Shown here: positions 1-42,294 of the stretch, one piece after another | Position numbering within the stretch: the stretch's first letter is position 1 | How the letters are laid out: the number at the start of each line of letters is the position of its first letter | Source of the DNA: an uncultured Alcaligenaceae bacterium | Lineage (GTDB): Bacteria; Pseudomonadota; Gammaproteobacteria; Burkholderiales; JACQAP01 | Length of the DNA stretch: 42,294 nt | NCBI GenBank assembly: GCA_964650365.1 | Contig: CAZYTR010000207.1 | Coordinates: 1-42,294 of the forward strand | Reading direction: 5' to 3' | Made by a program: the position numbers and the translations under genes | Notes under the pieces: model-generated | Databases searched by the model: none | What the model was told of the DNA's origin: nothing | The model's input: only the letters and a program-made list of their open reading frames with translations

Positions 1-321
1 TTGATCGAAGCCTCGATGGACCTCGGCGCCAACGGCTTCCAGACGTTCCGCTACGTGGTGTTGCCGAACATCGCCACCGCGCTGCTGGCCGGCGGCATGC
101 TCGCTTTTGCGCTTTCCTTCGATGAAGTCATCGTCACCACGTTCACCGCCGGACAACAGACCACATTGCCGATCTGGATGCTTTCAGAGCTGGTACGCCC
201 GCGCCAACGGCCCGTTACCAACGTGGTCGCGGTTTTCGTCATCGCGGTAACCTTCATCCCCATTCTGCTGGCGTTCTATCTCACCCGTGACACCCACCAA
301 GTGGCGGGCAGCGGCAAATAA
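1..321 (+). CDS. ABC transporter permease, C-terminal part (PotC/YdcV-like, polyamine-type); 5' end outside the window
   Basis: The ORF is open at the window edge. [20 protein letters not shown] matches the conserved cytoplasmic loop of binding-protein-dependent permeases and is followed by hydrophobic TM segments. It sits directly upstream of a PatD-like gene, as in the E. coli ydcSTUV-patD cluster. Confidence 0.75.
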
Positions 322-335
322 CAAGGAGACATTCC

Positions 336-1763
336 ATGCAAACCAAACTGCTCATTGACGGGCAACTGGTCGCCGGCGCCGGCGCCGAATTCACAGTGCT
401 CAACCCGGCCAGCGGTGAAGCGATTACGAAGATCCGCGAAGCCTCGCCGGACCAGGTCAACCAGGCGGTGGAGGCGGCCGGTAAGGCGTTCAGAAGCTGG
501 GGCAACACCTCGCCACAGGAAAGATCACTGCTGTTGCTGAAGCTTGCCGATCGAATCGAGCAGGACGCCAAGAGCTACGCCGATCTCGAGTCGCTCAACT
601 GCGGCAAGCCCAGGGCGCGCGCTCTGGGCGACGAGATGCCGGCGATCGTGGACTGCTTCCGTTATTTTGCCGGCGCGGCGCGGTGCCTGCACGGCAGTGC
701 CACCGACGAGTATCTCGCCAACCACACCAGCATGATCCGCCGCGACCCCGTCGGCGTGGTGGCGCAGATAACGCCGTGGAATTACCCGCTGATGATGGCG
801 GCGTGGAAAATCGCGCCGGCCCTGGCCGCCGGCAATACCGTGGTGCTCAAGCCCTCGGAAATGACGCCGCTCACCACGCTCAAACTCGGCGAGCTGCTGG
901 CCGAAATCTTTCCGAAAGGCGTGATCAACATCGTCAACGGCCGCGGCGACACGGTCGGTTCACCGCTGATCAACCACGCGGGCGTGCGCATGATCTCGGT
1001 GACCGGCAGCATCGTCACCGGACGCAAGGTGCTGCAAGCGGCGCAGGCTACGCTCAAGCGTACCCATCTCGAATTGGGCGGCAAGGCGCCGGTGATCGTG
1101 TTCGACGACGCCGATCTGGAAGCGGTGGTCGGCGGGCTGCGCACCTTTGGCTTCTACAACGCCGGGCAGGACTGCACCGCTGCGTGCCGCATCTACGCCG
1201 GCGCGAAAATCTACGACAAGCTGGTCGCCGACCTCGGCGCGGCAGTCAAGACCATCAAGTTCGGCCAGCCCGAGAAGGAAGACTCCGAAATCGGGCCGCT
1301 TATCAGTGCCGGCCAGCGGGAGCGCGTGGCTGGCTTCGTAGAGCGTGCGATCGCCACCAGGCACATGGAAGTGGTCGCCGGTGGCGCGGTTGCGGCGGGC
1401 AAGGGTTTTTTCTATCAGCCCACCGTGGTGGCGGGCGCCCTTCAGGACGACGAAATCGTGCGCAAGGAAGTGTTCGGCCCGGTGGTGTCGGTAACGCGCT
1501 TCAAGGATGCCGACGAGGCGATCGCCTGGGCCAACGACTCGGAGTACGGCCTCGCCTCATCGGTGTGGACCCGGGACGTGAGCCGCGCGATGAAAGTAGC
1601 GAGCCGGCTGGAGTACGGCTGCACCTGGATCAACACCCACTTCATGCTGGTGAACGAAATGCCACACGGCGGGACGAAGATGTCCGGCTACGGCAAGGAC
1701 ATGTCCATGTACGGGCTGGAGGATTACACGATTACCCGTCACGTCATGGTCAACTTCGGCTGA
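336..1763 (+). CDS. patD: NAD-dependent aldehyde dehydrogenase, gamma-aminobutyraldehyde dehydrogenase-like (PatD/YdcW)
   Basis: The 475-aa product is colinear, from memory, with E. coli PatD. Shared stretches include [73 protein letters not shown] and [11 protein letters not shown]. An AAGGAG Shine-Dalgarno (SD) motif lies 7 nt upstream of the ATG. Confidence 0.85.
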
Positions 1764-1787
1764 CTTGCAATCAAAGCAGCCTACACC

Positions 1788-1966
1788 CAACGCAGAGGCG
1801 CAGAGAACGCAGAGGGCGCAGAGAAACCAAGAACTGTGAAAATGATCGATATTCGACAATGCGACACGATGGCGCGAAACGTGCAATCGAGGTCTTGGTT
1901 CCACCTGCCCACGAATTTCGTCCTGATTTCCTCTGCGCCCTCTGCGTTCTCTGCGTCTCGGCGTTG
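1788..1966. repeat. Composite hairpin element E1: purine-rich tandem-unit arm (GCAGAGR units), 100-nt centre, complementary pyrimidine-rich arm
   Basis: The left arm is 1788-1826 (CAACGCAGAGGCGCAGAGAACGCAGAGGGCGCAGAGAAA). The reverse complement of the right arm, 1927-1966, is CAACGCCGAGACGCAGAGAACGCAGAGGGCGCAGAGGAAA. The two arms share a perfect 25-nt run. Confidence 0.9.
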
Positions 1967-2007
1967 AGAATTTCCGTTTTTCCGGCAATGAATGTTATCT
2001 TGCCGCC

Positions 2008-3786
<1,779 letters not shown>

Positions 3787-3853
3787 TGAAGGAGGCACCG
3801 GGATCGGTGCGTCGAATCGTCGGGATTTCCTGATGACTTTTTCGGGAGGCAGG

Positions 3854-5329
3854 ATGTTACGAACCCTGATGATTCTCGGCGCGCTGCTGTTTCCAGTCGC
3901 CATGTGTGGCGCACAGCAGCGGCCTGCGCCCGAGGAGTACCCAACCGCCTGGGAGGTGCCGCCGGGCGATCCCGTCGAACACATGACCGCCGGCTACGCG
4001 AAGGTTCTGTGCTCGGCACTGTTCATCACCGGCCGTGATCTCGCATCGGCCGCCGATGAAGACGGGTTCTTCGTGTCGCCGCGCGCGGAGCGTCGCCTGG
4101 TTACGAAGGTCGTCGTGGACGAGAAGGCGCACGCCGTGCACCTGACATTGCCCAGCGGGGTCACACGCACCGCCCGGCTTTTCCCGGACCAGGGTTGCGT
4201 CACGCTGCCGCGCGGCGCGGATGCGGTGTTTTTTGCTCCTGTCAGAATCGGATCGTCGCTGCCTGGCCCGGCAACGAAACCGTGGCCGATGGGAGACCGG
4301 ATTCCCGATACGCCGCTTGCGCGCGAAATCGATTTCGCGAATGTGGCCGCAGCTGTCGCGGCGGCTTTCGATCCTGCGGAAGCACTCACCGCCGCGTTCG
4401 TGGTGGCGTACAAGGGACGCATCATCGCCGAGCACTACCAGCGTGGACTCGACCACACCACGAGGCTACCGAGCTGGTCGATGGGCAAGAGCATAGCGGC
4501 GACGCTCATGGGCCAGCTCATCCATGAAGGCGTGTATGACCTGTGGTCGCCGGCACCGGTGGACGAATGGCAGCGGCCGGAAGATCCCCGGCGCGCCATC
4601 CGCATTGCCGACCTGCTGCGGATGTCCAGCGGGCTGCGCTTCGTCGCTCCGCAGGACCCGGACTACGATCCCTCGCGGGGCTATCCCGACCACCTCTATA
4701 TCTACACCGGCGCAATCGACTCCGTTCGCTGGGCCGTCACCCGCCCGCCGCAGTGGCCGCCAAATACCGTTGGGCGTTACCGCAATTCCGATCCTCTGGT
4801 GGTGAACTATCTCATCAAGAAAGCAGTCGCCGCTCGCAAACAGGAATATCTTTCCTATCCGCAGCGACATCTGTTCGACCGGCTCGGAATCCGCAACATG
4901 ACCTTGGAGGCCGACCCGTATGGCAATCTCGCGCTTCAGGGCTACGACCTGGGAACCGGACGCGACTGGTTACGCCTGGGACTGCTGTATCTGCAGGACG
5001 GCGTTTGGAACGGCGAACGGTTGCTACCCGAGGGGTGGACGGATTTCGTGCGCACGCCGGCGCCGGCATGGTCGAAGCCGGTGTACGGCGGATTCTTCTG
5101 GCTCAACCGCACCAAACGATGGCCGGTGCCGGAGGACGCCTACTTCATGGCGGGCGCCGGCGGACAGTACGCGATCATCATTCCGACGCACGATCTGGTG
5201 GTCGTGCGGCTTGGCCACTACAAGGGCGCGGAAGCCGGCGAGAAGACATTGTGGCGCGCGCTCGAACTGCTGATGCAAGCGATACCGCAGGTGCGCGATC
5301 CCTGGCAACCGCCGTCCGTGGGCAAATGA
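3854..5329 (+). CDS. Exported serine hydrolase, beta-lactamase class C / PBP-related family
   Basis: The long ORF starts at 3650 but overlaps the msbA 3' end. The ATG at 3854 has GGAGG 3-8 nt upstream and yields a signal peptide, MLRTLMILGALLFPVAMCGA. It has an SxxK motif (SMGK), a YxN motif (YRN) and a late AGG motif. Confidence 0.7.
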   Translation: MLRTLMILGALLFPVAMCGAQQRPAPEEYPTAWEVPPGDPVEHMTAGYAKVLCSALFITGRDLASAADEDGFFVSPRAERRLVTKVVVDEKAHAVHLTLPSGVTRTARLFPDQGCVTLPRGADAVFFAPVRIGSSLPGPATKPWPMGDRIPDTPLAREIDFANVAAAVAAAFDPAEALTAAFVVAYKGRIIAEHYQRGLDHTTRLPSWSMGKSIAATLMGQLIHEGVYDLWSPAPVDEWQRPEDPRRAIRIADLLRMSSGLRFVAPQDPDYDPSRGYPDHLYIYTGAIDSVRWAVTRPPQWPPNTVGRYRNSDPLVVNYLIKKAVAARKQEYLSYPQRHLFDRLGIRNMTLEADPYGNLALQGYDLGTGRDWLRLGLLYLQDGVWNGERLLPEGWTDFVRTPAPAWSKPVYGGFFWLNRTKRWPVPEDAYFMAGAGGQYAIIIPTHDLVVVRLGHYKGAEAGEKTLWRALELLMQAIPQVRDPWQPPSVGK

Positions 5330-5353
5330 CCTCTTTCGACTGACCATGTAGCG

Positions 5354-5869
5354 ATGGAATCCGCACACCGGATTGCAAGGCGCGAAGACCTGCCGCAGAT
5401 CGTCTCAATCTACAACGCGACCATTCCTTCGCGCATGGTTACCGCCGATATCGAACCCGTTTCGGTACCGAGCCGGTTGCGCTGGTTCGAGGAGCATTCG
5501 GCGGATGTCCGACCTCTGTGGGTGGTGGAGGCCGATGGACAGATCGCCGGCTGGCTGAGCTTTTCATCTTTCTATGGGCGCCCGGCGTATGCCAAGACGG
5601 CGGAACTAAGCGTCTACGTTCACGCCGACTTCAGAAAACGGGGCATCGCCGCGTACTTGCTTACCCAGGCTTTCGCCCAGGCGCCGGGTCTCGGTATCGA
5701 TAACTTGCTCGGGTTCATCTTTGGCCACAACCTGGCCAGCCTGGCGTTGTTCGAGAAGTTTGGCTTCGCTCGCTGGGGCGAGTTGCCAAAAGTGGCCGTG
5801 CTGGATGGGGTAGAACGCGACGTGGTCATCGTCGGACGGCGGGCTACGTCTTCGGCTACACTTGCGTGA
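5354..5869 (+). CDS. GNAT family N-acetyltransferase (phosphinothricin/methionine-sulfoximine acetyltransferase-like)
   Basis: The 171-aa product has the pattern IR.A...DL..I..IYN..I typical of PAT-type GNATs. It also has the acetyl-CoA binding segment RKRGIAAYLL. Confidence 0.7.
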   Translation: MESAHRIARREDLPQIVSIYNATIPSRMVTADIEPVSVPSRLRWFEEHSADVRPLWVVEADGQIAGWLSFSSFYGRPAYAKTAELSVYVHADFRKRGIAAYLLTQAFAQAPGLGIDNLLGFIFGHNLASLALFEKFGFARWGELPKVAVLDGVERDVVIVGRRATSSATLA

Positions 5870-6036
5870 GCGACATCACGGAGGTGGAGCTGTTGAAAAC
5901 CGACCCGATCTCGTTTCCTGCGGCACGTCTGTAGGCGCAGGATCAATACCCAGCGGGGCGACCGTGGATGTCGTCATCGATGGGGTAGGCACGCTCTCCA
6001 ACCGCTATACATGAGTCGTCTTTCACGCAACGCATC

Positions 6037-7041
6037 ATGAAGGTCGCAGTCGTGGGCGCTGGAGCGATCGGAGGCTACCTGGGTGTCAGGCTGGCTCAGG
6101 CCGGCGAGGCGGTTACTTTCATCGCGCGCGGCGCCAATCTCGCGGCCATTCGCGCCGGCGGCATGAAGCTGATCCTGGAGGACGGCAGCGAGTTGCATGC
6201 CGAGGGTGCGCGCGCATTCGAGAGGATGAGCGATGCGGGCCCTCAGGACGTCGTACTGTTGACGCTCAAAGCGCATCAGGTCGCGGCGGTCGCTCCCGAT
6301 CTGAACTACCTCTGCCACGGGCAGACCAGCGTCGTCACGATGCAGAACGGGATTCCGTGGTGGTACTTCTACAAGCACGGTGGGCAGTACGAAGGCACGC
6401 CGGTCGTCTGCGCCGACCCCGACGGTGGCATTGCGCGCGGCATTGATGCCGCGCGGGTAATCGGCAGCGTCGTATATCCGGCTGCCAACCTCATCTCGCC
6501 CGGCGTGGTCAAGGTTGTCGAGGGCAACCGCTTCACGCTGGGAGAGCTCGATGGTTCGACCACGCCGCGCATCGAGGCCATCGCGGCGAGCTTCACCAAG
6601 GCCGGTTTCAAAGCGCCTATCACGCAGGACATCCGCAGTGAGATCTGGCTCAAGCTCTGGGGCAACCTGAGCTTCAATCCCGTCAGTGCGCTGACGCACG
6701 CCACCTTGGCAGACATCTGTCGATACCCGCTCACGCGCGACCTGGCGGCGCAGATGATGGCCGAGGCCGAGGCCATCGCCAAGAAACTCGGCGTAACCTT
6801 CCGTGTCAGCATCGAACGCAGGATTGCCGGTGCGGAGAAAGTCGGCGCGCACAAGACTTCGATGCTGCAGGACGTGGAGCAGGGACGGCCGATCGAGATC
6901 GAGGCGCTGGTCGGCTCGGTGGTCGAGCTGGGCCGGTTGACCCAGACGCCGACGCCTCACATCAGCGCCGTCTACGCGTGCGCAAGCCTGTTGGCGAAGA
7001 CGCTCAATGCCCGGCACGAGAAGCTCAGGCTCGAGGGTTAG
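6037..7041 (+). CDS. panE: 2-dehydropantoate 2-reductase (ketopantoate reductase, ApbA/PanE family)
   Basis: The 334-aa product has an N-terminal Rossmann motif, MKVAVVGAGAIGGYLG. It also has the conserved K.SMLQD.E.GR..EI region of the PanE C-terminal domain. Confidence 0.8.
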   Translation: MKVAVVGAGAIGGYLGVRLAQAGEAVTFIARGANLAAIRAGGMKLILEDGSELHAEGARAFERMSDAGPQDVVLLTLKAHQVAAVAPDLNYLCHGQTSVVTMQNGIPWWYFYKHGGQYEGTPVVCADPDGGIARGIDAARVIGSVVYPAANLISPGVVKVVEGNRFTLGELDGSTTPRIEAIAASFTKAGFKAPITQDIRSEIWLKLWGNLSFNPVSALTHATLADICRYPLTRDLAAQMMAEAEAIAKKLGVTFRVSIERRIAGAEKVGAHKTSMLQDVEQGRPIEIEALVGSVVELGRLTQTPTPHISAVYACASLLAKTLNARHEKLRLEG

Positions 7042-7086
7042 GCCCGGAGTCGTTTCCGATTGCGGACCAACCAAGGGATCGTCGAC

Positions 7087-8634
7087 ATGAGCAGTTCGCC
7101 TACAACTGTGCTCGAGCTTCTGGAAGCGGGAGCGCCCGGCGCGACCGCCCTGAGCAGACCGGGCGGCGCGCCGCTCACGTACCAGGCGTTGCGCCAACTC
7201 GTGCGCGATACCTTTAGCGCGCTCAATGCCAGGGGAATCGGTCGCAACGACCGCGTCGCGATCGTGCTCGACAACGGTCCGGCGATGGCTGCCGCGTTCG
7301 TGAGCGTCGCGGCTGGTGCGACCGCCGCTCCGCTGAACCCGGGATACCGGGCTGACGAATTCGAGTTCTACCTGATGGACTTGAACGCCAAGCTGCTGAT
7401 CGTCGAGCAAGACAAAGCATCTCCCGCGATCGATGTCGCGAGCAAGCTCGGCGTTCCGATCGCGCGGGTTGCGAGAATGCCCGAACGAGGCGCGGGCAGC
7501 TTCGCTCTCATATTCGCCGAAGGACGGGCGGCGTCGCCGCTGCCACACCCCGGTCCGGCGTCAGCGGACGACATCGCATTGGTTCTGCATACCTCCGGAA
7601 CGACATCGCGTCCGAAGATCGTGCCGCTCGCCCAGCGCAACGTATGCGCTTCGGCGCGCAACGTTCGGCAGACCTTGGCATTTACCGCTGCAGACCGCGG
7701 GCTCAACATCATGCCGCTGTTCCACATCCACGGCCTGATCGCTGGAATCCTGGCACCGTTGTCGGCCGGGGGGGAAGTGTGCTGCACGACCGGATTCAAC
7801 GCTCTGAAATTCTTCTCCTGGGTGGCCGAGGCGCATCCCACCTGGTACACCGCGGTGCCGACCATGCATCAGGCGATACTATCTCGCGCCGCGAACAACG
7901 GCGATGTGATCAAGGCCAATCCGCTGCGCTTCATCCGCTCGTCTTCGTCGTCCCTGCCGCCGCAGGTGATCAAGGGGCTCGAAGAGGTGTTCGGCGCACC
8001 GGTCATCGAGTCCTATGGCATGACGGAAGCCGCACATCAGATGGCGAGCAATCCGTTGCCGCCCGAGGTGCGCAAGCCTGGAACCGTTGGCGTACATGCC
8101 GGGCCGGAGGTGTGCGTGATTGACCTGGACGGCAATCCGTTACCGTCAGGCATCGCAGGAGAGATCGCAATCCGTGGTGAGAACGTAATGTCCGGCTACG
8201 AGAACAATTCGAAGGCCAACGCCGAGGCTTTCACCAATGGGTGGTTTCGCACCGGCGACCAGGGCGTGATGGATGCGGACGGGTACCTGACGATCACCGG
8301 CCGCTTGAAGGAGATCATCAATCGCGGCGGGGAAAAGATCTCGCCGCGCGAAGTGGATGAGGTCCTCATGGATCACCCGGCAGTTCAGCAGTGCGTCACC
8401 TTTGCCGTTCCGCACGACAAGCTGGGCGAAGATGTTGCCGCGGCCGTGGTGCTGCGCGATGGCGTCCAGGCGAGCGAGAAGGACTTGCGGGAGTTCGCAG
8501 CGAAGCGCATAGCGGACTTCAAGGTCCCGCGCAAGATACTCATCGTCGCCGAGATTCCCAAGGGCGCGACCGGAAAACTGCAGCGCATCGGGCTCGCCCA
8601 GAAGCTGGGCCTAGTGCCGGAGAAGGCGGGCTAG
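7087..8634 (+). CDS. AMP-dependent acyl-CoA synthetase/ligase (oxalate-CoA ligase-like subgroup possible)
   Basis: It carries the AMP-binding motifs LHTSGTTSRPK, YGMTEA, GWFRTGD and PKGATGKLQR. The ORF track starts at TTG 7060. The ATG at 7087 is preferred because AAGGGA lies about 9 nt upstream. The start is uncertain by 9 codons. Confidence 0.8.
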   Translation: MSSSPTTVLELLEAGAPGATALSRPGGAPLTYQALRQLVRDTFSALNARGIGRNDRVAIVLDNGPAMAAAFVSVAAGATAAPLNPGYRADEFEFYLMDLNAKLLIVEQDKASPAIDVASKLGVPIARVARMPERGAGSFALIFAEGRAASPLPHPGPASADDIALVLHTSGTTSRPKIVPLAQRNVCASARNVRQTLAFTAADRGLNIMPLFHIHGLIAGILAPLSAGGEVCCTTGFNALKFFSWVAEAHPTWYTAVPTMHQAILSRAANNGDVIKANPLRFIRSSSSSLPPQVIKGLEEVFGAPVIESYGMTEAAHQMASNPLPPEVRKPGTVGVHAGPEVCVIDLDGNPLPSGIAGEIAIRGENVMSGYENNSKANAEAFTNGWFRTGDQGVMDADGYLTITGRLKEIINRGGEKISPREVDEVLMDHPAVQQCVTFAVPHDKLGEDVAAAVVLRDGVQASEKDLREFAAKRIADFKVPRKILIVAEIPKGATGKLQRIGLAQKLGLVPEKAG

Positions 8635-8651
8635 GCGTGCCGAGCAAGCGA

Positions 8652-9182
8652 TCAGGGCGCAGGCATGCGCGAGGAGTGATGCGAGACGATCATCCATCGG
8701 CCGTCGCGCTGGTAAAACACGAAAGTAAAGCGCAGCGGCGTGATGATTTCCTGTCCCTCCTGAACGCTGTGTGAAGTGTAGTAACCCGAGTTGATTGCGG
8801 TATCGCCGTACACCCTGACGTGCTGTTCGCCGATGGCCATGCGCAGATTGGGGCGCCTTGTAGTGGAGTCGGTGAAGTATTCCAGCACCGCATCGGGTGT
8901 GGTGCGGATGGTCGGGGAAATCGTTCCCCAGAACACCGCGTCGTCCGAATAGAGTGCCGCGATCCGCTGCGCGTCCCGGGTGTTGAAGGCCTCGGCCCAG
9001 GCCGTCGTTGCCGCGATGATCTCCTTTTGCACCGCGTCATCATCCGCGAGCGCCACGGAGCCCGTCAGCAAAAGAAACATAGTGGCGAGCAGGCGAAACA
9101 TGGTTGAAGCCGCGACGAATCCTTTGTGCCGTGTGCGGCCTGCTGCGTGCAGGGGAAGAGCGTTATTCCTTGCATTCCGCAT
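8652..9182 (-). CDS. Exported SnoaL-like / NTF2-fold (DUF4440-type) protein
   Basis: The pattern A.AFN.RD...IAALYSDDAVFWGT ... RFTFV..Q.DG.W.IV.HHSS is typical of NTF2-like DUF4440 proteins. The start is ambiguous. ATG 9182 has AAGGAAGG 7 nt upstream, whereas ATG 9101 gives a clean Sec signal, MFRLLATMFLLLTGSVALA. Confidence 0.55.
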   Translation of the reverse strand: MRNARNNALPLHAAGRTRHKGFVAASTMFRLLATMFLLLTGSVALADDDAVQKEIIAATTAWAEAFNTRDAQRIAALYSDDAVFWGTISPTIRTTPDAVLEYFTDSTTRRPNLRMAIGEQHVRVYGDTAINSGYYTSHSVQEGQEIITPLRFTFVFYQRDGRWMIVSHHSSRMPAP

Positions 9183-9240
9183 TCTTATTCCTTCCTTCGT
9201 GTTCCTTTCTTCTACCTTCGTGACCCTTCGTGTTGAAAGC
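9178..9240. repeat. Half copy (right-arm type) of the composite hairpin element, E5-like
   Basis: ATTCTTATTCCTTCCTTCGTGTTCC...CTTCGTGACCCTTCGTGTTGAAAG resembles the E5 right end GGAATTCTTACC..CCTTCCTTCGCGTTCC...CTTTGCGGTGAAGAAG. I saw no complementary purine-rich arm within 150 nt on either side. Confidence 0.6.
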
Positions 9241-9266
9241 GTCTTAAGACCGGCGTAGCCGGCCGT

Positions 9267-12023
9267 TCAGTGCGCTTTCTCCCAATTAGGGCCGGCACCG
9301 ACATCCACAACCAGCGGCACATCGAGTCTTGCGACGTTTCCCATCAGCTTCGGCAGTTCCTTTTTTACCGATTCGAGTTCGCCCTCCGGCACTTCGAGCA
9401 CCAGTTCGTCGTGCACCTGCATGATCAGCCGGCTGCCGATCGCAGATGTCGCGATCCAGTCGTGCACGGCGATCATCGCCAGCTTGATTAGGTCGGCCGC
9501 GGTGCCCTGCATCGGCGCGTTGATCGCCGCGCGTTCGGCGCCCTGGCGGCGCGCGCCGTTCCCGCTTCTGATCTCGGGCAGGTAAAGCCGGCGGCCGAAC
9601 ACGGTCTCGACGTAACCGAGCTCGCGCGCCGTCTCGCGGGTGCGCTCCATGTATTCCTTCACGCCCGGGTAGCGCTGGAAGTAGCGCTCCATGTATTGCT
9701 GCGCGGCGCTGCGTTCGATGCCGAGCTGCGAGGCCAGCCCGAACGCGGACATGCCGTAGATCAGGCCGAAGTTGATTACCTTGGCGTAGCGGCGCTGCTC
9801 GCTGGTCACGGGCGCCGACTCGATACCGAATATTTCCGACGCGGTATGGCGATGCACGTCCTCGCCGGCGGCGAAGGCCTTGAGCAGGCTCTTGTCCTGC
9901 GACAGGTGAGCCATGATGCGCAGTTCGATCTGCGAATAATCTGCCGATACGAGTACGGATCCTTGCGGCGCGATGAAGGCTTCACGGATGCGGCGGCCCT
10001 CGGCGGTGCGCACCGGGATGTTCTGCAGGTTCGGATCGTTGCTCGCCAGCCGCCCGGTCACCGCCACCGCCTGCGCGTAATTGGTATGCACACGTCCCGT
10101 CGCCGGATTCACCATCTTCGGCAGCTTGTCGGTGTAGGTGGACTTCAGTTTGGCGAGTCCCCGGTACTCGAGGATCAGCTTCGGCAGCGGATGGTCGAGC
10201 GCGAGTTCCTGCAAGACGTCCTCGTCGGTGGAAGGCTGGCCTCCCGGCGTTTTCTTCTTGACCGGCAGGCCTTTGCGCTCGAACAGGATCTCCTGGAGCT
10301 GCTTGGGCGAATTGAGATTGAAGGGTTGCCCGGCCTCCCGGTGTACCTTGTTCTCCAGTTCGATCATCTTTTCGCCGAGTTCGCGGCTCTGCTGCTCCAG
10401 CAGCGCGGAGTCGAGCAGCACGCCCTGGCGCTCCATCGCAAACAGGACTTCCAGCACCGGCATTTCGATGCCGCGGTAGACGCGATCCAGTTTCTCGTCG
10501 CGCTCGATCTGTGGATACAGCGCCCGGTGCAGTTGCAACGTCACGTCCGCGTCTTCGCCCGAGTACTCGGTGGCGCGCTCCACGCCGACTTGTTCGAAGG
10601 GAATGCGGCTCGCGCCCTTGCCGGTCACTTCGTCGTAGCTGATGGTTGTGATGCCCAGGTGCCGGGCCGCGAGGCTATCCATGTCGTGCGCCTGGTGGCT
10701 TTCCAGTACGTAGGACTGCAACAGCGTGTCGTGCTCGATGCCAGACAGCAATACGCCGTGATTGGCGAACACGTGCTTGTCGTACTTCAGGTTCTGACCG
10801 ACCTTCCGATGCTTCGGACTCTGCATCCAATCCTTCAGCAGTGCGAGCACCGTATCCAGTGCAAGCTGCTCCGGCGCGCCGGCGTAGTTGTGCCCGACCG
10901 GTATATACGCGGCGTGATGGGGCTCGACCGAAAGCGAGATGCCGACCAGTCGTGCGGTCATGGGGTCGAGTCCGGTGGTTTCGGTGTCGATCGAGGCGAG
11001 TTCGGCGGTTTCGATGCGGGAGAGCCAAGTCTTGAGGTCGTGCTCCGTAAGTACGGTCTGGTAGTTGCGTTCAGGTGAGGCGTGAGGGGTGAGGGGTGGG
11101 GGGTGAGGGGTGAGGCGTGAGGGGTGAGGCGATGAAGCCGGAGACTCGGTTTCACCTTGCGCCTCGTGCCCCGTGCCTCGTGCCTGAAGCTCCTTCAACC
11201 AGGTCTTGAATTCGAGGCGATCGAAGAGAACCGTTAGTTTCGCCGTGTCCTGCGGCTGTGGGGTGAGATCCTCGAGCTTCACCGGCAGCTCGACGTCGCA
11301 CTTGATGGTGAGGAGTTTCCTTGCCTGTGGCAGCCAGTCCAGCGACTTGCGCAGGTTCTCGCCGACCACACCGGAGACTTCGTTGGCGTGGGCGACCACC
11401 TGGTCCAGCGTCCCGTACTGCTTCAACCATTTCACTGCCGTCTTTGGCCCGACCTTCTCCACGCCCGGCACGTTGTCCACGCTGTCGCCGACCAGTGTGA
11501 GATAGTCAACCATCTGTTCCGGCCTGACGCCGAACTTCTCTTCGACGCCCTTTTCGTCGAGGTTCTCGTTGGACATGGTGTTCACCAGCCTGACCGTCGG
11601 GTTGACCAGTTGAGTGATGTCCTTGTCGCCGGTGGATATGACGGTGTGCACGCCCCTGGCCTCGGCCTGCTTTGCCAGCGTGCCGATGACGTCGTCGGCT
11701 TCGACCCCCTCGACCATCAGCAGCGGCCAACCCAGCGCGCGCACACTCTGGTGCAGAGGTTCGATCTGGGCGACCAGCTCCTCCGGCATGGGCGGGCGGT
11801 TGGCCTTGTATTCGGTGTACCAGTCGTCGCGGAAGGTCTTTCCTTTTGCGTCGAATACGCAAGCGATATAATCCGCCGCAGTTTCCTTACGCAGCCGGCG
11901 CAGCATGTTGAGCACGCCGTACACGGCGCCGGTCGGTTCGTTGTTCCTGTTGCGCAGGTCGGGAAGCGCGTGGAATGCGCGGTAAAGGTAGGAAGAACCG
12001 TCGACCAGCAAGAGCGTTTTCAT
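9267..12023 (-). CDS. polA: DNA polymerase I (5'-3' nuclease, 3'-5' exonuclease and polymerase domains)
   Basis: The 918-aa product starts with LLLVDGSSYLYRAFHA (5' nuclease). It has DTETT (exo I), the polymerase motif A DYSQIELR, motif B RR.AK.INFG.IYG and motif C QVHDEL. Confidence 0.95.
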   Translation of the reverse strand: MKTLLLVDGSSYLYRAFHALPDLRNRNNEPTGAVYGVLNMLRRLRKETAADYIACVFDAKGKTFRDDWYTEYKANRPPMPEELVAQIEPLHQSVRALGWPLLMVEGVEADDVIGTLAKQAEARGVHTVISTGDKDITQLVNPTVRLVNTMSNENLDEKGVEEKFGVRPEQMVDYLTLVGDSVDNVPGVEKVGPKTAVKWLKQYGTLDQVVAHANEVSGVVGENLRKSLDWLPQARKLLTIKCDVELPVKLEDLTPQPQDTAKLTVLFDRLEFKTWLKELQARGTGHEAQGETESPASSPHPSRLTPHPPPLTPHASPERNYQTVLTEHDLKTWLSRIETAELASIDTETTGLDPMTARLVGISLSVEPHHAAYIPVGHNYAGAPEQLALDTVLALLKDWMQSPKHRKVGQNLKYDKHVFANHGVLLSGIEHDTLLQSYVLESHQAHDMDSLAARHLGITTISYDEVTGKGASRIPFEQVGVERATEYSGEDADVTLQLHRALYPQIERDEKLDRVYRGIEMPVLEVLFAMERQGVLLDSALLEQQSRELGEKMIELENKVHREAGQPFNLNSPKQLQEILFERKGLPVKKKTPGGQPSTDEDVLQELALDHPLPKLILEYRGLAKLKSTYTDKLPKMVNPATGRVHTNYAQAVAVTGRLASNDPNLQNIPVRTAEGRRIREAFIAPQGSVLVSADYSQIELRIMAHLSQDKSLLKAFAAGEDVHRHTASEIFGIESAPVTSEQRRYAKVINFGLIYGMSAFGLASQLGIERSAAQQYMERYFQRYPGVKEYMERTRETARELGYVETVFGRRLYLPEIRSGNGARRQGAERAAINAPMQGTAADLIKLAMIAVHDWIATSAIGSRLIMQVHDELVLEVPEGELESVKKELPKLMGNVARLDVPLVVDVGAGPNWEKAH
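11075..11188. repeat. Tandem-unit arrays of the hairpin-element type inside the polA coding sequence (interdomain linker)
   Basis: Eight contiguous heptamers GTGAGGS/GTGGGGG occupy 11075-11130. After 30 nt come GCCTCGT, GCCCCGT, GCCTCGT and GCCTGAA at 11161-11188. These are the same unit types as the arms of E3 and E4. Confidence 0.85.
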
Positions 12024-12048
12024 CGATGATCAGCGCGGAAAATCCAGC

Positions 12049-12777
12049 ATGAGTGAAAAGCAGAAGATTCCGGTATCGTTCGCCCCCGAGTTCGTCGAGA
12101 AAGCGTGGTCGGCGCGCGAATCCTGGCGGGTGTTCGGGATTATGGCAGAATTCGTCGAGGCCACCGAACGCCTCGCCAACGTCCGGCCCGCAGTCAGCAT
12201 ATTCGGCAGCGCGCGGGTCCCACCCGACCATCCCTACTACCGTCTGACCGAGGAAATCGCGCGCCAGCTTTCGGACGCCGGCTTCAGCGTCATTTCCGGC
12301 GGCGGCCCGGGCGTGATGGAAGCGGCCAACAAGGGCGCCTTCTTCGGCCGCTCGCTCTCGGTTGGGCTCAACATCCAGTTGCCGCACGAGCAGATCTCCA
12401 ACCAGTACCAGGACGTTAGCCAGACCTTCCGCCACTTTTTTGCGCGTAAGGTCATGTTCGTGAAATTCGCCTCTGCGTACGTGGTGGTGCCGGGCGGATT
12501 CGGCACCATGGACGAACTGATGGAGGCGATGACGCTGGTGCAAACGCAGAAGATCCGCCGCATTCCGATCATCCTGGTGCAGGAATCCTACTGGCGCGGC
12601 CTGATCGACTGGATGAAAGATCGCATGATAGGCGAAGGCATGATCGATGCAGCCGACATGGACTTGATCAAGGTCATCGACGAACCCAGACAAGTTGTCG
12701 AGGCGATCTTCAACCATTACGAGAAGCGCGGCTTCGAACCGTCCGCGGCCGAGCGCGAAGCGCAACTGAATCTGTAG
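12049..12777 (+). CDS. LOG family protein (TIGR00730-type Rossmann fold; nucleotide 5'-monophosphate nucleosidase / lysine-decarboxylase-like)
   Basis: The 242-aa product has the motifs [23 protein letters not shown] and [15 protein letters not shown]. Confidence 0.8.
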
Positions 12778-12784
12778 CCCGTTC

Positions 12785-13750
12785 ATGTCCGTCTTCACCA
12801 CCGTTACGCCGGAACAGCTTTCGGCCTGGCTGCGCAATTACTCGATCGGCGTGCTCACCGATTTGCAGGGCATTCTGTCCGGGATCGAGAACACCAACTA
12901 TTTCGTCACTACCACGCACGGCAAGTTCGTGCTGACCCTGTTCGAGAAGCTCACCCGCCAGGAGCTGCCGTTTTATCTGAACCTGATGGCGCATCTTTCC
13001 AGCCACGGCGTGCCCTGTCCGAAGCCGATTGCCAACCTGCAGAATGAATTGCTGGGTGAACTCAATGGCAAGCCGGCGGCGATCGTCACCTGTCTCGAAG
13101 GCCATCCGGTTGCCGACGCGACGGCCGAGCATTGCGCGCGCGTCGGCGGCGTGCTGGCGGACATGCATCTCGCCGGCCGGACATTCAAGGGACATCTCGA
13201 CAACCTGCGAGGGGAGAAGTGGTGGACCGCCTGCGCGCCGGAGATCTATCCCTTCCTCACTGCCGAGGACGCGGAGCTGCTGGAGTCGGAAATACGCTTT
13301 CAGGCGCAGCAAGCGCGCGAAGGCCTGCCGCGCGGCGTGGTTCATGCCGACCTATTCCGCGACAACGTGTTGATCCAGCACGATCGAAATCGTGGCGACC
13401 ACATCGGCGGGCTCATCGATTTCTACTTTGCCTGCGTCGATTGTTTTGTCTACGACGTAGGGATTACGGTGAACGACTGGTGTACCAACGCGGACGCGAC
13501 GCTCGACCCGGTGCGCACGCAGGCGCTGCTGGAGGCGTACACCTCGGTGCGGCCGTTTACCGACCAGGAGCGCGACGCCTGGCCATGGATGCTGCGCGCC
13601 GGAGCGCTTCGATTCTGGGTTTCGCGGCTTTACGATTTCCATCTGCCGCGCCCCGGCGAACTCACCCACGCGCACGATCCGGAGCGTTTCCGCCGCATTC
13701 TGCTCGGTCACCGCAAGGCCGCGGACCGGCCGCAGCGGCTGACTGTATAA
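12785..13750 (+). CDS. thrB: Homoserine kinase, ThrB type II (aminoglycoside-phosphotransferase fold, Pseudomonas type)
   Basis: The 321-aa product has an N-terminus MSVFT.V....[19 protein letters not shown] and the catalytic region [10 protein letters not shown]. Adjacency to polA resembles Pseudomonas genomes. Confidence 0.85.
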
Positions 13751-13767
13751 ATCCGAAGGCAATCCTC

Positions 13768-14484
13768 ATGAAGATCCGGAGTGTCGCGCCCGGCCGCGGC
13801 TGGCAGTGGATCATCGCGGCCTTTCAATTGTTCCGCAAGAACCCGCTGATCTGGTTGGTGCTCAACATGGCGCTGATGCTGCTCGGTTTGGCTCTGAGCC
13901 TGTTGCCGGTGATCGGCGCCTACGTGCTGTACCTGCTCACCCCGGTGTTCCTCGGCGGCATCATGGCGGCCGCCAAGGACCTTGAGGCCGGGCAAGACAT
14001 CGAGATTGCGCATCTGTTCCGCGGTTTTCGCCACAACGCCGCGCATCTGGTTACGGTCGGCGGGGTGTATCTGGTGGGACAGGTGGTGATCTCCGGCGTG
14101 ATGCTGACGCTCGGCGGTTCGGAGTTCCAGGAAGCGGTGACGGCAGGGATCGGCGCGCTCGATGCTTCGGCGCTCACGCCCGAGGGCGCAAGGCAACTGT
14201 TGCAGGCGATGCTGGTGGGAACGCTCTTGTTCGTGCCGCTGGCGATGGCGGTGTGGTTTGCACCTGCGCTGGTGATCCTCGACGACCAGCCCGGCTTCCA
14301 GGCGTTGTGGATCAGTCTGCAGGCTTGCTTGCGCAACGCCCTGCCCCTGCTGCTCTACAGCATCGTGAGTTCCGTACTGCTCGTGTTCGCGGTGATCCCC
14401 TTCGGCCTCGGGCTGATCGTGTGGATCCCGGTGATGTTGCTGACGATCTACACCGGCTATCGCGACGTGTTCGTCTCCGCCTAG
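13768..14484 (+). CDS. Integral membrane protein (about 5 TM helices; BPSS1780/DUF-type, family not firmly recognised)
   Basis: The track ORF starts at 13132 but overlaps thrB in another frame. The in-frame ATG at 13768 follows the thrB stop. It gives MKIRSVAPGRGWQWIIAAFQLFRKNP and then hydrophobic helices. Confidence 0.55.
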   Translation: MKIRSVAPGRGWQWIIAAFQLFRKNPLIWLVLNMALMLLGLALSLLPVIGAYVLYLLTPVFLGGIMAAAKDLEAGQDIEIAHLFRGFRHNAAHLVTVGGVYLVGQVVISGVMLTLGGSEFQEAVTAGIGALDASALTPEGARQLLQAMLVGTLLFVPLAMAVWFAPALVILDDQPGFQALWISLQACLRNALPLLLYSIVSSVLLVFAVIPFGLGLIVWIPVMLLTIYTGYRDVFVSA

Positions 14485-14508
14485 GCGGTGATCTGAACGG
14501 GTTTTAGC

Positions 14509-16695
14509 TTACGCGGGAACAAGTTTGGCGTAGTCGAGCGCGAGCCACTTGAGTCCCGCGTCGCGGAAGTTGACCTGGACCCGCGCGTCCGAGCCGCGGC
14601 CTTCGGCGTTGACGATCACCCCGGCGCCGAACTTCGGATGCACCACGTTCTGACCGATGCGCCAGCCTGATGGGCCGGTCTCGACCTTCGGCGCCGTGGT
14701 GTCGAAACCGGCTTCATATCCCCTGGAGGCGACGAAGCCCGAGAACTTCGTGGTGTTGATCCGTTTAAGCAACTCGTCGGGAATCTCATCTAAAAAGCGC
14801 GAGGGCACGTTGTAGCGGGTCTGGCCGTGCAGCATGCGCGTCTGCGCGTGAGTGAGGTAAAGCCTGCAGCGTGCGCGGGTGAGCGCGACGTACATCAGGC
14901 GCCGTTCCTCTTCCAGGCCGTCCTGCTCCGACAAGCTGTTTTCGTGCGGGAACAAACCTTCCTCCAGGCCGCTGATGAACACCGTGTGAAACTCCAAACC
15001 CTTGGCCGAGTGCACGGTCATCAGTTGCAATGCGTCCGCACCCTCACCCGCCTGGTGCTCGCCGGCTTCGAGCGCAGCGTGCGCCAGGAACGCGTTCAGA
15101 GGGTTCAGACCTTCCGACCTGATCTCGCCCTCCGGGCTTATCAACGTGATCGGGCCGCCCTCACCGACGAACGCCGTCGCCGCGTTGGTCAGTTCATTGA
15201 GGTTCTCGATCCGGTCCGCGCCCTCCTTCTCGGTCTGGTAGTGCGCGATCAGACCGCTGCTTGCAACCACGTGCTCGACGATCTCGGGCAGCGGCAGGTT
15301 CTCGCACGCTTTGCGCATCGTCTCGATCAACTGGATGAACGCGGCGATGCTGGTGCCGGCCTTGCCGCCCAGCGTATTGGTGCAGGCGGCCTGCCACAGC
15401 GAGATACCGCGCCCTGCGGCGGCATCCTGCAGTTGCTCGAGACTGCGGTTGCCGATTCCGCGCGTCGGGAAGTTGACCACCCTCAGGAAAGCGCCGTCAT
15501 CGTCCGGATTCGCAGAAAGGCGCAGGTAGGCGAGTGCGTGCTTGATCTCCTGGCGCTCGAAAAAGCGCAGTCCCCCGTACACGCGATAGGAGATCCCGGC
15601 ATTGAACAGCGCATGCTCGAGCACGCGCGACTGCGCGTTCGAGCGGTACAGCAGCGCCATGTCGGACAGCGCCACGCCCCCGTTGTGAAGTTGGCGCACC
15701 TCGTCGAGGATGTAGGCAGCTTCCTCGACGTCGGTCATCGCCTGGTAAATGCGAAGCGGCTCGCCGCTTCCTTCCGAGGTCCACAGGTTCTTGCCCAGCC
15801 GGGAGCGGTTGTGGCGGATCAGCGCGTTGGCTGCATCGAGGATGTTGCCGTGGCTGCGGTAGTTCTGCTCGAGCTTGATGACTTTCTCGATACCGAAGTC
15901 CTTCTCCAGATCGAGCATGTTGCCGGCGTGCGCCCCGCGAAACCTGTATATGGACTGGTCGTCGTCTCCCACCCCAAAGATAGTGTTGTTCGGACCCGCC
16001 AGCAATTTCAGCCACTGGTACTGCAGCCGGTTGGTGTCCTGGAATTCGTCCACCAGGATATGCTTGAAGCGGCCGCGGTAATGATCCCGCAGCAGCTCGT
16101 TGCGGCCCAGCAGTTCGTAACAGCGCAGCAGCAGTTCGGCGAAATCCACCACACCTTCGCGATTGCACTGCGCCTCGTAGGCTTCGTAGACCGTCAGCAG
16201 CCGGCGCGAGAAATCGTCGGGCGCTTCCGTTTGCGCTGCCCGCGAACCCCGCTCTTTGGCTGCGTTGATGAAATTCTGCGCCTGCCGCGGGGGGTACTTT
16301 TCGTCGTCCACGTTCATTGCCTTCATCACCCGCTTGATTACCGCCAGCTGATCGCCGGAGTCAAGGATCTGAAAGGTCTGCGGCAATGCGGCGTCGCGGT
16401 GGTGCGCGCGCAGGATGCGGTTGCACAGTCCATGGAAAGTGCCGACCCACATGCCGCGGGTCTTGATCGGCAACATCGCCGAAATGCGGGTGAGCATTTC
16501 GCGCGCGGCCTTATTGGTGAAGGTCACCGCCAGGATACTCAGCGGCCCGATCTGGCCGGTCTGAATCAGCCAGGCGATGCGAGTGGTGAGTACGCGAGTC
16601 TTTCCCGAGCCGGCACCGGCAAGGATCAGCGCGGACTGGTGCGGGAGCGTGACGGCTTCGAGCTGCTGGGGATTCAGGCCTTCGAGAATCGACAT
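14509..16695 (-). CDS. uvrD: DNA helicase II (UvrD; superfamily 1A helicase)
   Basis: The 728-aa product has LNPQQLEAV, Walker A AGAGSGKTRVLT, motif II ILVDEFQDTN, motif VI VALTRA and the C-terminal V.H..FG.G.I Tudor-like tail. Confidence 0.9.
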   Translation of the reverse strand: MSILEGLNPQQLEAVTLPHQSALILAGAGSGKTRVLTTRIAWLIQTGQIGPLSILAVTFTNKAAREMLTRISAMLPIKTRGMWVGTFHGLCNRILRAHHRDAALPQTFQILDSGDQLAVIKRVMKAMNVDDEKYPPRQAQNFINAAKERGSRAAQTEAPDDFSRRLLTVYEAYEAQCNREGVVDFAELLLRCYELLGRNELLRDHYRGRFKHILVDEFQDTNRLQYQWLKLLAGPNNTIFGVGDDDQSIYRFRGAHAGNMLDLEKDFGIEKVIKLEQNYRSHGNILDAANALIRHNRSRLGKNLWTSEGSGEPLRIYQAMTDVEEAAYILDEVRQLHNGGVALSDMALLYRSNAQSRVLEHALFNAGISYRVYGGLRFFERQEIKHALAYLRLSANPDDDGAFLRVVNFPTRGIGNRSLEQLQDAAAGRGISLWQAACTNTLGGKAGTSIAAFIQLIETMRKACENLPLPEIVEHVVASSGLIAHYQTEKEGADRIENLNELTNAATAFVGEGGPITLISPEGEIRSEGLNPLNAFLAHAALEAGEHQAGEGADALQLMTVHSAKGLEFHTVFISGLEEGLFPHENSLSEQDGLEEERRLMYVALTRARCRLYLTHAQTRMLHGQTRYNVPSRFLDEIPDELLKRINTTKFSGFVASRGYEAGFDTTAPKVETGPSGWRIGQNVVHPKFGAGVIVNAEGRGSDARVQVNFRDAGLKWLALDYAKLVPA

Positions 16696-16730
16696 TCGGA
16701 AAACGCGGACAGGTGCGGTTTCGGTGCCGA

Positions 16731-16736
16731 ATTATA
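16731..16736 (-). promoter_or_regulatory. Candidate sigma70 -10 hexamer (TATAAT on the minus strand) for uvrD
   Basis: The minus strand reads CCCTTATAATTCGGC, 35 nt upstream of the uvrD ATG. I found no convincing -35 element and no LexA box (CTGT-N8-ACAG). Confidence 0.35.
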
Positions 16737-16791
16737 AGGGAAACGCCCGTCAAAACATTCGGCCACGGCGTACGAATGCGGACCTGAACGC

Positions 16792-16797
16792 TATAAT
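16792..16797 (+). promoter_or_regulatory. Candidate sigma70 -10 hexamer (TATAAT) for leuS
   Basis: CGCTATAATCCGC lies 32 nt upstream of the leuS ATG. The same TATAATCCGC string occurs upstream of metX. The -35 element is weak. Confidence 0.4.
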
Positions 16798-16817
16798 CCG
16801 CTCTTTTGAGGCTTTAG

Positions 16818-19424
<2,607 letters not shown>

Positions 19425-19426
19425 GG

Positions 19427-19587
19427 GGCAGGATCGAGGATCGGGGATTGAGGATTCAAACTAAAGTCCTCGTGAAAACGGAAAATCTGAATGAAGGCTA
19501 CCAATTTGAGCGATCTTGCCGGTGTTCATTCATTGCGCGATCCTTTATGGGGATTTCACTCAATCCTCTATCCTCAGTCCTCAATCC
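19427..19587. repeat. Composite hairpin element E2 (units GGATYGA / TCRATCC)
   Basis: The left arm, 19427-19457, reads GGCAGGA TCGAGGA TCGGGGA TTGAGGA TTC. The right arm, 19560-19587, reads TCAATCC TCTATCC TCAGTCC TCAATCC. The arms are imperfectly complementary and the centre is about 100 nt. Confidence 0.85.
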
Positions 19588-19598
19588 CAATCATCGCG

Positions 19599-20069
19599 AT
19601 GCTTGTCATCGCGATGACGCTTTCAGCTTGCGGCTTCCAGTTGCGCGGGCAGGCCGCCCTACCGTTCGAGACCATCCATGTCGAGGCGCCTGGGTTCTCT
19701 CCTTTTGCCAAGGATCTCGAACGTGCCATCCGCTCCGGCAGCAAGACCCGCATCGTCGCAAGCCGCGACCAGGCCGAGGCAGTGGTCCAGATCGTCGGTG
19801 AGTCGCAGGAAAAGCTCATCCTGTCGTTGTCCAGCGGCGGCAAGGTGCGCGAATTCGACTTGCGTTATCGGGTCGCCTACCGGCTGACCGATCGCACCGG
19901 CACCGATCTCGCGTCGCCCGGAGAGATCGTTCTGCGCCGCGACATGACTTACGACGATACCGAAGTGCTCGCCAAGGAATCGGAGGAGTTGCTCCTGTTT
20001 CGCGACATGAAGACAGACGCGATCCGGCAGATGCTGCGGCGCCTGTCGGTGGCGAAACCCGCGTCGTAA
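19599..20069 (+). CDS. lptE: LPS-assembly lipoprotein LptE
   Basis: The track ORF starts at 19491, inside the repeat element. The in-frame ATG at 19599 gives [11 protein letters not shown] with an LSAC lipobox, followed by GFQLRG, which is typical of LptE. Its position after leuS matches E. coli. Confidence 0.8.
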
Positions 20070-20080
20070 CGGCCGGCGGA

Positions 20081-20086
20081 TATAAT
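20081..20086 (+). promoter_or_regulatory. Candidate sigma70 -10 hexamer (TATAAT) for metXW
   Basis: GGATATAATCCGC lies 27 nt upstream of the metX ATG. It shares TATAATCCGC with the leuS upstream region. Confidence 0.4.
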
Positions 20087-20113
20087 CCGCACAACCCAGG
20101 CCCCAGAGTTCCC

Positions 20114-21256
20114 ATGCCACCCGAAGGTTCCGTCGGCGTCGTCAGCCCGAAACTTGCGCACTTCGATGATCCGATCGCGCTCAGGAGCGGCGCGCGCCTG
20201 GTGTCGTACGACCTCGCCTATGAAACCTACGGCACGCTCAACGCCGCGCGCGACAACGCGGTGCTGGTTTGCCACGCGCTGAACGCCTCGCACCATGTCG
20301 CCGGGGTCTACGCTGACGAACCGGAAAACGTCGGCTGGTGGGACAACCTGATCGGCCCGGGCAAGCCGGTGGATACAAAGCGCTTCTTCGTCGTCGGCGT
20401 CAATAACCTCGGTGGCTGCCACGGATCCACCGGCCCTTCCAGCATCAATCCCGAAACCGGCAGGCCGTGGGGTGCGGATTTTCCGGTGGTGACGGTGGAC
20501 GACTGGGTGGAAGCGCAAGCACGGCTGGCCACACGGCTGGGCATCGAACGCTTTGCCGCTGTCATGGGTGGGAGCCTCGGCGCGATGCAGGCGCTGCAGT
20601 GGGCCATCAGCCAGCCGGAGCGCGTGCGTCATTCCATCGTGATTGCTGCCGCGCCCAGGCTTTCGGCGCAGAACATTGCCTTCAACGAGGTGGCGCGCCA
20701 GGCGATCACCACCGATCCGGATTTCCACGGGGGTAATTACTACTCGTACGGGGTGATACCGAGGCGGGGGCTTCGCATCGCCCGCATGATCGGGCACATC
20801 ACCTATCTGTCCGATGACGTGATGGCGGAGAAATTCGGCCGCGAATTGCGCGAAGGCGCGTTCAAGTTCAATTTCGACGTCGAATTCCAGATCGAGTCTT
20901 ACCTGCGCTACCAGGCCGACCGATTCGCAGAACGCTTCGACGCCAACACTTATTTGCGTATCACCAAGGCGCTCGACTACTTCGACCCGGCTGCCGCCTG
21001 CGGCGGCGATCTGTCTGCAACGTTGAAACCCGCGAAGGCGGGATTCCTGTTGGTGTCGTTCACTTCGGACTGGCGTTTTTCGTCGGCGCGTTCACGCGAG
21101 ATCATCAAGGCGCTGGTGGACAATCGCCTGAACGTGAGCTATGCGGAGATAGACGCGCCGCACGGCCACGACGCGTTCCTGATGGACGATCCGCGCTACC
21201 ACAAACTCATACATACCTACTTCAGCAATATCGTCCTGCAGGGCGCGGGAACATGA
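20114..21256 (+). CDS. metX: Homoserine O-acyltransferase, MetX family (acetyl versus succinyl specificity not decidable here)
   Basis: The 380-aa alpha/beta hydrolase has the nucleophile elbow [21 protein letters not shown] and a C-terminal HGHDAFL. It is followed by metW with an ATGA overlap. Confidence 0.9.
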
Positions 21257-21873
21257 GCGCGGCAGCAACCCTTGCCGCGCTGTCCGGCCGTTCCGACTTT
21301 GCCGCGATCGCGAAGTGGATCAAACCCAATGCGCAGGTACTCGACCTCGGTTGCGGCGACGGATCGTTGCTGCGCCACTTGATGCAGGCGCGCGGGGTGA
21401 CCGGTTACGGCATCGAGATAGACGATGCCAAGGTGCTGGCCTGCGTGCGCAACGGCGTGAACGTGCTGCAGAACGACCTTGAGTCGGGCCTGTCGGGCTT
21501 CGAGTCGAATTCCTTTGATTACGTGATCCTGTCGCAGACGCTGCAGGCGGTGCGCCACACCGAACGCATCCTCAAGGACATGCTTCGAGTCGGCCGCGAG
21601 GGCATCGTCACGTTTCCGAACTTCGGCTACTGGCGGCATCGGCTGCAGATTCTGGCCGGGCGCATGCCGGTGTCCAGGGAACTGCCTTACGAGTGGTACG
21701 ACACCCCGAACATCCACCTTTTCACCATCAGGGATTTCGAGGCTTACTGCAGAACCCACGGCGTGCGTATTCTCGAACGCTTGGTGATGGACGACGCCAA
21801 GCCGGTGAACGTGCTGCCCAACCTGCTGGGCTCGCTCGCGGTCTTCCGCTTCGACGCGGGTTCGCGCGTGTAG
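21253..21873 (+). CDS. metW: Methionine biosynthesis protein MetW
   Basis: The 206-aa product has the SAM-methyltransferase-like motif [12 protein letters not shown] and the FPNFG.WR.R region typical of MetW. It is translationally coupled to metX. Confidence 0.85.
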
Positions 21874-21880
21874 CGGCGAA

Positions 21881-23317
21881 TTACCTGCCGGCCTTGCGTG
21901 GTCCTGTGCTGGTATGGGAGCGAGCCGCCAGCCACACCAGCACCAATACCGGCAGGCCGAGTATCGCCGTGCCGGTGAAAAACGCCTCGTAGCCGAAGGT
22001 ATCCACCGCCAGGCCTGACCAACCCGCGATGAACTTCGGCAGCAGCAGCATGATCGAGCTGAACAGCGCGTATTGAGTGGCCGAATAGGCGACGTTGGTG
22101 AGCCCCGACAGATAGGCTACGAAGGCCGCGCTGGCGATGCCGGCGCTGAGGTTGTCCGCGGAAATCACCAATATCAGGCTGCCGATGTCGTGCCCGCGCG
22201 TGGTGAGCCAGGCAAACAGCAGATTGGTCGCCGCCGACAACAGCGCACCCACGAACAATACCCGCATGACCCCCAGGCGCAGGCTCAGCACCCCGCCGAT
22301 CACTGCGCCCACCAGCGTCATGATCACACCGTAGACGCCGGACACTGCCGCCACCTCGTCCTTGGTGAATCCCATGTCGCGGTAGAAGGGATTGGACATC
22401 ACACCGAGCACAATGTCGGAGATGCGGTAAGTTGCGATCAGCGCGAGCAACAACATCGCGTGCCAGCGATAGCGCAATACGACATCCAGAAACGGGCTTG
22501 CCACCGCCGAATAGAACCAGGCCACCAGCCGCGCCAACGGTGCGGGAAGCGGACCGGACTCAAACCGCACCGCGGCATGCCGTTCGCGTTCGCGCGTCTC
22601 GGCCGGGACGCTGGTCGCGGGTTCGCGCGAGAACAGCACGGTGAGAACGCCGACCGCCATCAGCGCTGCCATCACCAGATAGGCGATAACCCAGGGCGCA
22701 TGCTGATAGGTCTGCTCGTCCGCATCGAGGGCTGCCGCGATCCACAGCGCTCCCGCCGAAGCGCAAATCATCGCCGCGCGATAGCCCACCTGATAGGCCG
22801 CCGCCATCGCGGCCTGCAGCGCCTGCTCAGCGGACTCGATGCGAAAGGCATCGAGCGCAATGTCCTGTGTGGCGGACGCAAAGGCGACCAGCAGGGCGAG
22901 AAGCACCAGGCGTTCGAGATGCGAAACCGGATCGGTGACCGCCATACCGGCCAGGCCGATCATGATGGCGAACTGCGAAAACAGCAGCCAGCTGCGACGC
23001 CGCCCGAGAATGCGAGTAAGCCAGGGCAGCGGCAACCGGTCCACCAGCGGCGCCCATACCCACTTGAAGGCATAAGCGAGTCCCACCCAGCTCAGGAAAC
23101 CGATGGTCGTGCGGTCGATGCCGGACTCGCGCAACCGGTAGGACAGGGTTCCCAGCACCAGCAGCAACGGCAGGCCGGCGGAAAACCCCAGCAGCACCAT
23201 GCGTGCGACGCGCGGCTCGCCATAAACGGCAAAATCGCGGACCCAGCGGCGCACACGCTCAAGTGTGCTCACCGGTCTTGCCTCGCGCGCGGCCGTCTCG
23301 TCAGAGCGCGAAGTCAT
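21881..23317 (-). CDS. ampG: AmpG family muropeptide MFS transporter
   Basis: The 478-aa product has LGFSAGLPLLL..GTL..RL...GID..TIGF.S.VGLAYAFKW.WAPL.DR...P.....GRRRSWLL, which closely parallels E. coli AmpG. The rest is multi-TM. Confidence 0.85.
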   Translation of the reverse strand: MTSRSDETAAREARPVSTLERVRRWVRDFAVYGEPRVARMVLLGFSAGLPLLLVLGTLSYRLRESGIDRTTIGFLSWVGLAYAFKWVWAPLVDRLPLPWLTRILGRRRSWLLFSQFAIMIGLAGMAVTDPVSHLERLVLLALLVAFASATQDIALDAFRIESAEQALQAAMAAAYQVGYRAAMICASAGALWIAAALDADEQTYQHAPWVIAYLVMAALMAVGVLTVLFSREPATSVPAETRERERHAAVRFESGPLPAPLARLVAWFYSAVASPFLDVVLRYRWHAMLLLALIATYRISDIVLGVMSNPFYRDMGFTKDEVAAVSGVYGVIMTLVGAVIGGVLSLRLGVMRVLFVGALLSAATNLLFAWLTTRGHDIGSLILVISADNLSAGIASAAFVAYLSGLTNVAYSATQYALFSSIMLLLPKFIAGWSGLAVDTFGYEAFFTGTAILGLPVLVLVWLAARSHTSTGPRKAGR

Positions 23318-24074
23318 AATCGATGATAAGAGGTGCGTGGTCGCTGAAACGCTGCGCCTTGTAGATCGCGGCGCTTCTGGCTTTGGCAGCGATACCGGGC
23401 GTGGCGAGCTGATAGTCGATGCGCCATCCCACGTTATTGGCCCAGGCCCGGCCGCGGTTGGACCACCAGGTGTATTGCTCCGGTTCCTGGTTGAGGCGGC
23501 GAAATACGTCCACGTACCCGAGCTTGTCGAGTACGCCGGAAAACCACTCGCGCTCCTCAGGCAGGAAGCCCGAGTTCTTCTGGTTGGAGCGCCAGTTCCT
23601 GAGGTCTATTTCCTTGTGTGCGACATTCCAGTCGCCGCAGAGAATGACGTCCCGGCCGCTTTGCGCAAGCCTGTGCAGCGGCGCGATGAAACGCTCCATG
23701 AAACTGAACTTGATTGCCAGACGCTCGGGCGAACTCGATCCGGACGGAACATATACAGAGACGATGCTGAGATTGCCGAACTGTGCCTCGATGTAACGGC
23801 CTTCGGCATCGATGTCGGGAATGCCGAGGCCTTCGATCACGCGATCCGGTTTCCTGCGGCAATAGATGCCCACACCGCTATAGCCGGGCCGATCGGCACA
23901 ATGAAAGTAGCCGCGGTATCCGCCGGGGTTACGGATCGCCTCGCCGAGGTCGCGGTCCTGCGCCTTGATCTCCTGGTCGCAAATCGCGTCGGCCGCCTGC
24001 GCGGACATCCACTCGAGAAAGCCTTTGTTGACTGCCGAACGTATGCCGTTTAGATTTAGGGAGACAATTCGCAC
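23301..24074 (-). CDS. xthA: Exodeoxyribonuclease III
   Basis: This is an EEP-fold nuclease. The N-terminus (M)[12 protein letters not shown] aligns with E. coli MKFVSFNINGLRA, and WWS.R......N.GWRIDY and SDHAP are also present. The track start is TTG 24083. GTG 24074 fits the family N-terminus better. Confidence 0.85.
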
Positions 24075-24082
24075 GACGGGCA

Positions 24083-24727
24083 ATGAAAAATTTCAGGCAG
24101 GAGTTTATTGAATTTGCCTTGGCCCGCGGCGTTCTCTGCTTCGGCGAGTTCAAGACCAAGGCCGGGCGTCTGTCGCCTTACTTCTTCAACGCCGGTTTGT
24201 TCAACGACGGCGAGGCGCTGCGAAAGCTCGGGCAATTCTACGCCAAAGCCATTGTCGCCGCCGATTCCGCCTTCGACATGCTGTTCGGTCCGGCTTATAA
24301 GGGCATCCCCCTGGTTTCCGCCACCGCGGTTGCGCTTGCCGAAATTGGGCGAAATTTGCCGTTCTGCTTCAATCGCAAGGAAGCCAAAGACCACGGTGAA
24401 GGCGGCACGACTGTTGGCGCACCGCTCGCCGGGCGGGTGCTGATCATCGACGACGTCATTTCCGCGGGCACTTCAGTGCGCGAATCGGTGCAGATCATTC
24501 GCGCGGCCGGCGCGGCGCCCTGCGGCGTGGTCATTGCACTCGACCGGATGGAGCGGGGCAGCGGCTCGCAGTCCGCTGCCGAGGAAGTGCGAAACGAGTT
24601 CGGCATTCCTGTGGTCAGCATCGCCACGGTCGAGGACCTGACTGTATTTCTGCGCGCCCGCGTGGATATGGCACGGCACTTGCAGGCGGTCGAACGCTAC
24701 CGCAAGGAGTACGGGATATCCGCATGA
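24083..24727 (+). CDS. pyrE: Orotate phosphoribosyltransferase
   Basis: The 214-aa product has F..FA......FGEF.....GR.SPYFFN and the PRPP-binding motif [13 protein letters not shown]. Confidence 0.9.
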
Positions 24728-25356
24728 AGGTCATTCGTTTGCTGGTGAGCCTGACAATAGCCGCGGTGCTGGCCGTTCCGGCAATGGCGCAGAAGAAACC
24801 CAAACCCGGTGGTTCCGGCCCGGTCATGTACAAGTGTGTGGACAGCCGCGGCATGGCTTACTACTCGGACAAACTGACACCGGAATGTAACCAGGTGGAG
24901 GAGATGAATCGTCAGGGCAGAGTGGTGAAGAAGCACGAAACCGCCAAGCCGGACGTGGCGCAAAAGCCGACGGCGGATCAGGAGGGCGCGCGCAAGGACT
25001 CGGCTGAAAAGCAACGCCGCGATCGTGCCCTGATCGCGACCTACACTTCGGAAGAGGAGATTGACCTGGCGCGCGACAACAGCTTGACGATTCCGTTGCA
25101 GGCGTCAAAGACGGCCGAAAACAGGCTGACAAAGGCGAATGCGCAGCTTTTCGATCTGAAGACGCAGGCGAACGCCCTGGCGGGAAAGCAGAAAGCGATC
25201 CCGCCGCATCTGCTAGAAGAAATCGACGCCAAGCAGAAGGAAATTTCGGCGATCGAGGCCGAGTTGCAGCAGAAAAAGAACTTTGCTGAGTCGATACGCG
25301 CCAGATACGAAGCCGACAAACTGCGTTACCGCGAACTGAAGACGGCCGGCAAATAG
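24724..25356 (+). CDS. DUF4124 domain protein with signal peptide and C-terminal coiled coil
   Basis: It has the signal peptide [26 protein letters not shown]...YSD...P.C is the DUF4124 hallmark. The charged, heptad-like C-terminal half looks like a coiled coil. It overlaps pyrE by ATGA. Confidence 0.6.
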
Positions 25357-25363
25357 GCGCTGT

Positions 25364-26791
25364 TTATCCCAATCTTTTCTTCAGTATCTCGTTGACCTGG
25401 GCGGGATTGGCCTTGCCCTTGGTGGCTTTCATCACCTGGCCCACCAGCGAGTTGAAGGCCTTCTCCTTCCCGCTCCTGTAATCCGCAACCTGCTGCGGGT
25501 TGGCGGCAAGCACTTCGTCCACGATCTTCCCGATCGCGCCCGAGTCGGAAATCTGCTTCAGGCCCCGGCGCTCGATGATCTCGTCGGCGCCGCCTTCTCC
25601 AGCCCACATCGCGTCGAATATTTCCTTGGCAATCTTGCCGGAGATGGTGCCGTCGGCAATTCGCGCCAAAAGGCCGGCCAGCGCGTCGGGTGCAATCGGT
25701 GCCTGCGAAACATCCAGGCCCACTTTGTTGAGCCGCGCGGACAATTCACCCATGACCCAGTTGGCGCAGAGTTTGGGGTCATTGGGCAGCCTTGCCAGAA
25801 TGCGCTCGAAGTAATCCGCGATTTCACGGCTGGAGGTGAGCGCCGCCGCATCGTATGGCGTAAGGCCAAATTCGCGCGGGTAGCGCTCGCGCTTGGATTG
25901 CGGCAGTTCGGTCAGCCCCGATTTCACTTCATCGATCCAGGACTCGCTTACCTCCAGCGGCAACAAATCGGGGTCGGGGAAGTAGCGGTAGTCGTGCGCA
26001 TCTTCCTTGGAGCGCATGGCACGCGTCTCGCCCGTATCCGGATCGAACAGGACCGTCGCCTGTTCGATGCGCCCGCCGTCTTCCAGCGTCTCGATCTGCC
26101 ACTTAGCTTCGTATTCGATCGCCTGCTGCAGGAAGCGGAAGGAATTCAGATTCTTGATCTCGCGGCGCGTGCCCAGCGGCGCGCCCGGGCGGCGCACCGA
26201 AACGTTGGCGTCGCAGCGAAAAGACCCTTCCTGCATGTTGCCGTCGCAGCTGTCTATCCAGCGCACCAGCGCATGCAGCGCCCTGGCATAGGCGAGCGCC
26301 TCTTCCGCAGAGCGCATATCCGGCTCCGTAACGATTTCCAGCAGCGGCGTGCCGGCGCGATTCAGGTCTATTCCGGTCATCCCGTGGAAGTCCTCGTGCA
26401 AAGACTTGCCGGCGTCTTCCTCGAGATGGGCACGGGTCAGGCGCACGACTTTTTCGCCGTCCTTCAGGTGGATGGCAAGGCTGCCGCCCTGCACGATGGG
26501 AATTTCGTACTGGCTGATCTGGTAGCCCTTGGGGAGGTCGGGGTAGAAGTAGTTCTTGCGCGCGAATATCGAGCGGCGATTGATGGTGCCGCCGACCGCC
26601 AGCCCGAAACGGATCGCCCGCTCCACCGCGCCCTTGTTGAGCACCGGCAACGTGCCTGGCATCGCCATGTCGATCGCGCAAGCCTGGGTATTGGGCACCG
26701 CGCCAAACGCAGTTGATGCCCCCGAGAATATCTTCGAGCGCGTCGACAGCTGCGCGTGGGTCTCGATGCCTATGACGATTTCCCATTCCAT
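25364..26791 (-). CDS. gatB: Asp-tRNA(Asn)/Glu-tRNA(Gln) amidotransferase subunit B
   Basis: The 475-aa product starts MEWE.VIG.E.H.QL.T.SKIF, has NRAG.PL.EIV.EPD and ends in a YqeY-like tail. Confidence 0.95.
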
Positions 26792-26805
26792 ACGCTATCG
26801 CTCGG

Positions 26806-26854
26806 GTGAGGCGTGAGGCGTGAGGCGTGAGGCGAGAGGCGTGAGGCGAGAGGC
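26806..26854. repeat. Solo tandem heptamer array (GTGAGGC x5 interleaved with GAGAGGC x2) in the gatA-gatB spacer
   Basis: Seven contiguous 7-nt units were counted directly. The unit is the same as in the arms of element E3 and in the polA internal array. I found no complementary arm nearby. Confidence 0.9.
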
Positions 26855-26864
26855 GTTCATTGTT

Positions 26865-28316
26865 CTAAATCCCCGGGGGCAGCCGCTTGTGCCAGTCGGT
26901 CGCCTGCTGGTAGCGGTGCGCGGCACCGAGCAGCCTGGCTTCCTCGAAATAATTCGCCATCAACTGCAGGCCGACCGGGCGGTTCTTCGCACCGAAGCCG
27001 CAGGGAATGCTCATCCCCGGAATGCCGGCGAGGCTGCCGGGGATGGTGTACAGGTCCGACAGGTACATCGCCACCGGATCGGCGGCCTTCTCGCCGAAAC
27101 CGAACGCCACGCTGGTGGTGACCGGCCCGGCGATCAGATCGCAATCTCGGAAGGCGCGCTGGAACTCGTCGGCGATGATCCGGCGCACCTTCTGCGCCTG
27201 GATGTAGTACGCGTCGTAGTAGCCATGCGACAGCACGTAGGTGCCGATCAGGATGCGGCGTTTGGGTTCCGGACCGAAACCTTCCGAGCGCGACTTCTTC
27301 ATCATGTCGATAAGGTCGGCGTAGTGCGCTGCGCGGTGGCCGTAGCGCACACCGTCAAAGCGGCTCAGGTTCGAGGAACATTCCGCCGGGGCGATCACGT
27401 AATAGACCGGGATGCCGAGCGCTGCGTTCGGAAGCGAGATGTCCACCAGCTTCGCGCCGAGTTTGACGTACTCGGCTAGCGCCTCCCGCACTGCCCTTTG
27501 AACGTCGGCCTGCAGACCCTCGCCGAAAAACTCCCTCGGCACGCCGATGCGCAGGCCCTTGAGGTCGAGGCCGAGGGAGCGGGTGTAGTCCTCAGGAGCG
27601 CGCTCGACGCTGGTCGAATCCTTCGGATCGAAACCGAGCATGGCGTTGAAAATCAGTGCCGCATCCTCGGCCGAACGGGTCATGATGCCTGCCTGGTCCA
27701 GGCTGGAGGCGAACGCGATCATGCCCCAGCGCGAGGCGCGGCCGTAGGTTGGCTTGATGCCGGTAATGCCCGAAAACGCCGCCGGCTCGCGAATGGATCC
27801 GCCGGTGTCGGTAGCCGTTGCTGCCGGGGTGATTCTCGCTGCGACCGCCGCCGCCGAACCACCCGAGCTTCCGCCCGGTACCGCGGAGTTGTCCCAGGGG
27901 TTGAGCACGTTGCCGTAATGGCTGTTCTCGTTGGACGAGCCCATCGCGAACTCGTCGCAGTTGAGCTTACCGAGCGCGACCATCCCGGCGTCCGCCAGTC
28001 TTTCCACGACCGTGGCATCGAACGGGCTCATGTAGCCTTTGAGCATCCGCGACGAGGCGGTCGAAGGGAAATCGCGTGTCACGAAGATGTCCTTGTGTGC
28101 GATCGGCACGCCCGTCAGCGGCGTCGCGTCGCCTTTGGCTATGCGCGCGTCGGCCGCGCGCGCCTGAGCCAGCGTGACTTCCGGACGTACGTCCAGAAAG
28201 GCGTTGAGGTTCCTGTGGCTTTCGATGCGTTCGAGGAAAAGCCGGGCAAGTTCAACGGCGGAAACTTCCCTGGCAATCAGCGCGCGGCCCAGCTCGGCCA
28301 CCGACTTTTGGAACAT
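26865..28316 (-). CDS. gatA: Asp-tRNA(Asn)/Glu-tRNA(Gln) amidotransferase subunit A
   Basis: The 483-aa product carries the amidase signature [13 protein letters not shown]...DTGGSIR.PA and the KD.F motif typical of GatA. Confidence 0.95.
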
Positions 28317-28326
28317 CGCGCGGCCC

Positions 28327-28614
28327 CTATTCGATGACCTTGGGCACGAGAAACAGGCCGTTCTGTTGCGCTGGCGTGTTCCTCATGTTGGCCTCGCGGT
28401 CCTCCGGGGCGATGGCCAGGTCTTCGCGCAGCCGCTGCGAACCGCCGAGCGGGTGAGACATCGGTTCGATCCCGGTGGTGTCCACGGATTGCAGCTGCTC
28501 GATGAGCTTGAAGATGTCGTTGAGCTGCCCGAGCGCCAACCGGGCTTCGGCATCGGTCACCTCCATGCGCGCGAGATGAGCAATGCGCTTGACGTCGCTG
28601 AGAGTAAGTGCCAT
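28327..28614 (-). CDS. gatC: Asp-tRNA(Asn)/Glu-tRNA(Gln) amidotransferase subunit C
   Basis: The track ORF is 138 aa. The internal ATG at 28614 gives a 95-aa product, [19 protein letters not shown], with canonical GatC length and N-terminus. It lies 10 nt upstream of gatA. Confidence 0.9.
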
Positions 28615-28725
28615 TTCGTGGGAGGCTTCCGTGGTCGCGGTCGGGTTCAGGGACGGGACAGGAAGGAGGACCGCAGGGCCGCTGGCCGCACCCTGGGGGC
28701 TCCCGGGAAACCCGCTTTTCGTTAA

Positions 28726-29829
<1,104 letters not shown>

Positions 29830-29832
29830 CTT

Positions 29833-29978
29833 GGAGGTGAGGCGTTAGGCGTGAGGCGAAGAAAGCCTAGCCCTGCAAGAAATTCCAGTTCTGTTGGGGC
29901 CTGCTACCATCTTTTCTACTGGTAATGCTGATTTTGCCCCTGACGTCCGTCGCCTCACGCCTATCGCCTTACGCCTCC
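29833..29978. repeat. Composite hairpin element E3 (units GTGAGGC / GCCTCAC) filling the mreB-mreC spacer
   Basis: The left arm, 29833-29858, is GGAGGTGAGGCGTTAGGCGTGAGGCG. The reverse complement of the right arm, 29951-29978, is GGAGGCGTAAGGCGATAGGCGTGAGGCG. The centre is 92 nt. Confidence 0.9.
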
Positions 29979-29990
29979 CCCTCATCCCTG

Positions 29991-30893
29991 ATGGAGTACA
30001 CCCCACAGCCGTTTTTCAAACGGGGCCCCAGCCTCCTTGCAAGACTGTCATTCTTCGCGCTGCTCTCCCTGATCCTGTTGTACGCCGACGCGCGCTTCCA
30101 CTACATGGAAGGGATGCGCAAGGCGGTTGGCGTGGTGCTCTATCCTCTGCAGAGAATTGTGGACGTGCCGGGAAAAGTCGCGTCCGGCATCGGCAGCTTC
30201 TTTGTCAGCCAATCCTACCTGCAACGGGAGAACGAGCGCCTCGGGCGCGAGAATTTCCTCAACGCCGGGTTATTGCAGACGCAGCAGGAACTGATCGCCG
30301 AGAATCGTCACCTGCGCGAGCTGCTGGACATGAAGGCTCGCGCCGGACAAACCTCGGTGGCGGCAGAGATCCTCTACTTCGGCCGCGATCCGTTCAGCCG
30401 CAAGGTGATCATCGATAAGGGCTCGTCGCACGATGTCGAGGAAGGCGCGGCCGTAATTGACGATACCGGCCTGATCGGTCAGGTGAGCCGGGCTTTTCCC
30501 TGGACCGCGGAAATCGCCCTGATCTCCGACCGCGAACAGATCGTCCCGGTCCAGGTGGTGAGAAACGGCCTGCGTGCCGCGGTTTTTGGCGCCGGCTATG
30601 ACGGCGCGCTGGACCTGCGCTTCATGCCGGTCAACGTCGACATAGAGAACGGTGACCTGCTGGTGACCTCCGGCATCGACGGCGTCTACCCGGCCGGACT
30701 GCCGGTGGCGATGGTTTCAAACATAGAGCGCAACGCCGCTTACCCTTTTGCGCGCATCACCTGTACTCCCGCCGCCGGCGTCAACCGCCACCGCCAGGTC
30801 CTGGTTCTCTCCAGGCTGGCGCCGCTGCCAGACTACCCTCCCCCGGCCCAGCAAAAGAAGGCCAAGCCGCGCAAGTCGCGGAGGGACGGATGA
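29991..30893 (+). CDS. mreC: Rod shape-determining protein MreC
   Basis: The track ORF starts at 29925, inside the repeat. The ATG at 29991 gives MEYTPQPFFKRGPSLLARL, a TM segment, then a coiled coil (LQRENERL..EN) and the beta-barrel region. Its position is between mreB and mreD. Confidence 0.85.
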   Translation: MEYTPQPFFKRGPSLLARLSFFALLSLILLYADARFHYMEGMRKAVGVVLYPLQRIVDVPGKVASGIGSFFVSQSYLQRENERLGRENFLNAGLLQTQQELIAENRHLRELLDMKARAGQTSVAAEILYFGRDPFSRKVIIDKGSSHDVEEGAAVIDDTGLIGQVSRAFPWTAEIALISDREQIVPVQVVRNGLRAAVFGAGYDGALDLRFMPVNVDIENGDLLVTSGIDGVYPAGLPVAMVSNIERNAAYPFARITCTPAAGVNRHRQVLVLSRLAPLPDYPPPAQQKKAKPRKSRRDG

Positions 30894-31423
30894 TGCGCGG
30901 CTCTGCTTTCAGCAACCTTTCGACCGGGGAGATCCTGCGCCCGATCAGACCGCTGTACGTTGCCCTGACCCTGGTTGCGGCGCTGTTGCTGAACCTGATG
31001 CCGCTCAGCGGCTGGGTGTTGGTGCTTCGCCCGGATTTCGTGGCCCTGACATTGCTGTACTGGGGAATCAACCAGCCGCGCAAGGTCGGGTTTTTCCCTG
31101 CCTGGCTGCTCGGCCTGGCAGTGGACGTGGCCGATGGCAGCCTGTTCGGGCAGCACGCTCTTGCCTACTCGGTGATGATGTTCAGCGCCATTGCATTGCA
31201 CAGGCGCGTGGCGATGTTCGGTGTGCGCCATCAGATGCTGCACGTGCTGGCGATCCTCCTGCTGATGCAAGCGATCGTGCTGGCGGTGCGGGCAGCGGCG
31301 GGCGGCGAGTATCCGGGTTGGTGGTATTTCATTCCCAGCGTAATCGGCGCGCTATTGTGGCCGGTAACCCGGTTTGTGTTCACGATCCCGCTGCGATCGA
31401 GGCGGGATCCGGACGAGATGTAA
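30890..31423 (+). CDS. mreD: Rod shape-determining protein MreD
   Basis: The 177-aa polytopic membrane protein overlaps mreC by ATGA and has the canonical operon position. Confidence 0.8.
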   Translation: MMRGSAFSNLSTGEILRPIRPLYVALTLVAALLLNLMPLSGWVLVLRPDFVALTLLYWGINQPRKVGFFPAWLLGLAVDVADGSLFGQHALAYSVMMFSAIALHRRVAMFGVRHQMLHVLAILLLMQAIVLAVRAAAGGEYPGWWYFIPSVIGALLWPVTRFVFTIPLRSRRDPDEM

Positions 31424-31467
31424 GGCGTCCACCTCACATGCGCCTGGCGACATTTCCCGGAACGACG

Positions 31468-33450
31468 ATGAACCGCACCGTCGAGCTTCGCGACCATCAA
31501 CGCGAGCTCTACAACTTCCAGCTGCGGCTGGCGATTGCCGGCGGCGCCGTTCTGTTCGCCTTCTTTGTCCTGTTCATGCGCTTTTTCTACGTGCAGGTGA
31601 TCCAGCACGACTATTACCACACGCTGGCCGAGCAGAACCGCATTTTCATCGTCCCGGTTGTGCCCAACCGCGGGTTGATCGTGGATCGCAACGGCGTGGT
31701 GCTGGCACATAACTTTGCCGCTTATACCCTTGAGATCATGCCCACACATGTGGACGACTTCGAGGACATGATCAACAGGCTGTCGATACTGGTAGATATC
31801 ACACCCAAGGACCGCAAACGATTCCAGAAACTGCTCGAGGAAGGCCACGACTTCGCCAGCGTGCCGATCCGCACCCGCCTGAACGACGAGGAGGTGGCGC
31901 GTTTCGCGGTCAACGCACACCGTTTTCCCGGAGTGGAACTGAACGCGCGGCTGTTCCGGCACTACCCCAACGGCGAGATTGCCTCGCATGTGGTCGGCTA
32001 CATCGGCCGGATCAGCGATCCGGACGTGGCGGATCTGAAAAGCAAGGGGAGGGCGGCGAATTACAGTGCCTCGGATTATATCGGCAAGGTCGGACTCGAG
32101 CAGCGTTACGAGAAAGACCTGCGCGGGGTGACCGGCTATGAACATGTGGAGACTGACGCCAACGGCCGGTCGGTGCGCACGCTGCGCAGCACCCTGCCGG
32201 TGTCCGGCAACGATCTGCGGCTGGCACTGGATGCGCGGCTGCAGCAGGTGGCGGAGCAGGTGTTTGGCAGCCATCGCGGTTCGCTGGTGGCGATCGATCC
32301 CGCCACCGGTGGCGTGCTGGCGCTGGTCTCCAAACCGGGTTTCGACCCCAATCTTTTCGTCGAGGGCATCGATCCGCAGAATTGGGAGGCACTGAACAAT
32401 TCGCCCGACCATCCGCTCAATAATCGCGCGTTGCAGGGCATGTATCCGCCGGGCTCGACCTTCAAGCCATTCATGGCGCTGGCCGGGCTCGAATTGGGAA
32501 AGCGCAAACCCGGATTTACCATCAGTGATCCGGGTTATTTCGTGCTCGGCGGCAGTGGCCACATCTTCCGTGACTGGAAGACCGGCGGCCACGGCATCGT
32601 CAACCTGCATAAGGCGGTCGTCGTGTCCTGCGATACTTATTTCTACGGCCTGGCGCACGAACTCGGCATTGATGCCATCAACGAATTCATCGGCCGGTTC
32701 GGCCTTGGCAAGAAGACCGGCATCGACATCGAGGGCGAGGTGGCCGGATTGTTGCCCTCGCAGGAGTGGAAGCAGCGGCGCTTCCGGCAGAAATGGTTTG
32801 TCGGCGACACCATCTCGGTGGGCATCGGCCAGGGTTACAACCTGACCACGCCGTTGCAGCTTGCGATGGCCACGGCGGTTCTGGCCAACAACGGGCGCAT
32901 TTTCCGCCCGCACCTGGTCCAGCACATACAGGACAGCCAAACTGGCGGGTTGACCAGCATAGAGCCGCAGCCGATCGGCGAAGTGGAACTGAAGCCCGAG
33001 AACGTCAAGCGCGTGCGCGATGCGATGGTGGACGTGATGAAACCGGGCGGAACCGCCGCCTGGGCAGGCATGGGAGCGAAGTACCTTTTTGCCGGTAAGA
33101 CCGGCACTGCACAGGTGATCGGAATGAAGGGGCAGAAGTACGACGAGGATCGCATTCAAGCGCGTCATCGCGACCATGCGCTATTCATCGGCTACGCTCC
33201 GGCAGACGATCCCAGGATCGCGCTGGCAGTGCTGGTGGAAAACGGCGGCCACGGCAGCAGCACCGCCGCGCCGATCGCGCGCCAGGTGATCGACTTCTAT
33301 CTGCTGGGCAAGGAGCCGCAGTTGGTCAAACCGACGGCCAAGAAACCGGCGCAAGAACCGGCCCAGGAAACGGTCCCTGAACTGGCGCCGGAACAGCAGC
33401 AGGCGCTGGAACGGGTGCTGGCGCCGGACCCGGAGCAGGAAGGTGATTAA
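31468..33450 (+). CDS. mrdA: Penicillin-binding protein 2 (peptidoglycan D,D-transpeptidase MrdA)
   Basis: MNRTVELRDHQRE...F.LR aligns with the E. coli PBP2 N-terminus. It has the SxxK motif STFK, the SxN motif SCD and KTGTAQV. The alternative ATG at 31438 adds 10 codons. The 900-aa track ORF is an upstream read-through artefact. Confidence 0.9.
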   Translation: MNRTVELRDHQRELYNFQLRLAIAGGAVLFAFFVLFMRFFYVQVIQHDYYHTLAEQNRIFIVPVVPNRGLIVDRNGVVLAHNFAAYTLEIMPTHVDDFEDMINRLSILVDITPKDRKRFQKLLEEGHDFASVPIRTRLNDEEVARFAVNAHRFPGVELNARLFRHYPNGEIASHVVGYIGRISDPDVADLKSKGRAANYSASDYIGKVGLEQRYEKDLRGVTGYEHVETDANGRSVRTLRSTLPVSGNDLRLALDARLQQVAEQVFGSHRGSLVAIDPATGGVLALVSKPGFDPNLFVEGIDPQNWEALNNSPDHPLNNRALQGMYPPGSTFKPFMALAGLELGKRKPGFTISDPGYFVLGGSGHIFRDWKTGGHGIVNLHKAVVVSCDTYFYGLAHELGIDAINEFIGRFGLGKKTGIDIEGEVAGLLPSQEWKQRRFRQKWFVGDTISVGIGQGYNLTTPLQLAMATAVLANNGRIFRPHLVQHIQDSQTGGLTSIEPQPIGEVELKPENVKRVRDAMVDVMKPGGTAAWAGMGAKYLFAGKTGTAQVIGMKGQKYDEDRIQARHRDHALFIGYAPADDPRIALAVLVENGGHGSSTAAPIARQVIDFYLLGKEPQLVKPTAKKPAQEPAQETVPELAPEQQQALERVLAPDPEQEGD

Positions 33451-34537
33451 CCGTCTGTACGCCTACCTGGTCAAGCACCTCGATCGCTATCTGCTGACGC
33501 TGGTGGCCATCTTGCTGGTGATGGGCTTGTTGATCCTGTACAGCGCCGCGGGGGCGAGCCTCGAGCGCGTGGCGGCGCAAATGGCCAACATCGGCGTTGC
33601 GCTGGTGTTGATGTGGATCGCTGCCAACGTGCCCTTGCATTATCTTTCCCGCATTGCCCTGCCGCTGTACGTCCTCGGTCTGGCGCTGTTGATCGCGGTG
33701 GCCGCGTTCGGCGAGATTGTCAACGGTGCGCGACGCTGGCTCGACCTGGGATTCACCCGCATACAGCCTTCTGAGTTGATGAAAATCGCGGTGCCGTTGA
33801 TGCTGGCCTGGTACTTCGATCGCTATGAGGCGGTGCTCAAGATGCGCGACTTCGCTGTCGGGGCGCTGCTGGTGCTGGTGCCGGTGCTGCTGATCGTGCA
33901 GCAGCCCGACCTCGGCACAGCGCTGCTGGTGACCGCGGCCGGGTTCTTCGTGCTGTTTCTCGGCGGGTTGTCGTGGAAAATCCTGGTGGGCCTGACGTTG
34001 GCAGGCGGGGCGAGCCTTCCGTTCCTGTGGCCGATGCTGCACGACTACCAGCGCCAGCGGGTGCTGACGCTGCTCGATCCCTCGCAGGACCCGCTGGGTT
34101 CGGGCTATCACACCATCCAGTCCACCATCGCGCTGGGTTCCGGCGGAGTCTTCGGCAAAGGCTGGCTCAACGGCACCCAGTCGCATCTCGACTTTCTGCC
34201 GGAGCGCACCACCGACTTCATTTTCGCGGTGTACGCGGAAGAGTTCGGCCTCTTCGGCAACCTGGTGCTGATGGTATTGTTCCTGCTGGTCGTCGGCCGC
34301 GGGCTGGTGATCGCAGCCAACGCCCCGACACTGTTCACCCGGCTGCTCGCCGGCGCGATCACGCTGACCTTCTTCACTTACGCCATCGTCAACATGGGGA
34401 TGGTGAGCGGAATCCTGCCGGTGGTCGGCGTTCCGCTGCCGCTGATCAGTTATGGCGGCACCTCGCTGGTGACGATACTATTCAGCGTCGGTTTGCTGAT
34501 GAGCATCCATACGCATCGAAGGCTTGTTCAAACCTAG
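33443..34537 (+). CDS. rodA: Peptidoglycan glycosyltransferase RodA (SEDS family)
   Basis: The 364-aa product has about 10 TM helices. It has QPSELMK, DLG.ALL, DFIF....EE.G..G and PLP..SYGG.S. The GTG start overlaps the mrdA stop by 8 nt. Confidence 0.9.
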   Translation: MINRLYAYLVKHLDRYLLTLVAILLVMGLLILYSAAGASLERVAAQMANIGVALVLMWIAANVPLHYLSRIALPLYVLGLALLIAVAAFGEIVNGARRWLDLGFTRIQPSELMKIAVPLMLAWYFDRYEAVLKMRDFAVGALLVLVPVLLIVQQPDLGTALLVTAAGFFVLFLGGLSWKILVGLTLAGGASLPFLWPMLHDYQRQRVLTLLDPSQDPLGSGYHTIQSTIALGSGGVFGKGWLNGTQSHLDFLPERTTDFIFAVYAEEFGLFGNLVLMVLFLLVVGRGLVIAANAPTLFTRLLAGAITLTFFTYAIVNMGMVSGILPVVGVPLPLISYGGTSLVTILFSVGLLMSIHTHRRLVQT

Positions 34538-34680
34538 GCACGAGGCACGAGGTATGAGGTGCGAGGTCCAAGAAGAAACAGGAGTGCGGCCTTTGACCTT
34601 TCACAAGTGTATGAATCGATCCAATGCCATCAAGACATAGAGTATTTACTCGTACCTCGGCCCTCGTACCTCGAGCCTCC
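34537..34680. repeat. Composite hairpin element E4 (units CACGAGG / CCTCGTA) filling the rodA-rlpA spacer
   Basis: The left arm, 34537-34569, is AGGCACGAGGCACGAGGTATGAGGTGCGAGGTCC. The reverse complement of the right arm, 34647-34680, is GGAGGCTCGAGGTACGAGGGCCGAGGTACGAGTA. About 23 of 31 positions are complementary by hand alignment. The centre is 77 nt. Confidence 0.85.
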
Positions 34681-34718
34681 GCAATAATCATGGCGGCGTT
34701 CGCCGCCATGATTATTGC
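34681..34718. repeat. Near-perfect 38-bp palindrome spanning the rlpA start codon
   Basis: GCAATAATCATGGCGGCG TT CGCCGCCATGATTATTGC has 18 complementary pairs around a central TT, checked base by base. It contains ATG 34690 and ATG 34708. Confidence 0.95.
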
Positions 34719-35517
34719 GGGTTGCGGCAGCGCTCCCGGCCGCACCGGGTCGAAGCCCGGCGGTTACTATCTCGACGACGGACCGGGCGCCAACCCTCCC
34801 GCGGATCTGGATTCGATTGCCGAACCAACTCCGAAAATCGAGCCGGTCAACAAGTACACCAGCCGCCCGTACACCGTGCTCGGCCGCACCTACACACCGC
34901 ACACGCAACTGACTCCGTACAAGGAGCGCGGCGTGGCAAGCTGGTATGGCAAGCGCTACCACGGCCAGAAGACTTCCTCGGGCGAGGTTTACGACATGTA
35001 TGCGCTCAGCGCGGCGCACACGCTGCTGGTGCTGCCGAGTTACGCCCGCGTAACCAATGTCGCCAACGGCAAGTCCGTAGTGGTGCGTGTGAATGACCGC
35101 GGTCCGTTCCATGAGGACCGGCTGATCGATCTTTCCTACGCCGCGGCGCATCGAATCGGCATCATCGGCCAGGGCAGCGCCGTGGTTGAGGTGGAAGCCA
35201 TCATTCCCGGCGGCGGCGAAGCGCCGGTGGTTGCGAGCGCGCCGGCCGCACCCGCGCCGGTAGCGATCCCGGTCAGCAACGAGGCCGGTGGCATCTTCGT
35301 GCAGCTCGGCGCCTTCTCGGTGGAGGACAACGCCGAGGCATTCCTGCGCAGGATGAGCATCGACCTGGCCTGGCTTTCCGGTTCCATGCAACTGTACCGT
35401 GGCGACGGACTTTTCAAGGTTCACGCGGGGCCTTACCCCGATCGTGCAGAGGCCGAACGCGCCGCCGAACGCATCCGGCAGGAACTCGGATTCACACCCT
35501 TTGTGCTGAAACGCTGA
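34690..35517 (+). CDS. rlpA: Septal ring lytic transglycosylase RlpA family lipoprotein with C-terminal SPOR domain
   Basis: The ATG at 34690 gives MAAFAAMIIAGC, with an IAGC lipobox. The DPBB domain shows G.ASWYG..YHG..T.SGE.YDM....AAH..L.LPSY.RV.N..NG.SV.VRVNDRGPF. The C-terminal SPOR domain shows FVQLGAF......A......L. The track start at 34624 lies inside element E4. Confidence 0.85.
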   Translation: MAAFAAMIIAGCGSAPGRTGSKPGGYYLDDGPGANPPADLDSIAEPTPKIEPVNKYTSRPYTVLGRTYTPHTQLTPYKERGVASWYGKRYHGQKTSSGEVYDMYALSAAHTLLVLPSYARVTNVANGKSVVVRVNDRGPFHEDRLIDLSYAAAHRIGIIGQGSAVVEVEAIIPGGGEAPVVASAPAAPAPVAIPVSNEAGGIFVQLGAFSVEDNAEAFLRRMSIDLAWLSGSMQLYRGDGLFKVHAGPYPDRAEAERAAERIRQELGFTPFVLKR

Positions 35518-35538
35518 AATCACCAGGCCTGGCGGAGC

Positions 35539-36474
35539 ATGCGTACACTGATCTGCGGATCGATCGCTTACGACACCATCATGGTGTTCGGCGACTACTT
35601 CAAGAATCACATCCTTCCCGATCACATCCACATCCTCAACGTCGCCTTCCTGGTGCCGGACATGCGCCGCGAGTTCGGCGGATGCGCCGGCAACATCGCC
35701 TACTCACTGAAGATGCTGGGCGGCGACCCGTTGATCATGGCGACTGTCGGCGAGGACTATCAGCCTTACGCTTACCGCCTGGACAAGCTGCGGCTGTCGC
35801 AGGCGCACGTGCGCCAGGTAGCCGGCACGTTCACCGCCCAGGCTTTCATTACCACGGACCTGGACGACAACCAGATCACTGCGTTCCATCCGGGAGCGAT
35901 GAATTCCTCGCATCTGAACCATGTTACCGATGCACGCGACGTGGGGCTGGGCATCGTGGCGCCGGCCGGGCGCGAGGGTATGCTGCAGCACGCCCGCGAA
36001 TTTCAGCTGACCGGCGTCCCGTTCATATTCGATCCTGGCCAGGGCTTGCCGATGTTCAGCGGCGAGGAGCTGTTGAATTTCATCAGGCAGGCCGACTATG
36101 TGGCGACCAACGATTACGAGGCGAAGCTGCTGCAGGAACGCACCGGCAGAACCATTGAAGATCTGGCAAAAATGGTGAAGGCCTTCGTGGTTACGCAGGG
36201 CGCGCAGGGTTCGATGGTGTATTCAGGCGGCAGGACCGAAGCGATACCCAGCGTCAAGCCGGCGCGGGTGGTGGATCCGACCGGCTGCGGCGATGCTTAT
36301 CGTGCCGGGCTGCTATACGGCATCGCCAACGATCTGGACTGGCCTACCACCGGCCGGCTGGCCTCGCTGCTAGGCTCGATCAAGATCGCCGAGCGCGGCG
36401 CGCAGAACCACCAGTTTTCGCGCGATGAAATCGGCGCGCGTTTCCGCGACGCCTTCGGCACGTCGCCGTGGTGA
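35539..36474 (+). CDS. PfkB family carbohydrate/nucleoside kinase (adenosine-kinase-like)
   Basis: The 311-aa product has an N-terminal GS.A.D motif and the C-terminal PfkB signature DPTGCGDAYRAG. Substrate is not assignable from sequence alone. Confidence 0.75.
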   Translation: MRTLICGSIAYDTIMVFGDYFKNHILPDHIHILNVAFLVPDMRREFGGCAGNIAYSLKMLGGDPLIMATVGEDYQPYAYRLDKLRLSQAHVRQVAGTFTAQAFITTDLDDNQITAFHPGAMNSSHLNHVTDARDVGLGIVAPAGREGMLQHAREFQLTGVPFIFDPGQGLPMFSGEELLNFIRQADYVATNDYEAKLLQERTGRTIEDLAKMVKAFVVTQGAQGSMVYSGGRTEAIPSVKPARVVDPTGCGDAYRAGLLYGIANDLDWPTTGRLASLLGSIKIAERGAQNHQFSRDEIGARFRDAFGTSPW

Positions 36475-36512
36475 CTGCAAATTTTGGCATCTTGGCCGCG
36501 AATTCCTGAAGC

Positions 36513-37289
36513 ATGACCCGCCACGATCGACGACAGACCCCGATCCCGGTCCGCTTCTATCGTTCGACGCTTCTTCTGTTCCACCTCTTCGCCGGTATTG
36601 CCACCGTGGCCCTGTTGTTTCCTTTCTACGGAGGCGCGCGGCGCCGCCTCGCCGTGGCACGCTGGTCGGCGCGCATTCTGTCCGCAGTCAACGTCGAGCC
36701 GCGCCTGCGCGGTGTGCCTCCCACAGTCAAAGATCGTGCGGCAGTGCTGGTTGCGAATCACGTTTCCTGGCTCGACATCCCGCTGGTGCACTCGGTGTGG
36801 CAAGTGCGCTTCATCGCCAAGTCGGAAGTGCGCCGCTGGCCGTTGATCGGCTGGCTGTCGGCCAGGACCGGGACCTTGTTCATCCAGCGCGGAAAAAGCC
36901 GTCACGCCGCGCGCATCAATCAGGCGATCCACGCGGCATTTGTCGCCGGAGACGCGATCGGCGTGTTTCCCGAAGGCACGACCACAGACGGCGCCGGCCT
37001 GCAACCCTTCCACGCCTCTTTACTGCAACCTGCGGTGGACGAGCGCGCATTGGTGTTCCCGGTGGCGCTGCGATACCTGGACGAGGACGGCAGGGTGAAC
37101 GTCAACGCCAGCTATGTCGGGGACACCAGCCTGATCGAGTCCATGGCGATGATCCTGCGGGAACGCAAGATCGTGGCGGAGTTGATCTTCCTGCCGGCGA
37201 TCGATGCCGAAGGCAAGTCGCGGCGGGACCTTGCGCGCGATACATACGCGGAGATCAATGTCGCGCTTGGTCAGGGTTTCCCAGTTTAG
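36513..37289 (+). CDS. Lysophospholipid (1-acyl-sn-glycerol-3-phosphate-type) acyltransferase family protein
   Basis: It has an N-terminal TM segment. The HX4D catalytic motif is NHVSWLD and FPEGTTT is motif III of the PlsC family. Confidence 0.75.
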   Translation: MTRHDRRQTPIPVRFYRSTLLLFHLFAGIATVALLFPFYGGARRRLAVARWSARILSAVNVEPRLRGVPPTVKDRAAVLVANHVSWLDIPLVHSVWQVRFIAKSEVRRWPLIGWLSARTGTLFIQRGKSRHAARINQAIHAAFVAGDAIGVFPEGTTTDGAGLQPFHASLLQPAVDERALVFPVALRYLDEDGRVNVNASYVGDTSLIESMAMILRERKIVAELIFLPAIDAEGKSRRDLARDTYAEINVALGQGFPV

Positions 37290-38098
37290 CCGGCGGACTT
37301 CCGACAGGTAACCTGGAATATCCGCCGATCCTCCAGGCGGACCGCCGACAGGCGCCGGCCCCAAAGGCAACCCGAATCCAGCGCCAGGAGGTTTTTCTCG
37401 GCCACCAGACCGAGCGCCGACCAATGACCGCAGATGATGGTCGCGTTGGCGCTCTTGCGCGTCGGCACCGCAAACCACGGGACATAGCCTTCCGGGATGT
37501 CCTCGAGCCGGCCCTTGTGGCTGAATTCCATTCGGCCGTCGGCTGTGCATATTCTCAGCCGGGTCATCACGTTGATGATCACGCGCAATCGGTCGTATCC
37601 GGTCAACGCATCGTCCCAGCGATCGGGCTGATTGCCGTACATGTGCGCCATCAGGCTCCGGTACCCGGGCCCGCGCAGCACCTCTTCGACTTCGTGCCCG
37701 AGGTCGAGCGCTTTGGGCGCGCTCCATGAGGGCAGCAATCCTGCGTGAACCATGGCGTACTCGCCTTCAACGTGCATCATCTGCAGTCCCCGCATCCAGG
37801 CAAGCAGTTCTTCGCGATCGGGGGCCTCGAGGATGTCGGCTAGGGTGTCGCCCTTGTGCAATCTTGCGCGGCCCTCGGCGACCATCAACAAATGCAGATC
37901 GTGGTTGCCGAGCACCGTGACCGCGCGGCTGCCGAGCCCTTTTACGAAACGTAGCACTTCCTGAGATTGCGGACCGCGGTTCACCAGATCGCCGACGAAC
38001 CACAGGCGGTCGCGCGCCGCGTTGAAACCGATTTCTTCGAGCAGTTCCCGCAGCGCGTCGTAACAGCCCTGCAGGTCGCCTATCGCGTATGTCGCCAT
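37286..38098 (-). CDS. apaH: Bis(5'-nucleosyl)-tetraphosphatase, symmetrical (ApaH)
   Basis: The 270-aa product has MATYAIGD.QGC...L..LL, the metallophosphatase motifs GDLVNRGP and GNHD, and WFA typical of ApaH. Confidence 0.9.
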   Translation of the reverse strand: MATYAIGDLQGCYDALRELLEEIGFNAARDRLWFVGDLVNRGPQSQEVLRFVKGLGSRAVTVLGNHDLHLLMVAEGRARLHKGDTLADILEAPDREELLAWMRGLQMMHVEGEYAMVHAGLLPSWSAPKALDLGHEVEEVLRGPGYRSLMAHMYGNQPDRWDDALTGYDRLRVIINVMTRLRICTADGRMEFSHKGRLEDIPEGYVPWFAVPTRKSANATIICGHWSALGLVAEKNLLALDSGCLWGRRLSAVRLEDRRIFQVTCRKSAG

Positions 38099-38122
38099 GT
38101 TTTCAAGTCTGACGCATTAAAC

Positions 38123-38293
38123 CTTCACCGCAAAGACGCAAAGAGGAACACGCAAAGAAATGCGGAATTGAACAGAAATTCGATCCCGCGATTTGCAAAG
38201 GATACGGGAGCGCACCTGGAATTCTTACCCCAGTTTCCTGCCTTCCTTCGCGTTCCCTTTGCGCCTTCGCGCCTTCGCGCCTTTGCGGTGAAG
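38123..38293. repeat. Composite hairpin element E5 (8-nt units GCAAAGAC / GCGAAGGC) between the cytochrome c5 terminator and apaH
   Basis: The left arm, 38123-38158, is CTTCACCGCAAAGACGCAAAGAGGAACACGCAAAGA. The reverse complement of the right arm, 38241-38293, is CTTCACCGCAAAGGCGCGAAGGCGCGAAGGCGCAAAGGGAACGCGAAGGAAGG. The first 13 nt are identical. The right arm carries two extra units. Confidence 0.9.
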
Positions 38294-38305
38294 AAGCAAG
38301 CTTGA

Positions 38306-38334
38306 AACAAAAAAGGCGCAGCCTCTGCTGCGCC
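38306..38334 (-). terminator. Rho-independent terminator of the cytochrome c5 gene
   Basis: The minus strand reads GGCGCAGC AGAG GCTGCGCC TTTTTTGTTTC. That is an 8-bp GC stem, a 4-nt loop and a U-run, about 50 nt downstream of the stop at 38383. Confidence 0.8.
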
Positions 38335-38382
38335 CCATTTTCTGCCTTGCGATTTACCAATCCTCAATCCCCACTCACCGCC

Positions 38383-38895
38383 TTACTTCCCCTGGCTGAC
38401 CAGAAAATCCACCGCGGCCTTGATCTCGGCGTCGGCAAGGGAAGCCGCGCCGCCCTTGGGCGGCATCAGATTTTTCCCCTTGATTGCGCTGCTGTACAGC
38501 ACGTCCTTGCCTTGCGCGATGCGTGGCTTCCACGCCGCTTTGTCGCCCGTCTTGGGAGCGCCGGCGACTCCGGCGGCGTGGCACATGGCGCAGGCCGCGT
38601 CGTAGGTTTTCTTGCCGTCGGTTGCGCCGCCTGCCGGTTTCGCCGCGGCCGTCGCCGTCTGCGCCTGGCCGCCGGCATCCCCGATGACGACTTCGCCGAC
38701 GGGCTTGAGCCGCCGTGCTACAGCCTCTTCGCTCATTGCCGAACTGTTTGGGTCAATCTTCAGTCCGCCGGTGCCGAGCAATGCAAACATGACGATCCCG
38801 AGCACCGAAACCAGGAGGCAGAGCACGATGACGACCATCGTTTGCGCTGGCGCCTTGATCGGCGAAGAGCGCTCCTTGATGTGCCCAGCAGTCAT
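38383..38895 (-). CDS. Membrane-anchored c-type cytochrome, cytochrome c5 family
   Basis: The 170-aa product has an N-terminal TM anchor (VVIVLCLLVSVLGIVMFALLG) and an Ala/Gly-rich linker. It has the haem motif CAMCH and a distal MPPKGG methionine ligand region. Confidence 0.8.
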   Translation of the reverse strand: MTAGHIKERSSPIKAPAQTMVVIVLCLLVSVLGIVMFALLGTGGLKIDPNSSAMSEEAVARRLKPVGEVVIGDAGGQAQTATAAAKPAGGATDGKKTYDAACAMCHAAGVAGAPKTGDKAAWKPRIAQGKDVLYSSAIKGKNLMPPKGGAASLADAEIKAAVDFLVSQGK

Positions 38896-38932
38896 GAAAA
38901 ATCCTTAAAGTTTGGAGCGTTGAAAGCGGCGA

Positions 38933-38938
38933 ATTATA
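38933..38938 (-). promoter_or_regulatory. Candidate sigma70 -10 hexamer (TATAAT on the minus strand) for the cytochrome c5 gene
   Basis: The minus strand reads CCTATAATTCGCC, 37 nt upstream of the ATG. It resembles the uvrD upstream string TTATAATTCGGC. An AAGGA SD precedes the ATG. Confidence 0.35.
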
Positions 38939-39011
38939 GGTCATCCACGCGGCCCGAAACAGGACCACGATGGACGCAAAACCCCGTTTGCCCGTAAACT
39001 AACGTCTCATT

Positions 39012-39088
39012 GCGCCCGTAGCTCAGCTGGATAGAGTGTCGGTCTCCGAAGCCGAAGGTCGTGGGTTCGACTCCCGCCGGGCGCGCCA
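39012..39088 (+). tRNA. tRNA-Arg (anticodon CCG)
   Basis: I hand-folded a 77-nt cloverleaf. The acceptor stem is GCGCCCG/CGGGCGC and the D stem is GCTC/GAGT. The anticodon stem TCGGT/GCCGA carries the loop CT-CCG-AA. The T stem GTGGG/CCCGC carries the loop TTCGACT. The discriminator is G and CCA is encoded. Confidence 0.9.
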
Positions 39089-39127
39089 GATTCTTCAGCT
39101 GTTCTTCCTCGTTTCCCCGCTGTCCAA

Positions 39128-39529
39128 TTGAACGAATCGGTCGGCCTCGGCGCTCTGTTCCTGAGCAGCTTTCTTGCGGCTACGCTGCTTCCGGGCGGTT
39201 CCGAACTGGTCTTCGCCGGTGTTCTCGCGAGCGGCGCGGCGAGCGTGTGGCCGGCGTTGGCGGTGGCCACACTGGGCAATACGCTCGGCGGTATGAGTTC
39301 CTACCTCGTCGGGCGGCTGGTGCCGGACAGGAAAATCGGCGCGCAAGCGCTCCACTGGGTGCGGCGCCACGGTACGCCGGTGCTGTTGCTGTCGTGGGTG
39401 CCCGTGATCGGCGATGCACTGTGCGTGGCGGGCGGCTGGCTGCGGCTCAATCCCTGGCGGGCGGCGCTGTTCATTGCGCTGGGCAAGTTCGGGCGTTACT
39501 GCGTGATCGCGGGGTTGGTTACCTGGTGA
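39128..39529 (+). CDS. YqaA/DedA-related (SNARE-associated domain) small membrane protein
   Basis: The 133-aa product has LF.SSFLAATLLPGGSE......L and G...GG...Y..GR, typical of YqaA-like proteins. It has a TTG start and no upstream ATG in frame. Confidence 0.65.
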   Translation: MNESVGLGALFLSSFLAATLLPGGSELVFAGVLASGAASVWPALAVATLGNTLGGMSSYLVGRLVPDRKIGAQALHWVRRHGTPVLLLSWVPVIGDALCVAGGWLRLNPWRAALFIALGKFGRYCVIAGLVTW

Positions 39530-39648
39530 TCGGCCGAGCGCGATTGATTGATTGAAGTCGAATCGTGGCACCGCCTGTTCCTTGATATTGCGCAGTTTTG
39601 TCCACGTTAGCGCTGTTTGGTCCCCCTCGTCCGCTCTCAGACGCGTTA

Positions 39649-39924
39649 TCAGGCCGCCCCACCCGTGAATCGTCGCGAAAGTAAATTGTAGAGCCACCCG
39701 AACACAGCACCGGCAATTGCCCCATCTACCAACGCATAAAGGGTTCCTGTAACGACCGAACCGATAGTCGCACCCGCATGGTAGCCGGGGTAAATGGAGG
39801 CAGCGAGTTCGAGAAATGCGCTACCGTAACCCGGCCAGATCAAGTTTGCCGAGGCTACGGTAAGAACCGCCGCGCCCCAGATAAGTCCAGATGTCAAAAA
39901 CAAAGCGGTGACGTTGAATCGCAT
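39649..39924 (-). CDS. Small hydrophobic membrane protein (91 aa, about 3 TM), family unknown
   Basis: A perfect AAGGAGG lies 6 nt upstream of the ATG. The product is Gly/Ala-rich and hydrophobic throughout. Local GC is visibly lower than in the core genes. Confidence 0.5.
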   Translation of the reverse strand: MRFNVTALFLTSGLIWGAAVLTVASANLIWPGYGSAFLELAASIYPGYHAGATIGSVVTGTLYALVDGAIAGAVFGWLYNLLSRRFTGGAA

Positions 39925-39994
39925 ATTGCCTCCTTCGTAAAAAATGAGTAGTCGTAACGATCGGCGCAGTCTGACCGGTGTTTAGTCCGATGGT

Positions 39995-40195
39995 TCACTT
40001 GCGCGTTTCCAGCCATAGCATTGCCGCGAGACCCGCGGCAACTACAAAGGCAATCCCGCTCACCCACGCGGGAATGCTGACTGCATTCACTGTGACCTCC
40101 CAGCCCAGGATGAATCGCAAAAATTGCAGTACGGAAATCAGCGAAAAGACAACAATCGAGATGATGGTGAAGGGTTTCTTCATTTTGGTCTCCAC
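39995..40195 (-). CDS. Small membrane protein (62-66 aa, 2 TM), family unknown
   Basis: There are two hydrophobic helices. The more likely start is the second ATG at 40183 (MKKPF), which has GGAG 7 nt upstream. Confidence 0.4.
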   Translation of the reverse strand: METKMKKPFTIISIVVFSLISVLQFLRFILGWEVTVNAVSIPAWVSGIAFVVAAGLAAMLWLETRK

Positions 40196-40310
40196 TGAAC
40201 AGGATCGCCAGATCTACGGGTTTTCAGCGCTCTAAGATGCCCACCAGCGGCCGGCGCACCGGCGCTCGCGAGTAGTAGCCAGGGTCATGCCGGCCCACTC
40301 CATACGCGCT

Positions 40311-41198
40311 TTAGGCGGCCGTTTCATCGCGTGGGCCTGCTTGCGCCCGCACCATTCGCTGTGACAGCAAGCGCCGCGGAATCACCAACAGGTAGTAGAG
40401 GGACCCGAACGGGAACCAAAGTATCAGGGCAAGTGCGAAGCCGGCACGCCTCAACCACCCGACGTCCACGACTGGATGCCGCATCTGCTCGAACAGAGCG
40501 CGCGGCATCCCGAGCAACCCCCACACCAAATATTGCCGCACGCGGGAAGTCAGAGCGTCGGGTGTGGAATACAGAGCGTCTCGCGAACGATCACGCGCCT
40601 CGCCCATGAGTTGCACGTACGTCCTGACCAGACCGAATCCCTCGTAGGCTTCTTCGCCCATCAGGAACTTCCCGCTCATCTGACGTCCGATGTCCCGGTA
40701 CGCAGACTCGGACATGAGAAGATACTCATCGCTCGGCACCGAGTTCTTGAGGAGCCGGTGGGCCAGGATCACGTCGGCTCCCGAAACCTGCGCGAATCGA
40801 CCGATTGTATGGAACACCGCGCGTCCGCTGTGAACGATCAGCTTGAGCTTGAGTTCGTTTGCATTCTTGCAGATCGCGCATTTGCACGGCGTTGCTTCAG
40901 CCGCAGCGACCATGCCCTCAAGAAAGACCTCAAAGAAACGGACCAGTTTCGTGCGCACCTTCTCAAGCGCTTCTCGCCAGGCGTCGTCATTGCCGGGGTG
41001 GGCTGCGTACAGAAAGACGGCGTCGCCTTCGATCTCCTGAAGTTGCAGGGGAATGTCGACCTCACGAAGGATCGTCTCGATCAGGAAGGTGATGCACTGC
41101 TGCCCATGCACCGCCGCCAGCTGATTCTCGACCATGAACTTCGTGTACCCGCTGATGTCAGCGAGAATTATGATCAGTTGCTGTTCACGAGGGTCCAT
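40311..41198 (-). CDS. DUF2652-like protein: class III nucleotidyl-cyclase-homology domain with a C-terminal hydrophobic hairpin
   Basis: LADISGYTKFM, EIEGDAVFLYA, IVHSGRAVFHTIG and SGADVILAHRL parallel the class III cyclase motifs F.DI.GFT, IGDA, GIH.G.V..G.IG and GD.VN.A.R. The C-terminus (AGFALALILWFPFGSLYYLLVIP) is hydrophobic. Confidence 0.6.
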   Translation of the reverse strand: MDPREQQLIIILADISGYTKFMVENQLAAVHGQQCITFLIETILREVDIPLQLQEIEGDAVFLYAAHPGNDDAWREALEKVRTKLVRFFEVFLEGMVAAAEATPCKCAICKNANELKLKLIVHSGRAVFHTIGRFAQVSGADVILAHRLLKNSVPSDEYLLMSESAYRDIGRQMSGKFLMGEEAYEGFGLVRTYVQLMGEARDRSRDALYSTPDALTSRVRQYLVWGLLGMPRALFEQMRHPVVDVGWLRRAGFALALILWFPFGSLYYLLVIPRRLLSQRMVRAQAGPRDETAA

Positions 41199-41319
41199 CG
41201 ACCATACCTATTCAAATAGAGTTCGGAGTTCTTGCGGCACCGGGCAAATCCGAATCGAGACCGCCGAACGTCCGGCATCAGCCGCGCGCGGCATTTTGTG
41301 CGTTGGCTGTATGCCGTGG

Positions 41320-41904
41320 TTATGTTTCCACTTTCGTTAGTGCGCGCTCGATCCGCCGGTCCGGTATGAGCCATAGGAGCGCAACGAATACATACAGACT
41401 CAAGGAAACCCAGTGCCACCAGAACGCCACAGCAATGGCAACCGCGTACAGAACGAGTGACAACTTGCCCTTCCAGTCGCCTCCGACAGCTTTCTTGAGA
41501 ATAGAGTCGGGACCCTGCGACGCAATGATCAGCTGTTGCAATATCCAGTACGCGATCGCAGCCATCAGGAGAACAACGCCATATAGCGCCGATGGTGTGG
41601 CCGCGAAGTGGTTCTCACCCATCCAGCCAGTCGAGAACGGTACCAGGGACAGCCAGAACAAGAGGTGTAAATTTGCCCAAAGCACTGGCCCCGTGACTTT
41701 TTTACACGCATGCAGCATGTGGTGGTGGTTGTTCCAATAAATACCCAGGTAGACGAAGCTCAGGACATAGCTCAGGAATACCGGGATTACTGGCGCCAGG
41801 AACTCTATGCCAGCGCCGTGAGGCACCTTCATCTCCAACACCATGATGGTGATGATGACGGCGATGACGCCATCACTGAACGCTTCCAGCCGATTCTTTC
41901 CCAT
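41320..41904 (-). CDS. TMEM175 family (DUF1211) potassium channel homologue
   Basis: The 194-aa product has six predicted TM segments. The N-terminus RLEAFSDGVIAVIITIMVLE carries the RxxxFSD signature of helix 1. Confidence 0.75.
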   Translation of the reverse strand: MGKNRLEAFSDGVIAVIITIMVLEMKVPHGAGIEFLAPVIPVFLSYVLSFVYLGIYWNNHHHMLHACKKVTGPVLWANLHLLFWLSLVPFSTGWMGENHFAATPSALYGVVLLMAAIAYWILQQLIIASQGPDSILKKAVGGDWKGKLSLVLYAVAIAVAFWWHWVSLSLYVFVALLWLIPDRRIERALTKVET

Positions 41905-41921
41905 TTAGACTCCGCTCGCGG

Positions 41922-42188
41922 TCAAAGTACCTTCCACTTCGCAAAGACTGCGACCGCCGGGGGCAACAAGAAGTTCAACAGGAAGATCGGTAGTTCTTCT
42001 TGAAACGAATAGCCCGCTTGCGAAACACCAACCCACATGTTCGCTGATGCAGCGACAAACCAAATCACGACGAATGAGACGGTCGCCGTGGTCATGGATG
42101 AAGTGCTCGACCCGAAAAGGAGCTTTGCAACTCCAAGACAAGCTGCCCACAGCACAAAGCCCACAACAATGATGATGACAGTGCGCAT
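41922..42188 (-). CDS. Small membrane protein (88 aa, about 3 TM), family unknown
   Basis: GGGAGG lies 5 nt upstream of the ATG. The product is hydrophobic. Its stop is 17 nt upstream of the TMEM175-like gene start. Confidence 0.45.
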   Translation of the reverse strand: MRTVIIIVVGFVLWAACLGVAKLLFGSSTSSMTTATVSFVVIWFVAASANMWVGVSQAGYSFQEELPIFLLNFLLPPAVAVFAKWKVL

Positions 42189-42294
42189 GCCGCCTCCCGT
42201 TATTGACTGGTGATCGGCGAGATGGTTACAGAAAGATAACGTTTGCGCTCTTCCGCGCGCAACGGCCGTAGGCCGCTGCCCGTTGGCTGTAGCG

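Follow-up and report, generated by a model that had tools for sequence, protein, structure and literature searches.

Inverted arrays of tandem 7-9 nt units in the intergenic spacers of an uncultured Alcaligenaceae bacterium: candidate foldback, MITE-like elements

The excess of heptamer arrays in bacterial genomes has been noted for decades (the STRR arrays; the heptanucleotide excess cited in PMC4692102) without an accepted origin or role. The closest described system is that of Xanthomonas, for which Rehm et al. (2015, PMC4692102) reported tandem GGGAATC heptamers, most often of about four units, and 70-75 convergent inverted pairs per genome. On the coding strand the arrays occur within 50 bp of stop codons, and on the non-coding strand within 50 bp of start codons. 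They are mostly placed between co-directional genes, and the type of array is preserved between related species while its length varies. A G-quadruplex role was proposed for them, the function being left unresolved (PMC4692102).

The stretch of DNA analysed here, termed the window, comprises 42,294 nucleotides from an uncultured Alcaligenaceae bacterium (assembly GCA_964650365.1, contig CAZYTR010000207.1). Five loci of the window, E1 to E5 (Table 1), resemble the Xanthomonas pairs, being tandem arrays in convergent inverted pairs near ORF ends. A preliminary description of this DNA had taken the STRR arrays as the nearest described thing; the Xanthomonas pairs are closer, and the novelty that it claimed is weakened because 70-75 such pairs per genome had already been reported there (PMC4692102). 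The Xanthomonas arrays are essentially built from one unit, GGGAATC, whereas several unrelated 7-9 nt units occur here in one genome (GCAGAGR, GGATYGA, GTGAGGC, CACGAGG and GCAAAG), most of them without G-tracts and unable to form G-quadruplexes, and none of these is a GGGANTN unit. The Xanthomonas study neither treated the pair and its centre as one element nor looked for mobility, and evidence for both is added here. A G-quadruplex role of the arms can be considered by analogy, the placement relative to ORFs being as in Xanthomonas and about four units per arm being the commonest number here too (Tandem Repeats Finder). This role is barely credible, as most units carry no GGG tract (GCAGAGR, GGATCGA, GTGAGGC, CACGAGG, GCAAAG) and pairing with the complementary arm, some 100 nt distant, would be a competing structure.

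Intergenic tandem heptamers near gene starts or ends are also described as the STRR of cyanobacteria, the TAACTGA arrays of Beggiatoaceae and the heptanucleotide arrays of Geobacter (PMC4679880, PMC2700814), and some units are similar (GGGGATT and GGGGACT in Nostoc, GGGGATT GAGGATT in E2). Unlike E1-E5, these arrays are mostly unpaired and direct, with few inverted pairs reported in Nostoc. The 5'-UTR of H. influenzae hmw carries transcribed heptamer repeats that pair with a complementary purine-rich arm; RNase III cleaves the paired structure, and folding affects the change in repeat number (PMC12721329). It differs from E1-E5 in being a single locus of adhesin phase variation, with the pyrimidine-rich repeat arm first and without dispersal.

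The prokaryotic MITEs (Correia/nemis, ERIC, Chunjie; PMC10969869) have in common with the present elements small size, non-coding sequence, terminal inverted repeats, an intergenic or intra-operon position, co-transcription (predicted for the present elements), hairpin formation and duplications in young copies, the latter on the metagenome contigs L068 and L036 discussed below. Arms made of tandem short units are a feature absent from the 2024 review of these elements (PMC10969869). The present elements further differ in the lack of a centre common to the members of a family and of a known parent IS, and duplications are absent from the window copies. RNase III cuts the hairpins of Correia elements (PMC10969869). 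Correia/nemis elements possess a 26-bp conserved terminal inverted repeat, a TA duplication and an IHF site, whereas the arm sequences found here are unrelated to that repeat and TA flanks are absent. REP/BIME/REPIN elements consist of a 20-40 nt imperfect palindromic unit with a conserved GTAG/CGTC tag, along with a RAYT gene in the genome, whereas the arms found here are tandem direct units without the tag, and the window contains no Y1 transposase. Inspection of the sequences and of the window ORFs revealed none of the features that define REP/BIME, ERIC, Correia or RPE, and the preliminary description had likewise not recognised the elements as any of these. The nearest architectural analogue is the Foldback (FB) transposon of Drosophila, which has long inverted arms of tandem short repeats, variable arm length and a heterogeneous central loop; FB is eukaryotic and of kilobase scale, and the likeness is one of architecture only.

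Direct reading of E1-E5 revealed a common layout. A purine array of three to five units, each of 7-9 nt, is followed by an AT-richer unique centre of 79-101 nt and then by the reverse-complement pyrimidine array. The elements are about 145-200 bp long and non-coding, with no conserved ORF, and the GC content of the centres is 41-50% compared to about 62% for the window. The coordinates given earlier were right within a few bases, and the shared architecture is real according to the ranking of inverted repeats, Tandem Repeats Finder and folding. The four best inverted repeats of the whole window include E1 (39 nt, 92%), E3 (23 nt, 91%) and E5 (21 nt, 90%), so that arms of 21-39 nt are 90-92% complementary. 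The 25-nt CGCAGAGAACGCAGAGGGCGCAGAG of E1 is mirrored exactly at 1931-1955, as had been reported. Tandem Repeats Finder detected period 7-9 arrays in both arms of E1-E5 and at three related fragments (9178-9240, 11075-11188 and 26806-26854), all of which exist. The second of them is not intergenic but lies within a coding region.

Table 1. Coordinates of the composite elements and partial arrays in the window
Feature	Position	Strand	Description
E1 5' arm	1788..1826		about four 9-nt units, (A/G)(A/G)CGCAGAG
E1 centre	1827..1927		unique, 50% GC
E1 3' arm	1928..1966		reverse complement of 5' arm, 39 nt, 92%
E1 neighbours			upstream aldehyde dehydrogenase gene, downstream ABC exporter gene (Pfam)
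E2 5' arm	19427..19457		units AGGATCG / GGGATTG; begins 3 nt past leuS stop codon
E2 centre	19458..19558		in-frame ATG at 19491 opens lptE reading frame
E2 3' arm	19559..19592		units CTCAATC / CTCAGTC; probably translated as N-terminal part of LptE signal peptide
E2 neighbours			upstream leuS, downstream lptE (Pfam)
E3 5' arm	29833..29859		units GTGAGGC; begins 4 nt past mreB stop codon
E3 centre	29860..29949		no alignment to L021 despite 86-92% identical flanks
E3 3' arm	29950..29978		units CGCCTCA; ends 12 nt short of mreC ATG at 29991
E3 neighbours			upstream mreB, downstream mreC (Pfam)
E4 5' arm	34536..34569		units CACGAGG; overlaps rodA stop codon
E4 centre	34570..34648		
E4 3' arm	34649..34680		units CCTCGTA; ends 9 nt short of rlpA ATG at 34690
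E4 neighbours			upstream rodA, downstream rlpA (Pfam)
E5 first arm	38123..38158		CTTCACCGCAAAG, ACGCAAAG and further units; termini match widespread CGCAAAG family
E5 centre	38159..38240		
E5 second arm	38241..38293		(CCTTCGCG)n with CTTTGCGGTGAAG at its end
E5 neighbours		-	upstream cytochrome c gene with terminator 38313-38336, downstream metallophosphoesterase gene start (Pfam)
Half element	9192..9234	-	CACGAAGG-type purine array upstream of SnoaL-like gene
polA linker arrays	11074..11185	-	ACGAGGC and CCTCACC units, 31-nt spacer; inside polA 9267-12023
Half element	26806..26856	-	seven GTGAGGC units, pyrimidine array on gene strand, immediately 5' of gatB ATG

The five copies do not belong to one sequence family, as had been supposed, but to at least four unit families: CGCARAG (E1, E5), AGGAYTG-like (E2), GTGAGGC (E3 and two partial arrays) and CACGAGG (E4). 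No second copy of any E1-E5 centre was found in the sequences compared, and only the arm units recur within the 42-kb window. The short strings noted earlier as shared by the centres are at the level of chance, 39 hexamers being present in two or more centres against 32±5.5 expected; ATCGAT, listed for E1, E4 and E5, is absent from the E5 centre. Composites were detected by seed clustering; a strict tandem-array detector and two blastn-based detectors missed known copies. Seed clustering found 15 composites in the window and 20 related loci, compared to 0-2 per Markov shuffle.

No conserved small ORFs were found in the centres. Among the Rfam covariance models applied to the window, only that of tRNA-Arg reached the gathering score, and nothing matched the elements at E <= 1. 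The 28 window ORFs scanned contained no transposase or integrase Pfam domain, in agreement with the earlier statement. A literature search on the arm sequences gave only unrelated primer matches, and an exact-protein look-up gave no match for the aldehyde dehydrogenase and one short contig for MreB.

Inverted arms around an AT-richer segment of about 100 bp are also seen in invertons, and E5 is placed after a terminator and ahead of the next gene, a position that calls for a promoter. The arms might accordingly be iteron-like protein-binding arrays, or recombination sites of an invertible switch that flips a promoter in the centre. Such a role is very improbable. The unit sequence varies among the loci of a single genome, which does not fit one sequence-specific binding protein; sigma-70-like promoters were not found in E1, E3 or E5; the window has no recombinase gene; and the centres that can be compared together with their flanks in related contigs are collinear, not inverted. 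Some narrower candidates were also rejected. The likeness of the E1 ends to integron attC sites is absent from the other copies, CsrA-site arrays (AAGGATG units) are not general, and no promoter or terminator was found in the centres.

The RNA fold of each E1-E5 spacer is a single long stem closing a large multibranched loop, which bears out the hairpin character assigned to the elements earlier. The z-scores against dinucleotide shuffles were -8.3 for E1, -3.2 for E2, -5.3 for E3, -2.6 for E4 and -7.7 for E5. The stems are long enough for RNase III, and the H. influenzae hairpin offers an experimental precedent for the cutting of heptamer repeats by this enzyme (PMC12721329). E1-E4 lie between co-directional genes, in conserved operons (leuS-lptE, mreB-mreC, rodA-rlpA), where they fill the spacer from stop to start codon, and the elements persist among relatives in which LptE shows 61-96% identity from one protein to another. 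They could be host-selected, cis-acting RNA hairpins of operon mRNAs (intercistronic stabilisers, RNase III sites or means of translational coupling) that set the expression ratio of the flanking genes, any mobility being secondary. This is considered rather unlikely. Sense and antisense strands fold equally well, the sense strand being more stable in 15 and the antisense strand in 18 of 33 spacers (Wilcoxon p = 0.66). Selection of the stems in operon mRNA should lead to an accumulation of G·U pairs on the sense strand. No such bias was found: 20 E5-type elements flanked by co-directional genes had 46 G·U against 40 A·C mismatches on that strand (p = 0.59). In other hosts, moreover, the genes downstream of the elements retain their own Shine-Dalgarno sequence at variable distances.

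The match between the arms is specific to each element. When the 5' arm is compared with the reverse-complemented 3' arm, the mean identity is 0.68 for arms of one element, as against 0.59 for arms of different elements (p = 8e-11). As the complementarity is element-specific and yet shows no sense-strand bias, a strand-symmetric process accounts for it better than selection acting on a single RNA does. One known process of this kind is the correction of quasi-palindromes by template switching.

The same spacers were compared in 20 loci from uncultured Burkholderiales/Betaproteobacteria MAGs, obtained by an LptE search with one genome per species. About 14 of 18 relatives show this architecture in the leuS-lptE spacer, with different but related units (AGGACTG, GGACTCG, AAGGATG, GTGCTGC, GGGACGA), and in about 9 of 11 loci the mreB-mreC spacer holds composites or 5' arms of the GTGAGGG/GTGAGGC type. 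The gatA-gatB spacer is variable. It may be empty (6-14 nt), hold a pyrimidine-only array, or hold a full composite of another family, as in L002, L007 and L020; such variation, half elements and empty spacers included, also speaks against selected RNA hairpins. In the relatives compared, the unit family of a given spacer is conserved while the copy number differs and the centres are unrelated. The gatA-gatB array has seven units in the window and four in L001, and L004 has extra AAGGATG units relative to L001. The CACGAAGG-type family, present in the window as a half element, forms full composites in L025 and L050.

The interiors change much faster than the neighbouring genes. The leuS-lptE elements of the window and L001 are unalignable, although the four-fold sites of LptE are 90% identical, and interiors are unalignable where these sites are 80-90% identical. 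Between the window and L021, MreB is identical and the flanking DNA is 86-92% identical, yet the intervening 128 nt and 72 nt cannot be aligned. Some arms are highly stable; a 30-nt 5' arm is identical in L013 and L017, although their four-fold sites are saturated (52% identical). A second small hairpin repeat (about CTTATGGCCGAAGGCCGGTATTCCGC, or GGGCAGAGCCCGGTATCCAGCGAAGTCGGGC) was seen inserted in composite arms or centres of L009, L010, L011, L013 and L014, and a different small repeat, GGGTACTCCACGCTAWCGCGAGGGTAT, is nested in L050 and L106.

The distribution outside this group was analysed with the termini of E5, which were searched in metagenome contigs as CACCGCAAAG-N(120-150)-CTTTGCGGTG. 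At least 120 contigs matched. Nearly all matches listed have tandem (N)CGCAAAG units in both arms and A-rich and T-rich inner borders as in E5, with centres mostly unrelated among them and contig GC ranging from 36 to 72%. The flanking genes of the matches listed are co-directional in 49 cases, convergent in 15 and divergent in 13; the convergent and divergent settings count further against hairpins selected in operon mRNA. Other unit families present on E5-type contigs (AAGGATG, GGGACGA, CACGAGG, CACGAAGG, ACGGAGGAC, CACAGAGG, GTGACGA, AGGGACT) are found in the window or its relatives too, and several contigs hold two or three copies. Among viral contigs, the E5 pattern had one match and the GTGAGGS pattern none, and this near-absence indicates that phages are not the vehicle. 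In L002 (at position 1), L048, L080, L098 and others, the contig begins or ends inside an element, which suggests that these repeats break metagenome assemblies.

Whole elements are shared between unrelated surroundings. Five contig pairs (L036/L086, L026/L105, L083/L043, L038/L051 and L025/L059) have elements that are 74-93% identical over their whole length in non-homologous flanks. Homology of centres between unrelated contigs was found for the AAGGATG and ACGGAGGAC types, and the centre of an AAGGATG-type element of L111 matches that of the L001 element at 77.6% along 98 nt. A clear case is L068, a contig with a hyp operon, which has three copies about 93% identical (186-379, 995-1188 and 6626-6819), bounded by CCTGAAAA...TTTTCAGG. 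Each copy has its own 5-bp direct repeat outside the terminal repeat (TTCAT, TTTAT and ATGAA), and these 5-mers are target-site duplications; one of the insertions sits exactly at the hypE start codon. A 5-bp AT-rich duplication together with a terminal repeat starting with CC resembles the IS1380 family, which may offer a lead. The element of L036 (7187-7405) has a 16-nt outer terminal inverted repeat with an 8-bp GAATGGAA duplication outside it.

No duplication was recognisable by inspection at E1-E5, and an automated search found none directly abutting the CACC...GGTG core in 109 of 113 metagenome copies listed. The subfamilies of L036 and L068 share the inner CACCGCAAAG-array module but differ in the outer inverted repeats around it and in the length of the duplication (8 bp and 5 bp, respectively). 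As the clear duplications are found beyond additional outer repeats that are specific to a subfamily, and are not of one length, the module might be cargo or a nested insert and not the transposon end. The elements agree with MITEs in being shorter than 500 bp and non-coding and in having terminal inverted repeats, and the E5/CGCAAAG, AAGGATG and ACGGAGGAC families recur as similar copies at unrelated sites in the metagenome contigs. A related autonomous IS with the same ends was not found in the window, in L068 or in the contigs examined, where no arm pairs lie 1-3 kb apart around an ORF, and no transposase was found in the window, in L068 or next to any copy examined. The preliminary description had held that a match to a known MITE family with its mobilising enzyme would remove the novelty. 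This came about in part, in that E5-type elements are dispersed repeats with target-site duplications elsewhere; no mobilising enzyme is known for them.

The polarity of the arms was also considered. In strictly filtered composites with non-CGCAAAG units, the order is purine to pyrimidine in 19, opposite in none and compositionally neutral in 4, and the Xanthomonas pairs are likewise 'always' convergent (PMC4692102). A purine arm that comes first in an inverted repeat comes first on both strands, so that polarity carries no information on gene direction; a strand-specific function of the purine arm on the coding strand was dropped for this reason. Because independent local origins should yield both polarities, the occurrence of only one suggests that the unit families share their descent or that the mechanism is polar. 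This bears on a purely local origin, in which an array would arise by slippage at a gene end, an inverted copy would form by a template-switch error and concerted evolution would follow, without any movement. Each spacer does keep its unit family while copy number and variants drift, half elements exist, and the window copies have no target-site duplications. Such an origin is nevertheless decidedly unlikely. Besides the single polarity, whole elements including their centres are common to unrelated flanks, some copies have target-site duplications, and a small set of unit families turns up again and again in contigs that differ widely in GC.

On balance, it is somewhat probable that E1-E5 are non-coding foldback, MITE-like elements of a broad superfamily, with inverted ends of tandem 7-9 nt purine-rich units and a dispensable, fast-changing centre. 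This reading builds on the hairpin potential, the arm match within elements, the orthologous persistence with copy-number change and interior turnover, the unrelated flanks and the duplications of some copies. The long retention of one unit family per spacer across deep divergence counts against it, as this also fits local evolution or functional selection. The superfamily would include many unit types (CGCAAAG, GTGAGGC, AGGAYTG, CACGAGG, AAGGATG, GGGACGA, ACGGAGGAC and others) and would colonise intergenic and intercistronic spacers of many environmental bacteria. New copies would arise by transposition, catalysed in trans by a putative enzyme. Resident arms would change through replication slippage and would be kept complementary by intra-element template switching (quasi-palindrome correction), not by selection on one RNA strand. 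Elements inside operons would be co-transcribed and would fold into stems of 25-40 bp, which are plausible RNase III substrates and, by analogy with Correia/nemis and H. influenzae hmw, could uncouple or stabilise the flanking cistrons; any effect on operon mRNA, such as RNase III processing, is inferred from these analogues.

A wider proposal can be put forward only tentatively and with considerable doubt. The elements may represent an unnamed superfamily of foldback transposable elements in many phyla, with fast-evolving 7-9 nt tandem ends of fixed purine-to-pyrimidine polarity. They would be recognised or regenerated by structure or polarity and not by a fixed terminal sequence, for example by a hairpin-recognising transposase or by addition or correction of end repeats. 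The heptamer arrays of Xanthomonas, cyanobacteria, Geobacter and Beggiatoaceae would then be members or remnants. An array, centre and mirrored array that behave as one unit turn a compositional oddity into a testable mobile-element hypothesis. The elements lie among housekeeping genes, inside essential operons (leuS-lptE, mreBCD-rodA-rlpA, gatCAB) and reach into coding regions (the polA linker and, probably, the lptE signal peptide), and likely consequences are broken assemblies, confused start-codon calls and altered processing of operon mRNA.

The polA arrays are read in frame and form the linker that joins the 5'-nuclease and Klenow domains of PolA (...SPHPSRLTPHPPPLTPHASP...); the PolA linker of relatives differs, with PLTPHASP kept. 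E2, which had been placed wholly between genes, is probably intergenic only in part. The lptE frame is open upstream across the 3' arm and the greater part of the centre (19491-19598 in the window, and the spacers of L001-L020), and of the three frames it is the longest one in 14 of 16 orthologues. As the annotated start leaves only 10 residues before the lipobox cysteine, the true start of LptE is probably within the element. Downstream genes of the window without an obvious Shine-Dalgarno sequence prompted the idea of a Shine-Dalgarno, anti-Shine-Dalgarno or ribosome-shunt role. It was rejected as not general, since normal ribosome-binding sites are present in other hosts and mreC and gatB have an in-frame stop just upstream of the ATG. 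Nearly all mreC orthologues, whether or not an element is present, have a stop codon that directly adjoins or overlaps the ATG (TGATG, TAGATG, TAGgATG, TGAATG; 29989-29993 in the window).

Directly after E4, a perfect 20-nt inverted repeat with a 2-nt gap (CCGCAATAATCATGGCGGCG / CGCCGCCATGATTATTGCGG, 34679-34720) spans the rlpA start and signal-peptide codons. Elsewhere in the window, ORFs without a Pfam match occupy 3787-5353 and 39095-39697, and the GC content falls to 57-60% past the tRNA-Arg(CCG) at 39012-39088.

Follow-up and report, generated by a model that had tools for sequence, protein, structure and literature searches.

In-frame inverted heptamer arrays as the interdomain tether of DNA polymerase I in an uncultured soil Burkholderiales clade

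Essential genes are expected to rid themselves of microsatellites with a unit length not divisible by three. In an uncultured Alcaligenaceae bacterium, two such arrays make up the entire interdomain tether of DNA polymerase I (Pol I). The arrays are carried by a 918-aa polA ORF (9267-12023, minus strand) on contig CAZYTR010000207.1, whose 42,294 nucleotides (positions 1 to 42,294) are called the window here. A first-pass annotation of this DNA had described eight contiguous heptamers and, after 30 nt, four more. Direct reading bears out the eight units at 11075-11130 and the 30-nt gap, and TRF reports the first array with period 7 at 11074-11129 (8.0 copies, 87% matches, score 91); the second array, however, holds 3.6 heptamers (TRF 11161-11185, unit GCCTCGT, score 43), its fourth unit, GCCTGAA, being only partial. 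Read in polA sense, the second array is the 5' arm and the first the 3' arm of an inverted pair (Table 1). The segment had been assigned to residues of about 281-318, a location that stands although the computed range is 279-317, and the 21-nt (7-aa) periodicity described for it, PHPSRLT / PHPPPLT / PHASPER, is present in the translation.

Table 1. The polA element and its sister elements, in positions of the whole window
Feature	Position (strand)	Units and core	Encoded residues or location
polA 5' arm (polA sense), purine-rich	11161..11188 (-)	AGGCACG / GGGCACG x3.6; plus strand GCCTCGT GCCCCGT GCCTCGT GCCTGAA	residues 279-288 (LQARGTGHEA)
polA spacer (core) between arms	11131..11160 (-)	30 nt	residues ~288-298 (AQGETESPASS)
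polA 3' arm (polA sense), pyrimidine-rich	11075..11130 (-)	SCCTCAC x8; plus strand GTGAGGS x8	residues 298-317 (SPHPSRLTPHPPPLTPHASP)
Single-arm array	26806..26856 (+)	GTGAGGC x7.3	between gatA (26865-28316, minus) and gatB (25364-26791, minus)
Inverted element	29837..29976 (+)	GTGAGGC x3, 92-nt core, reverse-complement array	between mreB and mreC
Inverted element	34536..34679 (+)	AGGCACG / AGGTATG x4.6, 81-nt core, reverse-complement array	between rodA and rlpA-like gene
Inverted element	19430..19592 (+)	AGGATCG x3.7, 103-nt core, CTCAATC x5	immediately past leuS stop
Inverted element, 9-nt units	1789..1965 (+)	AACGCAGAG x4, 105-nt core, CTCTGCGTT x4	between aldehyde dehydrogenase and ABC transporter genes

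The arrays fill the only Pfam-free stretch of PolA, between the 5' nuclease (residues 3-260) and 3'-5' exonuclease (321-506) domains, with the polymerase domain following at 541-915. E. coli Pol I has a protease-sensitive tether between its 5' nuclease and the Klenow fragment, and the window tether has the same position and a similar length, the array stopping where the Klenow structures start (these align to the window PolA from residue 317/320 on); the E. coli linker, for its part, is not known to consist of heptamer repeats. The alignment sets residue 320 against residue 6 of the E. coli Klenow chain, which corresponds to residue 329 if the Klenow start is, as we take it to be, Pol I residue 324; the N-terminal part of the window PolA is thus ~9 residues shorter than that of E. 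coli and the linker about as long. The first-pass annotation had proposed both the interdomain position, on which the Pfam domains and the Klenow alignment agree, and the E. coli-like length. It had also suggested a disorder prediction, and AlphaFold2 with a 49-sequence alignment gives pLDDT below 50 without secondary structure over residues 283-316 (mean pLDDT 27-35 for residues 281-310), a predicted disordered tether flanked by a predicted helix at 273-283 and a strand at 320-323. The further proposal that the linker was built from, or replaced by, repeats rather than lengthened by them holds in part: the linker is array-encoded, but those of relatives without linker arrays are ~10-22 residues shorter.

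The unit types of the polA arrays recur elsewhere in the window. Three tandem GTGAGGS units, allowing at most three mismatches, match 13 times against 0.03 expected from dinucleotide shuffles, the sites matched being polA, 26806-26854, 29837 and 29952; three AGGCACG units match only the polA minus strand and 34536, with 0 expected. Because the matches fall at both polA and intergenic elements and far above chance, the two sets of unit types are the same, as had been claimed: the 5' arm shares its unit with the 34536 array, and the 3' arm with the 26806 and 29837 arrays. On the transcribed strand the gatA/gatB array is a pyrimidine array immediately upstream of the gatB start. Hairpins are predicted at -67 / -70 kcal/mol on the two strands for the mreB/mreC element and at -97 / -99 kcal/mol for the 9-nt-unit element, and the leuS-side unit type also fills the polA linker of one relative (L006). 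The purine arm comes first in 39 of 40 inverted pairs in related DNA, a polarity that the polA element has on the plus strand. An all-against-all BLAST of the spacers of 40 elements found similarity only between orthologous elements.

Alignment of relatives' linkers, proposed in the first-pass annotation as a check on lineage specificity, places the array across a clade rather than in this genome alone, with units that differ by lineage. An exact look-up of the window PolA itself gave no match. Among 96 loci with an extractable linker, lag-7 self-identity of the linker DNA is at least 0.40 in 27, the window (0.60-0.62) included, and below 0.35 in a further 59. In many relatives the same polA site holds a purine array followed, after a short spacer, by a pyrimidine array; the carriers include soil and groundwater Burkholderiales with PolA 75-92% identical and some more distant betaproteobacteria. 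The unit at this site is GAGGGAC/GTCCCTC in L091 and the nearest relative P0001 (L161), AGGATCG/CTCAATC in L006, AGTAAGG/CCTTACT in L100 and GTTCAGA/CTCAAC in L109. One arm only is found in L114, L141 and L155, and the linker array has been lost in L003/L093. Tandem repeats in the related loci most often have period 7, by a wide margin (108 arrays in 1.76 Mb). The first-pass annotation had named, as a refutation, the same linker in genomes without intergenic elements, and the outcome favours the annotation: the periodic-linker loci are the richer in heptamer arrays outside the linker, at 1.45 per 10 kb versus 0.40 in the others (3.6-fold; Fisher p = 0.009, Spearman rho 0.36), and L003, L093 and L004, which have no linker arrays, show none in ~14 kb of flank.

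Comparison with the closest linkers indicates how the arms change. The window 5' arm is orthologous to the left arm of L001, L081, L082 and L083 (91-94% nucleotide identity over residues 279-300), the spacer is conserved with this group, and linker length is equal in all five. The 3' arm is 54-69% identical to that of the same group, in which 4-fold sites are 76-83% identical. Against the L002 group, the 3' half of the linker is 78-80% and the 5' half 39% identical, with 4-fold sites at 75-83% over both groups. Because arm identity falls below that of 4-fold sites, turnover of the 3' arm is, by this sequence comparison, faster than point mutation would allow.

A gain or loss of one or two 7-nt units had been supposed to separate the 5' nuclease from the Klenow-like part, a split that the relatives do not bear out. 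The linker is in frame in 98 of 98 translated relatives (80 metagenome loci, 14 genome loci and the nearest relative's 4). Across four independent assemblies of that relative, whose polA sequences are 2-4 nt apart, the arrays are identical and unit number does not vary. Frame slips have occurred historically, each compensated within the linker: L088 and L095/L101 read homologous linker DNA in differing frames, and a 1-nt indel ahead of YETIL restores the frame. Reading the same DNA in different frames indicates that the peptide sequence of the tether is unconstrained.

The first-pass annotation held that the arms are only partly complementary and that the innermost units pair fully only as plus-strand RNA, through two G-U pairs; the predicted folds agree in that the arms pair well on the plus strand alone, at -64.1 kcal/mol for the plus strand (z -4.3; 0/200 shuffles as good) and -38.5 for the polA-sense strand (z -2.3; 2/200). 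In 24 of 27 linkers the more stable fold is that of the antisense strand, by a mean of 9.5 kcal/mol, and the sense mRNA hairpins of L090, L091 and L101 are predicted at -70 to -85 kcal/mol. Base composition differs between polA and intergenic arms: T content is 8% versus 18% in 5' arms and 17% versus 27% in 3' arms, and C content rises to 59% in polA from 43%. In the intergenic elements the compositions of the two arms are exact complements, with neither T depletion nor a consistent strand asymmetry. Mismatches between polA arms in sense orientation are A.C/C.A in 145 cases versus G.T/T.G in 71. Any T in a unit produces, in one frame out of three, either a stop or a hydrophobic codon. T depletion of the coding strand offers an account with which the better plus-strand pairing is consistent, and plus-strand RNA would not be needed. 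An antisense RNA had first been suggested by the strand asymmetry; this candidate was dropped on the T depletion, which polA shows and the intergenic elements lack.

Co-variation of the arms within lineages is only modest. Native arm pairs outfold between-lineage chimeras (-49.7 versus -44.1 kcal/mol per 100 nt, permutation p = 0.004), and nothing more is claimed because this full-sequence test alone was significant; consensus units gave a non-significant result (2.2 mean differences when matched, 2.7 when mismatched), since most lineages have a GAGG/CCTC-like core. In the window several chimeras outfold the native pair, and the consensus units of the two arms differ at 3/7 positions.

Could such structure be what is maintained? 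A functional hairpin or G-quadruplex, acting in antisense (plus-strand) RNA or as an mRNA/template-strand structure and tuning polA transcription, pausing translation between modules or directing mRNA cleavage, would make use of the stable plus-strand fold, the antisense advantage across relatives, the strong sense hairpins in three of them and the occupation of the site across a wide clade. The plus strand of the 3' arm also reads as a candidate G-quadruplex-type motif, G4-TGA-G4-T-G6-TGA-G4, and comparable heptamer arrays form G-quadruplexes in vitro (PMC4692102); the unit here is not GGGNATC. We nevertheless regard such a function as unlikely, given that unit sequence, arm length and spacer vary between lineages, that some lineages keep one arm or have lost the array, and that the strand asymmetry is matched by a T depletion, neither of which the intergenic elements show. 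A promoter/terminator scan of both strands around the element found no such flanking site, and Rfam, searched with the whole window at the gathering threshold and with the element region at E <= 1, gave no relevant match, the yield being a tRNA at 39012 plus one chance lncRNA match. It is still harder to credit a contingency locus, in which a change of one or two units switches heritably and reversibly between full-length Pol I and a 5'-nuclease-only form. As in SSR contingency loci, which vary in phase by slipped-strand mispairing, the repeat is intragenic and its unit length is not divisible by three, so that a single-unit slip among the 8 near-identical units breaks the frame and would truncate the protein directly after the 5' nuclease domain, and frame slips did occur in evolution. 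Unlike at such loci, no ON/OFF variants were found among the 98 relatives or the four nearest-relative assemblies (consensus sequences, in which rare variants would not show), the slips are all compensated within the linker, and the hosts are housekeeping repair genes, whereas phase variation typically affects surface or restriction genes; we judge this reading very unlikely.

An ancestral in-frame insertion of a mobile hairpin element, of the Rickettsia palindromic element (RPE) or MITE type, that has since decayed would account for the element-like arm-spacer-arm layout, for unit types common to polA and intergenic arrays of the same genome, and for presence and absence among orthologues; L088, L095 and L101 moreover carry a 33-nt nested insertion in the right arm, of which a search found no further copies beyond polA. 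RPEs, reportedly described in frame in protein genes by Ogata and colleagues in 2000, are dispersed copies of a conserved consensus of ~100-150 bp. Like them, the polA element is a hairpin-capable repeat in frame in a housekeeping gene, at a fold-tolerant site and variably present in orthologues; unlike them, its arms are microsatellite arrays, unit and copy number are particular to each element of this type, and no similarity links the spacers, whether in one genome or across genomes, other than at orthologous sites. The polA and sister elements of the window, as read, have no terminal inverted repeats beyond the arrays and no target-site duplication, and lineage-specific units at one polA site fit in-situ turnover better than a single ancestral insertion. 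A decayed insertion is accordingly quite improbable, and a copy of a mobile element was rejected on the lack of similarity among the cores. Repeats are also prone to mis-assembly, but the array, at 56 nt, is shorter than a typical read, the ORF is open with a linker as long as in the L001 group, and similar arrays occupy the site in dozens of independent assemblies, so that an assembly or sequencing artefact has next to no likelihood.

Heptameric SSR arrays are known from Xanthomonas and Nostoc, with the units GGGAATC / GGGGAYT (Rehm et al., 2015; PMC4692102), and heptanucleotide long SSRs are generally in excess in bacteria (Mrazek and co-workers, 2007, summarised in PMC4679880). The arrays described here share with the former tandem 7-nt units in 2 to >20 copies, paired arrays that are often close, convergent and G-rich on each strand, a location mostly between co-oriented ORFs (G-rich after the stop, C-rich before the start) and a minority of intragenic copies, which make up 7-11% in Xanthomonas and about one third in Nostoc (PMC4692102). 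The G-tracts of those arrays, capable of G4 formation, have a candidate counterpart here in the plus-strand motif. The first-pass annotation knew of no in-frame heptamer arrays in polA; as a category, intragenic heptamer repeats have reported precedents in these two genera. The polA element consists of two convergent arrays, with complementarity just partial in the window copy; co-oriented intergenic location applies to its sister elements in the window but not to the intragenic polA copy. A Xanthomonas repeat lies at mreC, and a window element between mreB and mreC. The differences are that unit sequences are not those of Xanthomonas and Nostoc and are not uniform within a genome, that the polA copy lies in frame midway through an essential and highly conserved gene, where it makes up an entire interdomain tether, and that the site is occupied clade-wide while the units turn over. 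Neither polA nor uvrD appears in the Xanthomonas/Nostoc supplementary lists (PMC4692102), and a literature search turned up nothing specific on heptamer arrays within polA or the linkers of Pol I. Intrinsically disordered regions also arise from tandem repeats, as in Borg elements, with units that are multiples of three (PMC9879509). The polA tether resembles these, and Pro/Thr-rich interdomain linkers, as a fast-evolving, low-complexity disordered peptide between folded modules; unlike Borg repeats, it is an inverted pair whose 7-nt unit is read in all three frames to give a 7-residue (21-nt) peptide period.

We consider it probable that the polA segment is a coding-region member of the known class of inverted heptamer microsatellites, and that it reflects tolerated repeat churn with no new function. 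The polA arrays would behave like the intergenic elements: slippage in each array would add, remove and homogenise units, and hairpin-templated copying between the arms (template switching) would tend to preserve complementarity. Selection on the protein appears to restore the frame before residue ~319, to keep units stop-free in all three frames, to favour a T-poor coding strand and hence a hydrophilic peptide, and to maintain sufficient tether length. The product is a ~38-residue tether in which Pro, Ser, Thr, His, Gly and Arg abound; its sequence would churn freely and, presumably, neutrally. The tether is best read as needing length rather than sequence, and the array would persist because the tether cannot simply be deleted. 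A dedicated role for nucleic-acid structure in polA is most likely absent.

Several observations sit less easily with tolerated churn. Periodicity that lasts at one site down to 75% PolA identity exceeds what simple neutrality predicts, and its clade-wide persistence could mean that some property of the nucleic acid is under selection. The antisense folding advantage in most linkers stands beside the plus-strand G-quadruplex-type motif. The four assemblies of the nearest relative lack the unit-number variation associated with slippage, which, like template switching, we infer, and the window's own two arms are poorly matched.

Loci of this kind offer natural experiments in how weak the sequence constraint on the Pol I tether is, in how coding constraint reshapes a repeat (stops avoided in three frames, T depleted), and in the origin and turnover of inverted heptamer arrays, which are widespread in bacteria and of unexplained origin. 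In practice, alignments, frameshift detectors and variant callers applied to metagenome-assembled genomes will go wrong at linkers of this type.

It is a long shot, but one with consequences, that an array hairpin or G-quadruplex is kept in the polA tether, and in the uvrD loop of relatives, because it ties how these repair genes are expressed, or whether they stay intact, to whatever process produces the arrays. Candidates for that process are replication slippage, Okazaki-fragment processing and RNase III / R-loop handling. The two halves of polA would then be handled like separate cistrons joined by an 'intergenic' element, and a core replication enzyme would contain a self-referential regulatory or evolvability device. 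The uvrD arrays, which show that polA is not the sole host gene, are in frame in three relatives (L009, L010 and L112) and lie in a loop within the Pfam UvrD_C region.

The heptamer arrays of the window polA occupy a segment of Pol I that belongs to none of its domains. Pfam assigns residues 3-260 to the 5' nuclease domain, 321-506 to the 3'-5' exonuclease and 541-915 to the polymerase, with no Pfam domain found between residues 261 and 320, and the alignment of E. coli Klenow-fragment structures begins at residue 317/320. The disorder prediction that the first-pass annotation had proposed for residues 281-318 was run with AlphaFold2 (49-sequence alignment as input, mean pLDDT 80.7), and the predicted model has no secondary structure at residues 283-316, where pLDDT stays below 50; a helix (273-283) and a strand (320-323) flank this stretch. 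Together, these observations indicate that the arrays encode a disordered tether and nothing else.

The arrays themselves were confirmed as first described by direct reading, by TRF (8.0 copies, score 91, and 3.6 copies, score 43) and by pattern search. A three-unit GTGAGGS pattern (at most 3 mismatches), for which 0.03 matches are expected, has 13 in the window; they fall within polA and within intergenic arrays (26806 and 29837/29952). Three units of AGGCACG are found on the polA minus strand and otherwise only at 34536, again in an intergenic array. The claim that the linker is written in element-type arrays is therefore supported and extended. Separately, a G-quadruplex-type motif (G4-TGA-G4-T-G6-TGA-G4) lies at 11082-11116 on the plus strand, the template strand of polA; in L091-like relatives the sense-strand arm (GAGGGAC)n places a G3-N4 x4 motif in the polA mRNA itself.

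Arrays and linker segments in the window and in related loci (L-handles) or PolA proteins (P-handles)
Feature	Location	Strand	Units or identity
polA	window 9267-12023	minus	918-aa ORF
Eight contiguous heptamers	window 11075-11130	read on plus	GTGAGGC, GTGAGGG x2, GTGGGGG, GTGAGGG, GTGAGGC, GTGAGGG, GTGAGGC
Second polA array	30 nt beyond first	read on plus	GCCTCGT, GCCCCGT, GCCTCGT, partial unit
Purine arm	residues 279-288	polA sense	AGGCACG-type
Spacer	residues 288-298	polA sense	
Pyrimidine arm	residues 298-317	polA sense	SCCTCAC x8
Linker 5' half	residues 279-300		91-94% vs L001, L081, L082, L083; 39% vs L002, L084
Linker 3' array	residues 301-318		54-69% vs L001, L081, L082, L083; 78-80% vs L002, L084
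polA linker arms	L091; nearest relative P0001 (L161)		5' GAGGGAC; 3' GTCCCTC
polA linker arms	L006		5' AGGATCG; 3' CTCAATC
polA linker arms	L100		5' AGTAAGG; 3' CCTTACT
polA linker arms	L109		5' GTTCAGA; 3' CTCAAC
polA linker arms	L139		5' AGTAAGG + GTTCAGA in tandem; 3' ACTCAAC-type
polA linker arms	L114, L141, L155		one arm only; 3' none
33-nt insert	L088 4078-4110; L095 1708-1740; L101 444-476		
uvrD arrays	L009 2710-2792		AAGGCAG/CATCACT
uvrD arrays	L010 535-611		TCAGCAT + TCCCTCA
uvrD arrays	L112 1547-1571		CTCATCC

Soil and groundwater Burkholderiales MAGs and metagenomes are the source of all the nearest PolA proteins (75-92% identical), most of which share a linker of the type ELEGR-GTRDEGRG-NETA...SSPHPSP-LAPRPS...R.YETILT. 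Across 164 related loci, the underlying DNA pattern at this one site is a purine heptamer array followed by a 13-51-nt spacer and then a pyrimidine heptamer array. Among the 96 loci whose linker could be extracted, 27, including the window (0.60-0.62), reach a lag-7 self-identity of 0.40 or more in their linker DNA, and 59 more stay below 0.35. Lineage specificity, raised as a check in the first-pass annotation, thus holds for the array unit, which varies from lineage to lineage, and not for the architecture, which is clade-wide and extends beyond this genome. The arrays are reduced to vestiges in the 19-residue linker of L003/L093 (PolA 81% identical) and are missing from that of L004. In L139 (3350-3465), two purine arrays (AGTAAGG x4, then GTTCAGA x4) precede a single pyrimidine array; L100 and L109 have one of these unit types each, and the L139 linker appears to capture one array in the course of being replaced by another.

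Turnover within the linker follows a different course from that of the surrounding gene. At 4-fold degenerate sites of flanking polA the window and its close relatives are 75-83% identical, and linker identity deviates from this level in both directions. Judged from these alignments, the window linker is a mosaic, and such identities of its halves point to segmental replacement outpacing point mutation. The nearest relative (PolA 92% identical) has another 5'-arm unit and the same 3' end. The reading frame has wandered as well: the homologous right arm and 33-nt insert of L088 are read one frame off those of L095 and L101 (peptides PSPLMGEDRNPAKSGAPRPS in L088 and PSPLVPYGQSPVSSEVGRPS in L101), and a 1-nt indel restores the frame ahead of the conserved YETIL, indicating past frame slips that were compensated inside the linker. 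The peptide sequence of the linker is not the conserved property. The insert, TATGGGCGAAGCCCGGTATCCAGCGAAGTCGGG, with an internal half-repeat GGCGAAGNCSGG, is conserved within the pyrimidine arm, and the frame in which it is read differs among lineages. Peptides suggest that P0018, P0025, P0030, P0040, P0055 and P0095 also carry it; no further copies were found in the window or the related DNA searched.

Such slips might be expected of a frameshift switch, in which gain or loss of one or two units would separate the 5' nuclease from the Klenow-like part. This proposal is not supported, since the linker is in frame in 80 of 80 metagenome loci, in 14 translated genome loci and in 4 loci of the nearest relative, which come from four independent assemblies with 2-4 nt of difference over polA and none in the linker. 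A role as plus-strand RNA was suggested by the arms pairing fully on that strand only, which is correct: the plus strand folds at -64.1 kcal/mol (z -4.3) and the other at -38.5 (z -2.3), and in 24 of 27 linkers it is the antisense strand that folds more stably (mean difference 9.5 kcal/mol). Intergenic elements show no consistent strand asymmetry in folding, and the base composition of one arm is the exact complement of the other (5'-arm A 0.268, 3'-arm T 0.272; G 0.432, C 0.434). On the coding strand, T falls from 18% in intergenic 5' arms to 8% in those of polA, and from 27% to 17% in 3' arms, with C at 59%, up from 43%. Because successive copies of a 7-nt unit run through all three frames, every T falls at the second codon position once in 7 codons, where it would specify a hydrophobic residue; T followed by two purines would give TGA, TAG or TAA in one of three frames, and the perfect complement of the window right arm would be GTGAGGS, with TGA inside. 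Replacement of coding-strand T by C would yield exactly the A.C and C.A mismatches observed in sense orientation (A.C/C.A 145 times, against G.T/T.G 71 times), which become G.U pairs on the other strand. Such T depletion fits the asymmetry and would make a plus-strand RNA unnecessary. The plus-strand RNA suggestion is likewise not supported, and no promoter-like or terminator-like site or Rfam family tied to the polA element was found.

Co-variation between the arms is modest. In most lineages the TRF consensus units of one arm differ from those of the other by transitions alone; at this level matched lineage pairs cannot be told apart from mismatched ones because a GAGG/CCTC core is common to most units. 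With full sequences, native arm pairs fold at -49.7 versus -44.1 kcal/mol per 100 nt for between-lineage chimeras (permutation p = 0.004). The window arms rank with the poorest matches: homology assigns the 5' arm to a GCCTCGY right arm, as in L001, and the right arm now in place is the CCTCAC variant that the L002 group also has. We consider tolerated microsatellite churn, in a tether constrained in length and free in sequence, the most likely reading and a fairly probable one.

The polA linker arrays belong to a known element class; here they form the whole Pol I tether, at a site kept across the clade. We found no description in the literature of an inverted heptamer array that makes up the entire interdomain tether of Pol I, clade-wide, while its unit turns over and its reading frame wanders. 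For hairpin repeats residing in frame, the nearest precedent is the Rickettsia RPEs, which are copies of one consensus; window-type elements, with their unlike spacers, are not. The class is known because heptanucleotide SSRs are in excess in bacteria, with Burkholderia and Xanthomonas among the genomes richest in 5-11-nt repeats (summarised in PMC4679880), and because Rehm et al. reported GGGAATC-type arrays in Xanthomonas and Nostoc (PMC4692102). The latter include about 70 convergent pairs, prefer spacers between co-oriented ORFs, are G-rich directly after stops and C-rich directly before starts, are intragenic in a minority, and formed G4 in vitro; polA and uvrD are absent from their lists and an mreC repeat is present (PMC4692102). 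In Xanthomonas axonopodis pv. citri, GGGAATC repeats occur at mreC and mreC-mreD (PMC4692102 supplementary file 6), so that the mre operon junction is common to these and to the window element at mreB-mreC, in distantly related organisms.

Period 7 is by far the most frequent tandem-repeat period in 1.76 Mb of related loci (arrays of at least 3 copies: 108; period 6 has 31 and period 9 has 30). The density of other heptamer arrays, per 10 kb, is 1.45 in loci whose polA linker is periodic and 0.40 in those where it is not (Fisher p = 0.009; Spearman rho 0.36, p = 3e-4). The window intergenic elements are near-perfect hairpins on both strands (-53 to -99 kcal/mol) within conserved gene pairs (leuS/next ORF, gatA-gatB, mreB-mreC, rodA/rlpA-like gene). 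The purine-rich arm lies 5' of the pyrimidine-rich arm in 39 of 40 inverted pairs in the window and related DNA, an order that reads alike on either strand and to which the polA copy conforms. Mobile-element copying was rejected: spacers are similar only between orthologous elements, so different elements are not copies of one mobile element.

Inverted 7-9-nt elements, which differ in unit from one to the next and have unrelated cores of 10-121 nt, occur at window 1789-1965, 19430-19592, 29837-29976 and 34536-34679, and in L006, L091, L098, L102, L105, L106, L116 and other loci. The pyrimidine arm of the window elements, CCTC-rich and anti-Shine-Dalgarno-like, lies directly upstream of the next start codon. 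The single-arm array at 26806-26856 (GTGAGGC x7.3), between gatA and gatB on the minus strand, reads on the mRNA strand as a GCCTCAC array ending ~15 nt ahead of the gatB ATG, and no purine-rich ribosome-binding site is obvious there. A further inverted element, built of 8-9-nt units, spans 38129-38290 (CGCAAAGA x3, ~80 nt, then CCTTCGCG / CCTTTGCG x5) between ORFs 37286-38098 (minus) and 38302-38997 (plus); akin units of the ACGCAAAGG type directly follow polA in L001 (8780-8814) and L091 (10380-10564). In the window, a degenerate purine-rich 10-nt array (9192-9234, minus strand, CACGAAGGNN x4) lies downstream of the polA stop and ahead of the start of the next ORF on that strand (8652-9182).

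In-frame heptamer arrays or inverted pairs also occur in uvrD of L009, L010 and L112, in a loop within the Pfam UvrD_C region between ...SLWQAA.S.A and KGIPAFV...; the window uvrD (14509-16695, minus) has no heptamer array. In-frame 18-nt tandem repeats (2.5-2.6 copies) are found in the window at 16088-16132, in uvrD, and at 33382-33428, close to the C-terminus of a PBP2-like gene (30748-33450), and are of the ordinary multiple-of-three type, unlike the heptamer arrays.

Follow-up and report, generated by a model that had tools for sequence, protein, structure and literature searches.

The 42,294-nt stretch of bacterial DNA analysed here (hereafter the window) contains eight array-bearing sites—six inverted pairs and two single arrays, built from at least six different units—and these elements are locus-specific inverted heptamer minisatellites with cassette polymorphism. 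As a first-pass annotation of the same DNA had reported, the unit differs from locus to locus and the 3′ arm of each pair is the reverse complement of its 5′ arm; all of the unit types that it listed were recovered as inverted pairs. Its view that the architecture is kept rather than the sequence held both among the loci of the window and at one orthologous site, the border between leuS and lptE, where all-against-all scoring of left and right arms gave a diagonal mean of 14.3 against an off-diagonal mean of 7.8 and the observed sum was not equalled in any of 100,000 permutations (p < 1e-5). This locus-specific match makes the joint change of the two arms a robust result and excludes independent drift of the arms. 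The accompanying claim that the arms co-vary stands as far as each arm matches its own partner, but much of the apparent covariation is turnover of whole cassettes with non-homologous spacers. Coordinates are collected in Table 1.

Table 1. Tandem arrays, arms, spacers and neighbouring hairpins in the window.
Feature	Position	Strand or setting	Units or sequence	Remarks
E1 left arm	1788-1826	+	CAACGCAGAG GCGCAGAG AACGCAGAG GGCGCAGAG	Units of 8-10 nt; 25 nt past aldehyde dehydrogenase stop codon
E1 right arm	1928-1966	+		Mirror copy of left arm; upstream of ABC transporter gene
Single array, period 10	9192-9234	-		Purine-rich on minus (sense) strand; between polA stop codon and start of SnoaL-like gene
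polA pair	11074-11129 / 11161-11185	Inside minus-strand polA ORF	+ strand: GTGAGGG/C x8 ... CCTCGTG x3
E2 left arm	19427-19456	+	GGCAGGATCGAGGATCGGGGATTGAGGATT	~4 tandem heptamers: GGATCGA GGATCGG GGATTGA GGATT
E2 spacer	19457-19558	+		102 nt; without self-complementarity; ATG 19491 in lptE frame
E2 right arm	19559-19592	+	CTCAATCCTCTATCCTCAGTCCTCAATCCCAATC	4-5 tandem heptamers: CTCAATC CTCTATC CTCAGTC CTCAATC CC
lptE h-region hairpin	19590-19618	+	CATCGCGATG-CTTGT-CATCGCGATG	Codes for LptE signal-peptide h-region
Single array	26806-26856	gatA-gatB, minus-strand genes	GTGAGGC x7	Nearly fills 73-nt spacer; just upstream of gatB start
mreB-mreC pair	29837-29976	+	GTGAGGC GTTAGGC GTGAGGC ... 90 nt ... 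GCCTCAC GCCTATC GCCTTAC GCC
rodA-rlpA pair	34536-34567 / 34649-34679	+	CACGAGG-type (GGCACGA-type) units ... 81 nt ... CTCGTAC-type units
rlpA palindrome	34679-34720	+	CCGCAATAATCATGGCGGCG TT CGCCGCCATGATTATTGCGG	Perfect, 20-nt; codes for RlpA signal-peptide h-region; directly after right arm of rodA-rlpA pair
8-nt-unit pair	38123-38143 / 38273-38293	Beside minus-strand phosphoesterase gene	GCAAAGA/GCGAAGG; CGCAAAGA ... CCTTCGCG / CCTTTGCG	Arms 90% complementary

Element E2 separates leuS (ORF 16830-19424) from the main part of lptE (Pfam LptE), which lies 3′ of it; its left arm begins 2 nt past the leuS stop codon (19422-19424). TRF assigned period 7 to both arrays, and an inverted-repeat search paired 19430-19452 with 19559-19581 (83% complementary, 106 nt apart). 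Taken in complement, the right-arm units are GGATTGA, GGACTGA, GGATAGA and GGATTGA, just as they had first been read, and stand one or two changes from the left-arm unit. The loop measures ~100 nt, with T-rich tracts on the loop side of the right arm, and the right arm is free of stop codons in all frames. A terminator and promoter scan of positions 19000-20200 found no terminator-like site and nothing around E2, which rules out an intrinsic terminator (a short GC-rich stem with a T-run) for this element. No target-site duplication was evident by eye at the leuS-lptE boundaries, where a closely related empty site for comparison was lacking.

Complementarity between arms was 92% in E1 (AACGCAGAG-type units) and 91% in the mreB-mreC pair (29837-29859 with 29950-29972), whose left arm runs from 7 nt past the mreB stop codon. 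The left arm of the rodA-rlpA pair overlaps the rodA stop codon and its right arm falls within the rlpA ORF if the start is ATG 34624. A phosphoesterase gene on the minus strand begins beside the 38123-38293 pair. The polA pair is in frame and codes for part of the linker between the 5′-nuclease and 3′-5′ exonuclease domains (approximately residues 279-316); in four genomes the two arms are in frame within this linker. Read on the sense strand of polA, the purine arm is CGAGG and not TGAGG, and this replacement of TGA by CGA, which avoids stop codons, explains the asymmetry of the pair. Array-to-flank reverse-complement match scores were 13-30 for four window pairs and 10 for the 38129/38256 pair, against a 99th percentile of 10 for a null of random positions; the polA pair gave no ungapped match in this scoring. 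A search of the flank of array 9192-9234 found no inverted partner, and the gatA-gatB array is pyrimidine-rich on its sense strand. A scan of the whole window against Rfam 15 at gathering thresholds returned only a tRNA (39012-39085) and no family for any array.

The left arm is purine-rich in every window pair (purine fraction 0.70-0.78) and purine- or G-rich in nearly all pairs from relatives; the GTGCTGM unit type found in relatives is ~0.5 purine, yet has more G than C. The rule first proposed, of a purine-rich arm that is always 5′, thus describes all pairs of the window and is a strong tendency, not a law, beyond them, and the remark that went with it—that such a rule is symmetric on both strands and carries no information on orientation—is correct. 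An SD-like GAGG/AGGA core is present in 57 of 80 arms.

Relatives were represented by 20 loci from species-representative genomes with LptE, all of them uncultured betaproteobacterial (Burkholderiales-type) MAGs, together with 80 loci from a metagenome scan (880 kb). Seven was the commonest tandem period, accounting for 160 of 610 TRF rows in the 880 kb and for 67 of 187 arrays in another set. After removal of near-identical loci, 47 inverted array pairs were listed, and dozens of different units occurred across related loci; a few of the 47, which lie within ORFs and lack purine enrichment, probably represent unrelated coding repeats. Most relatives with LptE at least ~65% identical carry the leuS-lptE element. 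In the closer clade the leuS stop codon and the lipobox Cys codon are mostly 140-290 nt apart, with the element between them; in relatives with LptE ~50% identical, the distance is usually 41-80 nt, enough for the signal peptide alone.

Left arms begin 0-25 nt past the upstream stop codon; right arms reach the following ORF or extend into it. Pyrimidine arms contain stop codons in no frame, so that length changes of 7 nt are survivable beside or inside an ORF. At leuS-lptE the lptE frame is open through the right arm into the spacer start codon at every locus. In E2 the frame of ATG 19491 reads ...HSLRDPLWGF..., which resembles YSLRDPGLS at the LptE N-terminus of L015, a relative without the element; SLRDP matches the L015 N-terminus (MNSVCKRYSLRDPGLS...), and cassettes of the GGGACGA type have the start ATGAACAG in common with L015. 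Judged by these reading frames, the E2 spacer is probably the true start region of lptE, and translation probably runs through the right arm, which would supply part of the n-region of the LptE signal peptide; in rlpA, with ATG 34624 as the start, the right arm likewise probably lies within the signal-peptide coding region. The likeness of the spacer to an element-free LptE N-terminus suggests that the arms formed around sequence already in place, and we infer that they flank resident lptE sequence and do not delimit one incoming insert.

At least seven unit types occur at the orthologous leuS-lptE site (GGACTGA, GGATYGA, GGGACGA, AAGGATG, GTGCTGM, GGACTCR, GTGAATC and GTGAGGC-like), and in every case the right arm is complementary to the left arm of the same locus. 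Local scores between spacers averaged 21.4 within a unit type and 7.0 across types, against 6.7 for shuffled sequences. Reverse-orientation scores between spacers equalled the shuffled scores, and inversion of the spacer between alleles was rejected on that ground; a whole cassette is not a decayed long palindrome either, as the two halves of its spacer lack complementarity (mean z 0.08), the left half being more purine-rich than the right. Overall flank identity to the window is 0.77-0.94 and cassette identity 0.44-0.59, against 0.51 for shuffled sequences. Four loci with other cassettes (L001, L004, L026 and L003) have flanks 85-98% identical to the window in 60-nt windows, up to the boundaries, and 0.78-0.89 identical at four-fold sites, with cassettes at 0.44-0.48 against 0.51 shuffled; two loci with the cassette type of the window (L024 and L025) have a cassette identity of 0.80-0.87, equal to that of their flanks. 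L024 and L005 are 0.96 identical at third codon positions of lptE and carry different cassettes, and cassette types are met with again on other flank backgrounds.

Because their spacers are non-homologous while the flanks are nearly identical, the unit types behave as separate cassette lineages and not as one sequence altered pair by pair. On these comparisons, cassettes of one type evolve at the ordinary rate, and the types themselves differ by replacement or by very old divergence, probably with a reshuffling among flanks that resemble one another. Part of the incongruence between flank and cassette could stem from metagenome assemblies that are chimeric across conserved flanks; the cassette types could not. 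BLAST of the cassettes against the 880 kb of related DNA returned arm-only matches and an unrelated REP-like hairpin, with no spacer copies at non-orthologous sites, and a status as dispersed repeat families was rejected for that sample; each site has its own spacer, where a MITE would have a conserved internal sequence in many copies.

Substitutions between arms were scored as compensatory or non-compensatory, as the first-pass annotation had advised, and proved mostly uncompensated: among seven GGACTGA-type loci with homologous spacers, two Watson-Crick pair types occurred in 2 of 29 stem columns and many pairs were broken. Nor does the number of units change symmetrically in the two arms, the other behaviour that covariation had led one to look for; the arms of single elements have ~9 and 4, 5 and 8, or 4 and 1.5 units. 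Behind one and the same spacer the right arm has ~1.5 (L027), 5 (L005) or 8 (L023) units, and such change among same-spacer relatives fits slippage; right arms of only 1-1.5 units are present in L027 and L057. Two outcomes that had been named in advance as speaking against covariation, uncompensated mismatches and separate unit families, are thus found in part, as mismatches within lineages and as separate cassette lineages.

The arms mirror one another in detail. Each arm agrees with the reverse complement of its partner at 0.855 in register (a value somewhat inflated by choice of the best register) and at 0.774 when slid by one unit, against 0.80 between neighbouring units within an arm. E1 has units of 10, 8, 9 and 9 nt whose order is the mirror image in the partner arm (0.94 in register against 0.56 shifted one unit); the odd unit CGTACTG sits at the mirrored position in both arms of L012, the order of variant or unequal units is also mirrored between the arms of L058, and the 38123/38293 pair has mirrored outer ends (CTTCAC and GTGAAG) that are not part of the repeat. 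Mirrored unit order and mirrored ends show that the arms did not expand independently; the pattern can result from arm copying or from selection that holds the pairing in a fixed register.

Mismatches between arms comprised 41 transversions, 22 G·U and 14 A·C in a first set, so that about half were transversions and the 22:14 ratio was not significant. In a larger set, read on the plus strand, the tally was 45 G·T against 14 A·C, and in the sense RNA of minus-strand operons ~2 G·U against 11 A·C; duplex energy favours the plus strand by ~1.6 kcal/mol in plus- and minus-strand operons alike. The wobble bias follows the plus strand of the DNA and not the direction of transcription, in a minus-strand sample that is small and includes orthologues. 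Because that sample is small and its orthologues are not independent, the strand asymmetry is weak evidence against selection on the sense RNA.

The account towards which we lean, tentatively, is that of inverted minisatellites arising at the level of DNA, expanded by slippage, with arms made or re-matched by template switching and tolerated at gene borders. An element would then consist of paired tandem arrays, with units of 7 nt (in some cases 8-10 nt), that are reverse complements of one another and stand at the two edges of a gene border. Slippage would expand and contract the arrays, and one arm would be made or re-copied from the other in DNA replication by template switching (inverted duplication or quasi-palindrome correction); the arm match would not come from selection repairing an RNA stem pair by pair. 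Arrays would persist only where they do little harm—directly after stop codons, directly ahead of the following gene or within its first codons, or in disordered protein linkers—with selection acting mainly as a filter on where they can sit, and homologous recombination halting at heterology would leave cassette alleles shuffled onto similar flanks. In bacteria, template switching creates perfect stems and homogenises inverted-repeat arms (PMC8794818, PMC5941160, PMC7202029). The likeness extends to arm matching in one step, re-homogenisation and multi-base 'compensatory' changes without selection, but the literature on it deals with single short stems, and array expansion, genome-wide abundance and purine-first polarity lie outside the known picture (PMC8794818, PMC5941160, PMC7202029).

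Among the loci compared, no ancestral and derived pair with defined switch points was found, and the spacer inversions to be expected at times from template switching between arms were absent from the relatives' spacers. Arm copying does not explain the whole-spacer differences between cassette types or the origin of new spacers, nor does it explain the polarity of the purine- or G-rich 5′ arm or the SD-like GAGG core. The occurrence of the element in most close relatives, together with a covarying small hairpin in lptE, is compatible with structural selection. Where the first-pass annotation had offered either selection on a structure or copying of one arm from the other, the evidence leans to copying at the DNA level and disfavours continuous selection on an RNA stem, and the question is not settled. 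A further reading, which we regard as quite unlikely, has matched inverted arrays written de novo at gene borders by a hairpin- or fold-back-templated process with fixed G-rich-inward polarity; this would yield hypervariable, multi-allelic cassettes at fixed sites, rewriting the N-termini of the essential lipoproteins LptE and RlpA and the linker of PolA, and the same process would lie behind the convergent heptamer pairs of Xanthomonas and the bacterial preference for period 7.

A functional RNA hairpin is possible, if doubtful. The purine arm would pair with the pyrimidine arm in the operon transcript, with ~100 nt looped out, and would serve as an RNase III site, 3′-end protector, attenuator or termination-initiation coupler, pairing being selected while the sequence drifts. 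No single argument for an RNA role of this element is stronger than the predicted sense-strand fold of E2 (-63.9 kcal/mol, z -4.1; antisense RNA -53.5, z -2.3); as single-stranded DNA the fold is indistinguishable from shuffles (-23.8 kcal/mol, z -1.2), and orthologous RNA folds range from -42 to -97 kcal/mol, with the sense strand the more stable in 11 of 15. An RNA hairpin would also suit the position of the arms at the stop codon or the next ORF in the conserved operons leuS-lptE, mreB-mreC and rodA-rlpA, the presence of the element in most of the clade, and its constant polarity and SD-like units. The adjacent hairpin in the lptE h-region can be counted here too: double changes among orthologues keep its stem paired (7 of 9 pairs), and single changes on the sense strand give 14 wobble pairs against 5 A·C. 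That small hairpin, however, behaves as a covarying RNA stem under structural selection, and the arms do not. In the arms, G·U pairs are not enriched relative to transcription, minus-strand operons showing the opposite; transversion mismatches are common, compensatory changes within a cassette lineage are few, unit numbers are unequal, single arms exist, and the polA sense strand has two A·C mismatches per unit. Cleavage of the stem by RNase III would cut both lptE and rlpA if these genes start in the spacer, and the scans of the window and of the E2 region gave neither an Rfam match nor a terminator-like T-run.

Insertion or exchange of ready-made cassettes is unlikely: distinct palindromic modules, with arms like terminal inverted repeats, would have entered the same site as mobile elements or by allelic recombination, and the match between arms would be a property of their birth, the arms never having co-varied in place. 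The sharp boundary between conserved flank and unalignable cassette speaks for such modules, as do the incongruence of cassette type with flank similarity (L024 and L005), the restriction of spacer homology to one unit type and the recurrence of types on different flanks. Multi-copy families are nevertheless absent from the window and from the 880 kb of related DNA, no transposase lies nearby and no target-site duplication was noted, a stretch of the spacer resembles ancestral coding sequence for the LptE N-terminus (SLRDP and ATGAACAG, both present in element-free relatives), and assemblies of metagenomes may be chimeric across conserved flanks. More improbable is the independent expansion by slippage of both heptamer copies of a pre-existing short hairpin, with the propensity to slip a property of the duplex and with neither cross-talk nor structural selection. 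Arm unit numbers are indeed uncorrelated and fast-changing, period 7 is dominant, and the short right arms of L027 and L057 are a possible seed; but this reading cannot account for variant or unequal units that stand in mirror order (E1, L012 and L058) or for the mirrored non-repeat ends, and it leaves unexplained why identity from arm to arm is at least as high as that between neighbouring units. Regulatory repeats acting as G-quadruplexes or i-motifs, as proposed for the heptamers of Xanthomonas and Nostoc, are highly improbable here. The closest known repeats form G-quadruplexes in vitro (PMC4692102) and a few of the present arms are capable of doing so, yet four runs of at least three G occur in 6 of 80 arms (for example the polA left arm and GGGACGA-type arms) and in none of those of E2, E1 or the mreB-mreC, rodA-rlpA and 38123 pairs, and G-quadruplexes were rejected as a general explanation. 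Across the clade the unit sequence is free, the invariants being the period, inverted pairing, inward-facing G-rich strands and position at gene ends; this freedom rules out sequence-specific protein binding, as well as G-quadruplexes, as general explanations. Intrastrand triplexes (PMC4666352) were judged not relevant to the arrays.

The convergent GGGAATC pairs of Xanthomonas are the closest known case. These heptamers form 70-75 convergent (inverted) pairs per genome with potential stem-loops, are spread genome-wide and mainly in intergenic DNA near the ends of ORFs, with the G-rich strand close to the 5′-neighbouring ORF, and between species keep their site and type (single or pair) and vary in number and sequence, without a known function (PMC4692102). 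Heptamer repeats of the form GGGGA(C/T)T are described for Nostoc (Rehm et al., 2015; PMC4692102). Period 7, a position at gene borders and convergent polarity are common to the Xanthomonas repeats and the window arrays. In Xanthomonas and Nostoc, however, there is one consensus unit genome-wide and a G-quadruplex has been proposed, with four units preferred, whereas in the window the unit differs per site and most arms are incapable of forming a G-quadruplex. Discrete cassette alleles at one site are seen here; the search of Rehm et al. (2015) was for a single motif. The TAACTGA repeats of Beggiatoaceae also have period 7, with one 'indirect' set among 170 in a Beggiatoa genome (PMC4679880), and heptanucleotide elements of Geobacter metallireducens lie within genes as well (PMC2700814). 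Like cyanobacterial STRRs, both resemble the present arrays in their period, their mostly intergenic position and their proximity to start codons, but all are direct repeats of one genome-wide unit in which inverted pairs are rare.

REP, BIME and REPIN sequences are abundant intergenic inverted pairs, tens of bases apart, that form hairpins within operons or after stop codons; a RAYT transposase recognises their arms, which belong to one conserved family per genome and have no tandem structure. The window elements resemble them as inverted pairs after stop codons and differ in having tandem arms with no common arm sequence. Identity with REP or REPIN was rejected, since the unit differs per site, and none of the window ORFs scanned is transposase-like. 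The Foldback transposons of Drosophila have long inverted arms of short tandem repeats around a variable middle, and are kilobase-sized, mobile and multi-copy. Arms made of tandem repeats are the point of likeness; Foldback elements are nevertheless eukaryotic, far larger and mobile, where the elements described here show no sign of mobility.

Heptamer over-representation among bacteria and the convergent Xanthomonas pairs have long been known without explanation, earlier searches having followed one motif each. The orthologous leuS-lptE series amounts to a natural experiment, with many cassette alleles on near-identical flanks, which can separate arm copying in DNA from selection on RNA; as a natural series for a class of repeats long left unexplained it is unusually clean, and it is not yet a new principle. 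Arrays of this kind also lie inside essential genes, in polA and probably in lptE and rlpA, where they bear on the annotation of gene starts and on the evolution of disordered linkers and signal peptides.

The stretch from the leuS stop codon to the segment of lptE encoding the signal-peptide h-region is a multi-allelic cassette, as revealed by comparison of the leuS/lptE site in the window with that of related loci L001–L057. These cassettes are unalignable even in genomes in which the third-codon positions of lptE are up to 0.96 identical, and identity falls from around 90% to random exactly at the cassette boundaries. This drop may reflect recombination halting at heterology or, in part, assembly chimerism. 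Within the leuS coding region, TRF reported a short period-7 array (CGCGCAC, 2.7 copies), which is kept at the same position in L001, L003, L005, L017, L021, L022 and L024, and is probably mere coding sequence picked up by that program.

In lptE, the segment coding for the h-region of the signal peptide is itself a DNA hairpin, CATCGCGATG-CTTGT-CATCGCGATG. Across 28 orthologues (at L001–L061 positions), double compensatory changes were found in seven of the nine stem pairs, including GTCATCGCGAC/GTCGCGATGAC, GTCATTGCG/CGCAATGAC and CCATCGTC/GACGATGG. Single changes, read on the sense strand, gave a wobble pair in 14 cases versus A·C in five. The same arrangement occurs in rlpA: a perfect 20-nt palindrome, whose centre spans 2 nt, encodes the signal-peptide h-region (AIIMAAFAAMIIAG) and lies directly 3′ of the right arm of the rodA/rlpA element.

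In the arms of all inverted pairs from the window and related loci, mismatches on the plus strand were G·T in 45 cases versus A·C in 14, whatever the direction of the gene. Cumulative GC skew of the same strand is weakly positive across most of the window. The G·T bias may stem from a replication-strand mutation bias or from hairpin formation by one of the DNA strands.

In the window (minus strand) and in L001, L005 and L006, heptamer arrays within polA are read in frame and encode the linker between the 5′-nuclease and 3′-5′ exonuclease domains (...SSPHPSRLTPHPPPLTPHASP...). This linker varies in length and sequence among relatives; in L006, it includes an additional pair built from different units, CGAGGTC/CTCGGCC.

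Left arms are usually followed by an A-rich stretch resembling GA(G/A)AAA, and TTTYAC/ATTTC precedes the right arms. Within the spacer, purines are more abundant in the left half than in the right, but the two halves are not complementary. Some cassettes carry insertions of two unrelated REP-like small hairpin repeats, which also occur at other intergenic sites: the first is CACCCCTYCGGGTGCATGTGAGGCGG, the second is similar to CTTATGGCCGAARGCCGGTATYCCGC or GGACGCCCGACTTCGCTGGATGCCGGCC... The inverted pair at 38123–38293 is followed, some 720 nt downstream, by a tRNA gene (Rfam RF00005, 65 bits).

Locations of features in the window and in related loci
Feature	Sequence	Coordinates
Inner arm edges (examples)	Window	1823–1830 / 1922–1930; 19457–19470 / 19548–19558; 29859–29868; 34568–34580 / 34640–34648
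polA pair	Window, minus strand	11074–11185
polA linker array	L001	932–1005
polA linker array	L005	301–411
polA linker array	L006	202–320
leuS CGCGCAC array	Window	19294–19312
lptE h-region hairpin	Window	19590–19618
rlpA h-region palindrome	Window	34679–34720
tRNA gene	Window	39012–39085
REP-like repeats, leuS/lptE spacers	L009, L010, L014, L041, L057	
REP-like repeats	L006	9806–9831, 9868–9893
REP-like repeats	L041	20121–20405
REP-like repeats	L011	17217–17266
REP-like repeats	L030	9196–9248
REP-like repeats	L013	9602–9636
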